Shown: positions 1 to 64,000, numbered from the stretch's first letter. The stretch is 64,000 nt of DNA from Rhodospirillaceae bacterium (GCA_029245025.1 JAQWQC010000008.1:44734-108733); one strand, 5' to 3'. Translations and numbers: made by a program. Notes: generated by a model not told the origin, from the letters alone.

Positions 1-66
1 TCAGCCTATTTCTTCGCCGGATACCTTGTCTTAGGTGCCGCCGTCATCGACCTCATAGGTTGGTGA
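1..66 (+). CDS. 3' end of an upstream ORF with a hydrophobic C-terminus; product unknown
   Basis: Frame 1 is open from the window edge (...SAYFFAGYLVLGAAVIDLIGW) to TGA at 64-66. Too short to assign. Confidence 0.25.
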   Translation, partial: SAYFFAGYLVLGAAVIDLIGW

Positions 67-82
67 GGCCAGAGAGGCCCAC

Positions 83-385
83 ATGCGTCTGCTTACTTGG
101 CTAATTGGTGTGGCGGTAGCCGTCGTCACCGTTCTATTTGCCATATCCAACCGCTCTCCTGTCTCGATCTCGGTATGGCCGTTTCCTGTGGCCGTGGATG
201 TCAGTCTATATATTCTCATTTTGGCTGCTGTTTTTTCCGGTTTTCTAGTCGGTGCTTTTGTGACTTGGGTAAAGGCGGGTAAACATCGGCGGCGCGTTCG
301 CCAACAACGGACTGAAATTCGCACTCTGGAGGGTGAATTAAGTGATGTTCACGCTCGCCTCGCCAGCAAGACGAAGTCCGACTAG
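83..385 (+). CDS. LapA/DUF1049-like small inner-membrane protein
   Basis: 100 aa with two hydrophobic helices followed by a basic/coiled tail (KHRRRVRQQRTEIRTLEGEL). GAGAGG lies upstream of the ATG. Position upstream of pyrF fits alphaproteobacterial lapA-like genes. Confidence 0.6.
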   Translation: MRLLTWLIGVAVAVVTVLFAISNRSPVSISVWPFPVAVDVSLYILILAAVFSGFLVGAFVTWVKAGKHRRRVRQQRTEIRTLEGELSDVHARLASKTKSD

Positions 386-412
386 GCCTATAAATCATTT
401 GGAAGTTAATTG

Positions 413-1144
413 ATGACTGGATTTAATCAGGAACCCCGCAACCCAATTTTTTGCGCCATTGATACCGCTGATTTAGGGACGGCAACGACCTGGGCCGCGA
501 GTATTGGCGACCATGTGGGTGGCATTAAGCTCGGATTGGAATTTTTTTCGGCGCACGGTCCCAAGGGTGTCACGCAAGTGATGAGGGCATCGGGTTTGCC
601 AGCTTTCCTGGATGTTAAGTTTCATGATATTCCGAATACTGTTGCGGGAGCGGTGAGGGCTATCACCGGAGTAAAGCCATTTATAATAAATGTGCATGCG
701 AGCGGTGGCAAAGCGATGATGCAGGCGGCTGCAGAAGCTGCTTCGGAGGCCGCATACGAGCACGTCACACCCCGTCCTTTGGTGATCGGTGTCACCATAC
801 TCACGAGCCTGGCGGATAATGACTTAGCTGAGGTTGGCATGTCAGCTTCGACAGCAGACCAGGCCATTCGCCTTGCTGTTCTTGCCAAAGAATCTGGATT
901 AGACGGTGTGGTGTGCTCTCCACTTGAAGCCGCGCGCATCCGGGCTGAATGCGGGCCAAATTTCAAATTGGTGACACCTGGTGTCCGCCCAGAGTGGGCC
1001 GCAGTGAATGACCAGAAGCGAATCATGACCCCTGAGCAAGCTATTGCAGAGGGAGCTGACTATCTTGTCATTGGTCGCCCAATAACCTCTGCCGTTGACC
1101 CGTCAGCTGTAGCGCAGCGAATAGCGACTGCCCTGGCTGCTTAG
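413..1144 (+). CDS. pyrF: orotidine 5'-phosphate decarboxylase
   Basis: Motifs CAIDT and LDVKFHDIPNT (DxKxxDIxxT), plus a C-terminal GADYLVIGRPI. The ORF track starts at TTG 410; ATG 413 is more likely. Confidence 0.9.
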   Translation: MTGFNQEPRNPIFCAIDTADLGTATTWAASIGDHVGGIKLGLEFFSAHGPKGVTQVMRASGLPAFLDVKFHDIPNTVAGAVRAITGVKPFIINVHASGGKAMMQAAAEAASEAAYEHVTPRPLVIGVTILTSLADNDLAEVGMSASTADQAIRLAVLAKESGLDGVVCSPLEAARIRAECGPNFKLVTPGVRPEWAAVNDQKRIMTPEQAIAEGADYLVIGRPITSAVDPSAVAQRIATALAA

Positions 1145-1161
1145 TCCAAAAGAACAGCATT

Positions 1162-1806
1162 GTGAGTGTAGCAGTTAAAATTTGTGGGCTTGTTGACCAG
1201 GAGGGTGTCGATGCGGCTATTGAAGGTGGCGCCAATTACCTAGGTCTGAATTTTTTTGAAGGCTCGCCTCGACACGTGGCACCAAATGTTGCTGCAACGC
1301 TTCTGGAGGATTGTCCGGAAGAGATATTGCGAGTGGGACTCTTTGTCGACCCGACGGATGAATTGCTGGATTACGTCACCCGTCATGTAAGGCTGGATTA
1401 CCTCCAGCTACATGGCAAGGAAACGCCTGAGCGGGTCGATGAAGTTCGTCTCGGCTATGGCCTTCCGGTAATGAAGGTCATCGGCGTAGCCAATGCTGAT
1501 GACGTTGCTTTAGCGTCAGCTTACGAGAATCATGCGGATAAGCTGCTCTTTGACGCTAAGCCTCCCCCAGAGGCAGATCGTCCAGGTGGCAACGCGACAG
1601 CCTTTCAATGGGATTTGATGAAAACTTATAGGGGCTCGTTGCCATGGATGTTGGCTGGTGGGTTGACGGCGTCAAATTTGGCTCAGGCACTTGCCCAGTC
1701 TGGCGCTCCTGCGGTCGATGTTGCGTCTGGGGTGGAGAGCGCTCCTGGCCAGAAAGACCCAGCTCTTGTCAGGGCCTTCCTGTCCGCTGCAAAAGAGGCC
1801 ACATAA
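1162..1806 (+). CDS. trpF: phosphoribosylanthranilate isomerase
   Basis: N-terminal VKICGL, LQLHG and LAGGL motifs. Lies directly upstream of trpB-trpA. GTG start. Confidence 0.9.
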   Translation: MSVAVKICGLVDQEGVDAAIEGGANYLGLNFFEGSPRHVAPNVAATLLEDCPEEILRVGLFVDPTDELLDYVTRHVRLDYLQLHGKETPERVDEVRLGYGLPVMKVIGVANADDVALASAYENHADKLLFDAKPPPEADRPGGNATAFQWDLMKTYRGSLPWMLAGGLTASNLAQALAQSGAPAVDVASGVESAPGQKDPALVRAFLSAAKEAT

Positions 1807-1909
1807 AGGCCTAAGACCCTGAGCTTTCGAAGAGTTCTTTTTGCTCATCCGTCAGTGCTGCGCTATAAGTCCGGCACACGATAGAGCCCCACCAGGAAAC
1901 ACAACGGAC

Positions 1910-3136
1910 ATGGCGGAAGCCCGCAACACGTATCGCGACGGCCCAGATGAACTCGGGCATTTCGGCCTGTTTGGTGGCCGTTATGTCGCTGAGACTCTGA
2001 TGCCTCTGATCCTTGAGGTTGAACGGTCCTACGATGCGGCCTGTGCAGACCCATCTTATGCCAAAGAGCTTGAGTCTTTTCGGACCACTTACGCTGGGCG
2101 CCCGAGCCCCCTGTACTTTGCCGAGCGCCTGACGGACCATTTTGGTGGCGCCAAGATTTATTTTAAGCGTGACGAGCTCAATCATACGGGTTCACATAAG
2201 ATCAATAACTGCCTCGGCCAGATTCTACTGGCAAAGCGCATGGGCAAAACACGGATCATTGCCGAAACTGGAGCGGGCCAACACGGGGTTGCAACAGCGA
2301 CTGTGTGTGCACGGTTCGGCCTCGAATGTATTGTTTATATGGGCGCCAAGGACATTGAGCGGCAAAAGCCCAACGTCTTTCGGATGAACTTGCTTGGTGC
2401 TGATGTTCGTGCGGTCGATAAGGGTTCGGCGACGCTTAAAGAAGCCATGAATGAAGCGTTACGAGATTGGGTCGCTAATGTCGACGATACCTACTATCTC
2501 ATTGGTACTGCCGCTGGACCCCATCCTTATCCTGCCATGGTGCGCGACTTCCAATCGGTCATCGGCGATGAAGTCAAAGTGCAGATGGCAGAGGCGGAAG
2601 GGCGGCTGCCAGATACGTTGGTGGCGTGCATTGGTGGTGGGTCAAATGCGATCGGGTTATTTCACCCGTTCCTTGATGATGGCGATGTGCGGTTGATTGG
2701 CGTTGAAGCAGCTGGTAACGGCATTAATTCCGGTGAGCATGCGGCGTCAATATCAGGCGGCAACCCGGGTGTCTTGCACGGCAACCGTACATACCTGTTA
2801 CAGGATGCTGGCGGCCAAATTCGGGATGCCCATTCTATTTCTGCCGGATTGGATTATCCGGGTATCGGTCCTGAGCACGCGTGGCTCCACCTAAAAGGCC
2901 GTGTCAACTATGTGTCCGCCACTGACGAAGAGGCGTTAGCCGCATTCCAATTGTGTTCGCTGCTCGAGGGAATTATTCCTGCGCTTGAACCATCACACGC
3001 GCTTTCTTATGTTCAGAAAATTGCTCCAGAACTGCCCTCCGATCATCTCCTTGTCGTGAACCTATGTGGTCGCGGTGACAAAGACGTATTTACTGTCGCT
3101 GAGGCGTTGGGCTCGGATTTGGGGGCTGAAACGTGA
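1910..3136 (+). CDS. trpB: tryptophan synthase beta chain
   Basis: [15 protein letters not shown] and HTGSHKINN (PLP lysine), then GGGSNAIG. The ORF track begins at 1841, but ATG 1910 gives the canonical N-terminus. Confidence 0.95.
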
Positions 3137-4011
3137 GTGCCCCATTAAGGGAGAGTCGACTGACGCGACGGTTCGAAAAACTTAAAGAAAAAGACCGCGC
3201 GGCTTTAGTCACATTTATCACGGCCAATGATCCGGACCCCGCGGTCTTTCGTCAACTGTTGGAAGGCCTGCCGACGGCTGGTGCCGATATTATTGAGCTG
3301 GGGATGCCGTTTTCAGATCCCATGGCTGATGGCCCGTCGGTCCAGCTTTCATCGCAACGCGCAATCAAAGTGGGTGTGACAATTGATGATGTTCTTGGTG
3401 CCGTCGCGGACATGCGCGAGTGGGAGATGGATACGCCTGTCATATTGATGGGCTATTACAATCCAATCTATTGTTATGGACTGGCGGAATTTGCTGAAGC
3501 GGCAGCAAATGCAGGTGTTGATGGCGTCATCATTGTTGATCTTCCCCCAGAAGAAGCGGAAGAGCTGAATCAACATTTGCGGACCAACAATTTACACATG
3601 ATTTTTCTGGCTGCACCTACAACGGACGGGGTTCGCTTTCCGCGTGTTCTCGAGCAAGCCAGTGGTTTTGTGTACTACGTTGCCGTCAAAGGTGTAACCG
3701 GGACAAAATCAGCTAACATTTCAGAGGTAAGCGCGCGCGTTGCTGCAATGAGAACACAAACAGATTTGCCACTTGGGGTGGGTTTTGGCATTCGCACGGC
3801 GTCACAGGCGGCGGAAATGGCGCAGTTTGCTGATGCCGTCGTTGTTGGTTCTGCAATAGTCGATATTATTACCGATGGCATCGACAGTGAGTGGCGTGCA
3901 AAGCCAGGATTGGCAACGCGCGTCCTCGATTTTGTTAAAGATTTAGCGAATGGTGTTCAGGCGGCACGTCTTGATAGTGCTGAAAACGCTTCTACGGGAG
4001 TGGATGCATGA
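3133..4011 (+). CDS. trpA: tryptophan synthase alpha chain
   Basis: [14 protein letters not shown] motif and GVTG. Its GTG start overlaps the trpB stop (GTGA). Confidence 0.95.
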
Positions 4012-5015
4012 ATTGGCTGACGAACTTTGTTCGGCCGAAGATTAAGCGATTGGTGCAGCCAAGAGAGGCGCCGGACAATCTATGGCACAAGTGCCAGAGC
4101 TGTAGCGAAATGGTCTTTCACCGAGAGCTCGAAAAGAGCTTCCGCGTTTGTCCCCATTGCGACCACCATATGCGCCTACCGGTGCGACAACGGCTGGAAA
4201 TTCTGTTCGATAATAAAAAATGGACAGAAATTGAGTTGCCGTCCGTTGCGGCTGACCCGCTCAAGTTTAAAGACAAAAAAAAATATAGCGATCGACTTAA
4301 AGAAGCTAAGTCAAAGACGGGCTCTAAAGACGCAATTGTGGTTTCTCATGGCACGATGGGTGGAATTAATGTCGTCATTGCAGCGTTCGAGTTTAGTTTT
4401 CTTGGTGGCTCAATGGGAACTGCTGTTGGTGAGGGTATTGTTGCGGCTGCCGAACTTGCAATTCTTCAAGAAGCCCCTCTGATCGTTATCCCGTCATCTG
4501 GCGGTGCTCGTATGCAGGAGGGAATCTTATCTTTAATGCAAATGGCTCGGACCACTGTTGCCGTTGACCGCGTGCGTGAAAAGGGCCTGCCTTATATTGT
4601 TCTGTTGACCGACCCCACGACCGGTGGCGTAACCGCGTCTTTTGCAATGCTTGGAGACATTCAAGTCGCGGAGCCAGGCGCCATAATTGGTTTTGCTGGT
4701 GCGCGGGTGATTGAGCAGACCATTCGAGAAACCCTCCCTGAGGGCTTTCAAAGAGCTGAGTATCTACTGGAGCATGGCATGGTGGATATGGTGGTTCATC
4801 GATCTAAGCTCCATGAATCGCTAGTTCAGCTGCTAGGCTTGCTCTTGCATCGCGATCCGGCTGCACCGGTTCTGTCATTAGATAGTGTTGGTCGGAAACG
4901 CCGCCGTCGTAAGAAAGAGGATGCAGATCGTTTGCTTGCGTCTCCTCCCGACCCCTCCATTCCTGATGAAAGTTTATTCGAGTCCGAGGGCGACGACGGG
5001 TCGGATAAATCCTGA
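4008..5015 (+). CDS. accD: acetyl-CoA carboxylase carboxyltransferase beta subunit
   Basis: N-terminal zinc ribbon CQSC...CPHCDHH and a GGSMG carboxyltransferase core. ATGA overlap with trpA. Has a long charged C-terminal tail. Confidence 0.95.
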   Translation: MNWLTNFVRPKIKRLVQPREAPDNLWHKCQSCSEMVFHRELEKSFRVCPHCDHHMRLPVRQRLEILFDNKKWTEIELPSVAADPLKFKDKKKYSDRLKEAKSKTGSKDAIVVSHGTMGGINVVIAAFEFSFLGGSMGTAVGEGIVAAAELAILQEAPLIVIPSSGGARMQEGILSLMQMARTTVAVDRVREKGLPYIVLLTDPTTGGVTASFAMLGDIQVAEPGAIIGFAGARVIEQTIRETLPEGFQRAEYLLEHGMVDMVVHRSKLHESLVQLLGLLLHRDPAAPVLSLDSVGRKRRRRKKEDADRLLASPPDPSIPDESLFESEGDDGSDKS

Positions 5016-5023
5016 TTACTCCT

Positions 5024-6322
5024 ATGCCAAATGATCCGCCGGATCTGGTATCCGCCCTTGAGCGAATAAAAGCGCTGCATCCCAAAGTCATAGATCTTTC
5101 GTTGGGTCGGATTGAGAGGCTTCTAACGGATTTAGGTTCTCCGCATTTACGAGTTCCACCGGTCGTCCATGTTGCTGGTACAAATGGTAAGGGGTCCGTT
5201 ATCGCGATGATGCGGGCGGCACTTGAGGCATCAAGTTATCGGGTGCATGTCTACACGTCGCCCCATCTAGTTTCATTTACGGAACGAATCCGGCTATGCG
5301 GTGATCTCATCGATCCAATGCTTTTATCCGAATTGATCGGTCACGTTGAACACGTCAACGGCGAAGCCCCCATCACTTTTTTCGAAATTATTACTGCGGT
5401 TGCTTATCACGCCTACGCACAAATTCCGGCCGATTTCCTTCTGCTAGAAACAGGGCTTGGTGGTCGGCTAGATGCGACAAACGTCGTTCCTCACCCAAAA
5501 GCGACGGTGCTTACGCCAATCGCCTTGGATCACATGAGTTACCTTGGGCACAGCCTGGCTGAGATTGCCGGTGAGAAGGCGGCGATTATGAGGGCCGGTG
5601 CACCTTGCATAAGTGCCGCACAATCGCCTGAGGCGGCAGAGGTTATCAAAAATACGGCGGCTAAACTAGGCGTGACAGTGGTGTGGCAGCATGAAGATTG
5701 GACCATTGAAGAAGATGATTTTGGCACTGTCCGCTACCAGGATGCACAAACCGACTGGTCGCTGCCACGTCCGGCACTGTCGGGTGCGCATCAGATCGTA
5801 AATCTCGGTATTGCTTTGGCGACCTTGGCGCGGTTGCCCGTCGACATTCCAGCATTTGGTCTTAGATCTGGTATGCGCCAGATTGACTGGCCAGCGCGCT
5901 TACAAAGGTTAACCGAGGGTCCTGTGGTTGCCTGTGTTCCCCACGGGTGGGAGGTGCGCCTGGACGGCGGCCATAACCCCGCAGCTGGGGAGGCCCTGGC
6001 GCATTGGTTGGCGGCTGAGCCCCGGCCGACTGTCGCGATTTGCGGTATGATGGCCGGGAAAGACTTGAGCGGCTACTTGAGCCCGCTTGTTCCTCATCTG
6101 ACCGCGATGGCTACAGTGCCAATTCCAGACCACGATGGTTGCGCACCACCTAACGACTTAGAGAACGTGGGCCGTGAAGCTGGAATGACCGAGGTCATGG
6201 CATGCACAGATGTTATGTCTGCTTTGGCGTCTCTGCAGCCCCACCTGGCGACGTCGGGCGGACGTGTTTTGGTTTGTGGATCTCTGTACCTGGCAGGTGA
6301 GGTTCTAAAAAAACACCGGTAA
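5024..6322 (+). CDS. folC: bifunctional folylpolyglutamate synthase / dihydrofolate synthase
   Basis: Mur-ligase P-loop VAGTNGKGS. The accD-folC adjacency is conserved. Confidence 0.9.
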   Translation: MPNDPPDLVSALERIKALHPKVIDLSLGRIERLLTDLGSPHLRVPPVVHVAGTNGKGSVIAMMRAALEASSYRVHVYTSPHLVSFTERIRLCGDLIDPMLLSELIGHVEHVNGEAPITFFEIITAVAYHAYAQIPADFLLLETGLGGRLDATNVVPHPKATVLTPIALDHMSYLGHSLAEIAGEKAAIMRAGAPCISAAQSPEAAEVIKNTAAKLGVTVVWQHEDWTIEEDDFGTVRYQDAQTDWSLPRPALSGAHQIVNLGIALATLARLPVDIPAFGLRSGMRQIDWPARLQRLTEGPVVACVPHGWEVRLDGGHNPAAGEALAHWLAAEPRPTVAICGMMAGKDLSGYLSPLVPHLTAMATVPIPDHDGCAPPNDLENVGREAGMTEVMACTDVMSALASLQPHLATSGGRVLVCGSLYLAGEVLKKHR

Positions 6323-6328
6323 GGTGTT
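6305..6328 (-). terminator. rho-independent terminator oriented for the minus strand, overlapping the folC stop codon
   Basis: The minus strand reads AACACC-TTACC-GGTGTT followed by TTTTTTT. On the plus strand only an A-run precedes the hairpin and no T-run follows it. Confidence 0.5.
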
Positions 6329-6552
6329 AGTCCGAGATCATAACGACGCCGAGCTCGAGAAGTTTGGCGAGCTGCTTGGTGCGAATATGCATTATTCGAT
6401 TGTTGAGATGCTGTTGCACCTCTTTGCGCGGCAGGGATCGGCTGATATTTGGCCATATAGGCTGTATCAGTCACATAACCGTCGCTCTTAAATTCCCGCA
6501 GGCTGGCGGTCGTTCTTATGTATTTTTGTACCGTGTTTTGGCTCTCGGAATC

Positions 6553-6578
6553 AAAAGCCCCGTCACAAGGGCGGGGCT
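6553..6578 (-). terminator. rho-independent terminator of trxA
   Basis: The minus strand reads AGCCCCG-CCCTTGTGA-CGGGGCT (7-bp GC-rich stem) followed by TTTTGATT, about 20 nt after the trxA stop. Confidence 0.7.
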
Positions 6579-6599
6579 ATGATCGTACTTGACTGCCAA

Positions 6600-6917
6600 T
6601 TACCCGATTGAAGACTCGATCCATTCAACCAATTTGCTTTTTGGCAAAGCGCCGACCTTAGTGGCGGCAACCTCTCCGTCTTTAAATAGGATGAGGGTTG
6701 GAATACCGCGCACACCGTACTTGGTTGGAATGTCAGGGTTATCATCAATATTAACTTTGGCGATGGTGACTTTCTCACCCATCTCTCTATCCATTTCGTC
6801 AAGGATGGGCCCAATCTGTTTGCACGGCCCGCACCAATCTGCCCAGAAATCCACAAGCACTGGCCCATCGGCTTTGAGCACATCGGACTCGAAGGAATCA
6901 TCGGATACGTGTTTCAT
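6600..6917 (-). CDS. trxA: thioredoxin
   Basis: WADWCGPCK active site, about 105 aa. ATG 6917 has AAGGAC 8 nt upstream; the ORF track uses TTG 6923. Confidence 0.95.
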
Positions 6918-7076
6918 GAACAATCGTCCTTTTGTTGAATTAAATCTGGGGCCTGAGGGGCCTACTGATTCCTCAATCTAGGAACGGCTTGGGCAGGGGT
7001 CAAGGCAACGGTGTGCCCCGGTTTAGTGAGTGCGTCAAAAGACCACCCTGCGGCGATTGGCGCGTGTCTGCTGAGA

Positions 7077-8129
7077 TTAGCTGCGCCAGCGCAAAGTCTG
7101 CGGTTCTATGGGATTCTTGAAGGGGCGCTGGTCGGTTTGAGCCTGTTGCCACTCTTTCTTAAGGCGGTAGTACCAGCGAATTTGTGAGTCTGCATCTTCG
7201 ACCAACATGGTCTCCGGGGCAAACGCCTGACCATCACGCATATCCAATACTGCGTTGGCATCCTGACTGAGAAAGCGATTGGCGAACACGCGAACAAGAC
7301 CGCGCAGAACAGCCCCGCCTGGAATATCCCAATACATAATATGATTCACGTCAGTGGTGTTGGCATCGATCGGCGTGCAAGCCGTTAAGCCACAGTATGT
7401 GGCTTTTCCGGTGGTCGCGTGTTCAACGCGAATGCCCGGTAAGGTGTATGTGATTTCTGTTTCGGGTGCGCCGCCCAAGAACAGGCGATAAGCACGGGCA
7501 TTTCCAGACGCGATGTGCCGATCCATGCGCCAGCCGAGTGGTGCGGGCGAGAATGCTTTCTCTTTGTCACGGACGTCGCGATGCCTTCGCCAAATGGAAG
7601 AGGCGTGGACAAAAGCTCCATGGGCGGGGTCCATTAGGCCAGTGATGGCGAGATCAATGTTGCAATTAAACGTTCGGTGAAGGTGCAATTGAAACCGGTG
7701 GCCAATCTCTGGCACTCCAGGGACATCGGGTAGGTCTTCACTTGGCTTGTTGCCGCCCATGAACACCCAAATGATACCCTCGGATTCCCTTACGGGATAA
7801 GACCGCGCGCGAATATCGACTGCTTGAGGGCGCTGTCCTTCTTTTTGAGAAGGTATTGCGACACACTTGCCGCTCGTTGCAAAGCGCCAACCGTGATATG
7901 GGCATTCCACAGTTTCACCGTCGAATATGCCGCGAGATAGAAGAGTGCCGCGATGTGGGCAGGTGTCCTTAAGAGCGAACACATCACCGCTATTATCTCG
8001 GCCGATCAGAATGGGCTCCCCAAGTAGGGTGCGATGAACAGTCTTGCCACGGTGAATATCCCGGGTCACCGCTGCGACATACCAAAAGCCGTGTAAAAAA
8101 GAGCCTGAATCTGAAGGAGGGTTGGTCAT
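7077..8129 (-). CDS. Rieske [2Fe-2S] non-heme-iron oxygenase (PaO/VanA-like alpha subunit)
   Basis: Rieske motif CPHRG...x17...CPYHGW and mononuclear iron motif DPAHGAFVH (D-x2-H-x4-H). Confidence 0.85.
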   Translation of the reverse strand: MTNPPSDSGSFLHGFWYVAAVTRDIHRGKTVHRTLLGEPILIGRDNSGDVFALKDTCPHRGTLLSRGIFDGETVECPYHGWRFATSGKCVAIPSQKEGQRPQAVDIRARSYPVRESEGIIWVFMGGNKPSEDLPDVPGVPEIGHRFQLHLHRTFNCNIDLAITGLMDPAHGAFVHASSIWRRHRDVRDKEKAFSPAPLGWRMDRHIASGNARAYRLFLGGAPETEITYTLPGIRVEHATTGKATYCGLTACTPIDANTTDVNHIMYWDIPGGAVLRGLVRVFANRFLSQDANAVLDMRDGQAFAPETMLVEDADSQIRWYYRLKKEWQQAQTDQRPFKNPIEPQTLRWRS

Positions 8130-8171
8130 AGCGCGATGGTGACGGACTGCGATGGAAAATCAAGAGCCGTA

Positions 8172-11100
8172 TCATTCATCGCTGGTTTCTCGCTTCCATG
8201 CGGCATCTAACAGTGTTGATGGTAATTCAGTGATGAAGGGTCCATCGGTCCAAAGTAAGACGCAGCGGATAGTTTTATCCGGATAGATTTCTGACAAGGC
8301 GGCGCGATAGGCCGCCATCTGGAACTGATAGGTTGGATTGACTGCATCAGCCGTGCGTGGCGGTGGTCGGTTTGTTTTATAATCGACGATCATCACGTCA
8401 TTTTCTGAGACGACAAGTCTGTCAACCTGGCCAGATAAGACGTGGCCGTTGATCAACCCAGTCACCGGCACTTCCGCCTTAGAGCCAGGACCGAACACCG
8501 GGGCAAAATCCTTGTGCTCCAATACAGCCATCGTTTCGTCAGCAATGGCGTCTGCGTCTTCGGGCATAAGCGCCCAAACAGGCCGGGACAGAAAGGCAGT
8601 CGAGGCGGTACGGCGGGAGTCCGAAGGCAAGTCGGGGAGGCTTTGCAGCAGTCGGTGGATTAAGAGTCCGCGCTGGAACCGGTTGGGTTGGGATTGACTC
8701 AATGGTGGCGTCACTGGCGGTTCTTCTGTAGTCGGCCGAGATGGCGCCAAGGGTTTGGATGGGGCTGGTTCGGTAGCTGCCGGTTCATTCGCCCATGCAA
8801 AGATCGCGGGAATGTCCGGAATCGAATCCTCTGGCGCGTCAGCGTTCTCTGTAGGCGCTGTCTGGGGGTCTGACAGGCGAATAACGTTTCCGTCGGCCAG
8901 CCCGGCCTGTACCAAGAAAGGGTCCATTACCACGTCGCCAATAGGTTCGAGTGCGGTGTGAACAAGATTGTACCAGCAGGACTGTGGCGCGGTACGAGCG
9001 GTGTTCCATCCGCACACATATAGCCGGTCTTCCGCTCGGGTCATTGCAACGTATAGGAGGCGTCGGTACTCCCGGTCGCGTGCGTTATCGGTCTCAGCTT
9101 TCGATGCCGTTGTAACGCTGTCTCGGTCCGCGGCGCTGGGTGCCCACAGCATAAGCGGTCGGCCGTGGTCGTCTGTTGTCCATAGAAGTTGTTCCCCGTG
9201 GGTCGGCACTTGCAGAGTGTCCGGCAAGAAAACGATGGGTGCTTGCAGACCCTTGGCGCCATGCACCGTCATGATACGCACGGCGTCCCGGTTGGCTTGC
9301 TCAAGATCGCGCTTAACTTCCAGGCGTCCGTGCTCAAGCCAATGGAGAAAGCCTTCTAAGCTTGGAGTGTGGCGTCTTTCGTATTCTAACGCTTGTCCCA
9401 AAAATTCGTCTATCGGGTCGTCTGCATCCATGCCCAATCGACTGAGCAATTTGCGGCGGCCATCGTGCGCCGTCAGGATATGCGCATAGAGCGCGAAGGG
9501 TCCGAGAAAATCGGTTTGTGAAAGGACGTCGCTGAGCACGTGATGGGCGTTACCAAAGGCTGACTCCGCTCCAGCATGTTCTGTCAGTGCGGCCCACAAG
9601 GTTTTGTCTTTTCGATCATGGGCCAAGTCGAACAGTTGCTCTTCAGTGATGCCGATTAAAGGGCTCTTGAGTACAGTCGCTAACGTTAGGTCGTCTTGGG
9701 GTAACAGCAAGAATCTGCCAAGAGCGACGAGATCCATTACTGCGATCTGTTCAATAAGGACCATACGGTCCACTCCGGCGACCGAAATCTTTAAGTCTTT
9801 GAGGGCCCGGACGAGATCATCGACAAAGTCATTGCGACGCCGGACCAAAACCAAAATATCGCCAGCACGGATTGACCGACCATGAGATTCAAGCTGCTCA
9901 CCGCTGGTGCACATATGAGCAATCCGTTTTGCAATCAGGCGGGCGAGGCGGGTCTGTGCAGACTCACCACTCAATCGTTCGACCGGTGGCTTCCAGGGGG
10001 CAGGGTCGTCGGCGTCGTCTGGATCAATGGGGGGCCATAGCTCTACGCTACCGCTCTGTCCTTCGCGAGCGGCGAGATGCACCAAAGACTCATCCGATGG
10101 GGTTACGCCATCGCTAGCGGTCGGCTGGTCGAAAACAGCGTCAACGGCGCGGAGGACTGCCGTGGTCGAGCGGAACGACACACCAAGGTCGACGTCCGCC
10201 CACGCATGGCCGACCTGTTGTGTGCGCTCAGTAAAAAACTGCCGCATCCGGTCAAAACCATCCGGGTCTGCACCTTGAAAGCTGTAAATCGATTGTTTGC
10301 GATCGCCTACTGCAAACACGGTACGGACGACATCTGACTGAGTTTCGTGACGGCCTTCACCGGCAAAGAACTCTTCTGTTAGCGCTTGAATGACAGCCCA
10401 CTGATCCGGGCTGGTGTCTTGAGCTTCATCTATCAAAAGGTGATCAAGGCCACCATCCAATTTAAAAAGCACCCAGGCTGCAACCCCGGCACGCCCTAAT
10501 AATGCGCGAGTGCTTTGAATAAGATCATCGTAGTCGAGCCGTGCCTGACCAGCTTTGCGATCCTGATATTCGGTGAGAAAGGCTTGTCCCAGAACCAGCA
10601 GCGCCTCCGTTGCGAGCGCAACTTCAGCCGCGCGGAGTTTGTCGAGAACACCGAGTAGCCGAGTGGCTTCGGCGTTAAGGCTATCGACAACGTTGGGATT
10701 GGCATCAGAGACGGATTTTGTAGACAGCTTTGCTCTTATCGTGCCGGCGGCCGTGAGAAACGCGAGTGTGTACTCGATAAAGAGGTCTGTGCGTTCTGCG
10801 GCACCGCGCTTTAGCCAGCTTGAAATTGTTTCAGCGCGGGCTTGATCGGTTTTGCTACCGCTGCTGAGGGCGCTGGCTGCCTCTTTGAGCGCCGCTCCAT
10901 TGAAGGCAGTATCATCGCAGGCAGTCCGTCGCACACTGTCCGGCGTATCTGTCGAGGCAATGCCAAGAGTGTGACGTAAAGCCTCTGTCGCCTCGTTGAC
11001 TCCGCCATGTGCATCTAGAACGCGAGTTATTTTGTCGCGCGAGAGAGAAATCGCGGCCATCAGATCTGGAAAGCGCAATTCATGAACCCGATGCACGATC

Positions 11101-11651
11101 ACCGCTAATGCATCTGCTAGAGTGTCGTCATCCCCTTCGTGGGCATGAGCAATGACGGTCTCTCGTGCTGTCTCTAAGAGGTCGAGCGCATCTTGATCGG
11201 CCAACAAATCGAAATGCGGCGCCAATCCCGCCTCGAGGGGGAATCGCCGCAGAATGGATTGGCAAAAGGCGTGAATAGTTTCGATCTTCATTCCGCCAGG
11301 CGTTTCCAAGACGCGTGCAAACAAACGCCGGGCGATGGTTAGTTCTTTCTGATTCGGTTCGTGCCCCAAAAGGCGCTCGATTTCAGTGGTGAGGTCGTCT
11401 TCCGGTGCAATCACCCAAGCGCTCAACGTTGTGGCTATGCGATTGGCCATTTCCGCCGCCGCCGCTTTTGTAAAGGTCAGGCATAGAATGCGGTGCGGTG
11501 CCGTTCCAGACAGCATCAAGGCTAAGACTCTATCGGTCAGGACTTTGGTTTTACCCGTCCCTGCCGATGCGGACACCCAAACCGAAGATGCGGGGTCGGC
11601 GGCACGACTTTGCTGTCGTGTTGCTATGGCAACTGGAGAGAGGTTGTTCAT
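8172..11651 (-). CDS. addA: double-strand break repair helicase-nuclease AddA
   Basis: 1159 aa. UvrD-type Walker A SASAGTGKT and a C-terminal PD-(D/E)XK-like VDYKTN. Overlaps addB by 4 nt. Confidence 0.9.
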   Translation of the reverse strand: MNNLSPVAIATRQQSRAADPASSVWVSASAGTGKTKVLTDRVLALMLSGTAPHRILCLTFTKAAAAEMANRIATTLSAWVIAPEDDLTTEIERLLGHEPNQKELTIARRLFARVLETPGGMKIETIHAFCQSILRRFPLEAGLAPHFDLLADQDALDLLETARETVIAHAHEGDDDTLADALAVIVHRVHELRFPDLMAAISLSRDKITRVLDAHGGVNEATEALRHTLGIASTDTPDSVRRTACDDTAFNGAALKEAASALSSGSKTDQARAETISSWLKRGAAERTDLFIEYTLAFLTAAGTIRAKLSTKSVSDANPNVVDSLNAEATRLLGVLDKLRAAEVALATEALLVLGQAFLTEYQDRKAGQARLDYDDLIQSTRALLGRAGVAAWVLFKLDGGLDHLLIDEAQDTSPDQWAVIQALTEEFFAGEGRHETQSDVVRTVFAVGDRKQSIYSFQGADPDGFDRMRQFFTERTQQVGHAWADVDLGVSFRSTTAVLRAVDAVFDQPTASDGVTPSDESLVHLAAREGQSGSVELWPPIDPDDADDPAPWKPPVERLSGESAQTRLARLIAKRIAHMCTSGEQLESHGRSIRAGDILVLVRRRNDFVDDLVRALKDLKISVAGVDRMVLIEQIAVMDLVALGRFLLLPQDDLTLATVLKSPLIGITEEQLFDLAHDRKDKTLWAALTEHAGAESAFGNAHHVLSDVLSQTDFLGPFALYAHILTAHDGRRKLLSRLGMDADDPIDEFLGQALEYERRHTPSLEGFLHWLEHGRLEVKRDLEQANRDAVRIMTVHGAKGLQAPIVFLPDTLQVPTHGEQLLWTTDDHGRPLMLWAPSAADRDSVTTASKAETDNARDREYRRLLYVAMTRAEDRLYVCGWNTARTAPQSCWYNLVHTALEPIGDVVMDPFLVQAGLADGNVIRLSDPQTAPTENADAPEDSIPDIPAIFAWANEPAATEPAPSKPLAPSRPTTEEPPVTPPLSQSQPNRFQRGLLIHRLLQSLPDLPSDSRRTASTAFLSRPVWALMPEDADAIADETMAVLEHKDFAPVFGPGSKAEVPVTGLINGHVLSGQVDRLVVSENDVMIVDYKTNRPPPRTADAVNPTYQFQMAAYRAALSEIYPDKTIRCVLLWTDGPFITELPSTLLDAAWKRETSDE

Positions 11652-14650
11652 TGCTCTCCGCCTTCAGCTGCTGCCCATTCTTTAACGCGTGCAAGATGCT
11701 GCGTGTCGCCATAGCGTGGCGCCATGTCGGGGTGTGGTCGAGATTCGTAGGGGGTCTGTTTTTGATCGAAAATTTTGATGAGCGCCGTTAGCCCTTCGAG
11801 TGCTTCTGTGCGGAGGTCTTCGGCATTATCTCCGGCGGATCGCACCTCGCCACCCTCGCCGCGGCCGGTGAGGCGCCAATAAGCAAGGTCAGATACGGAT
11901 TTGGCTGGGATGCCTTTAAAACCACCCTCCGCCGCGATGACGGCCTCCAATGGCAGTTGAGGGGCGTACCCAGCTGCGACTTCTTTTGGCGATGGTGCGG
12001 CTCCTGTTTTGTAATCGGTAATGGCTAGAGATCCATCTTTCAGTTCGTCAATCCGGTCTGCTCGGGCTGACAATTCAAATGGTCCCGCCGGGGCGGCAAG
12101 TGAGAGTGAACCAGAAACCTCCGCGTGGGCTGTTTGAACGTCCGACCGGCCATCCCGCTCGATCGCGGCGAACCATTTTGCGATTCGGTCAAACCGCGGA
12201 GACCAGAACGCTAAAATCCCTGGTGCTAGATCGGCCCGTCCAAAAGTCGAGGTGGCGAGTTCCTGCAGAATTTTGTCAATGTTCTTGGGAAGCTCGTTCG
12301 GATAGGCCCGAACAAAATCTTGAAGGACGTCATGGACAATTGTGCCGTAGTCGGCCGCGCTCGCGTCGGCGTCAATTGGATCTAAAGCCCTTAATTTTAG
12401 AACGTGGCGCGCATAAATCTCGTAGGGATCGCGCATCCATGTTTCTACCTCAGTGACCCGCAAGCGTCTTGGGCGGGCTTCAACTGGGGGAGTGGGCGCG
12501 GGCGCGGGCCAGGCTTTAATTCTGTCTGGACGAGTTAGCGCTGCCGCCCACGGCAGCCAGGCGTAGCGGCCTGTGTCACTGAGAGCTTGAATACCTGCAG
12601 CCACCAGGACTTGGTCGAACCGTCGCCACCACCGCGATGCCACGGTTGGCGTGCCCTCAACTTTTAAGGACCGTGTCAGGATGACATCCGGTGCACCCAG
12701 CCCTTGGGCAATATCGTGGGCCGCTTGTCCAATGCGTCGTTCGGGCTGTGGTAGCCCGAAGGCCTTGCGCATGGGGCGGCTCATCCATGGATCGGTATCG
12801 GCATTGGCGGGCCAGGTGCCTTCGTTAAGTCCCCCGAGAATTAAAACATCTGGCCTGAGAAGACGTGCCTCCAATGGCCCAAGAATACTTAGCCGCGGAT
12901 GCGTGCCGTAAGGTGGGCGCACGACTTGTCCGGCGAGAAGAGCTTCAAGTAGGCCAAGGTAGTCGGTGGGATGAATGTCCCCGAGGTCTGGCGCGGCGTC
13001 ATCAAGCTCGGAGATAAATCGCGCGAGAGATTCGCCTGCGGGTCCTGCCCACAAACGCAATGGACCGGCCATTTCGTCAGTGGCTGCAAGGGCCTCAACC
13101 CACTCTAAATGGGCATGCAATATTGTACGAAGCGATGTTGCGTCACCGTCCATGACAGCATCGAAGGCGCTCATCTCTCTCTGTAGCTCTGCCAGCCATG
13201 TATCCAACTCCGGCGCACGGTCGTCGTGCCCGGCTAAAGTATTGCGCAGACCCATTAAACCTTCTGGTGGGCGTGGGCCTCGCAAGATGGCCACCTCCAA
13301 ATCACGGACCCTGTCTCGAAATTCCGCCGGTGCCATTCCGCCGGCGGCAAGGGGGTGTTTTAAGGCCGAAAGAAATGGGATAGGCGCGCATTTCTCCATT
13401 GCCATCGCAGCGGTTAAACGGAGAAACACACCGGGCGGTGTTTCGGTCAAGGGTTGGCCAGCAGAGTCATCAACGGTCAAATCCCACCGGTCCAGTTCCG
13501 CTGATACGCGGCGAGCAAGGGCGCGGTCGGGTGTTACCAGTGCACCTGTGAGACCTGCTTCTTCCGCCACCCAACGCAAAGCCAATGCGATAGCCGCTGC
13601 CTCCTCGCGGGGCGTCGGTGCTTCAATTCTCTGAATGCCGTCGACCGCGTTTTGTGTCAGTCCGTCTAGGGCTTGCCAGCGATCACTGGTCTCGGCCGGA
13701 CGCATGATCTCGCAAATCAAACGTTGCCGTTGTTGGGCAGCGTCAAAGGTTGGCTCGATCGGCCAGACAGAAACAGAATTGCGAGACGTTTCAAAATGAT
13801 CCAGAAGTGCTTTCAATGTGTATTGCGGATGGCTTTCCTCCAGCACATTCCACGCTTCATCCTCTAAACCATGATCGAGTCCGGGGAGCACAAGGCAACC
13901 GTTGGGAAGGGTGGTGACGACGGAGAGGAGTTTACGTGTGGCCGGAATTGTACCGGTTGAGCCAGCAGCAACAATGAGCCCACGTGGTGGGGCGTGTTGC
14001 CAGGCTTCCGCCTGAGCGGCGAACACCAGGTTGCGATGTTCGGCTGGGTCTAGGGCACCACGCTCTTCCAAAATCCCTGGCCAATGTTGGGTGACAAGCT
14101 GGAGGAATGTCAGTGTGACTTGCCAATGGGTCGCTAAAGTTTCGGGAACCAAAGAAGACAATGATTTGAAGCTCAAACGCTCGGTTTGGACTTGGTCAAG
14201 TAAGCGGGCCAACTCCTGAGCCAGTCGCGCGGCTTGCTCCGGGCTTTGATATTCTCCCTGTGCGTTTGATTGGCTCATGATGAGGCGAGTCAACAGAATC
14301 TGACGAGACAATGGTGCGATTGGAGGTGCGATATCGAGTGGCGCGGTGTCACCGGTGCCGAATCCCGCGAGCAGGGCTTCGTCTTCATCGATATCCTGAA
14401 GAGGCATCAGGCGCGGTAGCAACAGTGGCTTGCCATCCGCGCGTCGCAAAAAGGCGTCTCGAAGTGATCGTCCAGAACGCCTGGTAGGGACCAGCACGGT
14501 GATATCTGCGAGGGCTAAGGGATCACCCCCGGTCTCGGCCAACAGACCGTCGACGAGAGCGTCGACAAAACCCAAGGCTGGAGGGATCGACCATAATCGA
14601 TCACCCGCTTTTGTTGCTGCAGAAAGCCAGCCGCGTGTCGGTTCGGTCAC
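11648..14650 (-). CDS. addB: double-strand break repair protein AddB
   Basis: 1000 aa with a C-terminal nuclease motif ITDYKTG. Lies immediately upstream of addA. GTG start overlaps the murU-like stop. Confidence 0.9.
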   Translation of the reverse strand: MTEPTRGWLSAATKAGDRLWSIPPALGFVDALVDGLLAETGGDPLALADITVLVPTRRSGRSLRDAFLRRADGKPLLLPRLMPLQDIDEDEALLAGFGTGDTAPLDIAPPIAPLSRQILLTRLIMSQSNAQGEYQSPEQAARLAQELARLLDQVQTERLSFKSLSSLVPETLATHWQVTLTFLQLVTQHWPGILEERGALDPAEHRNLVFAAQAEAWQHAPPRGLIVAAGSTGTIPATRKLLSVVTTLPNGCLVLPGLDHGLEDEAWNVLEESHPQYTLKALLDHFETSRNSVSVWPIEPTFDAAQQRQRLICEIMRPAETSDRWQALDGLTQNAVDGIQRIEAPTPREEAAAIALALRWVAEEAGLTGALVTPDRALARRVSAELDRWDLTVDDSAGQPLTETPPGVFLRLTAAMAMEKCAPIPFLSALKHPLAAGGMAPAEFRDRVRDLEVAILRGPRPPEGLMGLRNTLAGHDDRAPELDTWLAELQREMSAFDAVMDGDATSLRTILHAHLEWVEALAATDEMAGPLRLWAGPAGESLARFISELDDAAPDLGDIHPTDYLGLLEALLAGQVVRPPYGTHPRLSILGPLEARLLRPDVLILGGLNEGTWPANADTDPWMSRPMRKAFGLPQPERRIGQAAHDIAQGLGAPDVILTRSLKVEGTPTVASRWWRRFDQVLVAAGIQALSDTGRYAWLPWAAALTRPDRIKAWPAPAPTPPVEARPRRLRVTEVETWMRDPYEIYARHVLKLRALDPIDADASAADYGTIVHDVLQDFVRAYPNELPKNIDKILQELATSTFGRADLAPGILAFWSPRFDRIAKWFAAIERDGRSDVQTAHAEVSGSLSLAAPAGPFELSARADRIDELKDGSLAITDYKTGAAPSPKEVAAGYAPQLPLEAVIAAEGGFKGIPAKSVSDLAYWRLTGRGEGGEVRSAGDNAEDLRTEALEGLTALIKIFDQKQTPYESRPHPDMAPRYGDTQHLARVKEWAAAEGGEQ

Positions 14651-15372
14651 GACGCGTACGATTCCATGGTCAATGCGCGCCCTGTGGGTTCGACGGCATC
14701 AGGCGTTCCAACGTGATACCAGTCATCATCATGAAGGACTGCTTTAAGTCGGCCCGCGGCCAATGCTGTGTCCCACAGCTTATTGAATGAAAAGGCGCCT
14801 TCTGGATGGTTGTCGAACAAGCGTCGGTGCACCAATTGTGTCCCAGCGTAAGCTGTTGGCGCGGTCGGTTGAGAGCCGCGCCGCATTGGCGCACCGTCAT
14901 CGCCGATCGAGAAGTCTCCCGCGCCGTCAAATCCAAACGCTTTTTTCATGTCGGCAAGCAACAAGAGCGCGTCCATGTCACCTGACCAAGCAGTTCGGAG
15001 AGTATCCAGGGCTGGACCTAGTCCGTGGTGCCACAGAGCGTCGCTGTTGGTGACAAGAAATACACTGTCATTGATCAGGGGAAGTGCCGCTGCGACCCCA
15101 CCACCCGTGTCGAGGAGCAAAGCCGATTCATCAGATAGTGTAATGGCCGGGTGGCTACGCTGGGCTAAATGCTCACGCAAAAGTTCCGCCTTGTAGTGCA
15201 CATTTACAATAGCGCTTTCAATGCCTGCATCAGTCGCGTCATCAAGAACCCAGTCGATGAGAGTTTTGCCACCGACTTCGACCATTGGTTTTGGACGCTC
15301 GTCGGTGAGAGGTTTCATTCGCGTGCCGAGACCTGCAGCTAGAACCATTACCGTCTTAATTTGGAAGGTCAT
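14647..15372 (-). CDS. nucleotidyltransferase (MurU-like N-acetylmuramate-1-phosphate uridylyltransferase)
   Basis: N-terminal LAAGLGTRMKPLTDERPKP sugar-nucleotidyltransferase motif. Paired with an AmgK-like kinase, as in the known amgK-murU recycling pair. Confidence 0.75.
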   Translation of the reverse strand: MTFQIKTVMVLAAGLGTRMKPLTDERPKPMVEVGGKTLIDWVLDDATDAGIESAIVNVHYKAELLREHLAQRSHPAITLSDESALLLDTGGGVAAALPLINDSVFLVTNSDALWHHGLGPALDTLRTAWSGDMDALLLLADMKKAFGFDGAGDFSIGDDGAPMRRGSQPTAPTAYAGTQLVHRRLFDNHPEGAFSFNKLWDTALAAGRLKAVLHDDDWYHVGTPDAVEPTGRALTMESYAS

Positions 15373-16373
15373 TCTGGAACCACACGGAGATCTGAAGGTA
15401 CATGCGTGTCTAACCAGTTCTTAAGAGGGGCGAGCACCGGGTGTTTTAAGCAAGTTTCCATATAACGCCATAGCCGTGGCATGTGCTCTAGGTAGTGCGG
15501 TTTATCATCACGCAACTTAAGTCGGGCAAAGGTGCCAATGACACGAATGTGACGTTGTGCAGCCATGACGGCCCATGACGTTTCAAAGTCGTTGTTTGAG
15601 ATATCTGGAAAAGCAGCGCGATATCGCGCCTTCATGTCCAAGACTAGGTTTGGATCAATATCGCGACGCGCATCCTCCAGCAGTGACATCAAATCGTAGG
15701 TCACGGGACCCTGCACCGCATCTTGGAAGTCCAATAGGCCACACGCTTCAACATCGGATCGGTCGGAAAGCAGAAGCAAATTGTCGAGGTGATAGTCAAA
15801 CAACACCAATGATGATGGTACTTTCCAGGCATCAGGAAGAATACCTTGCCATAACTCCAGGTACGACTCGCGGACGTCAGAGGGTAGAGGTGCTGCTCCG
15901 ACCAAAGGCAAGTACCAGACATTCAACCTGTCCACTTCCTCTAGGAGACGGTCCTTGCCATAGTTGACGACGCCAGCGGGAATAACTTTCGTTTCCGGTG
16001 TTTTGTGCAGGTAAATGAGGGTATCCGTTGCAAGGGCGTAAAGCGCGGCCTCATCGTGACCTGCAGCGAGGAGGCGGGTGTATGTATCATCGCCGAGATC
16101 TTCGAGAAGCAAGAATCCTTGATCTTCGTCGACAGCGAGAATAGTCGGCGCTGATAAGCCAAGCGCTGACAGGTGGCGGGCTATGGTCACAAACGGTCGC
16201 ACATCCTCCTGAGGGGGTGGCGCGTCCATGAGGACTACTTGGTCTCCTGTTTTTCTGACAATCCTTTCGTAATGCCGGAAAGAGGCATCCCCAGCCAAAG
16301 GATTCCGCACCGCATTGCCCCACCCATGTGCGGCGAGAAAGTCGTCCGCTGCCGCTCTGCGCGTCGCGTTCAT
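15369..16373 (-). CDS. aminoglycoside-phosphotransferase-fold kinase (AmgK-like anomeric MurNAc/GlcNAc kinase)
   Basis: Brenner-type motif FDYHLDN. 4-nt overlaps with both neighbours. Confidence 0.75.
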   Translation of the reverse strand: MNATRRAAADDFLAAHGWGNAVRNPLAGDASFRHYERIVRKTGDQVVLMDAPPPQEDVRPFVTIARHLSALGLSAPTILAVDEDQGFLLLEDLGDDTYTRLLAAGHDEAALYALATDTLIYLHKTPETKVIPAGVVNYGKDRLLEEVDRLNVWYLPLVGAAPLPSDVRESYLELWQGILPDAWKVPSSLVLFDYHLDNLLLLSDRSDVEACGLLDFQDAVQGPVTYDLMSLLEDARRDIDPNLVLDMKARYRAAFPDISNNDFETSWAVMAAQRHIRVIGTFARLKLRDDKPHYLEHMPRLWRYMETCLKHPVLAPLKNWLDTHVPSDLRVVPE

Positions 16374-16843
16374 AAGTCACCGTGTATTGCGACCAGCTCG
16401 TCCATGCGAGACCTCCATTTTGGGCTTGCGGACATTGTCGCGGTTCTAGCGTCTGAGTCGGTCATTGCGGCCATCGTAATATCTAGGCGCTCGGCCGGAA
16501 GCCAAGCTGCTGCGCGGTCTGGCCATTCGATCAAGCTGATGCCATCGGCCTGAGCTTCATCCAACCCAAGTTCTTCAACATCTTCTGGTGTATCGATGCG
16601 ATAAAAGTCGAAGTGCCATACCGGTGGCGTCGTTAGGTCATAAACGTGGGAGAGCGTGAACGTAGGGCTAGAAACATCTATTTCTGAGCCTATGCGTTCG
16701 ATGATAAATCCCCGCGAGAGCGTTGTTTTTCCTACACCTAACGGACCCGAAAGAGTGATCACGTCGCCAGATTGAGCCAGTTTCGCCAAGGCAGCGCCCA
16801 AGGCCAACGTTTCTTTTTCAGTTTCTATGCGAAGGATCGACAC
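16370..16843 (-). CDS. tsaE: tRNA t6A37 biosynthesis protein TsaE
   Basis: P-loop GPLGVGKTT and a SPTFTL motif. The ORF is open to 16963, but GTG 16843 gives a typical ~157 aa TsaE. The start is uncertain. Confidence 0.85.
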   Translation of the reverse strand: MSILRIETEKETLALGAALAKLAQSGDVITLSGPLGVGKTTLSRGFIIERIGSEIDVSSPTFTLSHVYDLTTPPVWHFDFYRIDTPEDVEELGLDEAQADGISLIEWPDRAAAWLPAERLDITMAAMTDSDARTATMSASPKWRSRMDELVAIHGDL

Positions 16844-16919
16844 GGGTGTAGCGCAACTCCAGTTAACACACCGTCCGTTGTACCGACCGAGACAACCCGC
16901 TGCAACGGATGGTGACGCC

Positions 16920-19289
16920 TTAGCTGCCGTCAGGCAGGACGCACCTGACCGTACGAGAGCCATCCTCTAGAATTTCCGCATCCGTTTGCCCGCCATGCAA
17001 TTCAGCAACGTGACGAACCAACGCTAACCCGGCCCAGTGTATTTCTTCATCTTGGTTCGGATTGGGTGGCCCAACCACTTCGATCGACAACGTTGCAGGT
17101 CCATCCTGCTTTTCAATTCGATTAATTTTTAGAGATGCTTTTCCACCCGGCGGGGCGCCAAGCAGGGCCCCGACAATAAGATGATAGAGCATTTGCCGGA
17201 TACGCTGGCTGTCGCCAACGATCAAATTTACGGACTCGGCGCAGGATGTTTCAATAGTCCAATTGCGCGCGGTAAACGTTTCCTGAGTAAGGCTTTTCAC
17301 TGACTCGATTGTAGCTGGTAAGTCAAGATTATCCAGTTTCAATGACTCTTTCCCTGACTCCAGGGCGGCCAGCTCACCTATGTCGTCTATCAGTTTCAAA
17401 AGACTGGCAATCGACACTGGCATGAGAGGTGTCTGCTCACCGTTATCATGAATGTCGTTGGCCAATGCAGATAAAGGCGCGCGCAATTCTTCCATAGCGT
17501 CTATAATAAATTCGCTGCGTAGCTTCTCGTTGACTGTGAGTGCTCGTGCGCGGGTTCTTCGAGCGCTCTCGGCCTTTGCTGGGTCTGAGACATCATCGTA
17601 CGAAAATAATACGCCACCGTCAGGCAAGGGTGCGGCTACGACTTCCACCACGACGCCATCGCGCCGCTCGAATCGCGCCTGGCGGGTTAGACGTTCCGAT
17701 TCTGGAGAAAGCGCACCGAGGATAAGGCTTCTGTATCCGGTTAGGGATTCGGTATCCGCGAAAAGGTCTGCGGTCATGTTCATAACATCTGTAACCGATG
17801 TCTGTTCACTAACTACTTTGCGCGGCAAATCCCATAGAGACAGGAAAGCCGGGTTGGCCAATTGCAATTGACCGTCCGCAGAGAAAACGGCGATGGCTTC
17901 ATTAAGGTTGTCGATGGTTTCTCGCTGCACGGCGATCAGAGTGTTGTATGAGCGCTCCATGGCCAGAGTATCAGTCACGTTCTCATAGGTGGTTAGGAGT
18001 CCTCCCATGGGGTGAGGGGCGACGACACGACGCAACGTAATACCATCAGGAAGATGCATGACGTCCTCAAGTGGATCGATAAGCGAGTGAAAGCGATCCA
18101 GTTCTTTCTCTTTAAATGCAGGGAAGTCAGCCACTTCCGGTAACCGGCGCTGATCGCGAAGTGCTTCAAGGACGTCTCCAAATGACGGTCCTTCAGCAAG
18201 CCATAGGGAGTCGAGATCCCAGAGTTGGGTAAATGCAGTGTTGTGGAAGGCGAGGTGTTGATCCGCACCAAATACGGCTATGGCCGTGCCAAGTCTTTCC
18301 AAGACTTCACCGTGGGAAGCTGTTTCGCGACTTAGCCTGGTCTCTAATTCTTCTTGTTGTGTGATATCGTAGGCGAACCCTGCGGTCATCAGGCCGCTGC
18401 CATCTCCAAAAAGAGAGAGTGTGCGTTCCTCATTCTCGCTCGCGTCTTCTCCATCACGATGAAGGGAAACAGGGTTTTCTGTGACTTCCATGAGGCGTCG
18501 ACTGCCGTCAATCACCATATGAAATGGTGCTGATCTCGTGATGCCCGATGCGCGCGCTGCCGCTGCTAAAGCTCTTGCTTCGCGAACGGCGGCGCGAGGA
18601 GCAATCTCCCGGCCTCGGCTCGCAACATCTCTTGCGTTGCGGGCGTCTACAGCTTTTACATATGCAGCATTGCAGTAAATTAGAGAGAGATCGTCGTCTC
18701 GCAACCACACGGGTGAGACAAGCCCATCCAAGGTGCTTTGCAAACGACCGTTGGTTTCTACAAGGTTTTCGTTTTCTTTTGTCAGGGTGTCTACGGCTGC
18801 AACACCTTCGGTGACGTCACTCATCCACAGCATATCAATAGATTGGGCATCACCGTCTGTATTTGCACGCACGCCACGGCCTTCGATGCGACGTCCTGTT
18901 GCGGCATGGTTGAGTTCTATTATGAATCCACGGCCATCGCGCCGCAGCGTGTCTACGGCATCCGACAAGCGTTGGCCCGACTCATGCTCGAAGCCGCTCA
19001 CGACATCTTCAAAGATCGCATCCGTGCCTCGGTACAGGTCCAACAGAACGGCTAGTCTTCGAGAGCATTGTCCGTCATCTCTGTCTGATTCCAACCAACC
19101 AAAATAACCGTCGGGGGACGCGTCTAACGCGGCCCAAGTGGCTGCCAGTCTGTCTTCCGAGTTGAGTAATCGGTGTTCCGCAGTGCGCCAGCCCCGATGT
19201 TGCCAGAACAATATTGCGAGGCCCGGCAATACGATTAAGACGACAGCACCGATCGCGGCCAGCCAAATAGGAGACGCAAGAATGGTCAC
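16920..19289 (-). CDS. membrane-anchored multi-PAS HisKA-type sensor kinase homolog with a degenerate H-box and ATP-binding boxes
   Basis: 789 aa with an N-terminal TM helix and several PAS-like repeats. The DHp region reads FIIDAMEELRAPLSAL, with E where the His of SHELRTPL would sit. The N and G boxes are degenerate. Confidence 0.85.
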   Translation of the reverse strand: MTILASPIWLAAIGAVVLIVLPGLAILFWQHRGWRTAEHRLLNSEDRLAATWAALDASPDGYFGWLESDRDDGQCSRRLAVLLDLYRGTDAIFEDVVSGFEHESGQRLSDAVDTLRRDGRGFIIELNHAATGRRIEGRGVRANTDGDAQSIDMLWMSDVTEGVAAVDTLTKENENLVETNGRLQSTLDGLVSPVWLRDDDLSLIYCNAAYVKAVDARNARDVASRGREIAPRAAVREARALAAAARASGITRSAPFHMVIDGSRRLMEVTENPVSLHRDGEDASENEERTLSLFGDGSGLMTAGFAYDITQQEELETRLSRETASHGEVLERLGTAIAVFGADQHLAFHNTAFTQLWDLDSLWLAEGPSFGDVLEALRDQRRLPEVADFPAFKEKELDRFHSLIDPLEDVMHLPDGITLRRVVAPHPMGGLLTTYENVTDTLAMERSYNTLIAVQRETIDNLNEAIAVFSADGQLQLANPAFLSLWDLPRKVVSEQTSVTDVMNMTADLFADTESLTGYRSLILGALSPESERLTRQARFERRDGVVVEVVAAPLPDGGVLFSYDDVSDPAKAESARRTRARALTVNEKLRSEFIIDAMEELRAPLSALANDIHDNGEQTPLMPVSIASLLKLIDDIGELAALESGKESLKLDNLDLPATIESVKSLTQETFTARNWTIETSCAESVNLIVGDSQRIRQMLYHLIVGALLGAPPGGKASLKINRIEKQDGPATLSIEVVGPPNPNQDEEIHWAGLALVRHVAELHGGQTDAEILEDGSRTVRCVLPDGS

Positions 19290-19469
19290 GCGGATCCTTC
19301 TTTCTTAAAATGCTGGGCCGTCTTATGCGATGTGGGTGCAAAGACGCTCAGAAATTCTTTTGTACAGTTCAGAATTAGACCTCTTATTTCTGACCATAAT
19401 CCAATCGCTTGATTAGGTTATATGGTATAGAGATCACCAGGAAAACCGAGGTGAAGACCTTTTACGGAT

Positions 19470-20093
19470 ATGGATCTAAAATTACAAAATGATGTCGAGC
19501 TTTGGTGGGGTACACCGGTATTTGCGCTTACTTGGCCTGAGGCTGTAGGCCTCAATGCCGATCTAAAGGCCCTAATCCTAGATCGCCGGAAGCAATCAGA
19601 GGGCGTCGTTAAAAGTAATCTAGGTGGGTGGCATTCAACGGATGATATGCTGACTTGGCCCTCACCGGCGGTGGTCACCCTAAGGAAATGGATTCTTGAG
19701 GGCTTTCGTAAAGCGACGCAGCGAACAAGTAAGGGGCAAGGATACTCAGGTGGAGTTAATATCACATGCTGGGCCAACGTAAATGGACACGGCCATGCCA
19801 ACGATACACACAATCATCCCCAGAGTGCGTGGTCAGGCGTATATTACGTTGATGTTGGAACGCCCGTTGACCTTGAGAAGTTGTCCGGCTTTATCTATTT
19901 CCAGGACCCTCGGTCTGGAGCTGGCATGTGCCAAGACCCGTTCGGCAGATTTGGCAAAGGTCGGCAATTCAATCCAATGAATGGCCAAATGCTATTTTTT
20001 CCATCGTGGTTAATTCATGGTGTTCGCGCTTACCACGGTGAAGGTGAGCGCATATCCGTAGCCTTTAACATCGCGCTCTTGGATCTCATGTAG
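19470..20093 (+). CDS. TIGR02466 / putative 2OG-Fe(II)-oxygenase-like protein, copy 1
   Basis: Pattern NLGGWHS...WANVNG...HNHP...SGVYYVD...FQDPR...FFPSWLIHGV...ISVAFN matches the family as I recall it. Confidence 0.75.
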   Translation: MDLKLQNDVELWWGTPVFALTWPEAVGLNADLKALILDRRKQSEGVVKSNLGGWHSTDDMLTWPSPAVVTLRKWILEGFRKATQRTSKGQGYSGGVNITCWANVNGHGHANDTHNHPQSAWSGVYYVDVGTPVDLEKLSGFIYFQDPRSGAGMCQDPFGRFGKGRQFNPMNGQMLFFPSWLIHGVRAYHGEGERISVAFNIALLDLM

Positions 20094-20101
20094 GGCGTAA
20101 A

Positions 20102-20776
20102 ATGGCGGATCAATCACCAAAACCAGATGCTGGCATGCAGTCGACTGATTTCACGATGGAATCAGATACATTGGTTTGGTGGACAACGCCTGTCATGCGT
20201 CGTCGATTCCCGGATTCAGAATCAGGTGAGGTAAACAAGGAACTTAAAGCGCTTATACTTAATCGCTCTAAATCACACAAAAGCGTGCAGAAAAGCAACC
20301 AAGGTGGTTGGCATTCAGATGAAGACTTTCTGTCTTGGGGTGGGCCAGCAATCGCTCAATTGCAACATTGGATTGTAGCCGCCTTTCAGACTCTCACAGA
20401 AGTCACATCCGATGGGCAGACCTATCAAGGAAAGCTTGAATTAAATGCGTGGGCCAATTTAAACCGCCAGGGAGACTACAACCTAGTCCACACCCACCCT
20501 TCGTGTGTGTGGTCAGGCGTTTACTATGTCGATGCGGGCGACCCGCCAAATGCCGATCGTCCCAAATCCGGTGCCATTGAGTTTCTGGATCCGAGAGCGG
20601 GAGCTGAAATGATGGCAATTCCAGGACTTCCCTTCGGTGACATCAAGTCATTTATCCCAGAAACAGGACAAATGATTGTCTTTCCCAGTTGGCTCAAGCA
20701 CATGGTTCACCCTTATTGGGGTGATACGGACCGCATCTCAATCGCGTTTAATATTCGAGTTCGGCCCAACCTCTAG
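20102..20776 (+). CDS. TIGR02466 / putative 2OG-Fe(II)-oxygenase-like protein, copy 2
   Basis: Paralog of the preceding ORF: NQGGWHS...WANLN...HTHP...SGVYYVD...FLDPR...VFPSWLKHMV...ISIAFN. Confidence 0.75.
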   Translation: MADQSPKPDAGMQSTDFTMESDTLVWWTTPVMRRRFPDSESGEVNKELKALILNRSKSHKSVQKSNQGGWHSDEDFLSWGGPAIAQLQHWIVAAFQTLTEVTSDGQTYQGKLELNAWANLNRQGDYNLVHTHPSCVWSGVYYVDAGDPPNADRPKSGAIEFLDPRAGAEMMAIPGLPFGDIKSFIPETGQMIVFPSWLKHMVHPYWGDTDRISIAFNIRVRPNL

Positions 20777-20782
20777 GGTTGG

Positions 20783-22075
20783 TTAGTAACGATAGGCTTC
20801 TGGCTTGAACGGTCCCTGAACATCAACGCCAATATATTCAGCCTGTTCGGTGGTCAGCTTGGTTAGCTTGGCGCCTATTTTTTCCAGGTGCAGAGCAGCC
20901 ACTTTTTCGTCTAGGTGTTTGGGAAGAACGTAAACCTGCGTTTCATATTTGTCCGCGTTGTTCCATAACTCGATTTGAGCAAGCACTTGGTTGGTAAACG
21001 AGGCGCTCATAACGAAGCTCGGGTGCCCTGTGGCGCAACCAAGATTCACTAAGCGGCCTTCCGCGAGTAGGATGATGCGCTTGCCGTCAGGAAATTCGAT
21101 TTCATCGACTTGCGGCTTGACGTTGTGCCATTTGTGATTCTTTAAGGCGTCTACCTGAATTTCCGTATCGAAGTGGCCTATGTTGCAGACAATGGCGCGG
21201 TGTTTCATGGCTCGCATATGATCAATGGTGATGACGTTCACGTTGCCCGTTGTGGTCACGAAGATATCGCCTATGGAGGCGGTATCATCCATGGTCGCCA
21301 CTTCAAACCCTTCCATAGCAGCCTGTAAGGCGCAAATAGGATCCACCTCTGTCACGATGACCCGGCACCCGGCATTCTGCATTGACGCCGCCGAGCCTTT
21401 GCCAACATCTCCGTATCCATTTACCACAGCTACCTTGCCAGCCATCATGACGTCGGTGGCGCGGCGCAGGCCGTCCACAAGACTTTCGCGACAGCCATAG
21501 ACGTTATCGAATTTAGATTTGGTAACGCTATCATTGACGTTAATGCAGGGAACCTTAAGCGTTCCTTCTTTCGCCATTTCATAGAGCCGGTGTACGCCGG
21601 TGGTTGTTTCTTCCGAAATGCCACGGACATCATCAAGTAGGGCTGGAAACTTTTCGTGCATTACCTGAGTAAGATCCCCGCCGTCATCCAGAATCATATT
21701 GGGGCGCCAACTATCTGGTCCTTCAATCGTCTGATCAATGGCCCACCAGAACTCTTCGTCACTCATACCTTTCCAAGCAAATACGGGAATGTTGGCCGCC
21801 GCAATGGCCGCCGCCGCATGGTCTTGTGTTGAGAAAATATTGCAAGAACTCCAGCGCACTTCAGCGCCCAGAGCGGTGAGTGTTTCTATTAGAACGGCTG
21901 TCTGAATTGTCATGTGAAGGCAACCAGCAATGCGCGCGCCGGTAAGCGGTTTGCTAGACCCGTACTCTTCACGCAGAGCCATCAGGCCAGGCATTTCCGT
22001 CTCTGCCATTTCGGTTTCGTGGCGACCCCATTCGGCTAGAGAAATATCTGCAACTTTGTAGTCGGTGAAACTCAT
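20783..22075 (-). CDS. ahcY: adenosylhomocysteinase
   Basis: N-terminus [13 protein letters not shown] and NAD site [11 protein letters not shown] 22075 gives the canonical start; the ORF track extends to 22138. Confidence 0.95.
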
Positions 22076-22204
22076 TGAGGTGGCTCCTGAGGCAGCGCTT
22101 CTAGGGTGGATGTAAGAGGGGCGGCGCCTGCCGCCCAAGATTTGGCCCCGCGTATACCAGCCGACTCGGCTTGGGGCAAGCGATGGCCGAGAATTCTCTG
22201 TGAG

Positions 22205-23983
22205 TTACGCTTCCGCCATATCCGAAATGAATGCGTCCAGTCTCGCCGGATCAGCGTCGCTGGTTACCCGTCGGGCCCGGCCCGCGATGGCGGCTAAGTT
22301 AAGACCGCGTACACGCTTTTTGACTCGCGGAATGCTGCCAGCAGCCATAGAAAGTTCGGCAATACCTAAACCTAGTAAAAGCGGAGTGAGCCGCTCATCC
22401 CCGGCCATTTCACCGCATATGGAAACGGGGATACCCGCCGCCGCCGCCGCTTCAGCTGAAAACTGGATGAGTCTCAGAACAGCGGGGTGGAGGGGGTTGT
22501 ACAAATAGGCGACAGTCTCGTCGGTGCGGTCGATGGCAAGGGTGTATTGGGTGAGGTCATTTGTGCCGATGGCAAAGAAATCTGCTTCTGCGGCCAGGGC
22601 ATCGGCGGCAAGGGCGGCGCCAGGTATTTCTATCATCACGCCAAGCGGTGGCATGGGATCAGCGATCCGAACGCCTTTTCGTTTCAAACGTCCCGCGAGA
22701 CGATTTAACACCCGCCTTACATCTCGAACTTCATCAACGGTGCAGACCATTGGTAAGAGTATGCGGACAGGCCCATGCGCCCCGGCACGCAAAATGGCCG
22801 CTAACTGTTCCATGAAAGTTTTGCGCCGGTTCAAAGAAAACCGTATTGCTCGTAGTCCTAAAGCTGGATTTGGACCTGGTTCGAAACCCATCGCGTCACT
22901 TAGCTTATCAGCTCCGATATCGAGCGTGCGTATTGTGACGGGACGACCATCCATCCGCTTAATCACATGCCGCAGAGCGGTGAACTGTTCCTCTTCGCCC
23001 GGCAAGTCGTCGCGGTTCATGAATAAGAACTCGCTGCGTAGCAGGCCGATACCTGTCGCACCTGAGCGCAGTACGCTATCTATCTCGGTTGGTAGTTCAA
23101 TGTTGGCTTGCAGGTTGATCGCCATGCCGTCTTGAGTGACCGCAGGTACCGCGCGTAACTTGTCTAGCGACCGACGACTGCGGAGGTAGGTGGCGCGTCG
23201 TTTGCGGTATTGCGCGAGGACAGCCTCTGAGGGATTGAGAATGACCTGTCCGGCACCGCCGTCGACAATAATCGTATCGCCATTACGTGCCCACGATGTG
23301 AGTTTTGTGGCAGCGACCACGGCGGGAAGCGCCAGTGAGCGGGCCATGATAGCCGTATGACTTTCGACGCCGCCCAAGACCGTGGCTAAGCCGGCTACTT
23401 GCTTTGGATCTAGCAATGCCGTGTCGGCGGGAGACAGCTCATCGCTAACGATAACCGCGTTTCGAGGGAGGGAGGCAAAGGCTGTAGCCTGTTTTTTGCC
23501 AAGGCTGCGCACTAAGCGGTTGCCGACCTCGCGAATGTCGTCAATACGGGCGGACAAATAGCTATCGTCCATTGCTGCAAACGCATCTTCCATTTTATTG
23601 ATTTCGTTGAGGATTGCAGCTTCGGCATTAATTCTGTCGGAGGCGATGCGTTTCTCCACCCCGCGTATGAGGCGTGATCCTCTCAGCATCTGTTGATAGG
23701 CCTCAAGTAGGTATCCGAGTTCTTCGCGTGCTGCGCCGGGCAGTTTTTTCGCCTTATCTTGCAAGGCTTCGATTTCAAAATTTGCTTTACGAACAGCGAT
23801 GGCAAATCTTTGCTGTTCTCGTTTTATGCGATTGTCTGGGATTCGTACCTCGCGAACATAGACGTCATAGCGAGAGTCATGGCGATACACCGTGCCAATA
23901 GCTATCCCGCGACCGACCTCCAGGCCGTCAAACGTTTTTTGTTTTCTATCTTTTAAGTGTAGCTGCCGATTATCAGTCTTCAT
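22205..23983 (-). CDS. ptsP: phosphoenolpyruvate-protein phosphotransferase (PTS enzyme I), without an N-terminal GAF domain
   Basis: Active-site His in GGVESHTAIMARSL and Cys in CGEMAGD. ATG 23983 (MKTDNRQL...) lies ~20 aa before the GRGIAIG phospho-His domain. The ORF track extends to 24082. Confidence 0.9.
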   Translation of the reverse strand: MKTDNRQLHLKDRKQKTFDGLEVGRGIAIGTVYRHDSRYDVYVREVRIPDNRIKREQQRFAIAVRKANFEIEALQDKAKKLPGAAREELGYLLEAYQQMLRGSRLIRGVEKRIASDRINAEAAILNEINKMEDAFAAMDDSYLSARIDDIREVGNRLVRSLGKKQATAFASLPRNAVIVSDELSPADTALLDPKQVAGLATVLGGVESHTAIMARSLALPAVVAATKLTSWARNGDTIIVDGGAGQVILNPSEAVLAQYRKRRATYLRSRRSLDKLRAVPAVTQDGMAINLQANIELPTEIDSVLRSGATGIGLLRSEFLFMNRDDLPGEEEQFTALRHVIKRMDGRPVTIRTLDIGADKLSDAMGFEPGPNPALGLRAIRFSLNRRKTFMEQLAAILRAGAHGPVRILLPMVCTVDEVRDVRRVLNRLAGRLKRKGVRIADPMPPLGVMIEIPGAALAADALAAEADFFAIGTNDLTQYTLAIDRTDETVAYLYNPLHPAVLRLIQFSAEAAAAAGIPVSICGEMAGDERLTPLLLGLGIAELSMAAGSIPRVKKRVRGLNLAAIAGRARRVTSDADPARLDAFISDMAEA

Positions 23984-24266
23984 CGAATCCCACCTCGACA
24001 AGCTGGCAGATTGTATCCATCGCAACCTCAGCGTCGTCGCCGGTGGCGCGCAATGTAATTTCTGTCCCCTGAGACGCAGCAAGCATCAGCAACCCCATAA
24101 TTGAACAGCTCGAAACTTCTATGCCGCCACGCGAAACCGATACTTTGGCTTTGTATTGTTCTGCGGTCTTGCAAAATTTTGCTGCCGCCCGGGCATGCAA
24201 GCCCTTGGAATTAACGATCTTAGCTGTCCGCTGAATCGGATCTGACATAACGATTAAACGCCTCAA
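23973..24266 (-). CDS. HPr/NPr family phosphocarrier protein
   Basis: 97 aa with a His-15 region GLHARAAA and a Ser-46 region SCSIMGLLML. Confidence 0.9.
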   Translation of the reverse strand: MRRLIVMSDPIQRTAKIVNSKGLHARAAAKFCKTAEQYKAKVSVSRGGIEVSSCSIMGLLMLAASQGTEITLRATGDDAEVAMDTICQLVEVGFDED

Positions 24267-24667
24267 TCGTTTTGTGCGAGTAGGGACGATGCCACGTTGA
24301 TATATTTTCGTCCTGCCTCTTGTGCTTGAAGAACAGCATCGGATATCGACTCAGCCGAGCGAACAGACGCTAATTTAATCAGGAGCGGCAAGTTTACTCC
24401 AGCGATGACTTCTACATTTGCGTTTTCCATTATGGAAATTGCCAAGTTAGAGGGTGTGCCGCCGAACATATCCGTAAGCACGACAACGCCATTACTTGAG
24501 TCAACAGCTTCAACGGCCGCTACTATTTCAGCGCGGCGTTGCTCCATGTCATCGTCTGGTCCAATACAAATGCTCGCGGTCTGAGCTTGAGGACCTACAA
24601 CATGCTCCAGTGCGGCGAGCAGCTCTAGCGCAAGTCGCCCGTGCGTTACAAGAACCATCCCGATCAT
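24263..24667 (-). CDS. PTS EIIA component, mannose family (PtsM-like)
   Basis: 134 aa with N-terminal MIGMVLVTHG (His-10 type). Sits between hprK/rapZ and HPr as in alphaproteobacterial PTS-Ntr clusters. Confidence 0.85.
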   Translation of the reverse strand: MIGMVLVTHGRLALELLAALEHVVGPQAQTASICIGPDDDMEQRRAEIVAAVEAVDSSNGVVVLTDMFGGTPSNLAISIMENANVEVIAGVNLPLLIKLASVRSAESISDAVLQAQEAGRKYINVASSLLAQND

Positions 24668-24749
24668 GGATTAGGTGTCCGTCCGTTTGTATGCGGTTTG
24701 CCTTCGTTCGGGCTAACTCGCGTTGCAATCAATACCAGAGCGCCAATTT

Positions 24750-25631
24750 TTAAACTGCTCTAATCGCTTCAACATTAAGGTCGCGGTGCCGGAAGTCAAA
24801 TTCAATCCCAAGGCTATTAAACGACTGCGTCAATTCCTTGACCGTGTATACCGATCTGTGACGCCCGCCGGTACAGCCAATGGCTATGGTCAGATAGCTT
24901 TTACCTTCTTCGCGATAGCGCGGCAGCAGGGGTTCGATCAATTTTGTTAAATTTTCTACAAATGGTGCAAAAGCCGGATCATCTGCAATATACGCCCCTA
25001 CTCGGGCATCTAGGCCTGTTTTAGGTTGTAAAGAGTCCACATAATGTGGGTTTCTCAAAAATCTGACATCAAATACCAAGTCGGCTTCCCGTGGCACCCC
25101 ATTGCGATAACCAAATGACACAAGGTGAATGTGCATTGGCCGATCATCTTTGCCGCCAAAGGATTTTTCCAGTTGCCGCTTCAAGTCACCTGGCGTCATG
25201 CTTGATGTGTCTATGACCAGGTCAGCATCACTTTTGATAGGGGCTAGTATTTCTCGTTCGGTGCTGATTGCGCTGGCGACCGGCATATCTCCTGCAAGGG
25301 GATGAGGTCGCCTGGTTTCAGTATATCGTCGTATCAATACATCGTCGTCGCTGTCGAGATATATCAATGTTGTTTTGATAGCGGGTTGATCGCCAAGTGC
25401 ATGTAGTTGAGCTATTAGATTTCCCGCATTGAAATCCCGCGTTCGGACATCCATGCCGATGGCCAGTGGTCGGTCGGGTCCGCCACCTCGTATAACTGCT
25501 TCTAACAGCGGTATCGGCAGGTTGTCTACAGCTTCAAAGCCCAAGTCTTCCATCGCATGAAGGGCTGAGCTTTTACCAGCGCCGGACATGCCAGTAATCA
25601 CAAATAGGCGGACGGCTTTTGACTGGATCAT
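24750..25631 (-). CDS. rapZ: RNase adapter / nucleotide-binding protein RapZ (YhbJ)
   Basis: Walker A GMSGAGKSSAL and a C-terminal CTGGRHRSV motif. Confidence 0.9.
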   Translation of the reverse strand: MIQSKAVRLFVITGMSGAGKSSALHAMEDLGFEAVDNLPIPLLEAVIRGGGPDRPLAIGMDVRTRDFNAGNLIAQLHALGDQPAIKTTLIYLDSDDDVLIRRYTETRRPHPLAGDMPVASAISTEREILAPIKSDADLVIDTSSMTPGDLKRQLEKSFGGKDDRPMHIHLVSFGYRNGVPREADLVFDVRFLRNPHYVDSLQPKTGLDARVGAYIADDPAFAPFVENLTKLIEPLLPRYREEGKSYLTIAIGCTGGRHRSVYTVKELTQSFNSLGIEFDFRHRDLNVEAIRAV

Positions 25632-26083
25632 TGAGTGTCCGTTTTTGTTGTTGGATTTTCATTACCTGTCGTCGCAATCATCTGTGTGATCAACCGGATT
25701 TTAGCAGCCGCTGACGGTGTATCCGGGTCAATATCGAGACGTATAACTTTAATCCCTTCAACGACGCAGGTTTGTGTTTCAGGAAGACGGGGTATCTGTT
25801 CCTTCGGGGATAAGTCGACCACCAGTCCGATGCGGACAGGCGTTTTGTGCGCAATATTGATTATACCATAACCCCGCACTTCCATTTTTCCAGAGATGGC
25901 TTCAGGCGCGTGAGCAACGAGATGGTTTGCATCGACAGCAAGGTGGCAGTAGTCGTCAGACACAAGAGTTGCTCCGCCATCGAGTAGACGCAGCGCCAAG
26001 TCTGACTTACCGGCACCAGATGGGCCGCGAATAAGAATACCGATATCGCCGAGGGCGACGCAGGTCGCATGGGTTAGGGTCAT
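25628..26083 (-). CDS. hprK: HPr kinase/phosphorylase, short alphaproteobacterial form
   Basis: 151 aa with P-loop GPSGAGKSDLALRL and no N-terminal domain. ATGA overlap with rapZ. Confidence 0.85.
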   Translation of the reverse strand: MTLTHATCVALGDIGILIRGPSGAGKSDLALRLLDGGATLVSDDYCHLAVDANHLVAHAPEAISGKMEVRGYGIINIAHKTPVRIGLVVDLSPKEQIPRLPETQTCVVEGIKVIRLDIDPDTPSAAAKIRLITQMIATTGNENPTTKTDTQ

Positions 26084-26223
26084 AAATAGAACCGTGACTC
26101 CCCGTCACCCTTTGGTCAATGACGTGTTTTGAAAGTAGCTGAGAATAGAGAATGTTTGCCCTTGTGTGGTCACGCCTCTAAACCTTCAGTGATGAGTCAA
26201 CCGGCGCGGTAGATGAGCTAGTT

Positions 26224-27114
26224 ATGTTCTTAGAAATACTGACAGTTATTGCCCCGGTAGGGATTCTTACCACCATTGGTTTTGTCTGGGACCGCAAAGG
26301 TCTCCCGTTTGACACCAACATGGTCGCATATCTAGTGACTAACCTCGGTGCGCCCTGTCTCATTGTGTCCACGCTCTTGGCTAATAGGCCTGACCCTGAC
26401 GTTGTTTTCAGTATGGGGTTCGCAGCGCTCCTTGTTGTGGTGTCGGTTGCGCTAATTGCTGGCATTGGGTTACGCCTCAGCAGACAGCCCATCAAGGTCT
26501 ATCTTCCTGCTCTTACGTTTCCCAATTCAGGGAATATCGGCATACCACTCTGTTTGTTTGCGTTTGGGGATGAAGGTCTCATTCTTTCGGTATCCTTCTT
26601 TGCCGTTATGGCACTGACCCAATTCACGCTTGGAGTCAGTGTGGCCGCGGGCCGTCTATCGGCTAGTGCCGTCCTTGCCAATCCGGTTCTCTGGGCGGCG
26701 TTGCTTTCCATTGTGCTGTTAGTGGCGGATGCAGAGTTGCCCCGCCTGCTTAGTGGGTCCATCGCCACCCTCGCCGGCATAGTGATCCCGTTGATGCTGA
26801 TGTCTTTGGGTATTTCTCTCTCCAGATTGAAACACAGCGCTTTGATGAGAAGCACAATATATTCGGTGTTGAGGCTAGTGCTTGGTCTGGGCGCCGGCGT
26901 TTTTGCCGCCTGGCTATTAGATCTCGATGGAGTGGCGCGCGCAGCTGTGATTATCCAAACGGCCATGCCAACGGCGGTCTTCAATTATCTGTTTGCTGTG
27001 CGCTACGACAATCAACCCTCTGAGGTTGCCGGGATTGTCGTGGTTTCAACAGTACTATCATTTCTGACTTTGCCGTTGTTGTTGGTCTTTGTGCTTAGTG
27101 GCCCAGGACTATAA
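26224..27114 (+). CDS. AEC (auxin efflux carrier) family permease
   Basis: 296 aa, about 8-10 hydrophobic segments, and an N-terminus typical of AEC transporters. The family call rests on composition and pattern only. Confidence 0.7.
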   Translation: MFLEILTVIAPVGILTTIGFVWDRKGLPFDTNMVAYLVTNLGAPCLIVSTLLANRPDPDVVFSMGFAALLVVVSVALIAGIGLRLSRQPIKVYLPALTFPNSGNIGIPLCLFAFGDEGLILSVSFFAVMALTQFTLGVSVAAGRLSASAVLANPVLWAALLSIVLLVADAELPRLLSGSIATLAGIVIPLMLMSLGISLSRLKHSALMRSTIYSVLRLVLGLGAGVFAAWLLDLDGVARAAVIIQTAMPTAVFNYLFAVRYDNQPSEVAGIVVVSTVLSFLTLPLLLVFVLSGPGL

Positions 27115-27129
27115 AGCGATATGTGTACA

Positions 27130-28794
27130 TCACTGCGAGGCAGGCAAGCGCACACAAAAAAGTGCACCAGCATCAGATGTATTTTCAGCGGAAATGGTGC
27201 CGCCGTGCGCCTCGACGATTTGCTTGGATATCGATAAGCCCAAGCCCGAATGCATGCCAAATTTCTCTTTCTCTGGCCGCTCTGAATAAAACCGGCTGAA
27301 CACGGCCTCTTCTTTGCCTTTTGGAATGCCCGGGCCTTGATCTTTTACTTCTATGAGTATCGACCCGCTGTCTCTTCTGCCAGCAATAAATATTTTTCCG
27401 CCGTCTGGACTGAAGGACGCGGCATTACCAATCAAGTTTCTCAGAACTTGTGCAAGCCGATCTTCAAGTCCTGTCACTGATAAATCGTCATTGATAGGCA
27501 AATCTAACTCTAGTTGAGGGGCGCCCTCAGCATCATTTGAGTTGTTTATGTCGGTGAGTGTTTTCAGAAGTGCTGAAATGCTGACTGACTCGCTTTCGGC
27601 ACGTGACAGTTCTGCATCGAGACGGGAAGCATCCGATATGTCAGATATTAATCGATCCAGTCGTCCCACATCATCCTTGATAATGCCCATAAGTTGCTTC
27701 TGTTGTTCCGCGTTTTCTATGCGGGCCACGGTTTCCACGGCGCTTCGGAGAGAGGTCAGGGGGTTTTTGATCTCATGAGAAACATCGGCAGCAAATTGCT
27801 CAGTAGCATCCATGCGCAACCATAAACCTTCCGTCATATCTCTCAAAGCGCTGGACAGTGCGCCAATTTCGTCACGGCGCCTGCTGAGGTCTGGAATGTT
27901 GTGTTGACGGGTGCGTCCATCACGCACTCTGACGGCAGCTTCCGCTAAGCGCATAACCGGTCGGGCAATTGTTCCCGCAAGGTATAGAGAGAGCAAAACG
28001 GTTACGGCGAAGGTCCATGCAAAAATTGTGAGAATAGAACTGCGAACTTCGAACAAACGGGCTTCGACCGTTGCGTCATCTTCTGATACGAATACTGCGC
28101 CTACAATTTGTTTGTAGAATTGAACGGGCACCGCAACGGCTAATATTTTGCGACCACTTTCATCGATTCGCACAGCGCTTTCTGATTCGCCACGCTCAAG
28201 AGCGCCAATAACTTCTGCAAAACCGTATGCCATGCCATTTGGTTGCTCGATGTAGGGAGGGAGATCTTCATTGGCGCCAAGAAAAGATTCAACCCACGCG
28301 AGGGCGCGGCGTAGCACCTGCGAGAAAGCGTCATTATCTGCTGGCGCAAGGTCAACAACCCGCACTTCCCCACCTGGTCCACGTAAGAGACGGCTGTCGG
28401 CGATTAAACCACCACCAACTGCGTACAGGCGAGCCCTGATGTCGGCAAGTTCGGCTAGGCGACGTACCAATTGTCGTGCGGCATCTTGATCAATCCGGCG
28501 AGTGGCGCCGGCGGGCATGAAGGCGCCAAAGGCTTGGCTCTCTGTTTCAATAACGACCGCGCCTTCACCAAGGGAGGCTGCAATCAGCTCTCCTTCGGTT
28601 CGCAAGGAATCGATCTCAGTGGCAATCAATGACTGTTCATATTCGTCGAGGAACAACAAGCCCAGGCCCAGGAGCACAGGCGCGACAAGATTGACTGCTA
28701 GGATTCGACGGGTCAGAAGCGACAGCGCTGGGCTTCGAGGACGTTTCTGCCTCTCAGTTGATGGGGCAATGCGTAGCTCTTGGTCGGCGCGCAC
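27130..28794 (-). CDS. chvG: sensor histidine kinase ChvG/ExoS/BvrS family
   Basis: Two TM segments flank a periplasmic domain. Intact H-box SHEIKNPLTSL and G-box GLGLSI. Directly downstream of a chvI-like regulator. GTG start. Confidence 0.85.
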   Translation of the reverse strand: MRADQELRIAPSTERQKRPRSPALSLLTRRILAVNLVAPVLLGLGLLFLDEYEQSLIATEIDSLRTEGELIAASLGEGAVVIETESQAFGAFMPAGATRRIDQDAARQLVRRLAELADIRARLYAVGGGLIADSRLLRGPGGEVRVVDLAPADNDAFSQVLRRALAWVESFLGANEDLPPYIEQPNGMAYGFAEVIGALERGESESAVRIDESGRKILAVAVPVQFYKQIVGAVFVSEDDATVEARLFEVRSSILTIFAWTFAVTVLLSLYLAGTIARPVMRLAEAAVRVRDGRTRQHNIPDLSRRRDEIGALSSALRDMTEGLWLRMDATEQFAADVSHEIKNPLTSLRSAVETVARIENAEQQKQLMGIIKDDVGRLDRLISDISDASRLDAELSRAESESVSISALLKTLTDINNSNDAEGAPQLELDLPINDDLSVTGLEDRLAQVLRNLIGNAASFSPDGGKIFIAGRRDSGSILIEVKDQGPGIPKGKEEAVFSRFYSERPEKEKFGMHSGLGLSISKQIVEAHGGTISAENTSDAGALFCVRLPASQ

Positions 28795-28827
28795 GTAGCA
28801 TTCCTTATTAGCGCCGACACTGACGAC

Positions 28828-29532
28828 TTAGGCGGCGGTTTCCCGATACTTATATCCTACGCCATACAGTGTCTCGATGTTGGCAAACTCTTCATCTGCG
28901 CGACGGAATTTCTTTCGCAGACGCTTGATGTGGCTGTCGATGGTACGGTCGTCGACATAAATGTTTTCGCCATAGGCAGCGTCGATGAGTTGATCGCGGC
29001 TTTTCACATGCCCGGGGCGTGCTGCGAGAGCCTGGATGATGAGGAACTCTGTAACGGTCAGGTTGACCGCTTTACCCCTCCATTTGCACACGTGTTGGGC
29101 GGGGTCGAGGGTCATATCGCCACGCTTGATGGCTGTTTCAGATTCACTACCGCCATCGTTCTTCTGCGCTTCGATACGTCGCATTACGGCTTTGATTCGC
29201 TCGATCAGCAGCCGTTGGGAGAACGGCTTCTTAATGTAGTCATCGGCTCCCATGCGCAAGCCATGCAGTTCGTCGACTTCATCATCTTTTGAGGTGAGAA
29301 AAATGACCGGTGTCGGGGCTTTGTCCTGCAGCCGCTGCAATAGTTCAATGCCATCCATTCTGGGCATTTTAATATCAAGAACGGCGAGGTCGACAGGGGC
29401 GTCGACGATACCCCGCAGAGCCTCAGTGCCGTCGCGATAGGTCGTGACATCGAATCCTTCCTGTTCCAGAACAATCGACACTGACGTCAGGATGTTGCGG
29501 TCATCGTCGACCAATGCGATTCGGTTAGTCAC
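28828..29532 (-). CDS. chvI: OmpR-family response regulator ChvI/BvrR family
   Basis: [15 protein letters not shown] and DIKMPRMDG receiver motifs plus a winged-helix C-terminus. GTG 29532 has AAGGGGG 9 nt upstream; the ORF track starts at TTG 29562. Confidence 0.9.
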
Positions 29533-29835
29533 GGTGGTATACCCCCTTAGTTTATTCTTCAAAGCACCCCCTGGGCGCGAAAAACAACCGAAAGCCTTGG
29601 TTTCTCGCCTTTAAGAGATACCCCATATCATAGCCATATTATGGCAGAATTACTGCTTGAGCGTGCCCGATTTTCGCCGCAATTGGTTTCTTACATAATA
29701 TTCAGAAAGGCGTTTTCGACCTGTTGCGCCTGTTCATCCTAGGGGGTATGAAGGCCCAAATACAGCCGGTCGGGCAGGGTTTCCTGCCCGGAGTCGGCTT
29801 TCCTTTTATTTAGGCTTCTCGGGAGGGGTCTCGCG
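29533..29835. promoter_or_regulatory. divergent chvI / pckA control region
   Basis: 303-bp non-coding spacer between divergent genes. Contains the perfect inverted repeat GCCATA-T-TATGGC (29633-29645) and an 8-bp GC-rich hairpin CGGGCAGG-GTTT-CCTGCCCG (29771-29790). No promoter could be assigned with confidence. Confidence 0.4.
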
Positions 29836-31443
29836 GTGAGTAATGAAGGTCACGTGGTCAGTTCATTCGGGCTAGATAAAAACGGCATTAATTCGTCTGG
29901 CAAGGTCCACTGGAATTTTGGTTCGGCCCAGCTGATTGAAACGGCTGTTCGGCGAAACGAAGGCTCACTGTCAAAAGACGGAGCGTTGGTTTGCTTAACT
30001 GGGCAACACACAGGGCGGTCCCCAAATGACAAATTTATCGTCAAGGACTCCGAAACTGAGACAACAGTCGACTGGGGTAAAGTTAACGTTCCGATGACAT
30101 CAGAGCACTTTGATGCTCTCCATAAAAAGATCCTTGCGCACATGTCGGCCAAGGATCTTTTTGTTCAAGACTGCTATGCAGGAGCCGACCCAGAAAATCG
30201 GCTGCGCGTTCGCGTCGTCAATGAAAACGCATGGCACAACCTTTTCGCCCGGAACATGTTTATCCAACCGGGAGATGAAGACCTCGCGAACTTTGAGCCT
30301 GATTTCACTGTCTTGCAGGCGCCTTCTTGTCACGCGGACCCAGCCAACCATGGCACGAATTCTGAAGTGTTTGTGGTTGTGAATTTCTCCAAGAAACTGG
30401 TCCTCATCGGCGGCACTATTTATGCCGGTGAAATTAAAAAATCTGTTTTCTCGATTCTTAATTACATTCTGCCAGCACGTGGGGTTCTGCCCATGCACTG
30501 CTCTGCCAATATTGGTGAAGATGGAAACAGTGCGATTTTCTTTGGCTTGTCTGGCACCGGAAAAACAACTTTATCGGCGGACCAGTCGCGTGTCCTTATC
30601 GGCGATGATGAGCACGGTTGGAGCGACAACGGCGTGTTTAACTTCGAAGGTGGCTGCTACGCTAAAGTGATCAATCTCTCTGAAGAAGCAGAACCAGAAA
30701 TTTACGGAACGACACGGACATTCGGCACCATTCTCGAGAACGTGGTGATGGACCCGGTCACCCGCGCTCTAGATCTCGATGACGGATCTTTGACGGAGAA
30801 CACTCGGGCCTCCTACCCAATTGATTTTATTCCCAACACATCAGAGACCGGTTTCGGCCCCCAGCCTAAAAACATCATTATGTTGACGGCTGATGCTTTT
30901 GGTGTGTTGCCGCCAATTTCAAAGCTGACGCCAGAGCAGGCGATGTATCACTTCCTTTCCGGCTACACAGCCAAAGTTGCAGGCACAGAAAAAGGTGTGA
31001 AAGAACCGCAAGCGGCATTCTCAACCTGTTTTGGTGCGCCCTTTATGCCGCGTCATCCGACCGCGTATGCAAAGTTGCTCGGTGAAAAGATGGAACAGAC
31101 TGGCGCGACCTGTTGGTTGGTGAATACCGGATGGTCTGGCGGCGGTTATGGCGTTGGTAGGCGCATGCAAATTAAGTACACCAGAGCCATGCTCAACGCA
31201 GCGCTCGACGGCACACTTGATTCCGGTGACTTCAAGCCTGATCCTAATTTTGGTCTTTTGGTGCCGACGTCCTGCCCCGGTGTGCCAGATGACGTGTTGC
31301 AACCAAAATCAACCTGGGACGACCAGGGTGCGTATGACACAGCAGCACAAGACGTCGCTAAACGCTTTGAAAACAATTTCAAACAGTTCGAAGAGCACGT
31401 TGACGATGAGGTTATGGCGACGGCTATTCGTTCCGCTGCGTAA
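29836..31443 (+). CDS. pckA: phosphoenolpyruvate carboxykinase (ATP)
   Basis: Kinase-1a motif [11 protein letters not shown], 535 aa. GTG start with GGGAGGGG 7 nt upstream. Confidence 0.95.
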
Positions 31444-31446
31444 CCT

Positions 31447-32985
31447 TTATTGCGAGTTGTCCGGCTCAAGACGTCGAAGCTCAAGGATGGCGCCCTGGTA
31501 CTCGATCAAGTCATGTGAACCTCTTGCTGCGGCTGCTGAAAAGCTGTCACGCGCGAGGATCATGTCTCCTGCTGCCAACGCCAATTGTCCGATGACAAAA
31601 TGAGCTTCTGTGAGGCGATTGTGAGACTCTGCAGGGTCACGCGTAGCCTCATTTAATACGGTTTCAATTGCCACCTGACCTTCAAGACCGTCGACCAATG
31701 CACCGGGCCATTGGGTGGGGTCTATGCCTTTGGTCATACGGGTCAACTCTATTTCAGAGTCTGTTTTTCCGGACCGCTTGGCAGCTATGAACCGCCAAAT
31801 TGAATCCGTCGACCTTGGAGCTGGCAGGGAGTCGAAGTCAGTTACCGCGGCTTCGAAGTCACCTGCCAATAGTTGAGCTTGTGCCCTACGGCGTTTGGCT
31901 AGCACCAGTGAGGGGTCTGAGTCTAACGCCACCGTGAAGTCGGTGATGGCCTCCAGCGGACGCCCCATGGCCAATCGGGCTAGGCCGCGATTCAACCGTG
32001 TGTCCGCATCGTTTGGAAAGGTCGCCAATACGTCGTCAAAATCTTGTTCAGCTGCCGCATACTTTTGTTGAGCAAAACGTGCGCTTCCCCGAAACAGGCT
32101 GACTCGTTGATTATTTGTGGTGGCGCTTAGCACGGCGCTGAAATCCTTCTCCGCATCCTCAGGTTTCTCTGCAAATAAATGTGCGACGCCACGGGCTTCT
32201 TGCGCTTCCATGTTCTCAGGTTGTTCAGCAAGAATAGCGCTATAGTCTGATATCGCTGCGGCAAAATTTTTAACTTGGCCGTGTGCGGCGGCGCGGATCA
32301 TCCGTATTTCAATGTTGTTTGGAGTTTGATTCAATAGGATATCGAAGGTCTGAATGGCAGATTCGGGTAGTCCAGATCTGAGTTGTGCGGTACCCAGCAG
32401 ACTCAAGCTTGCTCTGTCAGAGTCATCAAGCGCCACGGCTCGTTGTAATTCGTAAACTGCAGATACCGCGTCGCCCGAGCGCAAGAACGTGCGTCCACGC
32501 ACGCGATAAGGGCCAGGATCATTTGGCTTAAGTCGGCGAGCTTCGCCGAGATCGGTCATGGCCATATCTGTTTGTCCAATGCCAAGCAAAATTTTCGCGC
32601 GTAAGAGGTAGGCGTCGGCGAGCCCGGGGTCGGCCCCAATGACCAGATCGAGGTCATCAAGAGCATCGTTGTTTCGGCCGATGAATGAGAGCAGTCGGGC
32701 GCGGGTCAAGCGACCTTTGTTATCGATTCCACCGAGCCTTTCAGCTTCATCAATATCGAAGAGCGCCGCATTAAGGTTGCGATTTTGGCGATGAATCTCA
32801 GACCGTGCTAGAAGCGCACGTGATCTCAGATCTGGATTTAATTTTAAATCTTGGATATTTGCCGTGCAGGCGGTGAGGCGGTCTATGATATCGATTGCCG
32901 CTGCAAAGCAATCCATTTGAGCGGCGCGGGTGGGAAAAAAATAAAGGGCGGCTGAAAGTCCAACGCTGAGGAGGATGATCCGCAT
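31447..32985 (-). CDS. secreted tetratricopeptide-repeat protein
   Basis: N-terminal signal-like MRIILLSVGLSAALYFFPTRAA, then many ~34-aa A/L/Y/D-rich repeats. Confidence 0.8.
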   Translation of the reverse strand: MRIILLSVGLSAALYFFPTRAAQMDCFAAAIDIIDRLTACTANIQDLKLNPDLRSRALLARSEIHRQNRNLNAALFDIDEAERLGGIDNKGRLTRARLLSFIGRNNDALDDLDLVIGADPGLADAYLLRAKILLGIGQTDMAMTDLGEARRLKPNDPGPYRVRGRTFLRSGDAVSAVYELQRAVALDDSDRASLSLLGTAQLRSGLPESAIQTFDILLNQTPNNIEIRMIRAAAHGQVKNFAAAISDYSAILAEQPENMEAQEARGVAHLFAEKPEDAEKDFSAVLSATTNNQRVSLFRGSARFAQQKYAAAEQDFDDVLATFPNDADTRLNRGLARLAMGRPLEAITDFTVALDSDPSLVLAKRRRAQAQLLAGDFEAAVTDFDSLPAPRSTDSIWRFIAAKRSGKTDSEIELTRMTKGIDPTQWPGALVDGLEGQVAIETVLNEATRDPAESHNRLTEAHFVIGQLALAAGDMILARDSFSAAAARGSHDLIEYQGAILELRRLEPDNSQ

Positions 32986-32997
32986 TGTTTGGCTCTG

Positions 32998-35802
32998 CTA
33001 GTGTGCTTCAGCCCAGTTCGCCCCGCAGCCCGCATCGGCGACCAGCGGAACATCCAACTGCGCTGCACCCTCCATAACTTTCTTCACCACGGTTATCGTG
33101 TCTTCGATTTCTTTGTCTGGGACTTCAAAAATCAATTCATCGTGGACTTGAAGCAGCATGGTGGCGCTTAACCCCGCGTCGGCCAACGCATAGGGCAGAC
33201 GAATCATGGCTCGCTTGATAATGTCAGCGGCCCCACCTTGTATGGGCGCGTTGATAGCGGAGCGCTCAGAGAACCCACGAACGTTCTGGTTGCGGTCTTT
33301 GATCCCTGGGGTTTGGCACCGCCGACCGAACATAGTCGTGACATAACCTTGCCTTTTAGCAATAGCTTTGGTTTCGTCCATGTAGGTTCTGATTTCAGGG
33401 AACTGTTCAAAGTAGGCGTCAATAAAGTCTTTGGCTTCACTGCGTGGGATCGATAGCTGTCTTGCCAAACCAAAGGCAGAAATACCGTAGATGATTCCGA
33501 AGTTAATCGCTTTGGCTTGGCGGCGGATCATCGGGTCCATGCCCTCGATCTGCACGCCAAACATTTTAGAAGCCGTTGCAGCGTGAATGTCTTCACCGTT
33601 TTTGAAGGCGTCTTTCAATGCTTTGATATTTGCTACATGGGCGACAAGTCGCAGTTCAATCTGGCTGTAGTCAGCTGACACCAGCGACATGCCTTTTTCG
33701 GCAATGAATGCGGTGCGAATCTTGCGCCCTTCTTCAGTACGGATGGGGATGTTTTGCAGATTGGGATCGTTTGAGCTCAGGCGCCCGGTTGATGCTACGG
33801 TTTGAGAGTACGACGTATGTACCCGACCGGTATTTGGGTTGATCTGGTTTTGCAGTGCGTCTGTGTAGGTGCTTTTTAGCTTGGTGACTTGGCGCCAGCC
33901 CAAAACTTTGGCTGGCAGGTCGTGGCCCTGCGCAGCGAGATCCTCGAGTACATCTGCTCCGGTCGCCCAAGCCCCAGACTTACCGGTTTTTTTGCCGCCT
34001 TCGATAGACATCTCGTCAAATAAAATCTCACCAAGCTGTTTCGGTGACCCGACATTGAATTCTCGCCCAGCCAGTTTGTGTATCTCAGTTTCTAAATCTG
34101 CTGCGCGGCTGGCGAAGTCTTGGCTCATAGCTTTGAGGACACCAACGTCCGTTTTGATACCAGCTGCTTCCATGTCGACGAGAATCGGAATCAAGGCGCG
34201 GTCCAGGCCCTCGTAGACTGCTGTTAGCCTGTCCTCGACCAAACGTGGCTTTAGAATCTGTTGAAGACGAAGTGTGATGTCGGCGTCTTCTGCTGCATAA
34301 TCCGTGGCGGTTTCCAGAGGAACTTGATCAAAGGTGATCTGGTTTTTGCCCTTACCGCAGACCTCGGAGAATTTTATCGGCTTGTGGCCCAAATGCAGAT
34401 TAGCCAATTCGTCCATGCCATGTCCGTGCGACGACCCATCAAGAACGTAGGACAGCACCATAGTGTCGTCCACGGGGGTAACCCCTATCCCGTAGCGGCG
34501 GAGGACATGCAAGTCGTATTTTATGTTCTGTCCAACTTTGAGAACGCCCGGGCTCTCTAGTAGTGGCTTTAATTTGGCGATGGCCTTTTTGAGCGGAATT
34601 TGTTTTGGCGCTTCTTTGGTGGCCTCACCATTCTCTCCCAGGTCCAGCGCGCCTTGCACGCCACTGCCCGTATGACCGAGGGGGATGTAACACCCATTAC
34701 CAGGCTCGGTAGAAATCGAAACTCCTACGAGGTTTGAGCGAAACGCATCCAAGGCATCGGTTTCCGTGTCAACGGCGATTGTGCCAGCTTTGAAAGCGCG
34801 CTCGATCCATTTGTCCAGGGCTTTGGCGTCTTGCACAAGTTCGTATTCGGCCTCTTCTTTCATCGCCGCGGCTTGAATTGCTGGGCTGGCTACTGCGTCA
34901 CCGCCCCCTAGTTCTGTTCCTAATTCAGTCGCGACCTTTGTCGCCAAGCTCCTGAAGCCTTGGTCTTTCAGCCAGTCTAAAAGAACGCTTGGTTCTGGCG
35001 CCTGCCAACCGAAGTCATCCAACTTAGTTGTGACCGGCACATCGTCTTTTAATGTCACAAGCTCTTTGGAGATGCGTGCAAGGTCTGCGAACTCAATTAA
35101 ATTTTCGCGACGCTTGTTTTGCTTAATTTCGCTGGCGCGTTCGAGCAGTGTTTCTAGGTCGCCGTATTCGTTGAGTAAGAGTGCGGCGGTTTTGACGCCA
35201 ATACCCGGAACACCGGGCACGTTGTCTGCTGAGTCACCGGCGAGGGCCTGTACGTCGATGACCTTATTGGGCGGAACACCAAATTTCTCCATCACTTGAT
35301 GAGGACCGATAACGCGCTGCTTCATGGGATCAAGCATTTCGACATTGTCGCCGACAAGCTGCATTAAATCTTTGTCCGCTGAGACGACAGTGACCTTAAG
35401 CCCCTGTTCCTTACCCAAGCGAGCGTAGGTGGCGATCAGGTCGTCGGCCTCAAATCCTTTCATGTCGATGCAGGCAACGTTAAAGGCTCGGGTTGCGTCG
35501 CGAATCAGATCGAACTGCGGAAGGAGGTCTTCGGGTGTTTCATCCCGGTTCGCCTTGTAGTCCGGATAAATTTCATTGCGAAAGGTAATGCGTCCTGCGT
35601 CGAAAATAATGGCAATTAACTCTGTTTCATTTTTGTCCAGCAGATCGTCCATCAGCTTCATCAGCATGTTGGAGAAACCGTAGACTGCGTTGACCGGAAC
35701 GCCATCTGCCCGGGTCATCGGTGGGAGCGCGTGATAGGCCCGAAAAATATAGCCGGAACCGTCGACCAGGATCAGCCGGTCTGCCTTAGGAGGTGAGACC
35801 AT
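32998..35802 (-). CDS. polA: DNA polymerase I
   Basis: 934 aa. 5'-nuclease N-terminus LILVDGSGYIFRAYHA, motif A SADYSQIELR and motif C QVHDELIFE. Confidence 0.97.
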   Translation of the reverse strand: MVSPPKADRLILVDGSGYIFRAYHALPPMTRADGVPVNAVYGFSNMLMKLMDDLLDKNETELIAIIFDAGRITFRNEIYPDYKANRDETPEDLLPQFDLIRDATRAFNVACIDMKGFEADDLIATYARLGKEQGLKVTVVSADKDLMQLVGDNVEMLDPMKQRVIGPHQVMEKFGVPPNKVIDVQALAGDSADNVPGVPGIGVKTAALLLNEYGDLETLLERASEIKQNKRRENLIEFADLARISKELVTLKDDVPVTTKLDDFGWQAPEPSVLLDWLKDQGFRSLATKVATELGTELGGGDAVASPAIQAAAMKEEAEYELVQDAKALDKWIERAFKAGTIAVDTETDALDAFRSNLVGVSISTEPGNGCYIPLGHTGSGVQGALDLGENGEATKEAPKQIPLKKAIAKLKPLLESPGVLKVGQNIKYDLHVLRRYGIGVTPVDDTMVLSYVLDGSSHGHGMDELANLHLGHKPIKFSEVCGKGKNQITFDQVPLETATDYAAEDADITLRLQQILKPRLVEDRLTAVYEGLDRALIPILVDMEAAGIKTDVGVLKAMSQDFASRAADLETEIHKLAGREFNVGSPKQLGEILFDEMSIEGGKKTGKSGAWATGADVLEDLAAQGHDLPAKVLGWRQVTKLKSTYTDALQNQINPNTGRVHTSYSQTVASTGRLSSNDPNLQNIPIRTEEGRKIRTAFIAEKGMSLVSADYSQIELRLVAHVANIKALKDAFKNGEDIHAATASKMFGVQIEGMDPMIRRQAKAINFGIIYGISAFGLARQLSIPRSEAKDFIDAYFEQFPEIRTYMDETKAIAKRQGYVTTMFGRRCQTPGIKDRNQNVRGFSERSAINAPIQGGAADIIKRAMIRLPYALADAGLSATMLLQVHDELIFEVPDKEIEDTITVVKKVMEGAAQLDVPLVADAGCGANWAEAH

Positions 35803-35808
35803 ACAGAC

Positions 35809-35991
35809 TTACCCAGAGGCGGCGTTTGACGCCGATTCTAGGACGAAGCGTCTACTACAGTAGGGGCAATCCAAATAGCCTTCATCAGGCTTTATATTGA
35901 GAAAGACCCGCGGGTGACCAAGGGCGCCACCGCCACCGTCGCAGTCCACATTTGTGCGTTCTACTTCGACTGTTTCGACTGGGTCTGCCAT
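35809..35991 (-). CDS. zinc-finger (zf-CHCC) domain protein
   Basis: 60 aa from ATG 35991, reading VDCDGGGGALGHPRVFLNI...CPYCSRRF. The ORF track extends to 36129. Confidence 0.7.
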   Translation of the reverse strand: MADPVETVEVERTNVDCDGGGGALGHPRVFLNIKPDEGYLDCPYCSRRFVLESASNAASG

Positions 35992-36171
35992 AGGACTTAT
36001 CCGCTCATGATGGGTTAGGGTTTCACCTCTTTCTATGGCCTGCCCACTCGCTGGAGGCAACCCTATTTGAAGATCAAACAGAAGGGCCGTTGACCGGGCA
36101 GCGATACCGGTGATACCCAAACCGGTCACGTCGCTGAATTTGTTCCTTCCACTGAGATTGTTCGATCCGCT

Positions 36172-37164
36172 ATGCCTGATACCGCACCCGCGCTTGAGTC
36201 CAACGCCTCTAAGACCGAGCTCCCGGACCTTGCCATCTCAATTTCGGGTCTGACCAAGGTTTACGAGGGTGAAAATGGCCGTGAGAAAAAAGAAGCGCTA
36301 ACAAACGTTGATCTTGCCGTCCCTCGCGGGTCTTTCTTTGGCCTGCTCGGACCAAATGGTGCGGGTAAATCGACGATGATCAATATTATGGCGGGGCTAG
36401 TAAACAAAACGTCCGGCTCGGTGCGGTTGTGGGATTTCGAGATTGATCAACAAGAACGCCAGTCTCGCTGCGCCATCGGTATTGTGCCTCAGGAACTCAA
36501 CCTCGACCCCTTTTTCACACCGCGCGAAACCCTTGAAGTCCAAGCTGGTCTGTATGGCGTGCGACGACATGAACGCAGAACAGATGAAATTCTTGAGACT
36601 GTCGGTCTAAGCGATAAGGCGGATGCTTATTCTCGGACTTTATCCGGTGGAATGCGCCGCCGTCTGTTGATTGCTAAGGCGATGGTTCATAGCCCACCAA
36701 TTCTAGTGCTGGACGAGCCAACAGCTGGCGTGGATGTGGAGTTGCGCCAAACGCTTTGGAAATCAATTCGCGAGATGAACGCGCGTGGCACGACTATTCT
36801 TCTGACCACGCACTATCTCGAAGAAGCTGAGGAGTTGTGTGATCAGATTGCGATCATAAACCATGGTCGAGTGGTTGCCTGCGACACGACGGATACTCTT
36901 CTTAAGCAGCTTGATAATAAGACGGTCGTGCTTCTTCTCTCTGAAAATTTATCGGAGATCCCGCAGGCGATGCGCCGCTTTGATCCATGTCAGCCCACAG
37001 CTAATCAGCTGGAGATCACATATCGTCCATCGTCGACAGCTATGTTGGATATTCTGCAGACGGCCCAAGATATCAAACTACCTATCGCTGACATCGTGAC
37101 GGAAGAGGTTGATCTAGAAGATATCTTCTTGCAGCTCACAAGTTCTGAACCAAAGATGCCATGA
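36172..37164 (+). CDS. ABC transporter ATP-binding protein (ABC-2 type)
   Basis: Walker A GPNGAGKST, signature LSGGMRRRL and Walker B ILVLDEPT. Confidence 0.9.
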   Translation: MPDTAPALESNASKTELPDLAISISGLTKVYEGENGREKKEALTNVDLAVPRGSFFGLLGPNGAGKSTMINIMAGLVNKTSGSVRLWDFEIDQQERQSRCAIGIVPQELNLDPFFTPRETLEVQAGLYGVRRHERRTDEILETVGLSDKADAYSRTLSGGMRRRLLIAKAMVHSPPILVLDEPTAGVDVELRQTLWKSIREMNARGTTILLTTHYLEEAEELCDQIAIINHGRVVACDTTDTLLKQLDNKTVVLLLSENLSEIPQAMRRFDPCQPTANQLEITYRPSSTAMLDILQTAQDIKLPIADIVTEEVDLEDIFLQLTSSEPKMP

Positions 37165-38165
37165 GGGCACTGGTTGCGGTTTTCTGGGCCACCGCCTTGG
37201 CGGCTTGCGCACCACAAGTAGCGCCCACAGGTCCCTATTCAATAACACCTTCGATTTCAGAAACTATTTTTCGTACTGCTGACGGATTATCCCTCCCCAT
37301 AAGGCATTGGTTGCCTCCGGCAGAACCCAAGGGCGTGGTAATGGCGGTCCATGGGTTCAATGACTACAGCAAATCTTTCGACCTGGTGCCCGATGCGCCC
37401 GGCGTTGGCCCTGCTCTGGCTGCAAAAGGGTATGCTGTCTACGCTTATGACCAGCGCGGTTTTGGGAAGTCACCATACGTTGGGCTGTGGCCCGGAGAAA
37501 ACCAAATCGCGAGAGACTTTGCGGACTTCGCGCAAACACTTGATCGCCGGCACCCAAACATTCCGCTCTATGCAATCGGTGTGAGCATGGGGGGTGCAGT
37601 CATCATTACCGCGATGACGTTAGATGACCCGCCACCGGTTGATGCCACCGTGCTGGTCGCGCCAGCGGTCTGGTCGAGAAGCACGATGCCGTTTTCGTAT
37701 CGTGTTGCGTTATGGCTTGGCGCACATACCATGCCCAGTGCTAAACCGACAGGACGGGGGCTTGGGCGCCAAGCGAGCGACAACATAAAAATGTTGCGGG
37801 AAGCGTCGCGAGATCCTCTTTTTATAAAAGAGACGAGGATCGACAGTATCTACGGGCTGGCCAACTTGATGGACCTGGCCCAATCTAATATTGGGCGTAT
37901 GCCCATTCCCACTCTCTATGTCTACGGCGCCAAAGACCAAATCATTCCCAAGGACGCAACGGTAAAAGCGGTCGAGAAATTTCTCTCTGAACCTGAGGGT
38001 CGTCGTATCGCTTTCTATGACAAAGGGTGGCACATGATGCTGCGCGATCTCGACGCTGAAAGGGTGCTTGTCGACATTGACGCCTTTCTTAAAGACCCGT
38101 CACAACCGCTGCCATCCGGCGCCGATATTGATGCTGTTGAGCGCCTGAAAACGGCTAAAAAGTAG
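37161..38165 (+). CDS. alpha/beta hydrolase lipoprotein (lysophospholipase/monoacylglycerol-lipase-like)
   Basis: Lipobox ALAAC, HGFNDY and nucleophile elbow GVSMGG. ATGA overlap with the ABC ATPase gene. Confidence 0.8.
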
Positions 38166-38229
38166 CTGATTTCTGCCTCATCCGTGATGGACAGAGAGAT
38201 AGGCTTTGTCTATTGTCCCCGCCTTCCGC

Positions 38230-38306
38230 GCGCCCGTAGCTCAGCTGGATAGAGTACCAGATTCCGAATCTGGGGGTCACAGGTTCGAATCCTGTCGGGC
38301 GCGCCA
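38230..38306 (+). tRNA. tRNA-Arg (anticodon CCG)
   Basis: Cloverleaf folded by hand. Acceptor GCGCCCG/CGGGCGC, D-loop AGCTCAGCTGGATAGAG, anticodon loop TTCCGAA, T-arm ACAGG-TTCGAAT-CCTGT, encoded CCA. Confidence 0.9.
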
Positions 38307-38328
38307 TTTCCGTAAAGGGGTGTTCTGC

Positions 38329-38922
38329 TTAGCTCGATGTTTTAGACCGTTGTCTCCACCGTTTGGTCTTTCCGGCTAAGGCAAGTACGATTAGACAGCT
38401 CATAGTTGCCCAAATCACACCCATCGCCGGTAATTTTACTCCATGAACAGCAGCTGTAACTGACGCGAGTAAAGACGGGGCTATTGGAGGTGACGTGATG
38501 AGAATATGAAACCCAACATTCTCAACCAAGTCTATAAGAGTTGGCACAAAAGGGAGAAGCACGAGCCCTCTTTTTGCCGCAGAGATAAGCCAAGGAAATC
38601 CACTTAAACTGATTAGCTGAGCGTACATCAATGATGAAAAAAGTCCGCTGGAAATCGGAAAAACAACATCGACAAGCGTGAATACCAAGTAGGCCCGTTG
38701 CGCTTCTGCGTTGTAGCGATCTAGCCCTGACAGGATATCATCAGCACTGAGTGGAAAGGTGATGTCAAAAGGGTCCAATCCGCCAGTAGCGGTGACAATA
38801 GGAGGGATGAGTACATTAGTGATGACGGCAATAAGAACCATCGCAAGCGTGAACGTAGCCAGCGCAGTCTGCCAAGACGCTACGCGCATAATCCAATTAG
38901 ACATCCGGGACATTTTTAACAC
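38329..38922 (-). CDS. hypothetical multi-pass membrane protein
   Basis: 197-aa ORF with about 5 hydrophobic segments, abutting the upstream ORF stop. No recognisable family. The start is ambiguous (GTG 38922 or ATG 38913). Confidence 0.55.
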   Translation of the reverse strand: MLKMSRMSNWIMRVASWQTALATFTLAMVLIAVITNVLIPPIVTATGGLDPFDITFPLSADDILSGLDRYNAEAQRAYLVFTLVDVVFPISSGLFSSLMYAQLISLSGFPWLISAAKRGLVLLPFVPTLIDLVENVGFHILITSPPIAPSLLASVTAAVHGVKLPAMGVIWATMSCLIVLALAGKTKRWRQRSKTSS

Positions 38923-39615
38923 CTACTCGTTGATAGGAAGGGTGAACAGTTGGTCATCACGAACAGCTAATATGATCCCCTCGTTAACGCCAAGACCCTG
39001 GGAGACAAAAGTAACGTTTTGGTAGTCTCGACGCTCGACAGCAGGTTTGTTGCCAAATGCGCCGGTGTTGCCGCTGATCACAATTACTTTCGCGTATGCT
39101 TCGCGCAATGGAGTAATCAGTGACAGATTGTGTGGTAATGGATCAGGAATGCCATCAATGGGATTCTCTATTTCTGTGGGGTTAGGCCTCAAAATGCTAT
39201 TGGCAAGAATGAACAGGGTGTTTGTCGATCCTGCGTTATTCAGGGTGCGACCTATAGCTTCAGGCGTGATGGCCCAGGGGTGCTCAATCGTATCGACAAG
39301 CAAAAAGGTGGCGGCTTCTTTCACTATTATTGCTGGGTAGGTCATGCCGAAAGCCTGCAGGAAAATACTGTGATCTGCATTGGGACTGAAACCGCTGTCA
39401 TGATTTCCAGGCACTGCATAGATCTCACCGCTATATTCAGACATGTCGCGTTTTAGATTGGTGAACCATTCCTGACTTGGGCTCGGCAGCATGTCGCCTG
39501 TAAAATATATGTCGCCAAACCTGACCGACTGCTCTTTTAGGAATTCAGCAAGCCTTCCATCGACTGAACCTTGTTGGGCGTCGCGCGGATCTCCATCGGC
39601 ATGACCGATAATCAA
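38923..39615 (-). CDS. metallophosphoesterase (calcineurin-like) domain ORF, possibly the 3' part of a gene interrupted by an in-frame TAG
   Basis: Motifs GDIYFTGDM and VPGNHD. TTG start sits immediately after an in-frame TAG that closes a 57-codon signal-peptide ORF (39616-39789). Confidence 0.65.
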   Translation of the reverse strand: MIIGHADGDPRDAQQGSVDGRLAEFLKEQSVRFGDIYFTGDMLPSPSQEWFTNLKRDMSEYSGEIYAVPGNHDSGFSPNADHSIFLQAFGMTYPAIIVKEAATFLLVDTIEHPWAITPEAIGRTLNNAGSTNTLFILANSILRPNPTEIENPIDGIPDPLPHNLSLITPLREAYAKVIVISGNTGAFGNKPAVERRDYQNVTFVSQGLGVNEGIILAVRDDQLFTLPINE

Positions 39616-39974
39616 CTACGTGTCCGTGATGTTGGTGCTCTCAAATGTACCGATGTTCAATTGAGAAAGTCTGCACGTCTCGTATGAATTGGCTTCGACG
39701 GCGACGGATTCTGGATCGCTTCTCGTCAAGGCGCTTGCAGCAACACCGAGGGCAATAAGTGGGGCTGTTATCAGAGTTGCTTTTTGCATGACAGGTATCT
39801 TTTAATACAACAATGAGCCAGAGGCGCGACCTGACGTTTATCCGACAGCTGGATACAATAGGCCAGGGAGCTGATTAGTTGGCAAGGTAACGCGGTAAAC
39901 CCTTGCCTCTTTCGAGGACGCTCGCCTACGGTGTACCGACACTAAAATGAAGAAAGAGTTTTGGAGACATCCTT

Positions 39975-40406
39975 ATGCGTTCATACCTAGTTGCCCTTGC
40001 AGCGGTGCTCGTTTCGACCAATGCCTGTGCCCAATCTGAAGAGTGGCCACGAGTAGAATCAGCACCTGGAGCGGTTGCTTACATAATCTCTCCCTCCAAT
40101 GGAGAGGTCGTTTCCAGCCCGTTTAAGGTTCAGTTTGGTTTGTCGGGCATGGGCGTGGCCCCCGCGGGTATTGAGTATCCTGATACAGGTCATCACCACC
40201 TCTTAGTTAACCGGGCGCCGCTGGCCATGCATATGCCGTTGCCATCAGGAGAGGCGGATTTACTTCATTTTGGTGGTGGCCAAACAGAGGCGACGCTGAC
40301 CCTGGAACCAGGGCAATATACCTTACAGATGATTTTAGGGGACCAAGACCACGTTCCCCATGATCCGCCGGTTATGTCTAAAATCGTGACTATTTCGGTC
40401 GAGTAA
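39975..40406 (+). CDS. DUF4399-like secreted protein
   Basis: Signal peptide MRSYLVALAAVLVSTNACA, then GMGVAPAG...TGHHHLL...HFGGGQTE...GDQDHVPH, the pattern I associate with DUF4399. GGAGA 8 nt upstream. Confidence 0.7.
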   Translation: MRSYLVALAAVLVSTNACAQSEEWPRVESAPGAVAYIISPSNGEVVSSPFKVQFGLSGMGVAPAGIEYPDTGHHHLLVNRAPLAMHMPLPSGEADLLHFGGGQTEATLTLEPGQYTLQMILGDQDHVPHDPPVMSKIVTISVE

Positions 40407-40608
40407 GGAGTTGTCCATCTCTCAACGTTGCTCAACAGGCTTGAGTCTTGGCATTGTTGATTCCCGCAGATCCCTAACAAGTGGTCGCGGCCATCTTTGC
40501 CTTGAATCCAACTCTACAGTTTTGGATCAAAGATAACCTGATAAGGCCGTTTCGATGATTTCGGTACAGCCCTAACCGACGGTACCTGAATTGCTCTCAT
40601 TTTCCGTA

Positions 40609-41343
40609 ATGTCGGCGCCAGAAAACCTCTTGGTGCTCATATTGGTTTCCTTGCTCGGACTTGTTTGCGGCAGTTTCGTGACGGCTTTATCCTATCGATT
40701 GCCGCGCGGCAAAGACTTTGTGCTAGGGCGGTCACAGTGCCCAGAATGTATGAACCAATTGTTAGCCCGTGACTTAGTTCCTGTATTATCTTGGCTGATA
40801 TCCAGAGGCAAATGTCGTCAATGTGGAGTGGGGATATTAAACCGTTACCCAGCAATAGAGATTTTATGTAGCGTATTGTTTGTAACGGTAGCGCTTGCCG
40901 CAGACCCGTGGTCGTTAATCCGCATAATTCTACTCTGGGGCTTGGTCGTTGGTCTTCTTGCCCTCTCAGTCATAGAATTGGAGTTTCGACTTCTGCCCAA
41001 TAGGTTAATTCTATTTGTATTTGTGTTCTGCGGTGTTCTAGCCTGGATGGACAAACGGGCGGCAGGTGATGTCACGATTGGTTTGGCCGCGACCCTCGTG
41101 GCGGGCATTTTTTTGCGCGTTTTCGGTCAAATTATTAATAAAAAACCAGGATTGAGATGGGATGATATCAAGTTGGCGACAGCCGTCTCAATTGCTATTC
41201 CGATAGCAAAGGTGGCTACGTTTTTGGCCTTTGGCGGGGGGTTGGTGCTGATTTTGGCGGTTTGGCATGATGTGATGCGTAAACAACGATGCTTTCCCTT
41301 TGGAACAGCAATATGCGGAGGGGCTTTCGCTGCCCTTTTGTGA
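40609..41343 (+). CDS. A24-family prepilin peptidase homolog
   Basis: N-terminal GSFVTALSYRLPRG plus two Cys pairs (CPEC...CRQC), multi-TM, and DIKL corresponding to GGGDVKL. The ORF track starts at TTG 40591. Confidence 0.8.
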   Translation: MSAPENLLVLILVSLLGLVCGSFVTALSYRLPRGKDFVLGRSQCPECMNQLLARDLVPVLSWLISRGKCRQCGVGILNRYPAIEILCSVLFVTVALAADPWSLIRIILLWGLVVGLLALSVIELEFRLLPNRLILFVFVFCGVLAWMDKRAAGDVTIGLAATLVAGIFLRVFGQIINKKPGLRWDDIKLATAVSIAIPIAKVATFLAFGGGLVLILAVWHDVMRKQRCFPFGTAICGGAFAALL

Positions 41344-41500
41344 GGCTAGAAATCTCGGTGAACTTGAGAATGATTAGGATCAGTGTGTTTTGTCCACAAA
41401 GCCTTTCTGATCGAAACGAACAGGGCATGCAGCCGCGCTGAATGTAATAGAGGGTTACGGTTTCAGCGCGGTTTGAACTGGGTTGTGCTAACCTCAGTAA

Positions 41501-42256
41501 ATGTGGGCCGATATTGTTGATTTGCGGGATTTTTACGCCTCGCCACTGGGCTGCCTGGTTTGCCGAGTATTGCGCCAGCACGTCCGTACATTGTGGCCGG
41601 ATGTGAGAGGTGAGCGGGTTCTTGGTGTTGGCTTTGCCACCCCTTTTCTTTCGCAGTTTCAAGAGGAAGCCGAGCAGGTGGCAGCGGTCATGTCGCCTAC
41701 CCAAGGTGCTATGCGTTGGCCGGTTGGTGAACCGGGCCTAGTCACTTTGGCTGATGATGGCGCGCTGCCGTTTCAAGACCGGTTGTTCGACCGTATTGTT
41801 TTGGTCCATTCCCTCGAGAGTAGTGCGAATTTTCGTGACCTGCTCAGAGAGTGCTGGCGGGTCCTCGTCGATGGTGGGCGGCTTATGGTTATTGTGCCCA
41901 ACCGGCGCGGTATGTGGGCGCGTATCGAACGAACACCCTTCGCTTACGGTCGTCCCTATTCGATGAACCAATTGAGTCGACTTTTACGCGACGCCTTTTT
42001 TATGCCGGTTGAAAAATCAACGGCTTTGTTTTTTCCGCCGTTATGGTGGCCCTTGTTTGCGTCTTGGACATTGGTGGTTGAGCGCATCGGACGTCGTTTC
42101 TTGCCCACGATCGCCGGCGTGAACCTCATGGAGGCAACAAAACAAATCTATTCGGCCCCACCTCAGGCTGCGACTGCACGCCGATTGAAAGACTATGTGT
42201 TGGTGCCTGGAAATGCAGCGCCAGCCCGAACGGCAAATAGACTTATTGCGCGCTAG
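41501..42256 (+). CDS. class I SAM-dependent methyltransferase
   Basis: 251 aa with VLGVGFATPFL and FDRIVLVHSLE...LLRECWRVLVDGGRLMVIVPN, a methyltransferase type-11-like pattern. Confidence 0.7.
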   Translation: MWADIVDLRDFYASPLGCLVCRVLRQHVRTLWPDVRGERVLGVGFATPFLSQFQEEAEQVAAVMSPTQGAMRWPVGEPGLVTLADDGALPFQDRLFDRIVLVHSLESSANFRDLLRECWRVLVDGGRLMVIVPNRRGMWARIERTPFAYGRPYSMNQLSRLLRDAFFMPVEKSTALFFPPLWWPLFASWTLVVERIGRRFLPTIAGVNLMEATKQIYSAPPQAATARRLKDYVLVPGNAAPARTANRLIAR

Positions 42257-42894
42257 CGTCGCAACACGAACAACGCTTGTTCGCTAAAAAGATTCGCCAG
42301 CCAGCTGGTGGCATTGTAGCTCCGCTTTTGACCGCTACTATTTAGGGCAAAGCCCGCTTCAATGGTGACGCCCAATTCATTAACCAAAGACAGAAAATCT
42401 TTGATGGTGCAGAGATGAATATTCTCAGTGCTGTACCAAGAATCAGGAAGCGTAGGCGTCGCAGGCATGCGGCCGGTCAGCAACAAAGCGAGCCGTACCT
42501 TCCAATGACCAAAGTTGGGAAATGACACCACCGCGTGGGTGCCGAGACGCAACAGTCCCTCCAAAACTTCTTTCGGGTTGCGAGTCGCCTGGAGGGTTTG
42601 GCTTAAGATCACGTAGTCAAAGGCGTCGGCTGGATAGTGCTTCAGGTCCGCTTCCAGATCGCCCTGAATAACGGCAAGCCCTTCTCTCACAGCGCTGCTC
42701 ACCCGCGCCATTGAGAGCTCCAGGCCGCGGCCATCCACCTGTTTGAAGTCCCGCAAATAGGCCAGGAGCATGCCGTCGCCACAGCCAACATCCAAGACTC
42801 GGCTGTCTTGCTTGATTTGATTGGCCACCAACTGGAGATCGACGCGGATACTCGCTTTGTCGTGGGCTGGGAGTTGTGAGGGGGCAGGGGTCAC
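42253..42894 (-). CDS. metW: methionine biosynthesis protein MetW
   Basis: [12 protein letters not shown] motif. 4-nt overlap with metX upstream. Confidence 0.9.
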
Positions 42895-44060
42895 GCGCTT
42901 TCTCCTCTTGCACCTTCTCCAAGACCAATCGCCCGAGCGGCACCATCCAAGAATCCACGCAGTGCGCCATGAAATTCTGGCTCATCCAGCAAGAAGGCAT
43001 CGTGACCCTTGTCTGACTCAACTTCGACAAAACTGACCTTGGCCGCGTTGGCGTTCAGCGCGTGCACAATCTCACGGCTCTCTGCGGTCGGGAACAACCA
43101 GTCGGACGTGAACGAGATTAGACAGAACCGAACGTTAGTATCCTTAAACGCGTTGACCAGGTTGCCGCCGTTTTCCTCAGCTAAGTCAAAGTAATCCATG
43201 GCCCGTGTGACATAGAGATACGAATTCGCATCAAAGCGATCGACAAAAGTATAGCCCTGGTGGCGCAGATAACTCTCAACTTGGAATTCTGCATCAAACC
43301 CATAGGTCAGGTTTTCGCGATCTTGCAGTTTGCGGCCAAATTTTCGATGCAGTGCCGGTTCGGACAAATAGGTGACGTGGGCCGCCATGCGTGCAACGGC
43401 TAAGCCGCGCTTTGGAACGGTGTTTTCTTCCAAGAACTTTCCCTGGCGCCAATCGGGGTCAGCCATGATGGCCTGACGGCCGACCTCATTGAAGGCAATG
43501 TTTTGTGCCGAATGTCGGTACGACCCTGCAATCGGCACAGCCGCTGTGATGCGTTCTGGGAACCGATGGGCCCATTCCAAAGCCTGCATCGCGCCCATTG
43601 ATCCCCCGGTGACACAAAAGACCTTCTCTATTCCCAGCTGCTCGAGCAATCGGGCTTGTGCTTGGACCATGTCCCGAATGGTAAACACCGGGAAATCCAG
43701 TCCATAGGGTTTGCCACTTTTTGGATTGGTTTCCTTTGGGCCCGTTGAGCCCATGCAGCCGCCAAGAACGTTGGTCGCTATAACAAAATAGCGGTTCGTA
43801 TCTATGACTTTTCCCGGGCCAACAAGATGATGCCACCAGCCCTCGCGGCCGCTAATCGGGTGTATGCCTGCGACATATTGGTCTCCGGTCAGAGCGTGAC
43901 AGACCAAGACCGTGTTAGATTTCTCGTCATTGAGCGTCCCATAGGTCTGATAGGCGATAGTGACCGGCGACAGAGAAACCCCTGATTGTAGTATCAAAGG
44001 CTCCTCCAGGGTGAGCCTGGGGGCTAGGGTCTCATCAGCAATGATGTCTGCGTCGCTCAT
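42891..44060 (-). CDS. metX: homoserine O-acetyltransferase
   Basis: 389 aa with nucleophile elbow [12 protein letters not shown] and a typical N-terminus (...[21 protein letters not shown]). Confidence 0.95.
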
Positions 44061-44211
44061 GGTGTGCCTTGTTTTGAGCGTCCTGTGACGCCTTAAGAAT
44101 CAGACAAAACAGCCGCAAGTGGCTGCTCTGTCAATGTTTTCTTTGATTTCGCCAAGCCATGCAACTAAGACTGAATGGAATTTGGCCAACTTCCAACTCG
44201 GTGTAGGCACC

Positions 44212-45312
44212 ATGGCGCTCCCGCAGCCCCGCGCCGGACTCATGGATATTTCTCTCTATGAGGGCGGCAAGTCGAGCCTTAAGGGGCACGATCGGGTCAT
44301 TAAATTGTCCTCAAACGAAAGTGCCCTGGGTCCAAGCCCGGCGGCGCTATCCGAGTATGTGGCGGTTGCGTCTGAGCTGGCGCGGTACCCAGATGGGTCT
44401 GTCGCATACCTCAAGGCGGCTATACATGAGGTGCACGGTTTAGACTCAGATCGTCTTATTTGTGGCGCAGGGTCCGACGAAATTCTTTGCCTGGTCTGTC
44501 GGGCGTACGCTGGTCCTGGCGATGAGGTGATTCATACAGAGCACGGTTTCTTGATGTATGGCATCTACGCGCGGAGCGTTGGCGCGACGCCGGTCGTTGT
44601 GCCCGAAACAAATTTGACCGCCGACGTTGATGCCATCCTTGCGGCTGTGACCGATGCCACCAAGGTGGTTTTTGTCGCCAATCCTAACAATCCGACGGGA
44701 ACAGTTTTGTCGACTGCGGAGCTTGCGCGTCTTCGCGAATCTCTTCGCGAAGACATTGTGCTGGTTGTCGACGGCGCCTATGCAGAATTCATGGACGATT
44801 ACGATTACGATGGCGGCCGAGCGTTGGCAGAACGCACATCAAACACGTTGATTACGCGGACCTTCTCAAAAATTTACGGACTTGCGAGTTTGCGCGTTGG
44901 GTGGGCTTTTGGACCAAAGTCAATCATCGAAACTTTGGAAAGGCTGCGTAGCCCATTCAATATAAACGGGGTAGCGATAGCAGTCGCAGCTGCAGCCATG
45001 CGCGATGTTACCCACACAGAAAATGCAAAAGCCCACAATAATCGATGGATGAGTGTCGCCGTGCAGCGTTTGAGAGCGTTGGGGTTAGCCGTAATAGGTG
45101 AGTCGGGTAATTTTGTTTTGCCAGAATTCCCAGGTGCGCCCGGTAAAACGGCAGCTGATGCTGATGCGTTTTTGCAAAGTAAGGGTATGATCGTCCGCCG
45201 CGTTGAGAACTACGGTTTGCCAAATCACTTGCGCATCACTCTGGGTAGTGACGAAGAAATGGAATTGGTCCTGAACGCACTCACACAGTTTATGGGGGGA
45301 AGCAGTGGCTGA
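44212..45312 (+). CDS. hisC: histidinol-phosphate aminotransferase
   Basis: LSSNESALGPSP, NPNNPTG and RTFSKIYGLASLRVGW (PLP lysine). ATG 44212 is preferred over the ORF-track GTG 44119. Confidence 0.9.
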   Translation: MALPQPRAGLMDISLYEGGKSSLKGHDRVIKLSSNESALGPSPAALSEYVAVASELARYPDGSVAYLKAAIHEVHGLDSDRLICGAGSDEILCLVCRAYAGPGDEVIHTEHGFLMYGIYARSVGATPVVVPETNLTADVDAILAAVTDATKVVFVANPNNPTGTVLSTAELARLRESLREDIVLVVDGAYAEFMDDYDYDGGRALAERTSNTLITRTFSKIYGLASLRVGWAFGPKSIIETLERLRSPFNINGVAIAVAAAAMRDVTHTENAKAHNNRWMSVAVQRLRALGLAVIGESGNFVLPEFPGAPGKTAADADAFLQSKGMIVRRVENYGLPNHLRITLGSDEEMELVLNALTQFMGGSSG

Positions 45313-46192
45313 CGTGCTGTTTGAAAAAGTTGCGTTCATTGGGGTCGGCTTGATCGGGTCTAGTATGGCGCGCCGTATGAGCGCAGATGGCCTTATGTCA
45401 GAAATTGTGGCCTGCGCACGCTCGGAAGAAACGCGCACGAAGGTTGTCGACCTGGGTATTGCATCACAGACCTTTGAAGATCCAGCGGCTGCGGTCGATG
45501 GCGCAGACCTTGTTGTTATCGCCACGCCTATCGGCAGCTGCGGCGCCATTGCGCAAGCCATTGCCCCAGCTTTGAAGCCGGGCGCCATTGTCACCGATGT
45601 GGGGTCCGTTAAGCAGGCCGTGGTCGACGCGGTGGCCCCGTATCTTAGTGCAGAGAATGCCTTTGTGCCTGGTCACCCCATTGCCGGTACGGAAGAGTCT
45701 GGACCTGAAGCCGGTTTTCCAGAGCTGTTTGATGGCCGTTGGACCATCTTAACGCCCACGGACGGAACTGATGCTGAGGCTGTTGAAAAAGTAAAAGTGC
45801 TTTGGCAGCGGATGGGCGCGATGGTCGACACTATGACGCCATCTCACCACGACATGGTGCTGGCAATCACATCGCATTTGCCGCACCTGATTGCCTATAC
45901 GATCGTTGGCACGGCCACTGACCTGGAAGACGATCTGCGCCAAGAAGTGATGAAGTACTCAGCGTCAGGTTTCCGCGATTTTACCCGCATTGCTGCGTCG
46001 GATCCGGTTATGTGGCGCGATATATTCCTGAACAATCGAGACTCAACACTCGAAACCTTGCAGCGGTTCTCCGAAGATCTCACGGCTCTACAGCGTGCGA
46101 TCCGTCGCGGAGAGGGGGATGTACTCGAGGAATTGTTTGCGCGGACTCGTAAAATTCGACGCGGCATCATCGATGCAAAACAGGCATACTAA
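45305..46192 (+). CDS. tyrC: prephenate/arogenate dehydrogenase
   Basis: NAD site FIGVGLIGSS, GHPIAG and ITSHLPHLIAY. Overlaps the hisC end. Confidence 0.85.
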   Translation: MADVLFEKVAFIGVGLIGSSMARRMSADGLMSEIVACARSEETRTKVVDLGIASQTFEDPAAAVDGADLVVIATPIGSCGAIAQAIAPALKPGAIVTDVGSVKQAVVDAVAPYLSAENAFVPGHPIAGTEESGPEAGFPELFDGRWTILTPTDGTDAEAVEKVKVLWQRMGAMVDTMTPSHHDMVLAITSHLPHLIAYTIVGTATDLEDDLRQEVMKYSASGFRDFTRIAASDPVMWRDIFLNNRDSTLETLQRFSEDLTALQRAIRRGEGDVLEELFARTRKIRRGIIDAKQAY

Positions 46193-46196
46193 CGAC

Positions 46197-46865
46197 ATGG
46201 CTACAGACCTAACTCTCGTGATTGCCAACAAGACTTATTCCTCCTGGTCGTTGCGGCCATGGCTGGCGTTGACACATTTCGACGTATCATTCGACGAGAT
46301 CGTCATTCCGCTCTATCAGGACGATACCTCCTCAGAAATAAGAAAGCATTCGCCAGCAGGAAAAGTGCCGGTGCTCCATCACGGCAGTATTACCGTCTGG
46401 GAGTCCATGGCAATTATGGACTACTTGGCTGATGCGTTTTATGATCGCCGTTGGTGGCCAGCTGACCCCCATGCCAAGGCGCACGCTCGCACCATTGCAG
46501 CGGAGATGCATGCAAGTTTTGGTCCGCTCCGTAATGCCATGGCGATGAACCTTAGCAAAATTTATCCAGCACGTAAGTGGGCTGACGACGTCAACTCAGA
46601 TGTGATTCGGGTTCAAGAGGTCTGGCGCGACGCTCGCAGTCGATTTGGTGCTGATGGAGACTTTATGTTTGGCGATTTTACTATTGCTGACGCTATGTAT
46701 GCGCCCGTTGTTGCCCGGTTCAAAACCTATGCAATTGAATTAGATGCAACATGTGCCGCTTATGCGGCAGCGATTTTAAGTCTGCCAGCGATGCAGAAAT
46801 GGACCGCAGAGGCAGCTGAAGAGCCTTGGGTGATTGATCACTACGCTCCACCGGAATCGATTTAG
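46197..46865 (+). CDS. glutathione S-transferase family protein
   Basis: N-terminal NKTYSSWSLRPWLAL and a GKVPVL thioredoxin-fold pattern. ATG 46197 is preferred over ORF-track 46095. Confidence 0.8.
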   Translation: MATDLTLVIANKTYSSWSLRPWLALTHFDVSFDEIVIPLYQDDTSSEIRKHSPAGKVPVLHHGSITVWESMAIMDYLADAFYDRRWWPADPHAKAHARTIAAEMHASFGPLRNAMAMNLSKIYPARKWADDVNSDVIRVQEVWRDARSRFGADGDFMFGDFTIADAMYAPVVARFKTYAIELDATCAAYAAAILSLPAMQKWTAEAAEEPWVIDHYAPPESI

Positions 46866-46868
46866 CTT

Positions 46869-47912
46869 TTACTCCCAGCGCACCATCGGAATATCTGTCA
46901 CCTCGAACGGTCCGACAGTTAGGAGCTGGTCTTGAAGGGATAGCGGCACCTGCACTTCGGGGGTGTCGCTTCCCTGCGGGGTTTTTGCCAACAAACCTAA
47001 GATTACCTGAGCTGATGCCGCTTGTCCGGGTTTAATCCGTCGATTGGCTTCAAGCGCACGCAGTCCTTTATTGAACCCCGTGATCCGGGTCGAGAACGCG
47101 GCAACCGGTTGCAGTGTTTCATCAAGCATGATCGTGCCTCCGGCATCGATGGTGAGAGGGGGCCACTCCAATAACACCCGGCGGACTTCCAAAGTCCCGC
47201 CCCCTTGGCGCCACGCGTCCATCGCATCCTGCAGGCGCCCAGGCCGAATTTCGCCAATCAGATCAGCCTCCAATTGCAATGTGCGAATCACAGGGTCGAA
47301 GGGGCGAAGGTTCAGCGCGGGGCGGAGGTTTTTGCCATGGCCAGAGAAGCTGGCGAAAATATCGTCTGTCGATCGGGGTGAGGCGGTCAGTGAGAGCTCA
47401 AGGTCGAGCAGCGACGTTCGGACCAAAGGTAGGCGCCGACCATCGAGCACCTCCGCGTCTTCCAAAATAACGTGACCTCGTTGCAATCGGCCGCTGGAAT
47501 CCAGATTTATTTCAAAATCAGCCCGTGCCGCGTCGGCGATCAACGGACCATTTGTCGCCCAAGGGGCGCTAAAGGTATGTCGACCGGGTGTTTGAACAGT
47601 CAATTGCGTGAGATCGAACGCCGCGGGAACAAGCGTGACCCGTTCTGCAGCCCACGACCATGCGCCCTCTTCAAGGGGGGCGGTCACCGACACGTCATCT
47701 AAGATAACGAGAGGCCAGCGCGGAAACCCATCAAGTCGAGGGTTTGATATGGCGACTACCCAGCCATCCCGTCTTTGCTTTTCAATCCATGCGTCTGTGA
47801 TGTCTCGCGCGCCGAAGGCTAAGGCCGCCCATAGGCCGACATAAATCAACGCCGCAGCAATTAGGGCGCCGGTAAAACTCCAAAGGACTTTTCGTGAGGC
47901 TGAAACACACAT
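46869..47912 (-). CDS. DUF2125-like membrane-anchored protein
   Basis: N-terminal TM helix, then WIEKQRRDGWVVAISNPRLDGFPRWPL, resembling alphaproteobacterial DUF2125 proteins as I recall them. Confidence 0.55.
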   Translation of the reverse strand: MCVSASRKVLWSFTGALIAAALIYVGLWAALAFGARDITDAWIEKQRRDGWVVAISNPRLDGFPRWPLVILDDVSVTAPLEEGAWSWAAERVTLVPAAFDLTQLTVQTPGRHTFSAPWATNGPLIADAARADFEINLDSSGRLQRGHVILEDAEVLDGRRLPLVRTSLLDLELSLTASPRSTDDIFASFSGHGKNLRPALNLRPFDPVIRTLQLEADLIGEIRPGRLQDAMDAWRQGGGTLEVRRVLLEWPPLTIDAGGTIMLDETLQPVAAFSTRITGFNKGLRALEANRRIKPGQAASAQVILGLLAKTPQGSDTPEVQVPLSLQDQLLTVGPFEVTDIPMVRWE

Positions 47913-47964
47913 GAACGCACATTAGCATGGTTGACGGGCTGGATTGTGGCGCTACAAGGGCACT

Positions 47965-48507
47965 ATGACCACTGAGAACAATTCTGACGCCTATTGGGTT
48001 TTTGGCTACGGCTCCTTGATGTGGCGTCCGGGCTTCCCCTTCGCAGATATGGCCCCTGCCAGGCTCGCGGGCTGGCACCGGGATATGTGCATTCAATCCA
48101 TTCACTATCGGGGTACACCAGATATTCCTGGTCTTGTCAGCGGCCTGACCCCAGGAGGAGAGTGCCAAGGCCGGGCGTATCAGATTCATCCTCACGATGT
48201 CGCAGACGTCGTTGCCTATCTCGACGAACGTGAACTGGTGACCGATGTGTATTTGCCACAACATCATCCCGTGGCCTTGTCAGACGGTCGGTCCGTTTCT
48301 GCACGGGTTTATGTCGCTGATATCGATCACGACCAATTCGCGGGCCATTGGCCGATCAATCAAAAGATTCAGTATTTGCTTCAAGGCACGGGCTCGGAAG
48401 GCCGCAGCCTAGAATACCTAGCGAATATCGTGGATCAGTTGGGCCAGCTTGGCATCACGGATGACGGGCTGAGTGACTTGCTCGCGCAAGCCAAAGCCGC
48501 AGACTAG
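47965..48507 (+). CDS. gamma-glutamylcyclotransferase, ChaC family
   Basis: YWVFGYGSLMWRPGFPF motif. The ORF track starts at TTG 47944; ATG 47965 is plausible. Confidence 0.85.
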   Translation: MTTENNSDAYWVFGYGSLMWRPGFPFADMAPARLAGWHRDMCIQSIHYRGTPDIPGLVSGLTPGGECQGRAYQIHPHDVADVVAYLDERELVTDVYLPQHHPVALSDGRSVSARVYVADIDHDQFAGHWPINQKIQYLLQGTGSEGRSLEYLANIVDQLGQLGITDDGLSDLLAQAKAAD

Positions 48508-48508
48508 T

Positions 48509-49711
48509 TTACTTTTGACCTGGCAGTTTATCCGGGTCCAACCCGAGCATTAATTTCCCATAGGGGACAGCGTTGCCATCCCACGAAAGGGCTTGGTGAC
48601 CTGTGGCTGCCAATACATCTTGGTTGGCGCGGTGGACAAGATTATCAGAGGTGAGGCCACCGCCCCCAAGGGCTTCTGCCAGCCGTTGTGTGGCGCGCCG
48701 GCACATCAGGGACAGATACGCACAGTTGCGGCGGATGCGGTATTGTTCGTGCTCTATCATGTCGCGATCGCTTTGGGCGATCTCTCGCATGATTCGCATA
48801 TCAGCATCGTAGATATCTCTCGCTGCGTCGATCTCAGCCGCAGATTCGGCGATGCGCACGTGCAGGGTTGCAAAACTGTCGAGCCGCTTGCCATCCACTA
48901 TGGATTGCCGAGATTTGACGGTGTTGCAGAAAGCGTCGAGTGCTGCGCGAGCCATGCCGATTACCGGTCCAGCAACGGAGTACTGCACCACCCGCGGCAT
49001 GGGTAAGTTGTAAGTCCATCCCGTGTTGAGAGTTTGCCCGATTGCCTTGCGCTTGTTGAGTTCCGTAAATGGGATCGTGCGATGAGTTGGCACAAATACG
49101 TCATCCACCATCACATTGTGACTACCCGTTCCAGCCAACCCAGGGGGATCCCAAACCGGGTTAATGCGGAAATCCGTAGACGGTAGTATCATCATGGTTG
49201 GTGCAGGCGGACCGTCTTCCTGTGGCACATAGACCATGATGGCGAACCAGCCGTCGGCGGTCACACCAGAGGCGAACACCCATTCCCCTGAGAGTTGATA
49301 TCCACCGCTTACGGCAGTGGCTTCCGCTTTCTTGAAAGCGAAGGCGCCAGCAACCCATGCCTTAGGGTCCGCACCCCAGATTTCGTCCTGAACTTCTGGG
49401 GAGCATTTCGCCAACCACCAATCATGGCTGCCAAGAATCCCTGCGACCCACCCGGTTGAGGAACAATGCCGCGCCAATTCCATGGCAACGTCCGTGTGCG
49501 ATCCAAAAGGCAGCTCTGGTCCCCCAAAGCGTGCTGGTTGGCAAGCGTTGATCAGGCCGTGATCGACAAGGTCGGCGACAGTTTCGTCTGGGAGGCGTCT
49601 AAGTTCACGTGCTTGGTCACGCCGTTCGGCCAGCTTCGGCCCTAAGGCTGCTGCGCGCGCGACAAGGTCTTCTATGGTGACGGAGCCTGCTTTTGCAGAG
49701 TCCGGCGCCAC
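48509..49711 (-). CDS. acyl-CoA-dehydrogenase-fold flavin-dependent monooxygenase, oxygenase component (HsaA/C2-HpaH-like), copy 1
   Basis: RRLPDETVADLVDHGL...QPARFGGPELPFG...STGWVAGILGSHDWWL...GTGSHNVMVDDVFVP resembles HsaA-type group D monooxygenases. GTG start. Confidence 0.8.
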   Translation of the reverse strand: MAPDSAKAGSVTIEDLVARAAALGPKLAERRDQARELRRLPDETVADLVDHGLINACQPARFGGPELPFGSHTDVAMELARHCSSTGWVAGILGSHDWWLAKCSPEVQDEIWGADPKAWVAGAFAFKKAEATAVSGGYQLSGEWVFASGVTADGWFAIMVYVPQEDGPPAPTMMILPSTDFRINPVWDPPGLAGTGSHNVMVDDVFVPTHRTIPFTELNKRKAIGQTLNTGWTYNLPMPRVVQYSVAGPVIGMARAALDAFCNTVKSRQSIVDGKRLDSFATLHVRIAESAAEIDAARDIYDADMRIMREIAQSDRDMIEHEQYRIRRNCAYLSLMCRRATQRLAEALGGGGLTSDNLVHRANQDVLAATGHQALSWDGNAVPYGKLMLGLDPDKLPGQK

Positions 49712-49714
49712 GTT

Positions 49715-50947
49715 TTAGTCCTTCGCTACCGCTGCTGTCCTGCGGTCCAGATCTGTTTGGCCATCATTCAAGCCGAACAACTGTTTGCCCCAAAGCGTTG
49801 CGTTCTTATCCCAAGATAGGGCGCCATGGGCTGCGCCTGACAAAGTATCTGAGAAGGATGTGTGCGCCGGGTTGCTGTCACTCATGCCGCCTGCGCCCAT
49901 GGATTCAATCACGCGTGACGCCGCGCGTTTGGATAGGGTGGCGACGTAAGCGCAGTTGCGTTTGAATTTGAGCAGTTCGTCCGGCCGAAGATTGCGGTCA
50001 TCATCAGCGGCCGCCCACATATGAGCGAGGTCCGCTCTGTATATGGAATGCGCGGCATCAATTTCTGCTGACGATTCCGCCGCCCGAAGTTGCAGGCTTT
50101 GCAGCTCTGCGAGTTTAGATTTGTCCTGGCCTTTGCGACCATTCATGCCATTGATGAAGTGATCGAGTGTGCCCTTGGCGCAGCCGAGCGTCGGGATAGC
50201 CACAGAATATCCAAAGACATCAAGCATGGGCAGTTTGTAAACGGCGCTGGTGTTGAGTTTGCAGCCTGGTGAATCTTTGCTGTTCAATTCAGCGACCCGT
50301 GTCACGCGATGGGCCGGAACAAATAAATCATCGACCACAACATTGTTTGACCCGGTTCCCCGCATACCCGGTGAGAACCAGACGTCGTCAATTGTGTATT
50401 CGCCCTTCTTGAGCAGCACCATTGTCAGGTCGGGAGGGCCATCGCCGTCAAAGACCGGGGTCATTAAGGACACCCAGTCGCAATGATCAATTCCCGAGCA
50501 CCACATCCATGTGCCAGAAACGATGACGCCATCGTCTTTGGGTTTACCCCCTGAGCCGGGCTGTGATGCGAAGGCTGCGCCAACCAGAGCATCGGGGTTA
50601 TCGCCCCAAACTTCATGCTGTGCATCAGGATCATATTTGCCGAGCCACCAGTTGTGACTGCCGATGATTCCGGATACCCAGCCTGTTGACCCACAATGTT
50701 TAGCCAGTTCCATGGCCACATCCGTGTGCGCGCCAAAGGGAAGCTCATAGCCGCCGAACCGTTCCGGCATGCAGGCGCGCAGAACTTTGGAGTCTACGAT
50801 CTCGGCAATTGAGGCGGCTGGGACCGATCGATTGGTAGCAGCCTTTTGGCGTCGCCCAAATATTGCCGGTCCCAAAGCTGAGGCGCGGGCAACAAGCTCC
50901 TCGGCGGTCGCACTGTCCGTGACGGTTTGGGCGGTGTCGGGGGGCAT
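49715..50947 (-). CDS. HsaA-like flavin-dependent monooxygenase oxygenase component, copy 2
   Basis: Paralog: ERFGGYELPFG...STGWVSGIIGSHNWWL...GTGSNNVVVDDLFVP. ATG 50947 has AGGAG 9 nt upstream; the ORF track extends to 50992. Confidence 0.8.
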   Translation of the reverse strand: MPPDTAQTVTDSATAEELVARASALGPAIFGRRQKAATNRSVPAASIAEIVDSKVLRACMPERFGGYELPFGAHTDVAMELAKHCGSTGWVSGIIGSHNWWLGKYDPDAQHEVWGDNPDALVGAAFASQPGSGGKPKDDGVIVSGTWMWCSGIDHCDWVSLMTPVFDGDGPPDLTMVLLKKGEYTIDDVWFSPGMRGTGSNNVVVDDLFVPAHRVTRVAELNSKDSPGCKLNTSAVYKLPMLDVFGYSVAIPTLGCAKGTLDHFINGMNGRKGQDKSKLAELQSLQLRAAESSAEIDAAHSIYRADLAHMWAAADDDRNLRPDELLKFKRNCAYVATLSKRAASRVIESMGAGGMSDSNPAHTSFSDTLSGAAHGALSWDKNATLWGKQLFGLNDGQTDLDRRTAAVAKD

Positions 50948-51032
50948 AGTGTGCGGCTCCTGAGTGGCGAAACAGAATGATCTATAATGCACCGGATGTA
51001 GCGGGATTCCCGGGGCAGGGCAACGGTTGGCG

Positions 51033-52232
51033 TTACGGTCCTAGCTTAGCTTCAGTGAGAACGCCGAGCTTGGCCATGCCATAGGGCAGAGCGCACGTGT
51101 CCCAAACCATTGATATATGGGAGCAGGCTGCCCCAATGTCCGCATAGGCTTTATGGACAAAATTATCATCGGCCAGGCCGCGGGCTCCCATCGCTTCGGC
51201 GAGGCGCCCCGTAGCGCGTTTAGACAATTTCCCAACGTAGGACGCGTTGCGTTTGAAGCGGGCGAGTTCTTCTAGGCTTAGGGCTGGACCTCCTTGAATA
51301 GAGTCCCGGACCCGCACCATGTCGTTTTCATAGAGAAGGCGTGCGCAGTCGATTTCCGCTGATGATTCAGAGGTTCGCATTTGTAGAGTCGCATTACCGG
51401 ATACTTTTTGGGCAAAGACATCCGTGCGCGGCACCATGTCTGCCGAGAAGCTATTTAATGCACCTTCGGCCAATCCAAGCGCGGGGGCAGAGACGCAATA
51501 GTTTATTACGCCGTTCATGGGGAGGCGGTACACGCTATTGGGGTTGCCCTCGGTTCCAGGTGTGTCGAGGCCATTGATTTCGGCATGACCGATGACCCGA
51601 TGTTCAGGGACAAATGCCTCCTCGATGACGAGGTCGTTACTGCCAGTGCCACGCAAACCGACGGTGCGCCAATTGTCTTGAATTTCGTAATCTTTTTTGG
51701 GCACCAACATAAACCAAATCTCTGGTGGTTTATCTTCATACATAATCCGCCCGATGACGATACACCAATCGCAGGCATGAATACCGCTTGAGAGCAGCCA
51801 CCGCCCGGAAATTTTAAATCCACCTTCGACTCGCTCAGTGGTTTGGTAGGCAGATGAAAAAGCTGAAGCGGAAATGGCGTCTGGGTTTTTGCCCCAAATG
51901 TCGTCCTGCGCGGACGGATCGAATTTTCCAAGCATCCAGTGGTGCGTGCCGCAAACGGACACAATCCAGGCAGACGATCCGCAGTGCTTGGCAATTTCTG
52001 CACCGGCTGACGTCTGAGCGCCAAACGGTAGTTCATAGCCGCCGACGCGGGCGGGTTGGCATCCCTTGAGCAAGCCAGCGCCGACTATGTCTCCAATGGT
52101 TTCGTCTGGGATGCGTCGCAGGTCATGGGTTTTAGCGCGTCGCTCGTCCAAAGTCGGACCAATTTTACGCGCTCGTTCGACCAAGTCGTCGACTGTTACT
52201 GCTGAAGCGTCACCGCTGGCGTCCGGGGCCAT
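51033..52232 (-). CDS. HsaA-like flavin-dependent monooxygenase oxygenase component, copy 3
   Basis: Paralog: ARVGGYELPFG...GTHHWMLG...GTGSNDLVIEEAFVP. ATG 52232 (MAPDAS..., GGAG upstream) parallels the copy 1 N-terminus. The ORF track starts at 52247. Confidence 0.8.
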   Translation of the reverse strand: MAPDASGDASAVTVDDLVERARKIGPTLDERRAKTHDLRRIPDETIGDIVGAGLLKGCQPARVGGYELPFGAQTSAGAEIAKHCGSSAWIVSVCGTHHWMLGKFDPSAQDDIWGKNPDAISASAFSSAYQTTERVEGGFKISGRWLLSSGIHACDWCIVIGRIMYEDKPPEIWFMLVPKKDYEIQDNWRTVGLRGTGSNDLVIEEAFVPEHRVIGHAEINGLDTPGTEGNPNSVYRLPMNGVINYCVSAPALGLAEGALNSFSADMVPRTDVFAQKVSGNATLQMRTSESSAEIDCARLLYENDMVRVRDSIQGGPALSLEELARFKRNASYVGKLSKRATGRLAEAMGARGLADDNFVHKAYADIGAACSHISMVWDTCALPYGMAKLGVLTEAKLGP

Positions 52233-52307
52233 ACCCGCAATCTCCATGTGGTCTTGATGCTAAGACGACTCTAGCGGGCGAGCCGGGTGCGGGCAAAGCG
52301 ATTCGGC

Positions 52308-52691
52308 TTAAATCTGACTGAGGTGCGCCAAGTGACCGGCGTTGTCTTCCCAGTTCTGACCATCGAAGGGTTCGACCTGAATTTCGCTAAAAGTGCTTTG
52401 ATCCAGGCAACGTATGTTGACGCTGTAGCCGTCCGGATTCGAGCGCGGGACGTAAAAGGATTTCACCCCACAGGTTCTGCAGAAAAGATGTTGTGCCACA
52501 CCCGTATTAAACGTGTAGGCCGTCAACGCGTCCTCGCCCTCTAGTAGTCTGAACCGATCAGCCGGAACGATGAGGTGAATAAAACCCACTTTCTCACACA
52601 TGGAACAATTGCAGGCTTGCGCGGTTACGGAGGCGTGGGCGACGACTTCAAACGCCACCGCGCCACAATGGCAGCCACCTTTATGCGTTAT
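52308..52691 (-). CDS. GFA-family (glutathione-dependent formaldehyde-activating / CENP-V-like) zinc protein with a non-canonical start
   Basis: CNCSMC and CRTCG motifs lie inside the tracked ORF (52308-52658). The family-typical KGGCHCGAVAFEV begins upstream of the GTG, where the only candidate initiator is ATA at 52691-52689. Confidence 0.65.
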   Translation of the reverse strand: MTHKGGCHCGAVAFEVVAHASVTAQACNCSMCEKVGFIHLIVPADRFRLLEGEDALTAYTFNTGVAQHLFCRTCGVKSFYVPRSNPDGYSVNIRCLDQSTFSEIQVEPFDGQNWEDNAGHLAHLSQI

Positions 52692-52716
52692 GAGAGCGCC
52701 ATCTTTTTTGCCATAG

Positions 52717-53361
52717 TTATGGCGCGAGCCGGGCGCGCAGTTCCTCGTATGGCACCATCACATGCTCCGCATACGCTGCGTTCTCGCGCAGGCGCGCGTA
52801 CCACGCCTCAACGTTGGGGATGGCCGGCCGCTCAATTTCTAACGTGAAGTAGCGATAAAATTGTGTGGCGATGGGAATGTCACCGTAGGTCAATTGATCA
52901 CCGGTGATGAATGCTTGCTTGCCTAGTACTTTATCAAGCTGTGTGAAATTTTCCCCACACGCCTTGGTCAGTTTGGCGAGTAGGGCATGGTCGTGATGTT
53001 CGACCGGTGTTCGATACAGATTCCAAAACAGTTGTATGAAATCATGCTGAAGGACCGTTTGCGCCCATTCCATCCACATATCGGCTGTTGTGCGCGGAGC
53101 GGGGTTTGAGGGCCAGAGTGATCCATCACCGTATTGGGCGGCGAGATAGCGCACAATCGCGTGGCTTTCCCAAACCGTCGCACTGTTATCTTCGAGAATG
53201 GGAATGAGACCGTGTGGATTGCGGGCTTTAATATCTGGCGAATCTAATCCGCCAAATTTTCCGCCGACGTCGATACGTTCATACTCTAGGTCAAGTTCCC
53301 CAATCGCCCACATTACTTTTTGGACGTTTATAGAACTGGCCCTGCCCCAAATTTTCAGCAT
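52717..53361 (-). CDS. glutathione S-transferase
   Basis: 214 aa reading SINVQKVMWAIGELDL...GLIPILED...VWESHAIVRYLA, a GST N-terminal fold pattern. Confidence 0.85.
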   Translation of the reverse strand: MLKIWGRASSINVQKVMWAIGELDLEYERIDVGGKFGGLDSPDIKARNPHGLIPILEDNSATVWESHAIVRYLAAQYGDGSLWPSNPAPRTTADMWMEWAQTVLQHDFIQLFWNLYRTPVEHHDHALLAKLTKACGENFTQLDKVLGKQAFITGDQLTYGDIPIATQFYRYFTLEIERPAIPNVEAWYARLRENAAYAEHVMVPYEELRARLAP

Positions 53362-53392
53362 GGCGTCGTGCTCCCGTTGCTATTTTTCAGCC

Positions 53393-54262
53393 TTAGCTGT
53401 TGACGGTGTCCTCAAAGGCTTTGACATCGTTCAAGCCCAACTTGGTGTTGGTTTCTTCGAGGGAGGCCATTTTATCAAGCCAGGGGCGTGAGTCGCCGGT
53501 CTCCTTGAGGTGAGCAAGAAATTCTGAGACCTGTCGCACGGCAATGCGTGAGGTGGTCGATGGCCAGATCGTGAGTTTGAAACCAATTTCTTCAAGCTCT
53601 TTGGCAGAAAGAATTGGGGTTAGACCTGTCTCACTCATGTTTGCCATCTGAGGGCCAATATCTGCATCGCAAATCTGTTGCAGTTCTTCGAGAGATTTAG
53701 GTCCATCGAAGAAAATCATGTCCGCGCCTGCATCCATAAACATCTTGGCGCGGTCCATGGCCTCGTCCATGCCATGTGGGCCACGTGAATCCGTGCGGGC
53801 GATGATGAGAAGGTCAGGGTCGGTCCGTGAGGCTACGGCGGCTTTGACTTTCCGTTCAGCAACATCTCGAGGCTCAACAAACTTGCCGGCCATATGGCCA
53901 CATTTTTTGGGCCAAATCTGATCTTCCAATTGCACACCTGCGACGCCGAGGGCTTCCATACCTTGGACGGTGCGTTTGACATTGGCGATGTCGCCATAGC
54001 CAGTGTCGCAATCAACGATCAAGGGAATCTCTGTCACCTGGCGCATGGCGCGGACTGTTTCTTCCAATTCTCCGTAACCGATCAGACCAACATCGGGCAC
54101 GCCATAGCGCACACAGGCACAGCCGTAGCCGGTCATGTATCCAACATCGAATCCGGCTTGCTCGATCAACTTGAGATCCAGCGGCGTTCCCGCACCCGGT
54201 GCAACGATCATGCCGGGGGCGGTCATTAGATCTCGAAGTTTCTTGCGTTGGGGCAGACTCAT
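53393..54262 (-). CDS. isocitrate lyase / PEP mutase superfamily enzyme (methylisocitrate-lyase / carboxyPEP-mutase / oxaloacetate-decarboxylase-like)
   Basis: CDTGYGD and EDQIWPKKCGHMAGK motifs. ATG 54262 has AGGAGA 6 nt upstream. Confidence 0.85.
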   Translation of the reverse strand: MSLPQRKKLRDLMTAPGMIVAPGAGTPLDLKLIEQAGFDVGYMTGYGCACVRYGVPDVGLIGYGELEETVRAMRQVTEIPLIVDCDTGYGDIANVKRTVQGMEALGVAGVQLEDQIWPKKCGHMAGKFVEPRDVAERKVKAAVASRTDPDLLIIARTDSRGPHGMDEAMDRAKMFMDAGADMIFFDGPKSLEELQQICDADIGPQMANMSETGLTPILSAKELEEIGFKLTIWPSTTSRIAVRQVSEFLAHLKETGDSRPWLDKMASLEETNTKLGLNDVKAFEDTVNS

Positions 54263-54283
54263 CAATTGTCTCCTATTGCCTTA

Positions 54284-54724
54284 TTAGGCGTTGTCAGTGA
54301 CGAGGCGTTCCATGCACGCTCGCAATTCTGTCGGGATGGGTGTCGGCTTGTTGTCAGGTCGTTGGACAAAAACATGCACAAAATGTCCATTAGCGGCGCA
54401 GTCGTCGTCGCCTTCGATGAATAGTCCAACTTCGTATCGTACTGATGAATTACCGAGCTTGCCGACGCGCAAACCTGCATCGACGACTTGGGGAAATTGA
54501 ATCGGCTTATGAAACGCGCAATGGGTTTCGATGGCGAGGCCGACAATGTCACCATGCTCAAAGTCTAGCCCGCCTTCACGGATCAAGTACTCGTTTATGA
54601 CTGTGTCAAAAAATGAGTAGTACACGACGTTGTTAACGTGCTGATAAACGTCATTGTCCTTCCACCGCGTTGGGATCTGTAGGAAGTGCTTGTAAGCGGA
54701 GCGGGATTCACCGCGCTGGGTCAT
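54284..54724 (-). CDS. hotdog-fold acyl-CoA thioesterase (4HBT/YbgC-like)
   Basis: 146 aa with the N-terminal pattern RWKDNDVYQHVNNVVYYSFFD. Confidence 0.8.
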   Translation of the reverse strand: MTQRGESRSAYKHFLQIPTRWKDNDVYQHVNNVVYYSFFDTVINEYLIREGGLDFEHGDIVGLAIETHCAFHKPIQFPQVVDAGLRVGKLGNSSVRYEVGLFIEGDDDCAANGHFVHVFVQRPDNKPTPIPTELRACMERLVTDNA

Positions 54725-54807
54725 GGCTTGTTATCCTGAACGATATCGCAAGCGCCTCGTATACCGGGCGCACCCTCCGCGAGCAAGCGGCGGGTTAAAG
54801 ACCGAAA

Positions 54808-55653
54808 CTAGAGTTCCGCTAAGACGTCTGCCACTTCATCAGCGTTGGTCATCATCGCGTTACGATGCCAGGGCATGGCGCGATAATCCCATTCCGGGTC
54901 ATCTTTGGCGGGTCCAACCATTCCCATCGTGGTCGGGCTGTAAATCTGTCCAACACAGTGCAGATAGGTCCGGGGCACGCCTTCCCAACCACCGTTTTTC
55001 AGCTCGAGCGTATCAGACCACCCTCGTGCGGGGTGGCGTGTGATGCGGCGTTTTGCCCAGGCGATGTTCTCTTCATCGTCTGCGGGGACAATCATTTCCA
55101 TAGGATATTCCTCAAAGAAATCCATCTGGTACCCGTCGACAAATTTCTCTTTTCTCTTCAGCCAGTAGTCTGAGGGCGAACCGTCTTCTTTTCTGCTTAC
55201 GCCACTGACGCGGTCTCCATGCGGCACCAAGGCATCCAAAAAGACCAACCGCTTGATTCGCTTTTTCATGCGGTCGGCAACGCCTGTGATGGTCAAACCA
55301 GCGAAGGAGTGGCCGACCAAGATCACATTTTGCAATTCTTCATACTCAATGATGTTGGCAATATCCGTGACGTGAGTGTCTAAGCCGACATCAGGGCTCA
55401 TGAGGTGCTTGCGGTCTCCGCACCCTGTGCAGGATGGTGCAAATACGTCATGTCCCCGGGCTGCTAGGTTGCGCCGCACATCGCGCCACTGCCATCCGCC
55501 ATGCCAAGTGCCGTGGACCAAAACAAAAGCTTTGCGCCCGGCGCTGCCGGAGTCACTTGCGGCGAGGGCGGTGCTGGCTGACAGCGCCGAAGCTGCGATG
55601 CCCAAGCCACTAGCGACGGCGCGACGGGAGAGCCCTGATTTGTGAGCGGTCAT
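54808..55653 (-). CDS. Tat-exported alpha/beta hydrolase of the plant-type methylesterase (SABP2/MES-like) family
   Basis: Twin-arginine signal MTAHKSGLSRRAVASGLGIAASALSASTALAA. VLVHGTWHGGWQWRDV and nucleophile elbow GHSFAG. ATG 55653 has AAGGAA upstream; the ORF track extends to 55800. Confidence 0.8.
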   Translation of the reverse strand: MTAHKSGLSRRAVASGLGIAASALSASTALAASDSGSAGRKAFVLVHGTWHGGWQWRDVRRNLAARGHDVFAPSCTGCGDRKHLMSPDVGLDTHVTDIANIIEYEELQNVILVGHSFAGLTITGVADRMKKRIKRLVFLDALVPHGDRVSGVSRKEDGSPSDYWLKRKEKFVDGYQMDFFEEYPMEMIVPADDEENIAWAKRRITRHPARGWSDTLELKNGGWEGVPRTYLHCVGQIYSPTTMGMVGPAKDDPEWDYRAMPWHRNAMMTNADEVADVLAEL

Positions 55654-56002
55654 GGCAGATGTTCCTTGTTTTCTGTGGCTTTCAAAGCGAACAGGCCTTT
55701 TTTTGAGGTTTTTTGCAACCCCAGGCGACCCTTTGCCGTTAGTGGTTGGTAAGGTCGGGCGGTTCAAGGAGTTCTCAAGTGTCGCCGTCTTGACCTGCAC
55801 GCTTAGTCCTCATGGACCGCTCGGCCTTGCCACCGTATCCCGGCGCTTTATGCGTCTTGTGTAAAATCGGAGGCTACAATGGCCAAATATTATGCTCTCG
55901 CACTTTCACTTGCTTACCCTGCCGGCGCTGTCGCGTCTCAGCTTGGGATCACCGTCCTCGGGCTATAGAGAGCCACACCAAAGTCGTACTACGCACGCTT
56001 AA

Positions 56003-56032
56003 CCTCTGCTTGGGTCTTTTGACAAGCAGAGG
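56003..56032 (-). terminator. 10-bp perfect hairpin downstream of the minus-strand small ORF; possible terminator
   Basis: CCTCTGCTTG-(10 nt)-CAAGCAGAGG lies 21 nt after the stop at 56053. No clear U-tract follows, so terminator function is uncertain. Confidence 0.3.
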
Positions 56033-56052
56033 AGTGTTAAGCAGTGAGGCAA

Positions 56053-56412
56053 TCAGTCTTCAAGCTCCGTGTTTTTGCCGTCACCTTTTTGTTGTAACGA
56101 GTCCAGTTCGTCTTGGACGGTTTTGAGCACACGAGCTATGTAGGCGCTGCGGCGTTCTGTACGAACTGCATTGACGTCATCTGGAATTTCGTAGTGCTCT
56201 ATATCATCGACTTTAAAGAGACCGTTGCTTTCGATGAGGCGCTCTACTGTGTCGAGGCGATCTCGCGTCACCGACAGTTCACCCATGAGGGTCAGAACCA
56301 TTGAAAGCAGTTTATCTACGGTGGGGTCGGCAAAGTACTGCGGCTTTTTGCCTTTGGCTGTGCGTGGCAGTTTGATTTTCTTTTGATCATCTTTGGGCAT
56401 GGTGCGTCCCAT
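56053..56412 (-). CDS. small helical protein of unknown family, paralog s1
   Basis: 119 aa. Shares LPRTAKGKK-x-YFADPTVDKL...DRLDTVERLI...DDIE blocks with 59145-59453 and 59480-59833. Starts 32 nt after the methyltransferase stop. Confidence 0.65.
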   Translation of the reverse strand: MGRTMPKDDQKKIKLPRTAKGKKPQYFADPTVDKLLSMVLTLMGELSVTRDRLDTVERLIESNGLFKVDDIEHYEIPDDVNAVRTERRSAYIARVLKTVQDELDSLQQKGDGKNTELED

Positions 56413-56444
56413 CCTTCTTTGCAGTCGTTCTGTTGATTATCGTT

Positions 56445-57575
56445 CTATTTGATCGCCATGGTGATGGGGAATTCGAAGCCATCGTCGGCGTAAGGCGTTT
56501 GATCTTCCATCCAAAATGATCCGGCCGATTTTGGAAGAATGTTCTCATCTTTAAAGCCGGCCTTGCGGCAGAGCTCAGGCATATCCATGTCGCGCAACTG
56601 GGCGAAGAAGTGTTCGTTGTTGTTGTATATTTCCCACTCGAACAGGAACCCTTCCAGGGGTGGTTGGCCATGAGCTTGCGGCAAATCCATATGCATCATC
56701 ACCCCGCCGGGCTTGAGCAAGCGGTAGGATTCATTGAAAACGTTCTGAATTGCCGTGCGTGATGTTTCGTGCAGGAGAATATGGGACATCACAATGTCGA
56801 AGCTCTCATCTTCAAAATTGGTGTGCTCCGCATTCTGCTGACTGAAATGTACGGCAGCGCCTAACGCCTCGGCGCGTGCATGACCATAACGTAGCACCGG
56901 AGCACCAACATCCAGGCCATGGCATTCGGCGTCTGGCATTTGCTGGGCCCAATAGGTGATGGAACCGCCGATGGTGCAGCCCATGTCCAGGATGCGTTTC
57001 GGTTTGGCATCGGGAAATTCGTTCTTGAAAAAGCCATAGGTGATTTGGCCGAGGGCGTTGTTGCCGGTGCCAAGACCACCCATGGAATAAATATAGGTGC
57101 CCCAGTCGTACATCGCGCCGGCGGCGACATCGTCATCGATTTGATCCGAATGATACGCACCCGGTTGCAAATGGATATCTGCAGCCACGTGATACTTCGG
57201 TGTTTCTAGATCTGGGTCGAGGGTCAACGATCCCTTGTTTCCCGGCTTGCGCGACTTTTCAATGAGCTCTGGCAATTGACGCTCAACCGAATCAATCACT
57301 GAATCCCAGATCATTTCCTGACTGTTGCGCTGCATGGCGCTCCAGAAGGAATAGTAGGGATCATGGGTCATGACTCGGCGTACTTCATGACGCGTTTCCG
57401 GTTCCCGGCCTTTATCCTTAATGAACTGAGGAAGAACCCTATTGTAATAGGTCGGGAAGTTTCCTGGGAAAACCTGGCTGGCCAAATGGACGCGGAAATC
57501 ATTGACGAAAGACTGGCGTGACTCTTCGTCGTGAACGCGCTTTGCAAGCATGCTGTGGTCTGAAAGAGGGATCAT
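56445..57575 (-). CDS. class I SAM-dependent methyltransferase-like protein with an uncharacterised ~170-aa N-terminal domain, paralog MT1
   Basis: Motif I ILDMGCTIGG, acidic post-I HGLDVGAP, FEDESFDIVMSHILLHETS and LLKPGGVMMH. GGAG 8 nt upstream of the ATG. Confidence 0.85.
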   Translation of the reverse strand: MIPLSDHSMLAKRVHDEESRQSFVNDFRVHLASQVFPGNFPTYYNRVLPQFIKDKGREPETRHEVRRVMTHDPYYSFWSAMQRNSQEMIWDSVIDSVERQLPELIEKSRKPGNKGSLTLDPDLETPKYHVAADIHLQPGAYHSDQIDDDVAAGAMYDWGTYIYSMGGLGTGNNALGQITYGFFKNEFPDAKPKRILDMGCTIGGSITYWAQQMPDAECHGLDVGAPVLRYGHARAEALGAAVHFSQQNAEHTNFEDESFDIVMSHILLHETSRTAIQNVFNESYRLLKPGGVMMHMDLPQAHGQPPLEGFLFEWEIYNNNEHFFAQLRDMDMPELCRKAGFKDENILPKSAGSFWMEDQTPYADDGFEFPITMAIK

Positions 57576-57747
57576 GGAAATCTCCGCTGCAATCGTTTGG
57601 TGATGGGCTGCACCTTATCGGGGTCAGCAAAGGAGGCGAGTCCTCTGCCTTGGGCGATCATCTGTTGGTCAGAGTATCGCCGGGCTTTGCGGCCAATTCA
57701 AAGGATTACAGCGTCCGGTGCATTGACCTTCGTCAAGCGGGGTGTAG

Positions 57748-59136
57748 CTAGGTCGCCGGGCAGACGTGGTCGACTAATACGGCGGTGTCGTCCAGCGTCT
57801 CGAGTTGTTCAATGATGCCAATCAATGCTTCCCCTCGGGCGCGCGGCATCTCTGACTTGGCCGCTGACCAACAGGCCCAGAACTTTTCAAGTTGGCGGTC
57901 ACGCGGCAGGGGATTGAGGGGGTCACCAATAGCGCGCTCAATTGTAAGGCTGTGTTCCGTCCCATCTTTTAAGACGACAGATATAGACTGCGGTCCAAAC
58001 GCATTGAGATCAGGATTGTCATCTTCAATAACGGTGACGCGACGGGCCAAGTCGTGGGTGGTTTCGTTGGCCAAGGCATCGATCGCAAAGTCGTGTTGGG
58101 TCACTGTACCGTTCAACAACGTAGCCGCGCAGACATAGCCGAGGCACAGCTTTGCGTAGTTCGGTTGTGGGTTTGGAATATCTGGCCGTCCGACGAGGCG
58201 ATTGGCCAGAGGCGGAACGCGACACGTTACGGTCTGCACGTCATCTGCTGTAAACCCGTGTTCAGCGGTGAGACGTTGCAACGCATCAACGGCAAAGTGG
58301 GTAAGTCGACCAGACGGAAACGGCTTATGCCCGACTTCACAGAGGCGAAAGACTTTGCCCCATTGAGACCACGCCGGCTCCAGGTCGTAGTCACCCTCCA
58401 TCAGAACAAGGTAGCCGTACATACCCGTCAGAATATCTTTTGGCCCTTCGATCCCGGCATCGGCCAGGTCGCAGGCGACCAAGGCATTGCGCGCGGCGAA
58501 GCCAACCTGCAACCCCAGCAGTCGCGAGCCTTCAATATGGGCCTGCATATTGCCGCCCGCTTGGCCGTAGTACAGGCCGAGAGCGTTATGGAGCTGGGGA
58601 CCGCCGAAGCCGCGCAGCAGGGATACCGCGGTTGTTGCGCCAAAGCCGCCGGTCAGGGCCGGTCGGAAAAATCTCATAGGCGCGTTTGAAGATGTAGCAA
58701 TGGAGCACGAGACATCAATGCCCATGGCGATGGCCCGAATGAGATCGCGTCCGTTGATCTTGCGTCCTAGTCCGGCCTGCCGATCGACTTCTGCCATGGT
58801 CGCAGCCATGAGGGTGGACATGGGGTGAAGCACGCCGCCTTCATGGACGCAGTCGAATTCTAGGCAGTGAATTTGGTAGGCGTTGACGACAGCGGCGCTG
58901 GTTGGTGGTAAGCGATCCGGGCGCGCCCATACTCTCGCGCCGTCTCCGGTTCCCCAAAGCTGTGCTGCTGTAAGGGCTTCATCTGACGATGGGCCAGTCG
59001 ATCCCGCTAGCGCACAAGAGAACGTATCAAGGACAAATATTTTAGCTGCCTCGACGGCGGCTGCGGGAAGATCTTCGAATCCGGTGCCCATAACATGGGC
59101 GACCATTGGCTCAACCGGATTGCCTTGAGATGTCAC
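57748..59136 (-). CDS. MmgE/PrpD family protein
   Basis: 462 aa. N-terminus ...VAHVMGTGFEDLPAAAVEAAKIFVLDTFSCALAG is typical of the 2-methylcitrate-dehydratase family. GTG start 8 nt after the upstream stop. Confidence 0.85.
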   Translation of the reverse strand: MTSQGNPVEPMVAHVMGTGFEDLPAAAVEAAKIFVLDTFSCALAGSTGPSSDEALTAAQLWGTGDGARVWARPDRLPPTSAAVVNAYQIHCLEFDCVHEGGVLHPMSTLMAATMAEVDRQAGLGRKINGRDLIRAIAMGIDVSCSIATSSNAPMRFFRPALTGGFGATTAVSLLRGFGGPQLHNALGLYYGQAGGNMQAHIEGSRLLGLQVGFAARNALVACDLADAGIEGPKDILTGMYGYLVLMEGDYDLEPAWSQWGKVFRLCEVGHKPFPSGRLTHFAVDALQRLTAEHGFTADDVQTVTCRVPPLANRLVGRPDIPNPQPNYAKLCLGYVCAATLLNGTVTQHDFAIDALANETTHDLARRVTVIEDDNPDLNAFGPQSISVVLKDGTEHSLTIERAIGDPLNPLPRDRQLEKFWACWSAAKSEMPRARGEALIGIIEQLETLDDTAVLVDHVCPAT

Positions 59137-59144
59137 AGGTCAGA

Positions 59145-59453
59145 TCAATCTTTTGGACCAGGTTCCGGATGCATGCGAAAGACCCGCTTCAAATAGGCTT
59201 CACGCCGTTCATTGCGCGCCGCTTCAACATCTTCATTTGGGCGATAAGCCTCTATGTCATCGCGGCTAATGGTTCCCTTGTCATCCAGCAGACGCTCCAT
59301 AGTGTCTAAGCGGTCGTAGACCACAGACACCTCGGCCGATAGTTCCAGGATAAACGTCATCATTTGATCAATCGCGGGATCGTCGAAAAAGACTGATCGT
59401 TTGCCCTTGGCGTCGCGGGGGAGGGTGATCTTGGGTTCTGCTTTCTGTGTCAT
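59145..59453 (-). CDS. small helical protein of unknown family, paralog s2
   Basis: 102 aa reading ITLPRDAKGKRSVFFDDPAIDQMM...YDRLDTMERLLDDKGTISRDDIEAYRP. Confidence 0.7.
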   Translation of the reverse strand: MTQKAEPKITLPRDAKGKRSVFFDDPAIDQMMTFILELSAEVSVVYDRLDTMERLLDDKGTISRDDIEAYRPNEDVEAARNERREAYLKRVFRMHPEPGPKD

Positions 59454-59479
59454 CTCTGTACTCGTTTTGTGGGCCGGTC

Positions 59480-59833
59480 TTAGGATTTGGCCAGTTCGTC
59501 CATCAGGGCGTTGTATTCGTCCATTTTGTCGTGGGCCACAAGTGTTTCTCGCTCTTCCCTGATAATGCGAAACAATCGCGATATGTAGTCGTTGCGCCGA
59601 TCGTTCCGTTCGTCTTCAACACCTTGATCCGGTCTAAAGGCCTCAATGTCATCGCGGCTCAGCGTGCCCTTCTTATCGAGCAGGCGTTCGATGGTGTCGA
59701 CCCGGTCGTAAAGAACAGACATCTCAGCTGACATCGCCATAACAATAGCCATAAGTTGATCGATGGCCGGGTCGTCGAAAAACGCTGGCCGCTTACCACG
59801 ATTTACCGGGGTGATCTTGATGTCGTCACTCAT
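59480..59833 (-). CDS. small helical protein of unknown family, paralog s3
   Basis: 117 aa from ATG 59833 (AAGGGA upstream, 7 nt after the MT2 stop), reading ITPVNRGKRPAFFDDPAIDQLM...YDRVDTIERLLDKKGTLSRDDIEAFRP. The ORF track extends to 59899. Confidence 0.7.
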   Translation of the reverse strand: MSDDIKITPVNRGKRPAFFDDPAIDQLMAIVMAMSAEMSVLYDRVDTIERLLDKKGTLSRDDIEAFRPDQGVEDERNDRRNDYISRLFRIIREERETLVAHDKMDEYNALMDELAKS

Positions 59834-59840
59834 TGCGGTG

Positions 59841-61031
59841 TCATCCCTTTTTCCATGCGCCCCAGCCGGTCCAATGTATTGATTCACCCAGGCGGCCATA
59901 CCGCTCGGCTTTGTTTTCTGGACCGGAAGCCGCAGCTCCGAAAATCTCCTGCGGAACGGAGTAAACGTCCGGCGTCATCACTTCCATATAGTCTTCGTCA
60001 CTGAACCCGGCGTCCGCATAGGCGGCCTTTAGGTCGGTTGATGTAAACGCCTGATAAAACGGCTCGTTGTTATAGTAGGAGTCCCAGTCGATATAGAAGG
60101 CGTCGAAAGGGTCCATTTCGGCAGTGCGCGGTAGCTCCATGTGAATCATCAGTCCGCCGGGCTTTAGGACTCGGTGGCATTCAGAGAGTATTTTTTTCAT
60201 CGCGGTACGAGATGTTTCATGAAACGTGACGACGGACAGCACGAGGTCGAAGCTCTCGTCCTCGAACGACATATCTTCCCCATTCATTTGATGCAGGTGC
60301 ATGGGCTGGTTGAGGGACTCTGCCCGTCCGTGGGCGTAACGTAAAACGGGAGCACTGACATCGATCGCGTGAACTTCGGAGTCAGGGTATATGTCGACAA
60401 ACGGTAGGATGTTGTGTCCCACGGTGCAGCCGATATCTAGAATTCGTTCAGGCCGGAAATCGGGGAACCGAATTTTTAAATGTTGAGCAAGGGATCGACC
60501 AATTGAATCGCCGTACGGTCCGCCATGACCGCCAGCATAGACATACACGCCCCGGTCATACAGTGCGCCTTGCGATACATCTCCCGGTGCCCGTTCTGAG
60601 TGATAGTTACCAGGCATAAGGTGAATGTCGCTGGCGGTCACGTAGCGCGGTACGTCAACTTCAGGGTTTAGAGTCAAAGACCCCTTTGGCGTTTTGGCGA
60701 GTGCGGTGGCCTTGGAATTGAGGTCGGGTTGGGCGCGCTCAATGGAGGGGATGATGGAGTCCCAAATCATTTCTTGGGCTGAGCGCATCATACTCGACCA
60801 TGTTCTGCAGTAGGGGTCATCCATCATTGCATGCCGGACTTCATGTTCGTCCTTCGGCGCACGCCCTTTGTTTTTTTCAAAACTTGGTTTGACCCGTGAT
60901 TCATAAACGCCACGCAACCCTCCACCGATTTCTTGCAGGGTAAACATGCGCAGGGCAGACACATAGGACTGCAGCGCGTATTCATCGTGCGTGGAATCAA
61001 CGGTCAAGCCGTGCGGAGCTTGTGAAGCCAT
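59841..61031 (-). CDS. class I SAM-dependent methyltransferase-like protein, paralog MT2
   Basis: ILDIGCTVGH, HAIDVSAP, FEDESFDLVLSVVTFHETS and VLKPGGLMIH. AAGGAG 6 nt upstream of the ATG. Confidence 0.85.
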   Translation of the reverse strand: MASQAPHGLTVDSTHDEYALQSYVSALRMFTLQEIGGGLRGVYESRVKPSFEKNKGRAPKDEHEVRHAMMDDPYCRTWSSMMRSAQEMIWDSIIPSIERAQPDLNSKATALAKTPKGSLTLNPEVDVPRYVTASDIHLMPGNYHSERAPGDVSQGALYDRGVYVYAGGHGGPYGDSIGRSLAQHLKIRFPDFRPERILDIGCTVGHNILPFVDIYPDSEVHAIDVSAPVLRYAHGRAESLNQPMHLHQMNGEDMSFEDESFDLVLSVVTFHETSRTAMKKILSECHRVLKPGGLMIHMELPRTAEMDPFDAFYIDWDSYYNNEPFYQAFTSTDLKAAYADAGFSDEDYMEVMTPDVYSVPQEIFGAAASGPENKAERYGRLGESIHWTGWGAWKKG

Positions 61032-61101
61032 GAGAATCTCCTTAGATGAAGTGTCATCATAGTCTAAGAAGTAATCTGAACGAGTCTAGAGACGCCGAAG
61101 A

Positions 61102-61329
61102 TTAGGGGCCAGCAGGCGGAGGTTGTGCCATAAACAGCCCATTGCCGCCTGGTTCTACCAGGATCATTTCTTTTTCAGGCGGATAATTCTCAGCTTTTGC
61201 AGCCTCTTCTGGGGTCATTAACACCTTGTAACCGCCCGCCACGACGCGCTCGTAGACAGCGTTAACGTCCTCTGCGGAGAGGGCTAGAGTTGTCGCCTTT
61301 GCAGTGTTGGCGGCGGCATCGATGGTCAT
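61102..61329 (-). CDS. 75-aa ORF resembling a single beta-alpha-beta-beta-beta (VOC/glyoxalase-like) module; possibly the 3' part of a frameshifted gene
   Basis: LALSAEDVNAVYERVVAGGYKVLMTPEE...ILVEPGGNGLFM. It has no SD of its own. Its ATG overlaps (ATGA) the stop of a 33-codon signal-peptide-like ORF (61326-61427) that does have one. Confidence 0.4.
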   Translation of the reverse strand: MTIDAAANTAKATTLALSAEDVNAVYERVVAGGYKVLMTPEEAAKAENYPPEKEMILVEPGGNGLFMAQPPPAGP

Positions 61330-61437
61330 GCCCGGCGCAGATCTGCCATGCTGGCGTCTTCATGGCTGTCTGACCAAGCGGTTGACGTGGCGATGACTGA
61401 GATAACAGCCGCGGCGAGTAAGCGCACCGTGTCGCCC

Positions 61438-62607
61438 TTAAACCGGAACCGTGCCGGGGTTGTACTCGAACAAACCAATGCTTTCTTCGTTCTTGTGTTT
61501 TGAGTCGTCGTACTCGCTAGGGTTATCGCTTTGCAGGCGTTCGCGAGCGGCGCGTGACTTGACTAAGACATAATTCGCACGCTCTTTGCGAGCGGCTTCA
61601 TAGCGTGAGAGGGCTTCATCAATTGTATCCGACGCGCCAAACGCTCGACCAAGAACGACACCGTCTTCGATCCCCATAGCGGCACCCATGCCCATAAATG
61701 GCAACATCGGGTGCGCTGCATCACCGAGCAAAGTCACGCGGCCTTTGGTCCATTGCTCCAAAGGGTCGCGATCATAAAGCGCCCATTTAAAGACTTTATC
61801 TTCGGGAGCAGCTTTGATGAGATCACTGACGCGCGGATGCCAGTCGCCAAACTCTTCAAGCAGTTCTTCTTGGGTTACCGGAATTGACCACCCTTCTTCG
61901 TCCCAGCCGTCGCGACGAACAAAAGCGACAAAGTTAATCACGCTGCCATTGCGAACGAGGTATCGCGTAAATGCCTTGCGCGGTGCTATGGCCACGCCGG
62001 ACGGAGGCGTAACCAAATCGTCTGACAGGTCACCCTTGTTGACGAGACCGCGATAGGCAACGTTACCGGTGAACTTTGGGTCTTCAGGGCCGAACATATC
62101 GGTCCGTACCGCAGAGCGAATCCCGTCCGCACCAATCACAACATCGCAGGAGACCTTGTTGCAATTGGTGAATGTGATTTCAATGCCATCGTCTGTTTCG
62201 ACACAGCTTGAAAAGGCGTGATCAAGAACCAAACAGTTGGGATCCGTAGCTTTGGCTTTGGCCGAAAGCATATCGTGCAAATCGGCGCGATGAATTTGAT
62301 AGTAGTACGCGCCATATTTTTGGAAAGGAATTTCACCTCGCTTGGTCTCAACCAGTATTTCCCCAGTCTGGTAGTGCATGATTGCTTGTGCTTCGGGGAC
62401 GTTGGCACGTTTCTTTAGATCCTCCGCTAAACCGACGTATTCAAGTCCGTGGGTGGAGTTCGGGCTTATTGTCAGACCTGCACCAACCTCGCCAAGTTGG
62501 GGAGCGAGCTCATAGACAACAGGCTTAAACCCATTCTTTTGGAGAGAGAGGGCGGCCGTGAGTCCAGCCATGCCTGCGCCAATTACAGCGATGCGAATAT
62601 CTTTCAT
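61438..62607 (-). CDS. FAD-dependent aromatic-ring hydroxylase (salicylate / 3-hydroxybenzoate hydroxylase-like)
   Basis: IAVIGAGMAGLTAAL (GxGxxG), and GDAAHPMLPFMGMGAAMGIEDG. ATG 62607 is preferred over ORF-track GTG 62655. Confidence 0.85.
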   Translation of the reverse strand: MKDIRIAVIGAGMAGLTAALSLQKNGFKPVVYELAPQLGEVGAGLTISPNSTHGLEYVGLAEDLKKRANVPEAQAIMHYQTGEILVETKRGEIPFQKYGAYYYQIHRADLHDMLSAKAKATDPNCLVLDHAFSSCVETDDGIEITFTNCNKVSCDVVIGADGIRSAVRTDMFGPEDPKFTGNVAYRGLVNKGDLSDDLVTPPSGVAIAPRKAFTRYLVRNGSVINFVAFVRRDGWDEEGWSIPVTQEELLEEFGDWHPRVSDLIKAAPEDKVFKWALYDRDPLEQWTKGRVTLLGDAAHPMLPFMGMGAAMGIEDGVVLGRAFGASDTIDEALSRYEAARKERANYVLVKSRAARERLQSDNPSEYDDSKHKNEESIGLFEYNPGTVPV

Positions 62608-62749
62608 GGGTGCGTCGTATCCTAAACAAGCGTGTTTTTTATTTTCGTTACCCACCTAGAGCGCATTCAAGAAGGCGCGACAATCCGCTTGGGATTGTAA
62701 ATCCAAGTAGCGGTCGTTTACCTGTCAGTTTGTGAGGTGCGAGTGAGAG

Positions 62750-63931
62750 TTATTTCCATGCGCCGTAGGTGTACCAACGGGCACTTTCACCGACCCGTGC
62801 GGCCCGGCCGTTTGCAACAGTAGGGTTGGTAACGGCCTCTTGAAAAAATTCTGGCGTCGATCGATCGAGATCGGGAATTGACACCTGCCAGAACTTATCT
62901 TGCGCGAATCCGGCGCCAGTCACCCATTCCTGTGGGTCGAGGTTGGTGTAGGTCTTATAAAAAGGCTCGTTATTATAATATGCGTCCCAATCGATATAAA
63001 ACGCGTCGAAATCATCCATGTTGGACACAGGCGTGAGTTCCGTATGGGCCATCATGCCGCCAGGTGCCAGCACCCGTTGGCACTCTTCCAATATTTTTGG
63101 GTACGCGGTGCGCGAAGTTTCATGAAAAATGATGCACGAGAAAATGAGATCAAATGACTCATCTTCGAAAGTCATATTTTCCGCATTCATCTGGTGAAAA
63201 TGAATTGGTTTAGCCAAAGCTTCAGCGCGCGCATGACCGTATCGCAGGGATGGCGCACTGACGTCGATCGCATGCACTTCGGCTTCGGGGAAGGCGTCAA
63301 CGAAGGGAACGGTTGACGTTCCGATAGTACACCCTAACTCTAAAATTCTTTTTGGTTTGAGGTCGGGCCAACGCGCTTTGATATACGCAGCCATGGTACG
63401 GGGGATGCCGTCCGCGAAGGGACCCGCTGCACCGCCGTTATAAACAAAGCGCCCGCGGTCATAGAGGGCGCCCTGGGTTGCGTCGTTGTCTGCTCGCTCG
63501 GAGTGATAATTGCCTGGCATGCGGTGAATATCGGCAGCCTCCAGATAACGAGGCATAGCAACATCGGAATTCAGGTTCAGAGAGCCGTAGTGTGCATTCA
63601 CACCACGTACTCTCTCGTTCAGGTCAGGCTGAGCCCGCTCAATGGCGGGCCGAACCGAATCCCAGACCATGTCCTGACAATTGACCATCATTGTTGACCA
63701 CGTCCGGCCGTAGTGGTCGGCCATCATGGCTTTGTGGATTTCCGTTTCGTTTTTGGGACTCCGCCCGTTGTCCTTTTCAAAGGCAGGTTTGACACGGTTC
63801 TCATAGACGTCTCGCATGCCGCCGCCGATTTGGTTCAGGATATGCATGCGCAAACGCGACACATAGTGCTGGCGGTTCATTTCATCGTGATTGCCGGTCA
63901 CCAAAAAACCGTGTTCGTGTTGTAGCGGCAT
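62750..63931 (-). CDS. class I SAM-dependent methyltransferase-like protein, paralog MT3
   Basis: ILELGCTIGT, HAIDVSAP, FEDESFDLIFSCIIFHETS and VLAPGGMMAH. ATG 63931 has AGGA 9 nt upstream. The ORF track extends to 63970. Confidence 0.85.
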   Translation of the reverse strand: MPLQHEHGFLVTGNHDEMNRQHYVSRLRMHILNQIGGGMRDVYENRVKPAFEKDNGRSPKNETEIHKAMMADHYGRTWSTMMVNCQDMVWDSVRPAIERAQPDLNERVRGVNAHYGSLNLNSDVAMPRYLEAADIHRMPGNYHSERADNDATQGALYDRGRFVYNGGAAGPFADGIPRTMAAYIKARWPDLKPKRILELGCTIGTSTVPFVDAFPEAEVHAIDVSAPSLRYGHARAEALAKPIHFHQMNAENMTFEDESFDLIFSCIIFHETSRTAYPKILEECQRVLAPGGMMAHTELTPVSNMDDFDAFYIDWDAYYNNEPFYKTYTNLDPQEWVTGAGFAQDKFWQVSIPDLDRSTPEFFQEAVTNPTVANGRAARVGESARWYTYGAWK

Positions 63932-63942
63932 GACGTTAAGTC

Positions 63943-64000
63943 CTACTTCCAGGCACCGTACATGTTCCACATCACCAGCTCACCCCAGTGGCCATGGGTG
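63943..64000 (-). CDS. 3' end of a probable fourth methyltransferase paralog (MT4), truncated by the window edge
   Basis: The open frame ...THGHWGELVMWNMYGAWK* ends in the same YGAWK C-terminus as MT3 (...WYTYGAWK*) and a tail similar to MT2 (...GWGAWKKG*). Confidence 0.5.
   Translation of the reverse strand, partial: THGHWGELVMWNMYGAWK

Follow-up and report, generated by a model that had tools for sequence, protein, structure and literature searches.

Methyltransferase genes coupled to genes for small, predicted helical proteins in catabolic-type operons of a Rhodospirillaceae bacterium and other bacteria

The window analysed here is a 64,000-nucleotide stretch of a Rhodospirillaceae bacterium genome (GCA_029245025.1, JAQWQC010000008.1:44734-108733) that ends in a cluster of minus-strand genes, in which methyltransferase-like genes (MT1 to MT4) are interleaved with genes for small proteins (s1 to s3) and oxidative enzymes. 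An ORF check recovered the paralogs MT1, MT2 and MT3 in full and MT4 as a 3' end at the coordinates claimed in the initial annotation, together with its three paralogous small ORFs, PrpD-family gene and FAD monooxygenase, and the four short spacings it reported are exact. The genes between 48509 and 55800 lie downstream of s1 in the same direction and were counted to the same cluster. In order of transcription the features are:

63943-64000, minus strand: 3' end of MT4, last 18 codons plus stop, the remainder outside the window
62750-63931, minus strand: MT3, 393 aa ORF, Pfam Methyltransf_25/11 at residues 196-294, without an s gene of its own
61438-62655, minus strand: FAD monooxygenase of aromatic type (salicylate hydroxylase- or 3-hydroxybenzoate-6-hydroxylase-like), Pfam FAD_binding_3
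61102-61329, minus strand: VOC/glyoxalase-like remnant, 75 aa, weak Pfam Glyoxalase match
59841-61031, minus strand: MT2, 396 aa ORF, Pfam methyltransferase domain and AF2 model, putative catalytic half of an MT2-s3 pair
59480-59833, minus strand: s3, 117 aa ORF, small predicted helical protein, 7 nt past the MT2 stop
59145-59453, minus strand: s2, 102 aa ORF, small predicted helical protein, tandem paralog of s3 and 26 nt past it
57748-59136, minus strand: MmgE/PrpD-family gene, Pfam MmgE_PrpD_N and MmgE_PrpD_C, 8 nt past s2
56445-57575, minus strand: MT1, 376 aa ORF, Pfam class I methyltransferase domain
56053-56412, minus strand: s1, 119 aa ORF, small predicted helical protein, 32 nt past the MT1 stop
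54808-55800, minus strand: α/β-hydrolase, ORF with the Pfam label of the syntenic gene
54284-54724, minus strand: 4HBT thioesterase, ORF with the Pfam label of the syntenic gene
53393-54265, minus strand: PrpB/methylisocitrate-lyase-like ORF, NCBIfam prpB 265 bits, below cut-off
52717-53361, minus strand: GST, ORF with the Pfam label of the syntenic gene
52308-52658, minus strand: GFA, ORF with the Pfam label of the syntenic gene
51033-52247, 49715-50992 and 48509-49711, minus strand: three HsaA-like flavin monooxygenases, NCBIfam HsaA 279 bits, below cut-off

Start sites vary slightly among relatives, in which s1 begins four codons later (115 aa), the FAD monooxygenase begins at Met17 (389 aa) and MT3 uses an ATG, although the ORF here extends without a stop as far upstream as a GTG at 63970. 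The 58-nt MT4 fragment translates to THGHWGELVMWNMYGAWK followed by the stop, and the 393-aa MT4 of L001-L003 (contigs 97-99% identical) ends in exactly this sequence. Orthologs of MT3 occur in L001-L004, and the MT1-s1 unit is kept in L004, L009, L011, L013 and L016; an exact-protein lookup of MT2 returned no match. The tiny VOC-like ORF of the initial annotation is present but is not an intact gene: in the near-identical L001 and L002 it encodes 148-174 aa, and a visible alignment break marks the ~190 bp (N-terminal) that are lost here. The gene is wholly absent from L004, an 87%-identical genome. The FAD monooxygenase matches FAD_binding_3 at E 1.7e-27, and its top NCBIfam match, 3-hydroxybenzoate 6-monooxygenase, scores 247 bits, under the cut-off of 459. 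By its domains the interleaved PrpD-family gene belongs to the MmgE/PrpD superfamily of dehydratases, decarboxylases and isomerases; it scores 18.7 bits against 458 for 2-methylcitrate dehydratase (TIGR02330) and has no NCBIfam match at E ≤ 1e-20. A promoter and terminator scan gave no enrichment over shuffles, and so no information on operon boundaries, and an Rfam scan of 47000-64000 found no riboswitch and no other RNA family.

As had been proposed, the MTs are paralogs of the class I SAM methyltransferase type. MT1 is the most divergent (41-42% identical to MT2 and MT3, which share 56%), and all the sequence blocks originally listed are shared: E(M)IWDS, DIH-x-PG-x-YHS, IL(D/E)xGCT(I/V)G, LRY(G/A)H(A/G)RAE, FEDESFD, (L/F)HETSRTA and L(K/A)PGG. 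Matches to Methyltransf_25/11/31/12 exceed the Pfam gathering cut-offs (E 1e-19 to 1e-22) and place residues ~190-300 in the class I Rossmann fold; this SAM-binding core is the only part of the proteins that matches known families. Alignment with LahSB, the top PDB match, and BH2331 identifies motif I (LDxGCTxG), the acidic residue that closes β2 (D224), as well as N250 and an FD motif (D262). Among 72 MT sequences G201 and D262 never vary, conservation of D224 and T203 is ≥90%, and a His-Glu pair after β4 is invariant. Motif I is a GxTxG variant with Thr where the central Gly is expected, a point against the methyltransferase reading, in which SAM binding is assumed. The AF2 model of MT2 has a pLDDT of 93.8, with the β/α core above 90, and in Foldseek against the PDB it matches Rossmann methyltransferase cores only, many with probability 1.0 and at TM ~0.4.

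The nearest cores in NCBIfam, PDB and Foldseek comparisons are those of small-molecule enzymes (UbiE/BioC-like, RebM, MitM and PMT), and the MTs do not belong to the UbiE/COQ5, BioC or Tam families as curated. Scores reach 48-53 bits against 158 for UbiE/COQ5 (TIGR01934), 43-57 against 185 for BioC (TIGR02072) and ~24-25 against ~300-320 for the Tam models, and at 376-396 aa with an extra 170-aa N-terminal domain the MTs differ from the single-domain UbiE/COQ5 proteins of ~230-250 aa. Current annotation calls them just "class I SAM-dependent methyltransferase" or, wrongly, "UbiE". Among PADLOC anti-phage systems there is a generic methyltransferase-domain overlap with mad2 only, and nothing for s. 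The N-terminal ~170-aa helical domain has no match in Pfam, NCBIfam, PDB sequence and profile searches, or Foldseek against the PDB. PDB sequence and profile searches with MT2, the N-domain and s gave generic methyltransferase matches only. A KdpD match (E 0.005) in the family and structure searches is a spurious 30-residue alignment.

The small ORFs, mutually 36-54% identical, are real genes. At the amino acid level they are 93-98% identical to their L004 counterparts (98.3% for both s1 and s3) while synonymous change is saturated, and for s3, the one gene for which the ratio was calculable, dS is 1.86 and dN/dS 0.006, which points to strong purifying selection on the s genes. The family HMM scores s3 at 140 and s1 at 127, and s2 has 158 word-index homologs. 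The family comprises 1344 representative clusters at 50% identity, nearly all of them stand-alone proteins of 90-200 aa. The sole candidate for an MT-s fusion among these clusters, P0380, has an out-of-frame-looking Arg-rich linker and was discarded as a likely frameshift or gene-calling artefact. Members combine a basic tail with an acidic body (pI 4.7-5.5) without Cys, carry the conserved N-terminal segment LPRxxKGKRPxFFDDP and have near-invariant charged positions at E41, R48, E53 and R80; certain homologs bear long Lys/Ala/Pro-rich tails resembling histone H1. A fair AF2 model of s2 predicts a disordered basic N-tail and three helices that form a helical hairpin, as expected if folding takes place against a partner. 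Neither Pfam nor NCBIfam matches s1, s2 or s3, sequence and profile searches of the PDB gave no relative, and the s2 model has no Foldseek match in the PDB; the idea that s is a part split off from the N-domain of the MTs was rejected (hhalign probability 3%). The statement that the N-terminal ~170 aa and the small proteins belong to no described family thus stands across Pfam, NCBIfam, PDB, Foldseek against the PDB, PADLOC and the literature, where full-text searches on the gene combinations, caprolactamase with MT, and pJE1 found nothing relevant and no publication on the MT-s pair.

The two families belong together well beyond this locus. In a survey of 80 genomes from many phyla found through MT, s lies directly downstream of 68 of the 92 evaluable MT genes, with a median gap of 5 nt between MT stop and s start (≤15 nt in 50 of the 68 pairs, and an overlap of 1 or 4 nt in 18). 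The reciprocal survey of 80 metagenome loci found through s places a family MT within 6 kb of 69 of 76 evaluable s genes (52 adjacent and 17 more), and the seven apparent exceptions belong to a conserved cluster, whose fully sampled example has an MT ~6.4 kb upstream of s. Pairwise distances of MT and adjacent s are correlated (r = 0.82, Mantel p = 0.001, 75 pairs), the trees mirror each other, and paralogous pairs inside one genome co-diverge as well. At least 518 MT-s loci occur among species-representative genomes, in Alpha- and Gammaproteobacteria, Binatia, Myxococcota and cyanobacteria, and cultured carriers include Novosphingobium resinovorum SA1, Sphingomonas sp. JE1 (plasmid pJE1), Niveispirillum irakense DSM 11586 and Thermaurantiacus tibetensis.

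The pairing has exceptions. No s is found within 10 kb of 11 of 101 family MTs, nor do MT3 and MT4 each have their own, so an s gene in cis is not a universal requirement. The earlier description of the small genes as co-amplified with the MTs accordingly holds in part: MT1-s1 and MT2-s3 resemble copies of one two-gene unit and s2/s3 is a tandem s duplication, but MT3 and MT4 do not fit. Clusters of the sphingomonad type have the MT kilobases away from s, which overlaps by 4 nt the start of a gene for an OYE/BaiCD-like Fe-S flavoenzyme, and in L009, L011 and L016 an s gene follows an FAD monooxygenase, so s may serve the pathway or the flavoenzymes and not the MT alone.

Recurrent neighbours of MT-s are hydantoinase/caprolactamase-like A/B, PrpD (its family lies beside MT-s in other taxa too), CoA-transferase, flavin oxidoreductases, α/β-hydrolase, and MFS and TonB-dependent transporters, with GntR or LysR regulators in many clusters; MT-s pairs in cyanobacterial loci have no adjacent flavoenzymes. 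Six candidate pathways lacked defining genes or cut-off-level matches: a creatinine/N-methylhydantoin route (hydantoinase with isochorismatase-like amidase), the gentisate pathway, nicotinate-type N-heterocycle degradation, steroid A-ring meta-cleavage (HsaA-like, hydrolase, VOC), tricarballylate/aconitate metabolism, and betaine synthesis by serial N-methylation. Judged from gene content, MT-s is a widespread and so far undescribed two-gene unit in catabolic operons of many bacteria. The initial annotation had proposed an undescribed system; the gene pair is indeed undescribed, but it is not self-contained, being embedded in a larger catabolic-type operon. None of the outcomes named there as fatal to the idea (a characterised pathway, no co-occurrence elsewhere, unconserved small ORFs) was encountered.

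Several known systems resemble the proposed pair. In the Trm112 holoenzymes (Trm9, Trm11, Bud23, Mtq2/HemK2) class I SAM methyltransferases require a non-catalytic activator of ~100-130 aa, and one partner type can serve several methyltransferase paralogs. The proposed combination of class I enzyme and small partner is alike; however, Trm112 is a zinc-knuckle α/β protein for RNA and protein methyltransferases of the translation apparatus, whereas s, predicted to be all-helical, lacks Cys, matches neither a Pfam family nor a known fold and does not qualify as a Trm112-type activator, and the MTs resemble small-molecule enzymes in catabolic operons. The ubiquinone metabolon (UbiE/UbiG, UbiH/I/F, UbiJ/UbiK) likewise unites UbiE-like methyltransferases, FAD_binding_3 hydroxylases and small helical accessory proteins, but NCBIfam scores for UbiE, UbiG and the Ubi hydroxylases here are all far under cut-off, Pfam finds no UbiK/BMFP (PF04380) or SCP2 domain in s1, s2 or s3 at E ≤ 0.1, and CoA-transferase, PrpD, lyase and hydrolase genes take the place of a prenyltransferase and decarboxylase. 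In pyocyanin synthesis the N-methyltransferase PhzM works with PhzS, a salicylate-hydroxylase-like FAD monooxygenase, and a comparison at the level of Pfam likewise shows here an MT encoded beside such a flavoprotein, with an isochorismatase-family gene in the wider cluster; there are no phenazine core genes here, PhzM is an O-methyltransferase family 2 protein with a dimerisation domain, and we know of no small partner for it. The likeness to carboxyl masking by BioC/BioH or Tam lies in weak best NCBIfam matches (BioC, fatty-acid O-methyltransferase, Tam), in recurrent α/β-hydrolases as possible methyl-esterases, and in adjacent di- and tricarboxylate enzymes (PrpD, PrpB-like, CoA-transferase III, TcuA-like flavoproteins). 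In contrast, the MTs score 40-60 bits against cut-offs of 185-340, and BioC and Tam are ~250 aa proteins without the N-domain or a partner protein.

We give roughly even chances to the reading that MT is a small-molecule methyltransferase with s as its dedicated non-catalytic partner or adaptor, recruited together into aerobic catabolic operons. The family-specific N-domain would probably act as a substrate lid on the Rossmann core. Translational coupling would produce s in step with MT, and s may bind it by the acidic helical body, the conserved N-terminal segment, or both, either to stabilise or activate the enzyme as a subunit or to link it to neighbouring flavoenzymes as an adaptor. Here the module would have expanded to four MTs and three s proteins, which share one long catabolic-type operon with a CoA-transferase, an isochorismatase-like amidohydrolase, the FAD monooxygenase, three HsaA-like monooxygenases, PrpD-like and PrpB-like proteins, thioesterase, α/β-hydrolase, GST and GFA. 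Most likely the MT paralogs differ in the position they methylate or act on intermediates that follow one another; the acceptor would be a hydroxyl or carboxyl group, and the compound an oxygenated aromatic, alicyclic or polycarboxylic one. Four SAM-consuming steps in one catabolic operon are costly and unusual, which counts against this reading.

It is conceivable, if unlikely, that s is instead the scaffold or adaptor of a multi-enzyme assembly of MTs and flavin hydroxylases or reductases, in the manner of UbiJ/UbiK. The operon brings together four MTs and four flavin monooxygenases, s is translationally coupled to the OYE/BaiCD-like enzyme in L007, L153 and L161 and follows the FAD monooxygenase in the three loci noted above, s2 and s3 are in tandem, the MT to s ratio varies (4:3 here, 1:2 in L009), and the long helices modelled for s would suit coiled-coil oligomers. 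Against this, an MT followed immediately by s is the dominant arrangement, the two co-diverge tightly, s has no Pfam match to BMFP/UbiK or SCP2, and the cyanobacterial pairs have no flavoenzyme neighbours. Co-divergence also argues against s as a small nucleic-acid-binding regulator or anti-regulator of the operon, linked to MT by co-regulation only, which we consider barely probable; the basic N-terminus, the H1-like tails and the GntR/LysR genes that mark these loci as regulated catabolic units would fit, whereas the acidic body, the lack of an HTH, RHH or other Pfam match, and the presence of three copies in this one operon, all in translational coupling with enzyme genes, are atypical of regulators.

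The conserved, disordered and basic N-terminal motif of s raises the possibility that s is itself the substrate, with Lys or Arg methylation in KGKR, or at a conserved Arg, serving as a modification switch. LahSB modifies a peptide and rickettsial protein-lysine methyltransferases are among the weak PDB matches, but among 271 family members no Lys is invariant (K18 50-80%, G17 96%, R19 88%), the closest MT cores act on small molecules, the context is consistently catabolic and transport-related, and several MT paralogs share fewer s proteins, all of which makes this improbable. There is a slim chance that the MT-fold proteins are not methyltransferases and perform hydroxylation, decarboxylation or cyclisation of the RdmB/SpnF type, with or without SAM. 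The deviant motif I and the invariant His-Glu pair are compatible with such chemistry, which would be a better fit to an oxidative catabolic operon, a setting in which one does not expect SAM to be consumed repeatedly; however, the remaining SAM-contacting positions are all conserved, and Foldseek likeness to known non-methylating enzymes of this fold stops at the generic core.

The MT-s module is large and widespread yet unannotated, s having no Pfam or NCBIfam model or structural relative, and it resides in transporter-linked catabolic islands of taxa known as degraders of complex organic matter. We consider it rather unlikely, on present evidence, that MT-s represents a heteromeric class of methyltransferases not recognised before, in which both the substrate-lid domain and the partner fold are new, and that its methylation is obligatory in the aerobic breakdown of recalcitrant organic matter. 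If true, its substrates would be oxygenated aromatic or alicyclic (carboxyl-rich) matter, methylated at carboxyl or hydroxyl groups in marine, freshwater and soil bacteria, and methylation would be a catabolic tactic as opposed to a biosynthetic or detoxifying one. Cultured carriers make the module experimentally tractable, and because of its setting in catabolic islands, identification of the substrate could reveal a missing pathway step and could also show a new small-protein control of small-molecule methyltransferases.

The methyltransferase genes (MT1 to MT4) and the genes for small helical proteins (s1 to s3) lie in one array on the minus strand of the window. Each ORF listed in the initial annotation was found, and the spacings that it quoted between genes (7, 26, 8 and 32 nt) are exact.

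Features of the MT-s locus
48509-52247, end of operon: three tandem HsaA-like paralogs (Acyl-CoA_dh_2)
48509-55800, co-directional with the MT array: α/β-hydrolase through HsaA-like genes
56053-56412, minus: s1
56445-57575, minus: MT1
57748-59136, minus: PrpD-family gene
59145-59453, minus: s2
59480-59833, minus: s3
59841-61031, minus: MT2
61102-61329, minus: VOC-like ORF, 75 aa
61438-62655, minus: FAD monooxygenase
62750-63931, minus: MT3
Past the window edge (contigs L001-L004), divergent unit: hydantoinase B, hydantoinase A, HMG-CoA-lyase-like

MT1 shares 41% identity with each of MT2 and MT3, MT2 and MT3 share 56%, and the three s proteins are 36-54% identical to one another. The final 58 bases of the window translate to THGHWGELVMWNMYGAWK and a stop, the exact C-terminus of the complete 393-aa MT4 in contigs 97-99% identical to the window. 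A correction is needed only for the tiny VOC-like ORF, which is present as annotated but is the stump of a larger VOC/glyoxalase-like gene (within 61032-61437) that has lost ~190 bp relative to those contigs, where it encodes 148-174 aa. This gene is wholly absent from L004, an 87%-related genome, and appears to be decaying or dispensable in the operon.

The near-identical and related contigs (L001-L004) reveal the genes past the window edge. Beside the divergent unit, the co-directional array starts with CoA-transferase III, an isochorismatase-like hydrolase, MT4, MT3, the FAD monooxygenase, the VOC-like gene where present, and MT2, followed by s3, s2, PrpD, MT1 and s1, and then by an α/β-hydrolase, a 4HBT thioesterase, a PrpB/methylisocitrate-lyase-like protein, GST, GFA and the HsaA-like flavin monooxygenases. 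The latter trio resembles the oxygenase components of the HsaA and p-hydroxyphenylacetate-hydroxylase flavin-dependent monooxygenases, and no partner flavin reductase was noticed nearby. GST is a full-length 214-aa ORF in the window (52717-53361) and in L004; the 93-aa N-terminal fragment called in L001 and L002 (17719-18000; 97%-identical contigs) may come from a frameshift in these assemblies or be a pseudogene. Beyond the cluster lie the housekeeping genes ChaC, DUF2125, tyrA-like, an aminotransferase and metX/metW. The metX (homoserine O-acetyltransferase-like α/β-hydrolase) and metW genes, at 42253-44060 and ~4.4 kb past the cluster end (48509), are ordinary methionine-biosynthesis genes that probably have nothing to do with the MT cluster. 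A promoter/terminator consensus scan of the locus gave no information, and no Rfam elements were found there.

The MTs belong to the class I superfamily yet to no curated family. Pfam covers only residues ~190-300 of each, with generic class I methyltransferase families, and NCBIfam matches (CpaM, UbiE/MenG, BioC, Mtf2, Tam and others) reached 40-60 bits against cut-offs of 155-650, none passing. Searched against PDB with phmmer, the core aligns to LahSB, BH2331, RebM, MitM and phosphoethanolamine MTs. In these alignments the central Gly of motif I is replaced by Thr (LDxGCTxG), and the acidic β2 residue (D224), N250 and the FD motif (D262) are retained; across 72 family members, each of these positions is either invariant or conserved at ≥90%. 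The SAM-MT core is intact. The AlphaFold2 model of MT2 is confident (pLDDT 93.8, pTM 0.92) and places long helices (residues 15-111) before the Rossmann core. Foldseek against PDB returned generic MT cores only (TM ~0.35-0.45), an HMM of the N-domain alone found no PDB match, and this helical domain is novel.

For the s proteins, neither Pfam nor NCBIfam gave a match, nor did sequence or profile searches of PDB, and they are not homologous to any MT segment. The s model (pLDDT 76.6), for which Foldseek gave no match, starts with a basic, disordered N-tail and continues with helices at 26-59, 64-69 and 74-91; the proteins combine this basic tail with an acidic body (pI 4.7-5.5) and lack Cys. 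Residues E41, R48, E53 and R80 and a GKRPxFFDDP segment are conserved in s. A profile search over 1.84 billion representative proteins recovered 1344 clusters at E ≤ 1e-3 (605 of them at E ≤ 1e-10), almost all stand-alone proteins of 90-200 aa. Some homologs (P0278, P0251, P0167 and P0197) carry long Lys/Ala/Pro-rich, histone-H1/HC2-like N- or C-terminal extensions, which suggests polyanion binding (nucleic acid, membrane or polyphosphate) in those lineages.

The initial annotation had proposed an undescribed system, to be given up if the two families did not co-occur elsewhere, if s was not conserved as coding sequence or if profile searches led to a characterised pathway, and none of these proved to be the case. 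The Pfam, NCBIfam and PDB searches gave no such placement. Compared with L004, protein identity is 98.3% for s1 and s3 and 93.1% for s2 with synonymous sites saturated (dS >1.8 or incalculable; dN/dS 0.006 for s3), a constraint at least equal to that on the MTs. Scanning the MT alignment against species-representative genomes yielded at least 518 loci, of which 80 were retained from Rhodospirillaceae, Sphingomonadaceae, Steroidobacteraceae, Halieaceae, Cellvibrionaceae, Kordiimonas and Niveispirillum, and from Binatia, Myxococcota, Thermodesulfobacteriota and two cyanobacteria. Carriers available in culture include Novosphingobium resinovorum SA1, Sphingomonas sp. JE1 and Niveispirillum irakense. 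Of 92 evaluable MT genes, 68 are directly followed on the same strand by an s gene. The gap between the MT stop and the s start has a median of 5 nt and is no more than 15 nt in 50 of these 68 pairs; 18 pairs overlap (−4 or −1), as is typical of translational coupling. Conversely, an s-centred scan of metagenome contigs (76 evaluable s genes) found a family MT adjacent in 52 and within 6 kb in 17 more, 69 in all. The remaining seven, with no MT inside ±6 kb, share one gene arrangement; its complete version, in Sphingomonas L007, has the MT ~6.4 kb upstream of s. Distances among MTs and among s proteins of adjacent pairs are correlated (r = 0.82, Mantel p = 0.001), and in any one genome the paralogous pairs have diverged together, from which we infer duplication as a two-gene unit. 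The small helical protein is conserved, apparently co-translated and co-diverging with its MT, in a recurrent context.

The pairing has exceptions. MT3 and MT4 have no s of their own, and 11 of the 101 family MTs have none within 10 kb; such MTs are spread over several small clades. Two s genes flank one MT in L009, and in L011 and L016 it is the FAD monooxygenase that precedes the s3-s2 pair. The conserved sphingomonad-type cluster runs MT, MFS, FAD_binding_2, α/β-hydrolase, TonB receptor, s, OYE/BaiCD-like Fe-S flavoenzyme and SDR, with s overlapping by 4 nt the start of the 661-aa flavoenzyme (L007 8001-10279; L153 5980-8270; L161 5965-8255). The sole apparent MT-s fusion in the representative library, P0380 (364 aa), joins the MT C-terminal region to a normal s start (MKSELPRKAKG) through an Arg-rich, out-of-frame-looking linker, and most likely arose from a frameshift or a gene-calling error.

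Across unrelated taxa, the genes found repeatedly around MT-s include MmgE/PrpD, CoA-transferase III and an isochorismatase-like amidohydrolase; flavoenzymes (FAD_binding_3 monooxygenase, flavocytochrome c/TcuA/KstD-like FAD_binding_2, FAD_binding_4 oxidases and OYE-type); SDRs and α/β-hydrolases; MFS transporters and TonB-dependent receptors; and GntR/LysR regulators. Hydantoinase/caprolactamase-like A and B also recur, including on plasmid pJE1 of Sphingomonas sp. JE1. They directly follow MT-s on the same strand in L059 and in L023, L025-L027, L073 and L085 (Binatia, immediately downstream of s, and one Thermodesulfobacteriota-labelled MAG), and precede it on the same strand in L018; this four-gene block is looser on pJE1 and divergent in the lineage of the window. 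A poorly characterised VOC-like protein of 310-350 aa recurs too, and no other gene is found as often beside s2-type genes (29 of 80 loci: L120 785-1831, L082 6376-7317 and 27 more among L095-L174); only some members give a weak Glyoxalase/VOC signal, and others have no Pfam match. Since the accessory enzymes all scored below the equivalog cut-offs, the loci cannot be assigned to a known pathway. They look like transporter-linked islands for the aerobic catabolism (or transformation) of oxygenated aromatic, alicyclic, lactam or polycarboxylic compounds. Cyanobacterial neighbours differ (trpB-like in one; ALDH, ADH and SnoaL in the other), which argues that s travels with the MT and not with a particular substrate.

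We give an even chance to a heteromeric small-molecule methyltransferase in which s is the non-catalytic partner of the SAM enzyme. As subunit or adaptor, s would bind the MT or bridge it to neighbouring flavoenzymes, and the paralogous MTs would methylate different positions or successive intermediates. Adjacent α/β-hydrolases may later strip methyl esters, following BioC/BioH logic; alternatively, methylation may cap hydroxyls put on by the four flavin monooxygenases. That s is instead a metabolon scaffold seems unlikely. Its being a protein substrate of the MT is more doubtful again, and the finding that no Lys is invariant among 271 family members speaks against it. We consider non-methylating chemistry by the MT fold improbable, and a regulatory role for s the least probable of these readings.

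For the proposed heteromeric methyltransferase, the nearest functional precedents are Trm112 with its MTs and the Ubi metabolon with UbiJ/K; tests of membership placed the pair in neither, and full-text literature searches found nothing on it. Class I MTs are a known kind of enzyme, and we rate as new the putative lid domain of this one and the family of its proposed dedicated partners. MT and s constitute a portable element inside the transporter-linked islands, one that is widespread, unannotated and experimentally tractable.

Follow-up and report, generated by a model that had tools for sequence, protein, structure and literature searches.

The 64 kb stretch of DNA analysed here (the window) carries three small genes of a single protein family, all on the minus strand: s1 (56053–56412, 119 residues as listed), s2 (59145–59453, 102 residues) and s3 (59480–59833, 117 residues). 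When a family HMM is run against the six-frame translation of the window, exactly these three copies are recovered (E-values between 6e-47 and 7e-44, namely 6.6e-46 for s1, 7.4e-44 for s2 and 5.9e-47 for s3). The s1 protein is probably 115 residues long, with its start at the second methionine (56400), because its orthologues measure 115–116 residues. The mechanical ORF of s3 runs on to 59899; its 117-residue form starts at the ATG chosen in an earlier reading of this DNA made without database searches (the sequence-only reading), and this form is supported by the lengths of its orthologues. Exact matches to s2 and s3 are present at NCBI as MDG2242905.1 (‘hypothetical protein’) and MDG2242906.1, respectively (Rhodospirillaceae MAG).

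The small genes are interleaved with those of three paralogous methyltransferases encoded on the same strand. MT1 (56445–57575, minus strand, 376 residues), a class I SAM-dependent methyltransferase with Pfam Methyltransf_25/11/31 matches at residues 193–296, lies upstream of s1, with 32 nt between its stop and the s1 start (44 nt if the second methionine is used). MT2 (59841–61031, minus strand, 396 residues), in which the SAM motifs are kept, lies upstream of s3, only 7 nt separating its stop from the s3 start; s2 follows s3 after 26 nt, and the s2 stop is in turn followed after 8 nt by a gene of the MmgE/PrpD family (57748–59136, minus strand; Pfam PF03972 and PF19305). This s2–PrpD gene order is kept in Rhodospirillaceae loci. 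MT3 (62750–63970, minus strand, 406 residues, Pfam methyltransferase domains) has no small gene directly downstream; the place is taken by a FAD-dependent monooxygenase of the salicylate-hydroxylase type (61438–62655, minus strand; Pfam FAD_binding_3, E-value 1.7e-27), which lies between MT3 and MT2 and recurs in related clusters. The remaining co-directional genes (48509–55800, minus strand) were assigned from Pfam calls on the syntenic genes of loci L001, L002 and L077 together with BLAST to the window. On the same strand, they comprise an alpha/beta hydrolase (54808–55800), a 4HBT thioesterase (54284–54724), an ICL/PEP-mutase-like gene (53393–54265), a GST (52717–53361), a GFA gene (52308–52658) and three Acyl-CoA_dh_2 paralogues (48509–52247), two of which were also scanned directly. 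A promoter and terminator scan of positions 55600–64000 gave a signal no higher than the shuffle expectation and yielded no operon boundaries.

The three small proteins are paralogues and real genes under strong purifying selection. In a MAFFT alignment of s1, s2 and s3, 29 columns are invariant and some 88 residues form a gapless core that starts at the I-K/T-L/I-P/T motif and ends near R100; s2 is 45% identical to s1 and s3 is 36% identical to it. The sole indel, of four residues, is located at the extreme N-terminus of s3, and none of the three proteins contains a cysteine. The sequence-only reading, which had placed three paralogous ORFs at these positions and aligned them without gaps over about 85 residues, is borne out on these points, as it is on the acidic tails of s1 and s3, which the short s2 lacks. 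The motifs that it quoted are correct overall, except that s3 has R-G-K-R instead of K-G-K-R and D-R-R instead of E-R-R. Among orthologues from related contigs, pN is 0.015–0.24 against a pS of 0.64–1.0, at which synonymous sites are saturated (0.015–0.21 for the orthologues of s1, again with saturated pS), and pN does not exceed 0.1 among close orthologues. Where dS is unsaturated, dN/dS between orthologues is 0.016–0.03 (0.016 for s3 against its counterpart in locus L004). Between the paralogues s2 and s3, the kind of comparison that the earlier reading had named as a check of coding selection, the ratio is 0.185.

The family reaches far beyond the window. A profile built from s1–s3 retrieves 1296 database proteins at E ≤ 1e-3, and an exhaustive HMMER search matches 1333 representatives of 50%-identity clusters, 631 of them at E ≤ 1e-10. 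Members occur in Alphaproteobacteria and Gammaproteobacteria, in Nostoc-type cyanobacteria and in a MAG labelled Thermodesulfobacteriota, and the cultured carriers include Sphingomonas sp. ERG5, Croceicoccus sp. BE223, Salinisphaera sp. PC39 and Nostoc linckia (NIES-25). Their NCBI and UniRef names, including those of the RefSeq entries of ERG5, BE223 and NIES-25, are all ‘hypothetical protein’. One JGI name differs, a Zn-ribbon nucleic-acid-binding label given to a single Nostoc member, and it is contradicted by the fact that this member has no cysteine. Nothing significant was found for s1–s3 in Pfam-A, NCBIfam, PHROGs or PADLOC, 51 diverse members also being scanned; PDB sequence searches with two profiles were empty, a Foldseek search of the s2 model against the PDB gave zero matches, and literature searches for this gene combination, or for a methyltransferase with a small accessory protein, returned nothing relevant. 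The suggestion from the sequence alone that the motifs belong to no described family therefore holds: the s1–s3 family is real, widespread and unnamed, and no homologue of known function or structure was detected in these searches.

Conservation was evaluated column by column over 151 diverged representatives (residue numbers are those of s2) and spans the whole core of 85–90 residues. The N-terminal motif reads (L-P)-R-x-A-[K/R]-G-x-[R/K]-P-x-[F/Y]-F-x-D-P-x-x-[D/E], in which G17 reaches 96% and P20 89%; its basic positions are exchangeable, residue 16 being Lys in 77% and Arg in 14% of the representatives and residue 19 Arg in 79% and Lys in 15%. A long helix follows, which carries E41 (100%), V44 (93%), R48 (97%), D50 (93%) and E53 (97%), and then a turn region with the pattern G-x-x-x-x-x-I-E-x-[Y/F]-x-P; the last helix carries R80 (97%), together with R84 and R90. 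Neither Cys nor His is conserved, and at no column does Cys rank among the commonest residues. The AlphaFold2 model of s2, computed with 46 homologues (pLDDT 78, pTM 0.48), predicts a helical hairpin formed by helices 26–59, 64–69 and 74–94, with a pLDDT of 86–93 over residues 31–90, and a heptad-like hydrophobic spacing can be read from the sequence of this hairpin. In the same model residues 1–25 are devoid of secondary structure, and the mean pLDDT over residues 1–20 is 53. A conserved segment that is predicted with low confidence to be unstructured is a pattern typical of segments that fold on a partner. Outside the core, the members vary in several ways. Some are short, as s2 is; others end in an acidic helical tail, as s1 and s3 do; and in distant taxa long histone-H1-like extensions rich in Lys, Ala and Pro occur at one end or the other.

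MT1–3 are class I SAM-dependent methyltransferases, their Rossmann core carrying a glycine-rich motif I and, after strand 2, an acidic residue. They are 41% identical to one another (41% between MT1 and MT2) and retain the SAM-binding motifs, L-D-x-G-C-x-x-G and a downstream Asp being invariant in the three proteins; the same motifs are mostly invariant in an alignment of 54 homologues, in which the Asp residues are nearly invariant or below. Only the generic Pfam families Methyltransf_11/12/23/25/31 match (Methyltransf_25 with E-values of 1e-19 to 1e-21), and the family to which MT1–3 belong, 4229 proteins at E ≤ 1e-10, bears generic names only. The NCBIfam similarities, which include BioC and trans-aconitate methyltransferase, cover the Rossmann core only and stay far below the family cut-offs. 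In the AlphaFold2 model of MT1 (pLDDT 88.6, above 90 in the Rossmann core), a long N-terminal helical hairpin (helices 15–55 and 73–108) precedes the core. Foldseek returns 1107 methyltransferase matches for this model at E ≤ 0.001. Its PDB neighbours, at a TM-score of about 0.4, are small-molecule methyltransferases (Rv2258c, phosphoethanolamine N-methyltransferases, DsyB, Coq5, NovO/CouO, RebM and LahSB); the full-length alignments among them are to family-2 O-methyltransferases, and in PDB sequence searches the methyltransferase core matches LahSB best (1.8e-9). These methyltransferases are common in the catabolic clusters of marine Rhodospirillaceae, with up to five paralogues. A reading of the cluster as a defence system was rejected, as MT1 matches PADLOC mad2 through the generic methyltransferase core only and the context is metabolic.

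We then have to ask how general the association between the two gene types is. Genomic context was compared in 72 loci, one genome per species, from marine and freshwater Rhodospirillaceae MAGs, Sphingomonadales, Steroidobacteraceae, other Gammaproteobacteria, Salinisphaera and Nostoc/Desmonostoc, which together contain 122 family genes (tblastn recount). A methyltransferase homologue lies immediately upstream on the same strand of 68 of the 122 genes and immediately downstream of 13, so that 81 are adjacent to one; for a further 33 it is found elsewhere in the locus (about ±8 kb), which brings the number with a methyltransferase within about 8 kb to 114. The remaining eight genes are spread over seven loci without a methyltransferase, five of which are contigs of at most 11.5 kb, and a methyltransferase is present in 45 of the 47 loci that reach 15 kb. 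Metagenome contigs supplied one more pair, the cluster of its methyltransferase bearing an NCBI name from a Thermodesulfobacteriota MAG. In several loci (L060, L062, L054, L057 and L039) the stop and start codons of the two genes overlap by 4 nt or lie 2 nt apart, two of these coupled starts being confirmed by exact RefSeq proteins. For 68 methyltransferases and the small proteins next to them, the two distance matrices are correlated with r = 0.92 (Mantel; maximum of 0.15 in 999 permutations), a high value also being expected from plain co-inheritance of neighbouring genes. Paralogue clades are mirrored as well (MT2 with the s3 clade in 9/9 cases, and 5/5 for a Sphingomonas clade), which indicates that the methyltransferase and the small gene were duplicated and diverged as a unit. 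The other neighbours vary: a PALP enzyme in Nostoc, a TonB receptor, an MFS transporter, an OYE-like flavoprotein, an SDR and a GntR regulator in sphingomonads, and an isochorismatase, an alpha/beta hydrolase, hydantoinase A/B, a CoA-transferase III and a FAD monooxygenase in several proteobacterial groups. Since these neighbours change from group to group, the methyltransferase is the one constant companion of the small gene.

A strict 1:1 pairing nevertheless fails. Across loci the counts run from one to five methyltransferases and from one to three small genes, and MT3-type paralogues have no adjacent small gene. Conversely, s2 and s3 persist without MT2 in five loci (L001, L011, L016, L019 and L020), and two 16 kb loci, L023 (in the order s2–PrpD–s1) and L041, contain family genes and no methyltransferase. 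Sphingomonas-type clusters have one s2-like copy beside the TonB receptor and the OYE-like flavoprotein. The arrangement noted from the sequence alone, with every copy directly after a methyltransferase gene or a further copy, thus holds in the window, whereas elsewhere copies occur without a cognate methyltransferase or beside other enzymes. Fusions between the two proteins were found neither among the best 150 representatives nor in the loci; two long ORFs containing the small domain (in L042 and L047) were considered as fusions and rejected as spurious high-GC ORF extensions.

We propose that s1–s3 may be non-catalytic partners or adaptors of these methyltransferases within catabolic-type clusters, a reading drawn from genomic context to which we give a probability of roughly 45%. 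The sequence-only reading had offered three roles for the small proteins, namely methyltransferase partner, protein substrate and regulator, and the first of these receives the most support from the comparison of genomes, through adjacency across phyla, translational coupling and mirrored divergence. The small proteins, of about 100–120 residues and cytoplasmic, would act as adaptor, stabilizer or substrate-pocket lid of a distinctive methyltransferase clade. Their helical hairpin might pack on the N-terminal hairpin of the methyltransferase and/or their conserved N-terminal peptide might fold onto the enzyme, and the resulting hetero-oligomer would be needed for the stability, the activity or the substrate selection of the methyltransferase. 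The small proteins could also constitute a shared, possibly hetero-oligomeric, set of adaptors for the pathway instead of strictly private subunits. Such sharing may apply because copy numbers are not 1:1 and some copies lie beside PrpD-like or OYE-like enzymes, and we regard a shared adaptor or scaffold set as being as plausible as private subunits.

A neighbouring but separate idea takes the sharing further, and we consider it unlikely. Here, the small proteins would form a homo-oligomeric or hetero-oligomeric coiled-coil scaffold that assembles the methyltransferases, the PrpD-like enzyme and the OYE-like flavoprotein into a metabolon, in a role similar to that of UbiJ/UbiK, with the tailed members tethered to a polyanionic surface. 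The steadier number of small genes (two or three) compared with methyltransferases (one to five) in Rhodospirillaceae clusters would fit this, as would the s2-type copies that abut PrpD-like or OYE-like genes, the conservation of the small proteins, which equals or exceeds that of the enzymes, and the predicted hairpin with its heptad-like spacing. Most distant taxa, however, have one methyltransferase and one small gene among unrelated neighbours, and Pfam gives no match to UbiK.

In our view it is equally unlikely that the small protein regulates the cluster, by binding nucleic acids or otherwise; its basic arm and, in some members, H1-like tails would then touch DNA or RNA, and its linkage to methyltransferases would reflect co-regulation. 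The conserved basic N-terminal motif and the conserved Arg residues are compatible with such a function, many distant members have long Lys/Ala/Pro-rich tails (two of the 51 scanned score as the histone-H1-like Pfam family HC2, at 1.9e-7) and copies persist without an adjacent methyltransferase. Yet the window copies have acidic tails or none, Pfam reveals no DNA-binding domain, HTH and RHH included, in s1–s3 or the 51 members, and the only name that points this way is the Zn-ribbon label on a member lacking Cys. A position in the operon after enzyme genes, with coupled starts and two to three paralogues per cluster, would moreover be atypical of a transcription factor, and the clusters carry TetR or GntR regulators of their own.

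Less likely still is a role as methyl-accepting substrate or switch, in which the adjacent methyltransferase would methylate a conserved side chain, such as the invariant Glu41 or Glu53 (as a carboxyl methyl ester) or a conserved Arg, and the recurrent alpha/beta hydrolase would remove the methyl group, a reversible mark of the CheR/CheB or LCMT/PME kind controlling the pathway. The invariant or near-invariant residues (E41, R48, E53 and R80) are all charged, as this reading would have it, but they could just as well form inter-helix salt bridges. The best PDB sequence match, LahSB, is a peptide C-terminal carboxyl methyltransferase, and BioC and trans-aconitate methyltransferase are carboxyl methyltransferases; against this, these similarities are confined to the generic Rossmann core, with scores far below family cut-offs, and the structural neighbours act on small molecules. 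The window cluster and 12 distant loci contain an alpha/beta hydrolase, whereas some methyltransferase paralogues lack a small gene and some small genes lack a methyltransferase. The Lys/Arg-rich N-terminus, which had first been put forward as the methyl acceptor, is weakened in that role because its basic positions swap K and R freely, in addition to the small-molecule character of the closest structural relatives of the methyltransferase.

Returning to the partner reading, the stakes can be spelled out. If the small protein is an obligatory partner, attempts to express these methyltransferases alone in a heterologous host would fail or mislead, and annotation pipelines would be missing a subunit. 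More than 1300 diverged clusters from at least three bacterial phyla have so far no name, domain model or structure. The methyltransferase and the small gene together form a two-gene marker for an unexplored pathway in which methyltransferases occur together with hydantoinase, isochorismatase-type amidase, CoA-transferase and PrpD/ICL-type enzymes. In its most extended and, we think, doubtful form, the proposal would make the small proteins obligatory subunits of small-molecule SAM methyltransferases throughout bacteria, two to three paralogous adaptors gating or targeting a battery of methyltransferases, and perhaps other enzymes, in a catabolic pathway; they would be the helical-hairpin counterpart of the Trm112 of eukaryotes and archaea, with an unrelated fold, and in a bolder version the adaptor would be reversibly methylated on the invariant Glu or Arg residues as a pathway switch.

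Several known systems resemble this arrangement in part. Histone H1-like HC2 proteins (PF07382) match only two of the 51 members, both distant, through appended tails that the window copies lack, and MT1–3 have no CheR domains according to Pfam, unlike the enzymes that act on CheR-type substrates. PspB provides the only recurrent weak sequence similarity, through the leucine-zipper-like helix D-R-L-D-T-x-E-R-L-L: PF06667 matches 6/51 members (best E-value 0.006), and TIGR02976 gives s3 18.6 bits, far short of its cut-off of 51.7. The N-terminus of PspB forms a transmembrane helix, whereas that of the s1–s3 family is basic and predicted to be disordered, and the genomic context differs. The pairing of a RiPP precursor with its methyltransferase, as in the LahSB system, also places a small ORF next to a class I methyltransferase, and LahSB is the best sequence match noted above. 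The small proteins described here are nevertheless conserved over their whole length under purifying selection and predicted to be folded, with no division into a conserved leader and a variable core; the clusters look catabolic and contain no other RiPP genes.

Family-2 O-methyltransferases have an N-terminal helical dimerization or lid domain that helps to form the substrate pocket of the partner subunit. MT1 aligns with them over its full length (about 400 columns; Rv2258c, DsyB, RedM and SibL), its hairpin occupying the place of their dimerization domain, although the TM-scores are 0.40–0.44 with an r.m.s.d. of 15–19 Å and the N-terminal domains are not superposable. To our knowledge, no separate small subunit has been described for these enzymes; by analogy, a helical partner acting ‘in trans’ could fill the role of lid or dimerization domain here.

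UbiK (YqiC/BMFP), together with UbiJ, is a non-catalytic coiled-coil factor of about 90–100 residues that assists the ubiquinone metabolon, which includes the class I methyltransferases UbiE and UbiG. As a small coiled-coil helper without catalytic activity in a pathway containing methyltransferases, it resembles what we propose for s1–s3. It differs in that the UbiK profile (PF04380) matches neither s1–s3 nor the 51 members, that UbiK is not known to be encoded beside methyltransferase genes and that it has no counterpart of the R-x-A-K-G-x-R-P-x-F-F-x-D-P motif.

In function, the nearest parallel to the role that we propose is Trm112 (PF03966), the small non-catalytic activator of Trm9, Trm11, Mtq2 and Bud23, which is needed for the stability or activity of these methyltransferases, a single Trm112 serving several paralogues. 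Trm112 folds into a zinc knuckle and a helical domain, contacts its partners through a beta-zipper interface, and these partners modify RNA or protein. The s1–s3 family, on the other hand, has no conserved Cys or zinc knuckle, is predicted to form a helical hairpin and gives no PF03966 match at E ≤ 1 for s1–s3 and none for the 51 members, and the methyltransferases that accompany it look like small-molecule enzymes and are encoded in metabolic clusters. Should the small proteins have the role that we consider most likely, the accessory function itself would be a known arrangement, and the novelty would lie in the fold, in the motif, in the bacterial small-molecule methyltransferase as partner and in the setting of a catabolic cluster.

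The three small-protein genes s1, s2 and s3 lie in a long co-directional cluster (48509-64000 in the window, minus strand) that has syntenic counterparts in three related contigs (L001, L002 and L077). Its part in the window encodes PrpD-like, ICL/PEP-mutase-like and 4HBT thioesterase proteins, three Acyl-CoA_dh_2 paralogues, GFA and GST, and the syntenic contigs also carry hydantoinase A/B, an HMGL-like lyase, a CoA-transferase III and an isochorismatase, with as many as five methyltransferase paralogues. The presence of several methyltransferases within a catabolic-looking pathway is unusual. The cluster is adjoined by unrelated housekeeping genes at 40591-47912, namely those for a prepilin peptidase (40591-41343), MetW with a MetX-like hydrolase (42253-44060), an aminotransferase with a prephenate dehydrogenase (44119-46192) and a DUF2125 protein (46869-47912). 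Farther away, within the window's first third, are several very long minus-strand ORFs (1159, 1000 and 789 aa; 8172-14650 and 16920-19289).

The boundaries of two of the small genes depend on the choice of start codon. Since s1 orthologues are 115-116 aa in length, comparison with them points to the second Met (56400), rather than 56412, as the probable start of s1, with 56400-56412 as the ambiguous stretch. For s3, the mechanical ORF reaches 59899 (139 aa; ambiguous stretch 59834-59899) and would overlap the methyltransferase gene MT2; some database entries list this long form, but the usual length is 117 aa.

In Steroidobacteraceae and related genomes (L054, L057, L073 and L074) the small-protein and methyltransferase (MT) genes follow the symmetric order small - MT - MT - small. 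L054 and L057 have 4-nt overlaps at both the small-MT and the MT-MT junction, and a gap of about 30 nt at the MT-small junction. The symmetric order, together with the 4-nt overlaps, suggests a duplicated two-gene module that is transcribed and translated as one unit. Two 16-kb loci contain family genes without any methyltransferase homologue within them: L023 (8001-10132), with the order s2-PrpD-s1, and L041 (8004-8330). Both loci conflict with a model in which an adjacent methyltransferase is an obligatory partner.

MT1 (56445-57575), the methyltransferase gene that s1 follows, matches PADLOC mad2 of the methylation-associated defence system (5.9e-15). We rejected a defence role: the similarity is confined to the generic methyltransferase core (residues 170-294), and the surrounding genes give no support for such a function.

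A further arrangement is found in Sphingomonas sp. ERG5 (L039, 5477-10282) and recurs in L029-L032 and L042: an s2-like copy is flanked by a TonB-dependent receptor on one side and by a 658-aa OYE-like flavoprotein on the other, and two methyltransferases, one with its own small gene, lie about 5 kb either side of the s2-like copy. The flavoprotein combines FMN and Pyr_redox_2 domains, an architecture shared with trimethylamine dehydrogenase, histamine dehydrogenase and 2,4-dienoyl-CoA reductase. Many distant family members (for example P0137, P0142, P0150, P0156, P0130 and P0251) carry N- or C-terminal Lys/Ala/Pro-rich tails of 40-120 residues, which are found on none of the window copies s1-s3. 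The tails resemble histone H1 and might tether the protein to the nucleoid, a polyanion or a membrane; two of 51 members score as Pfam HC2.
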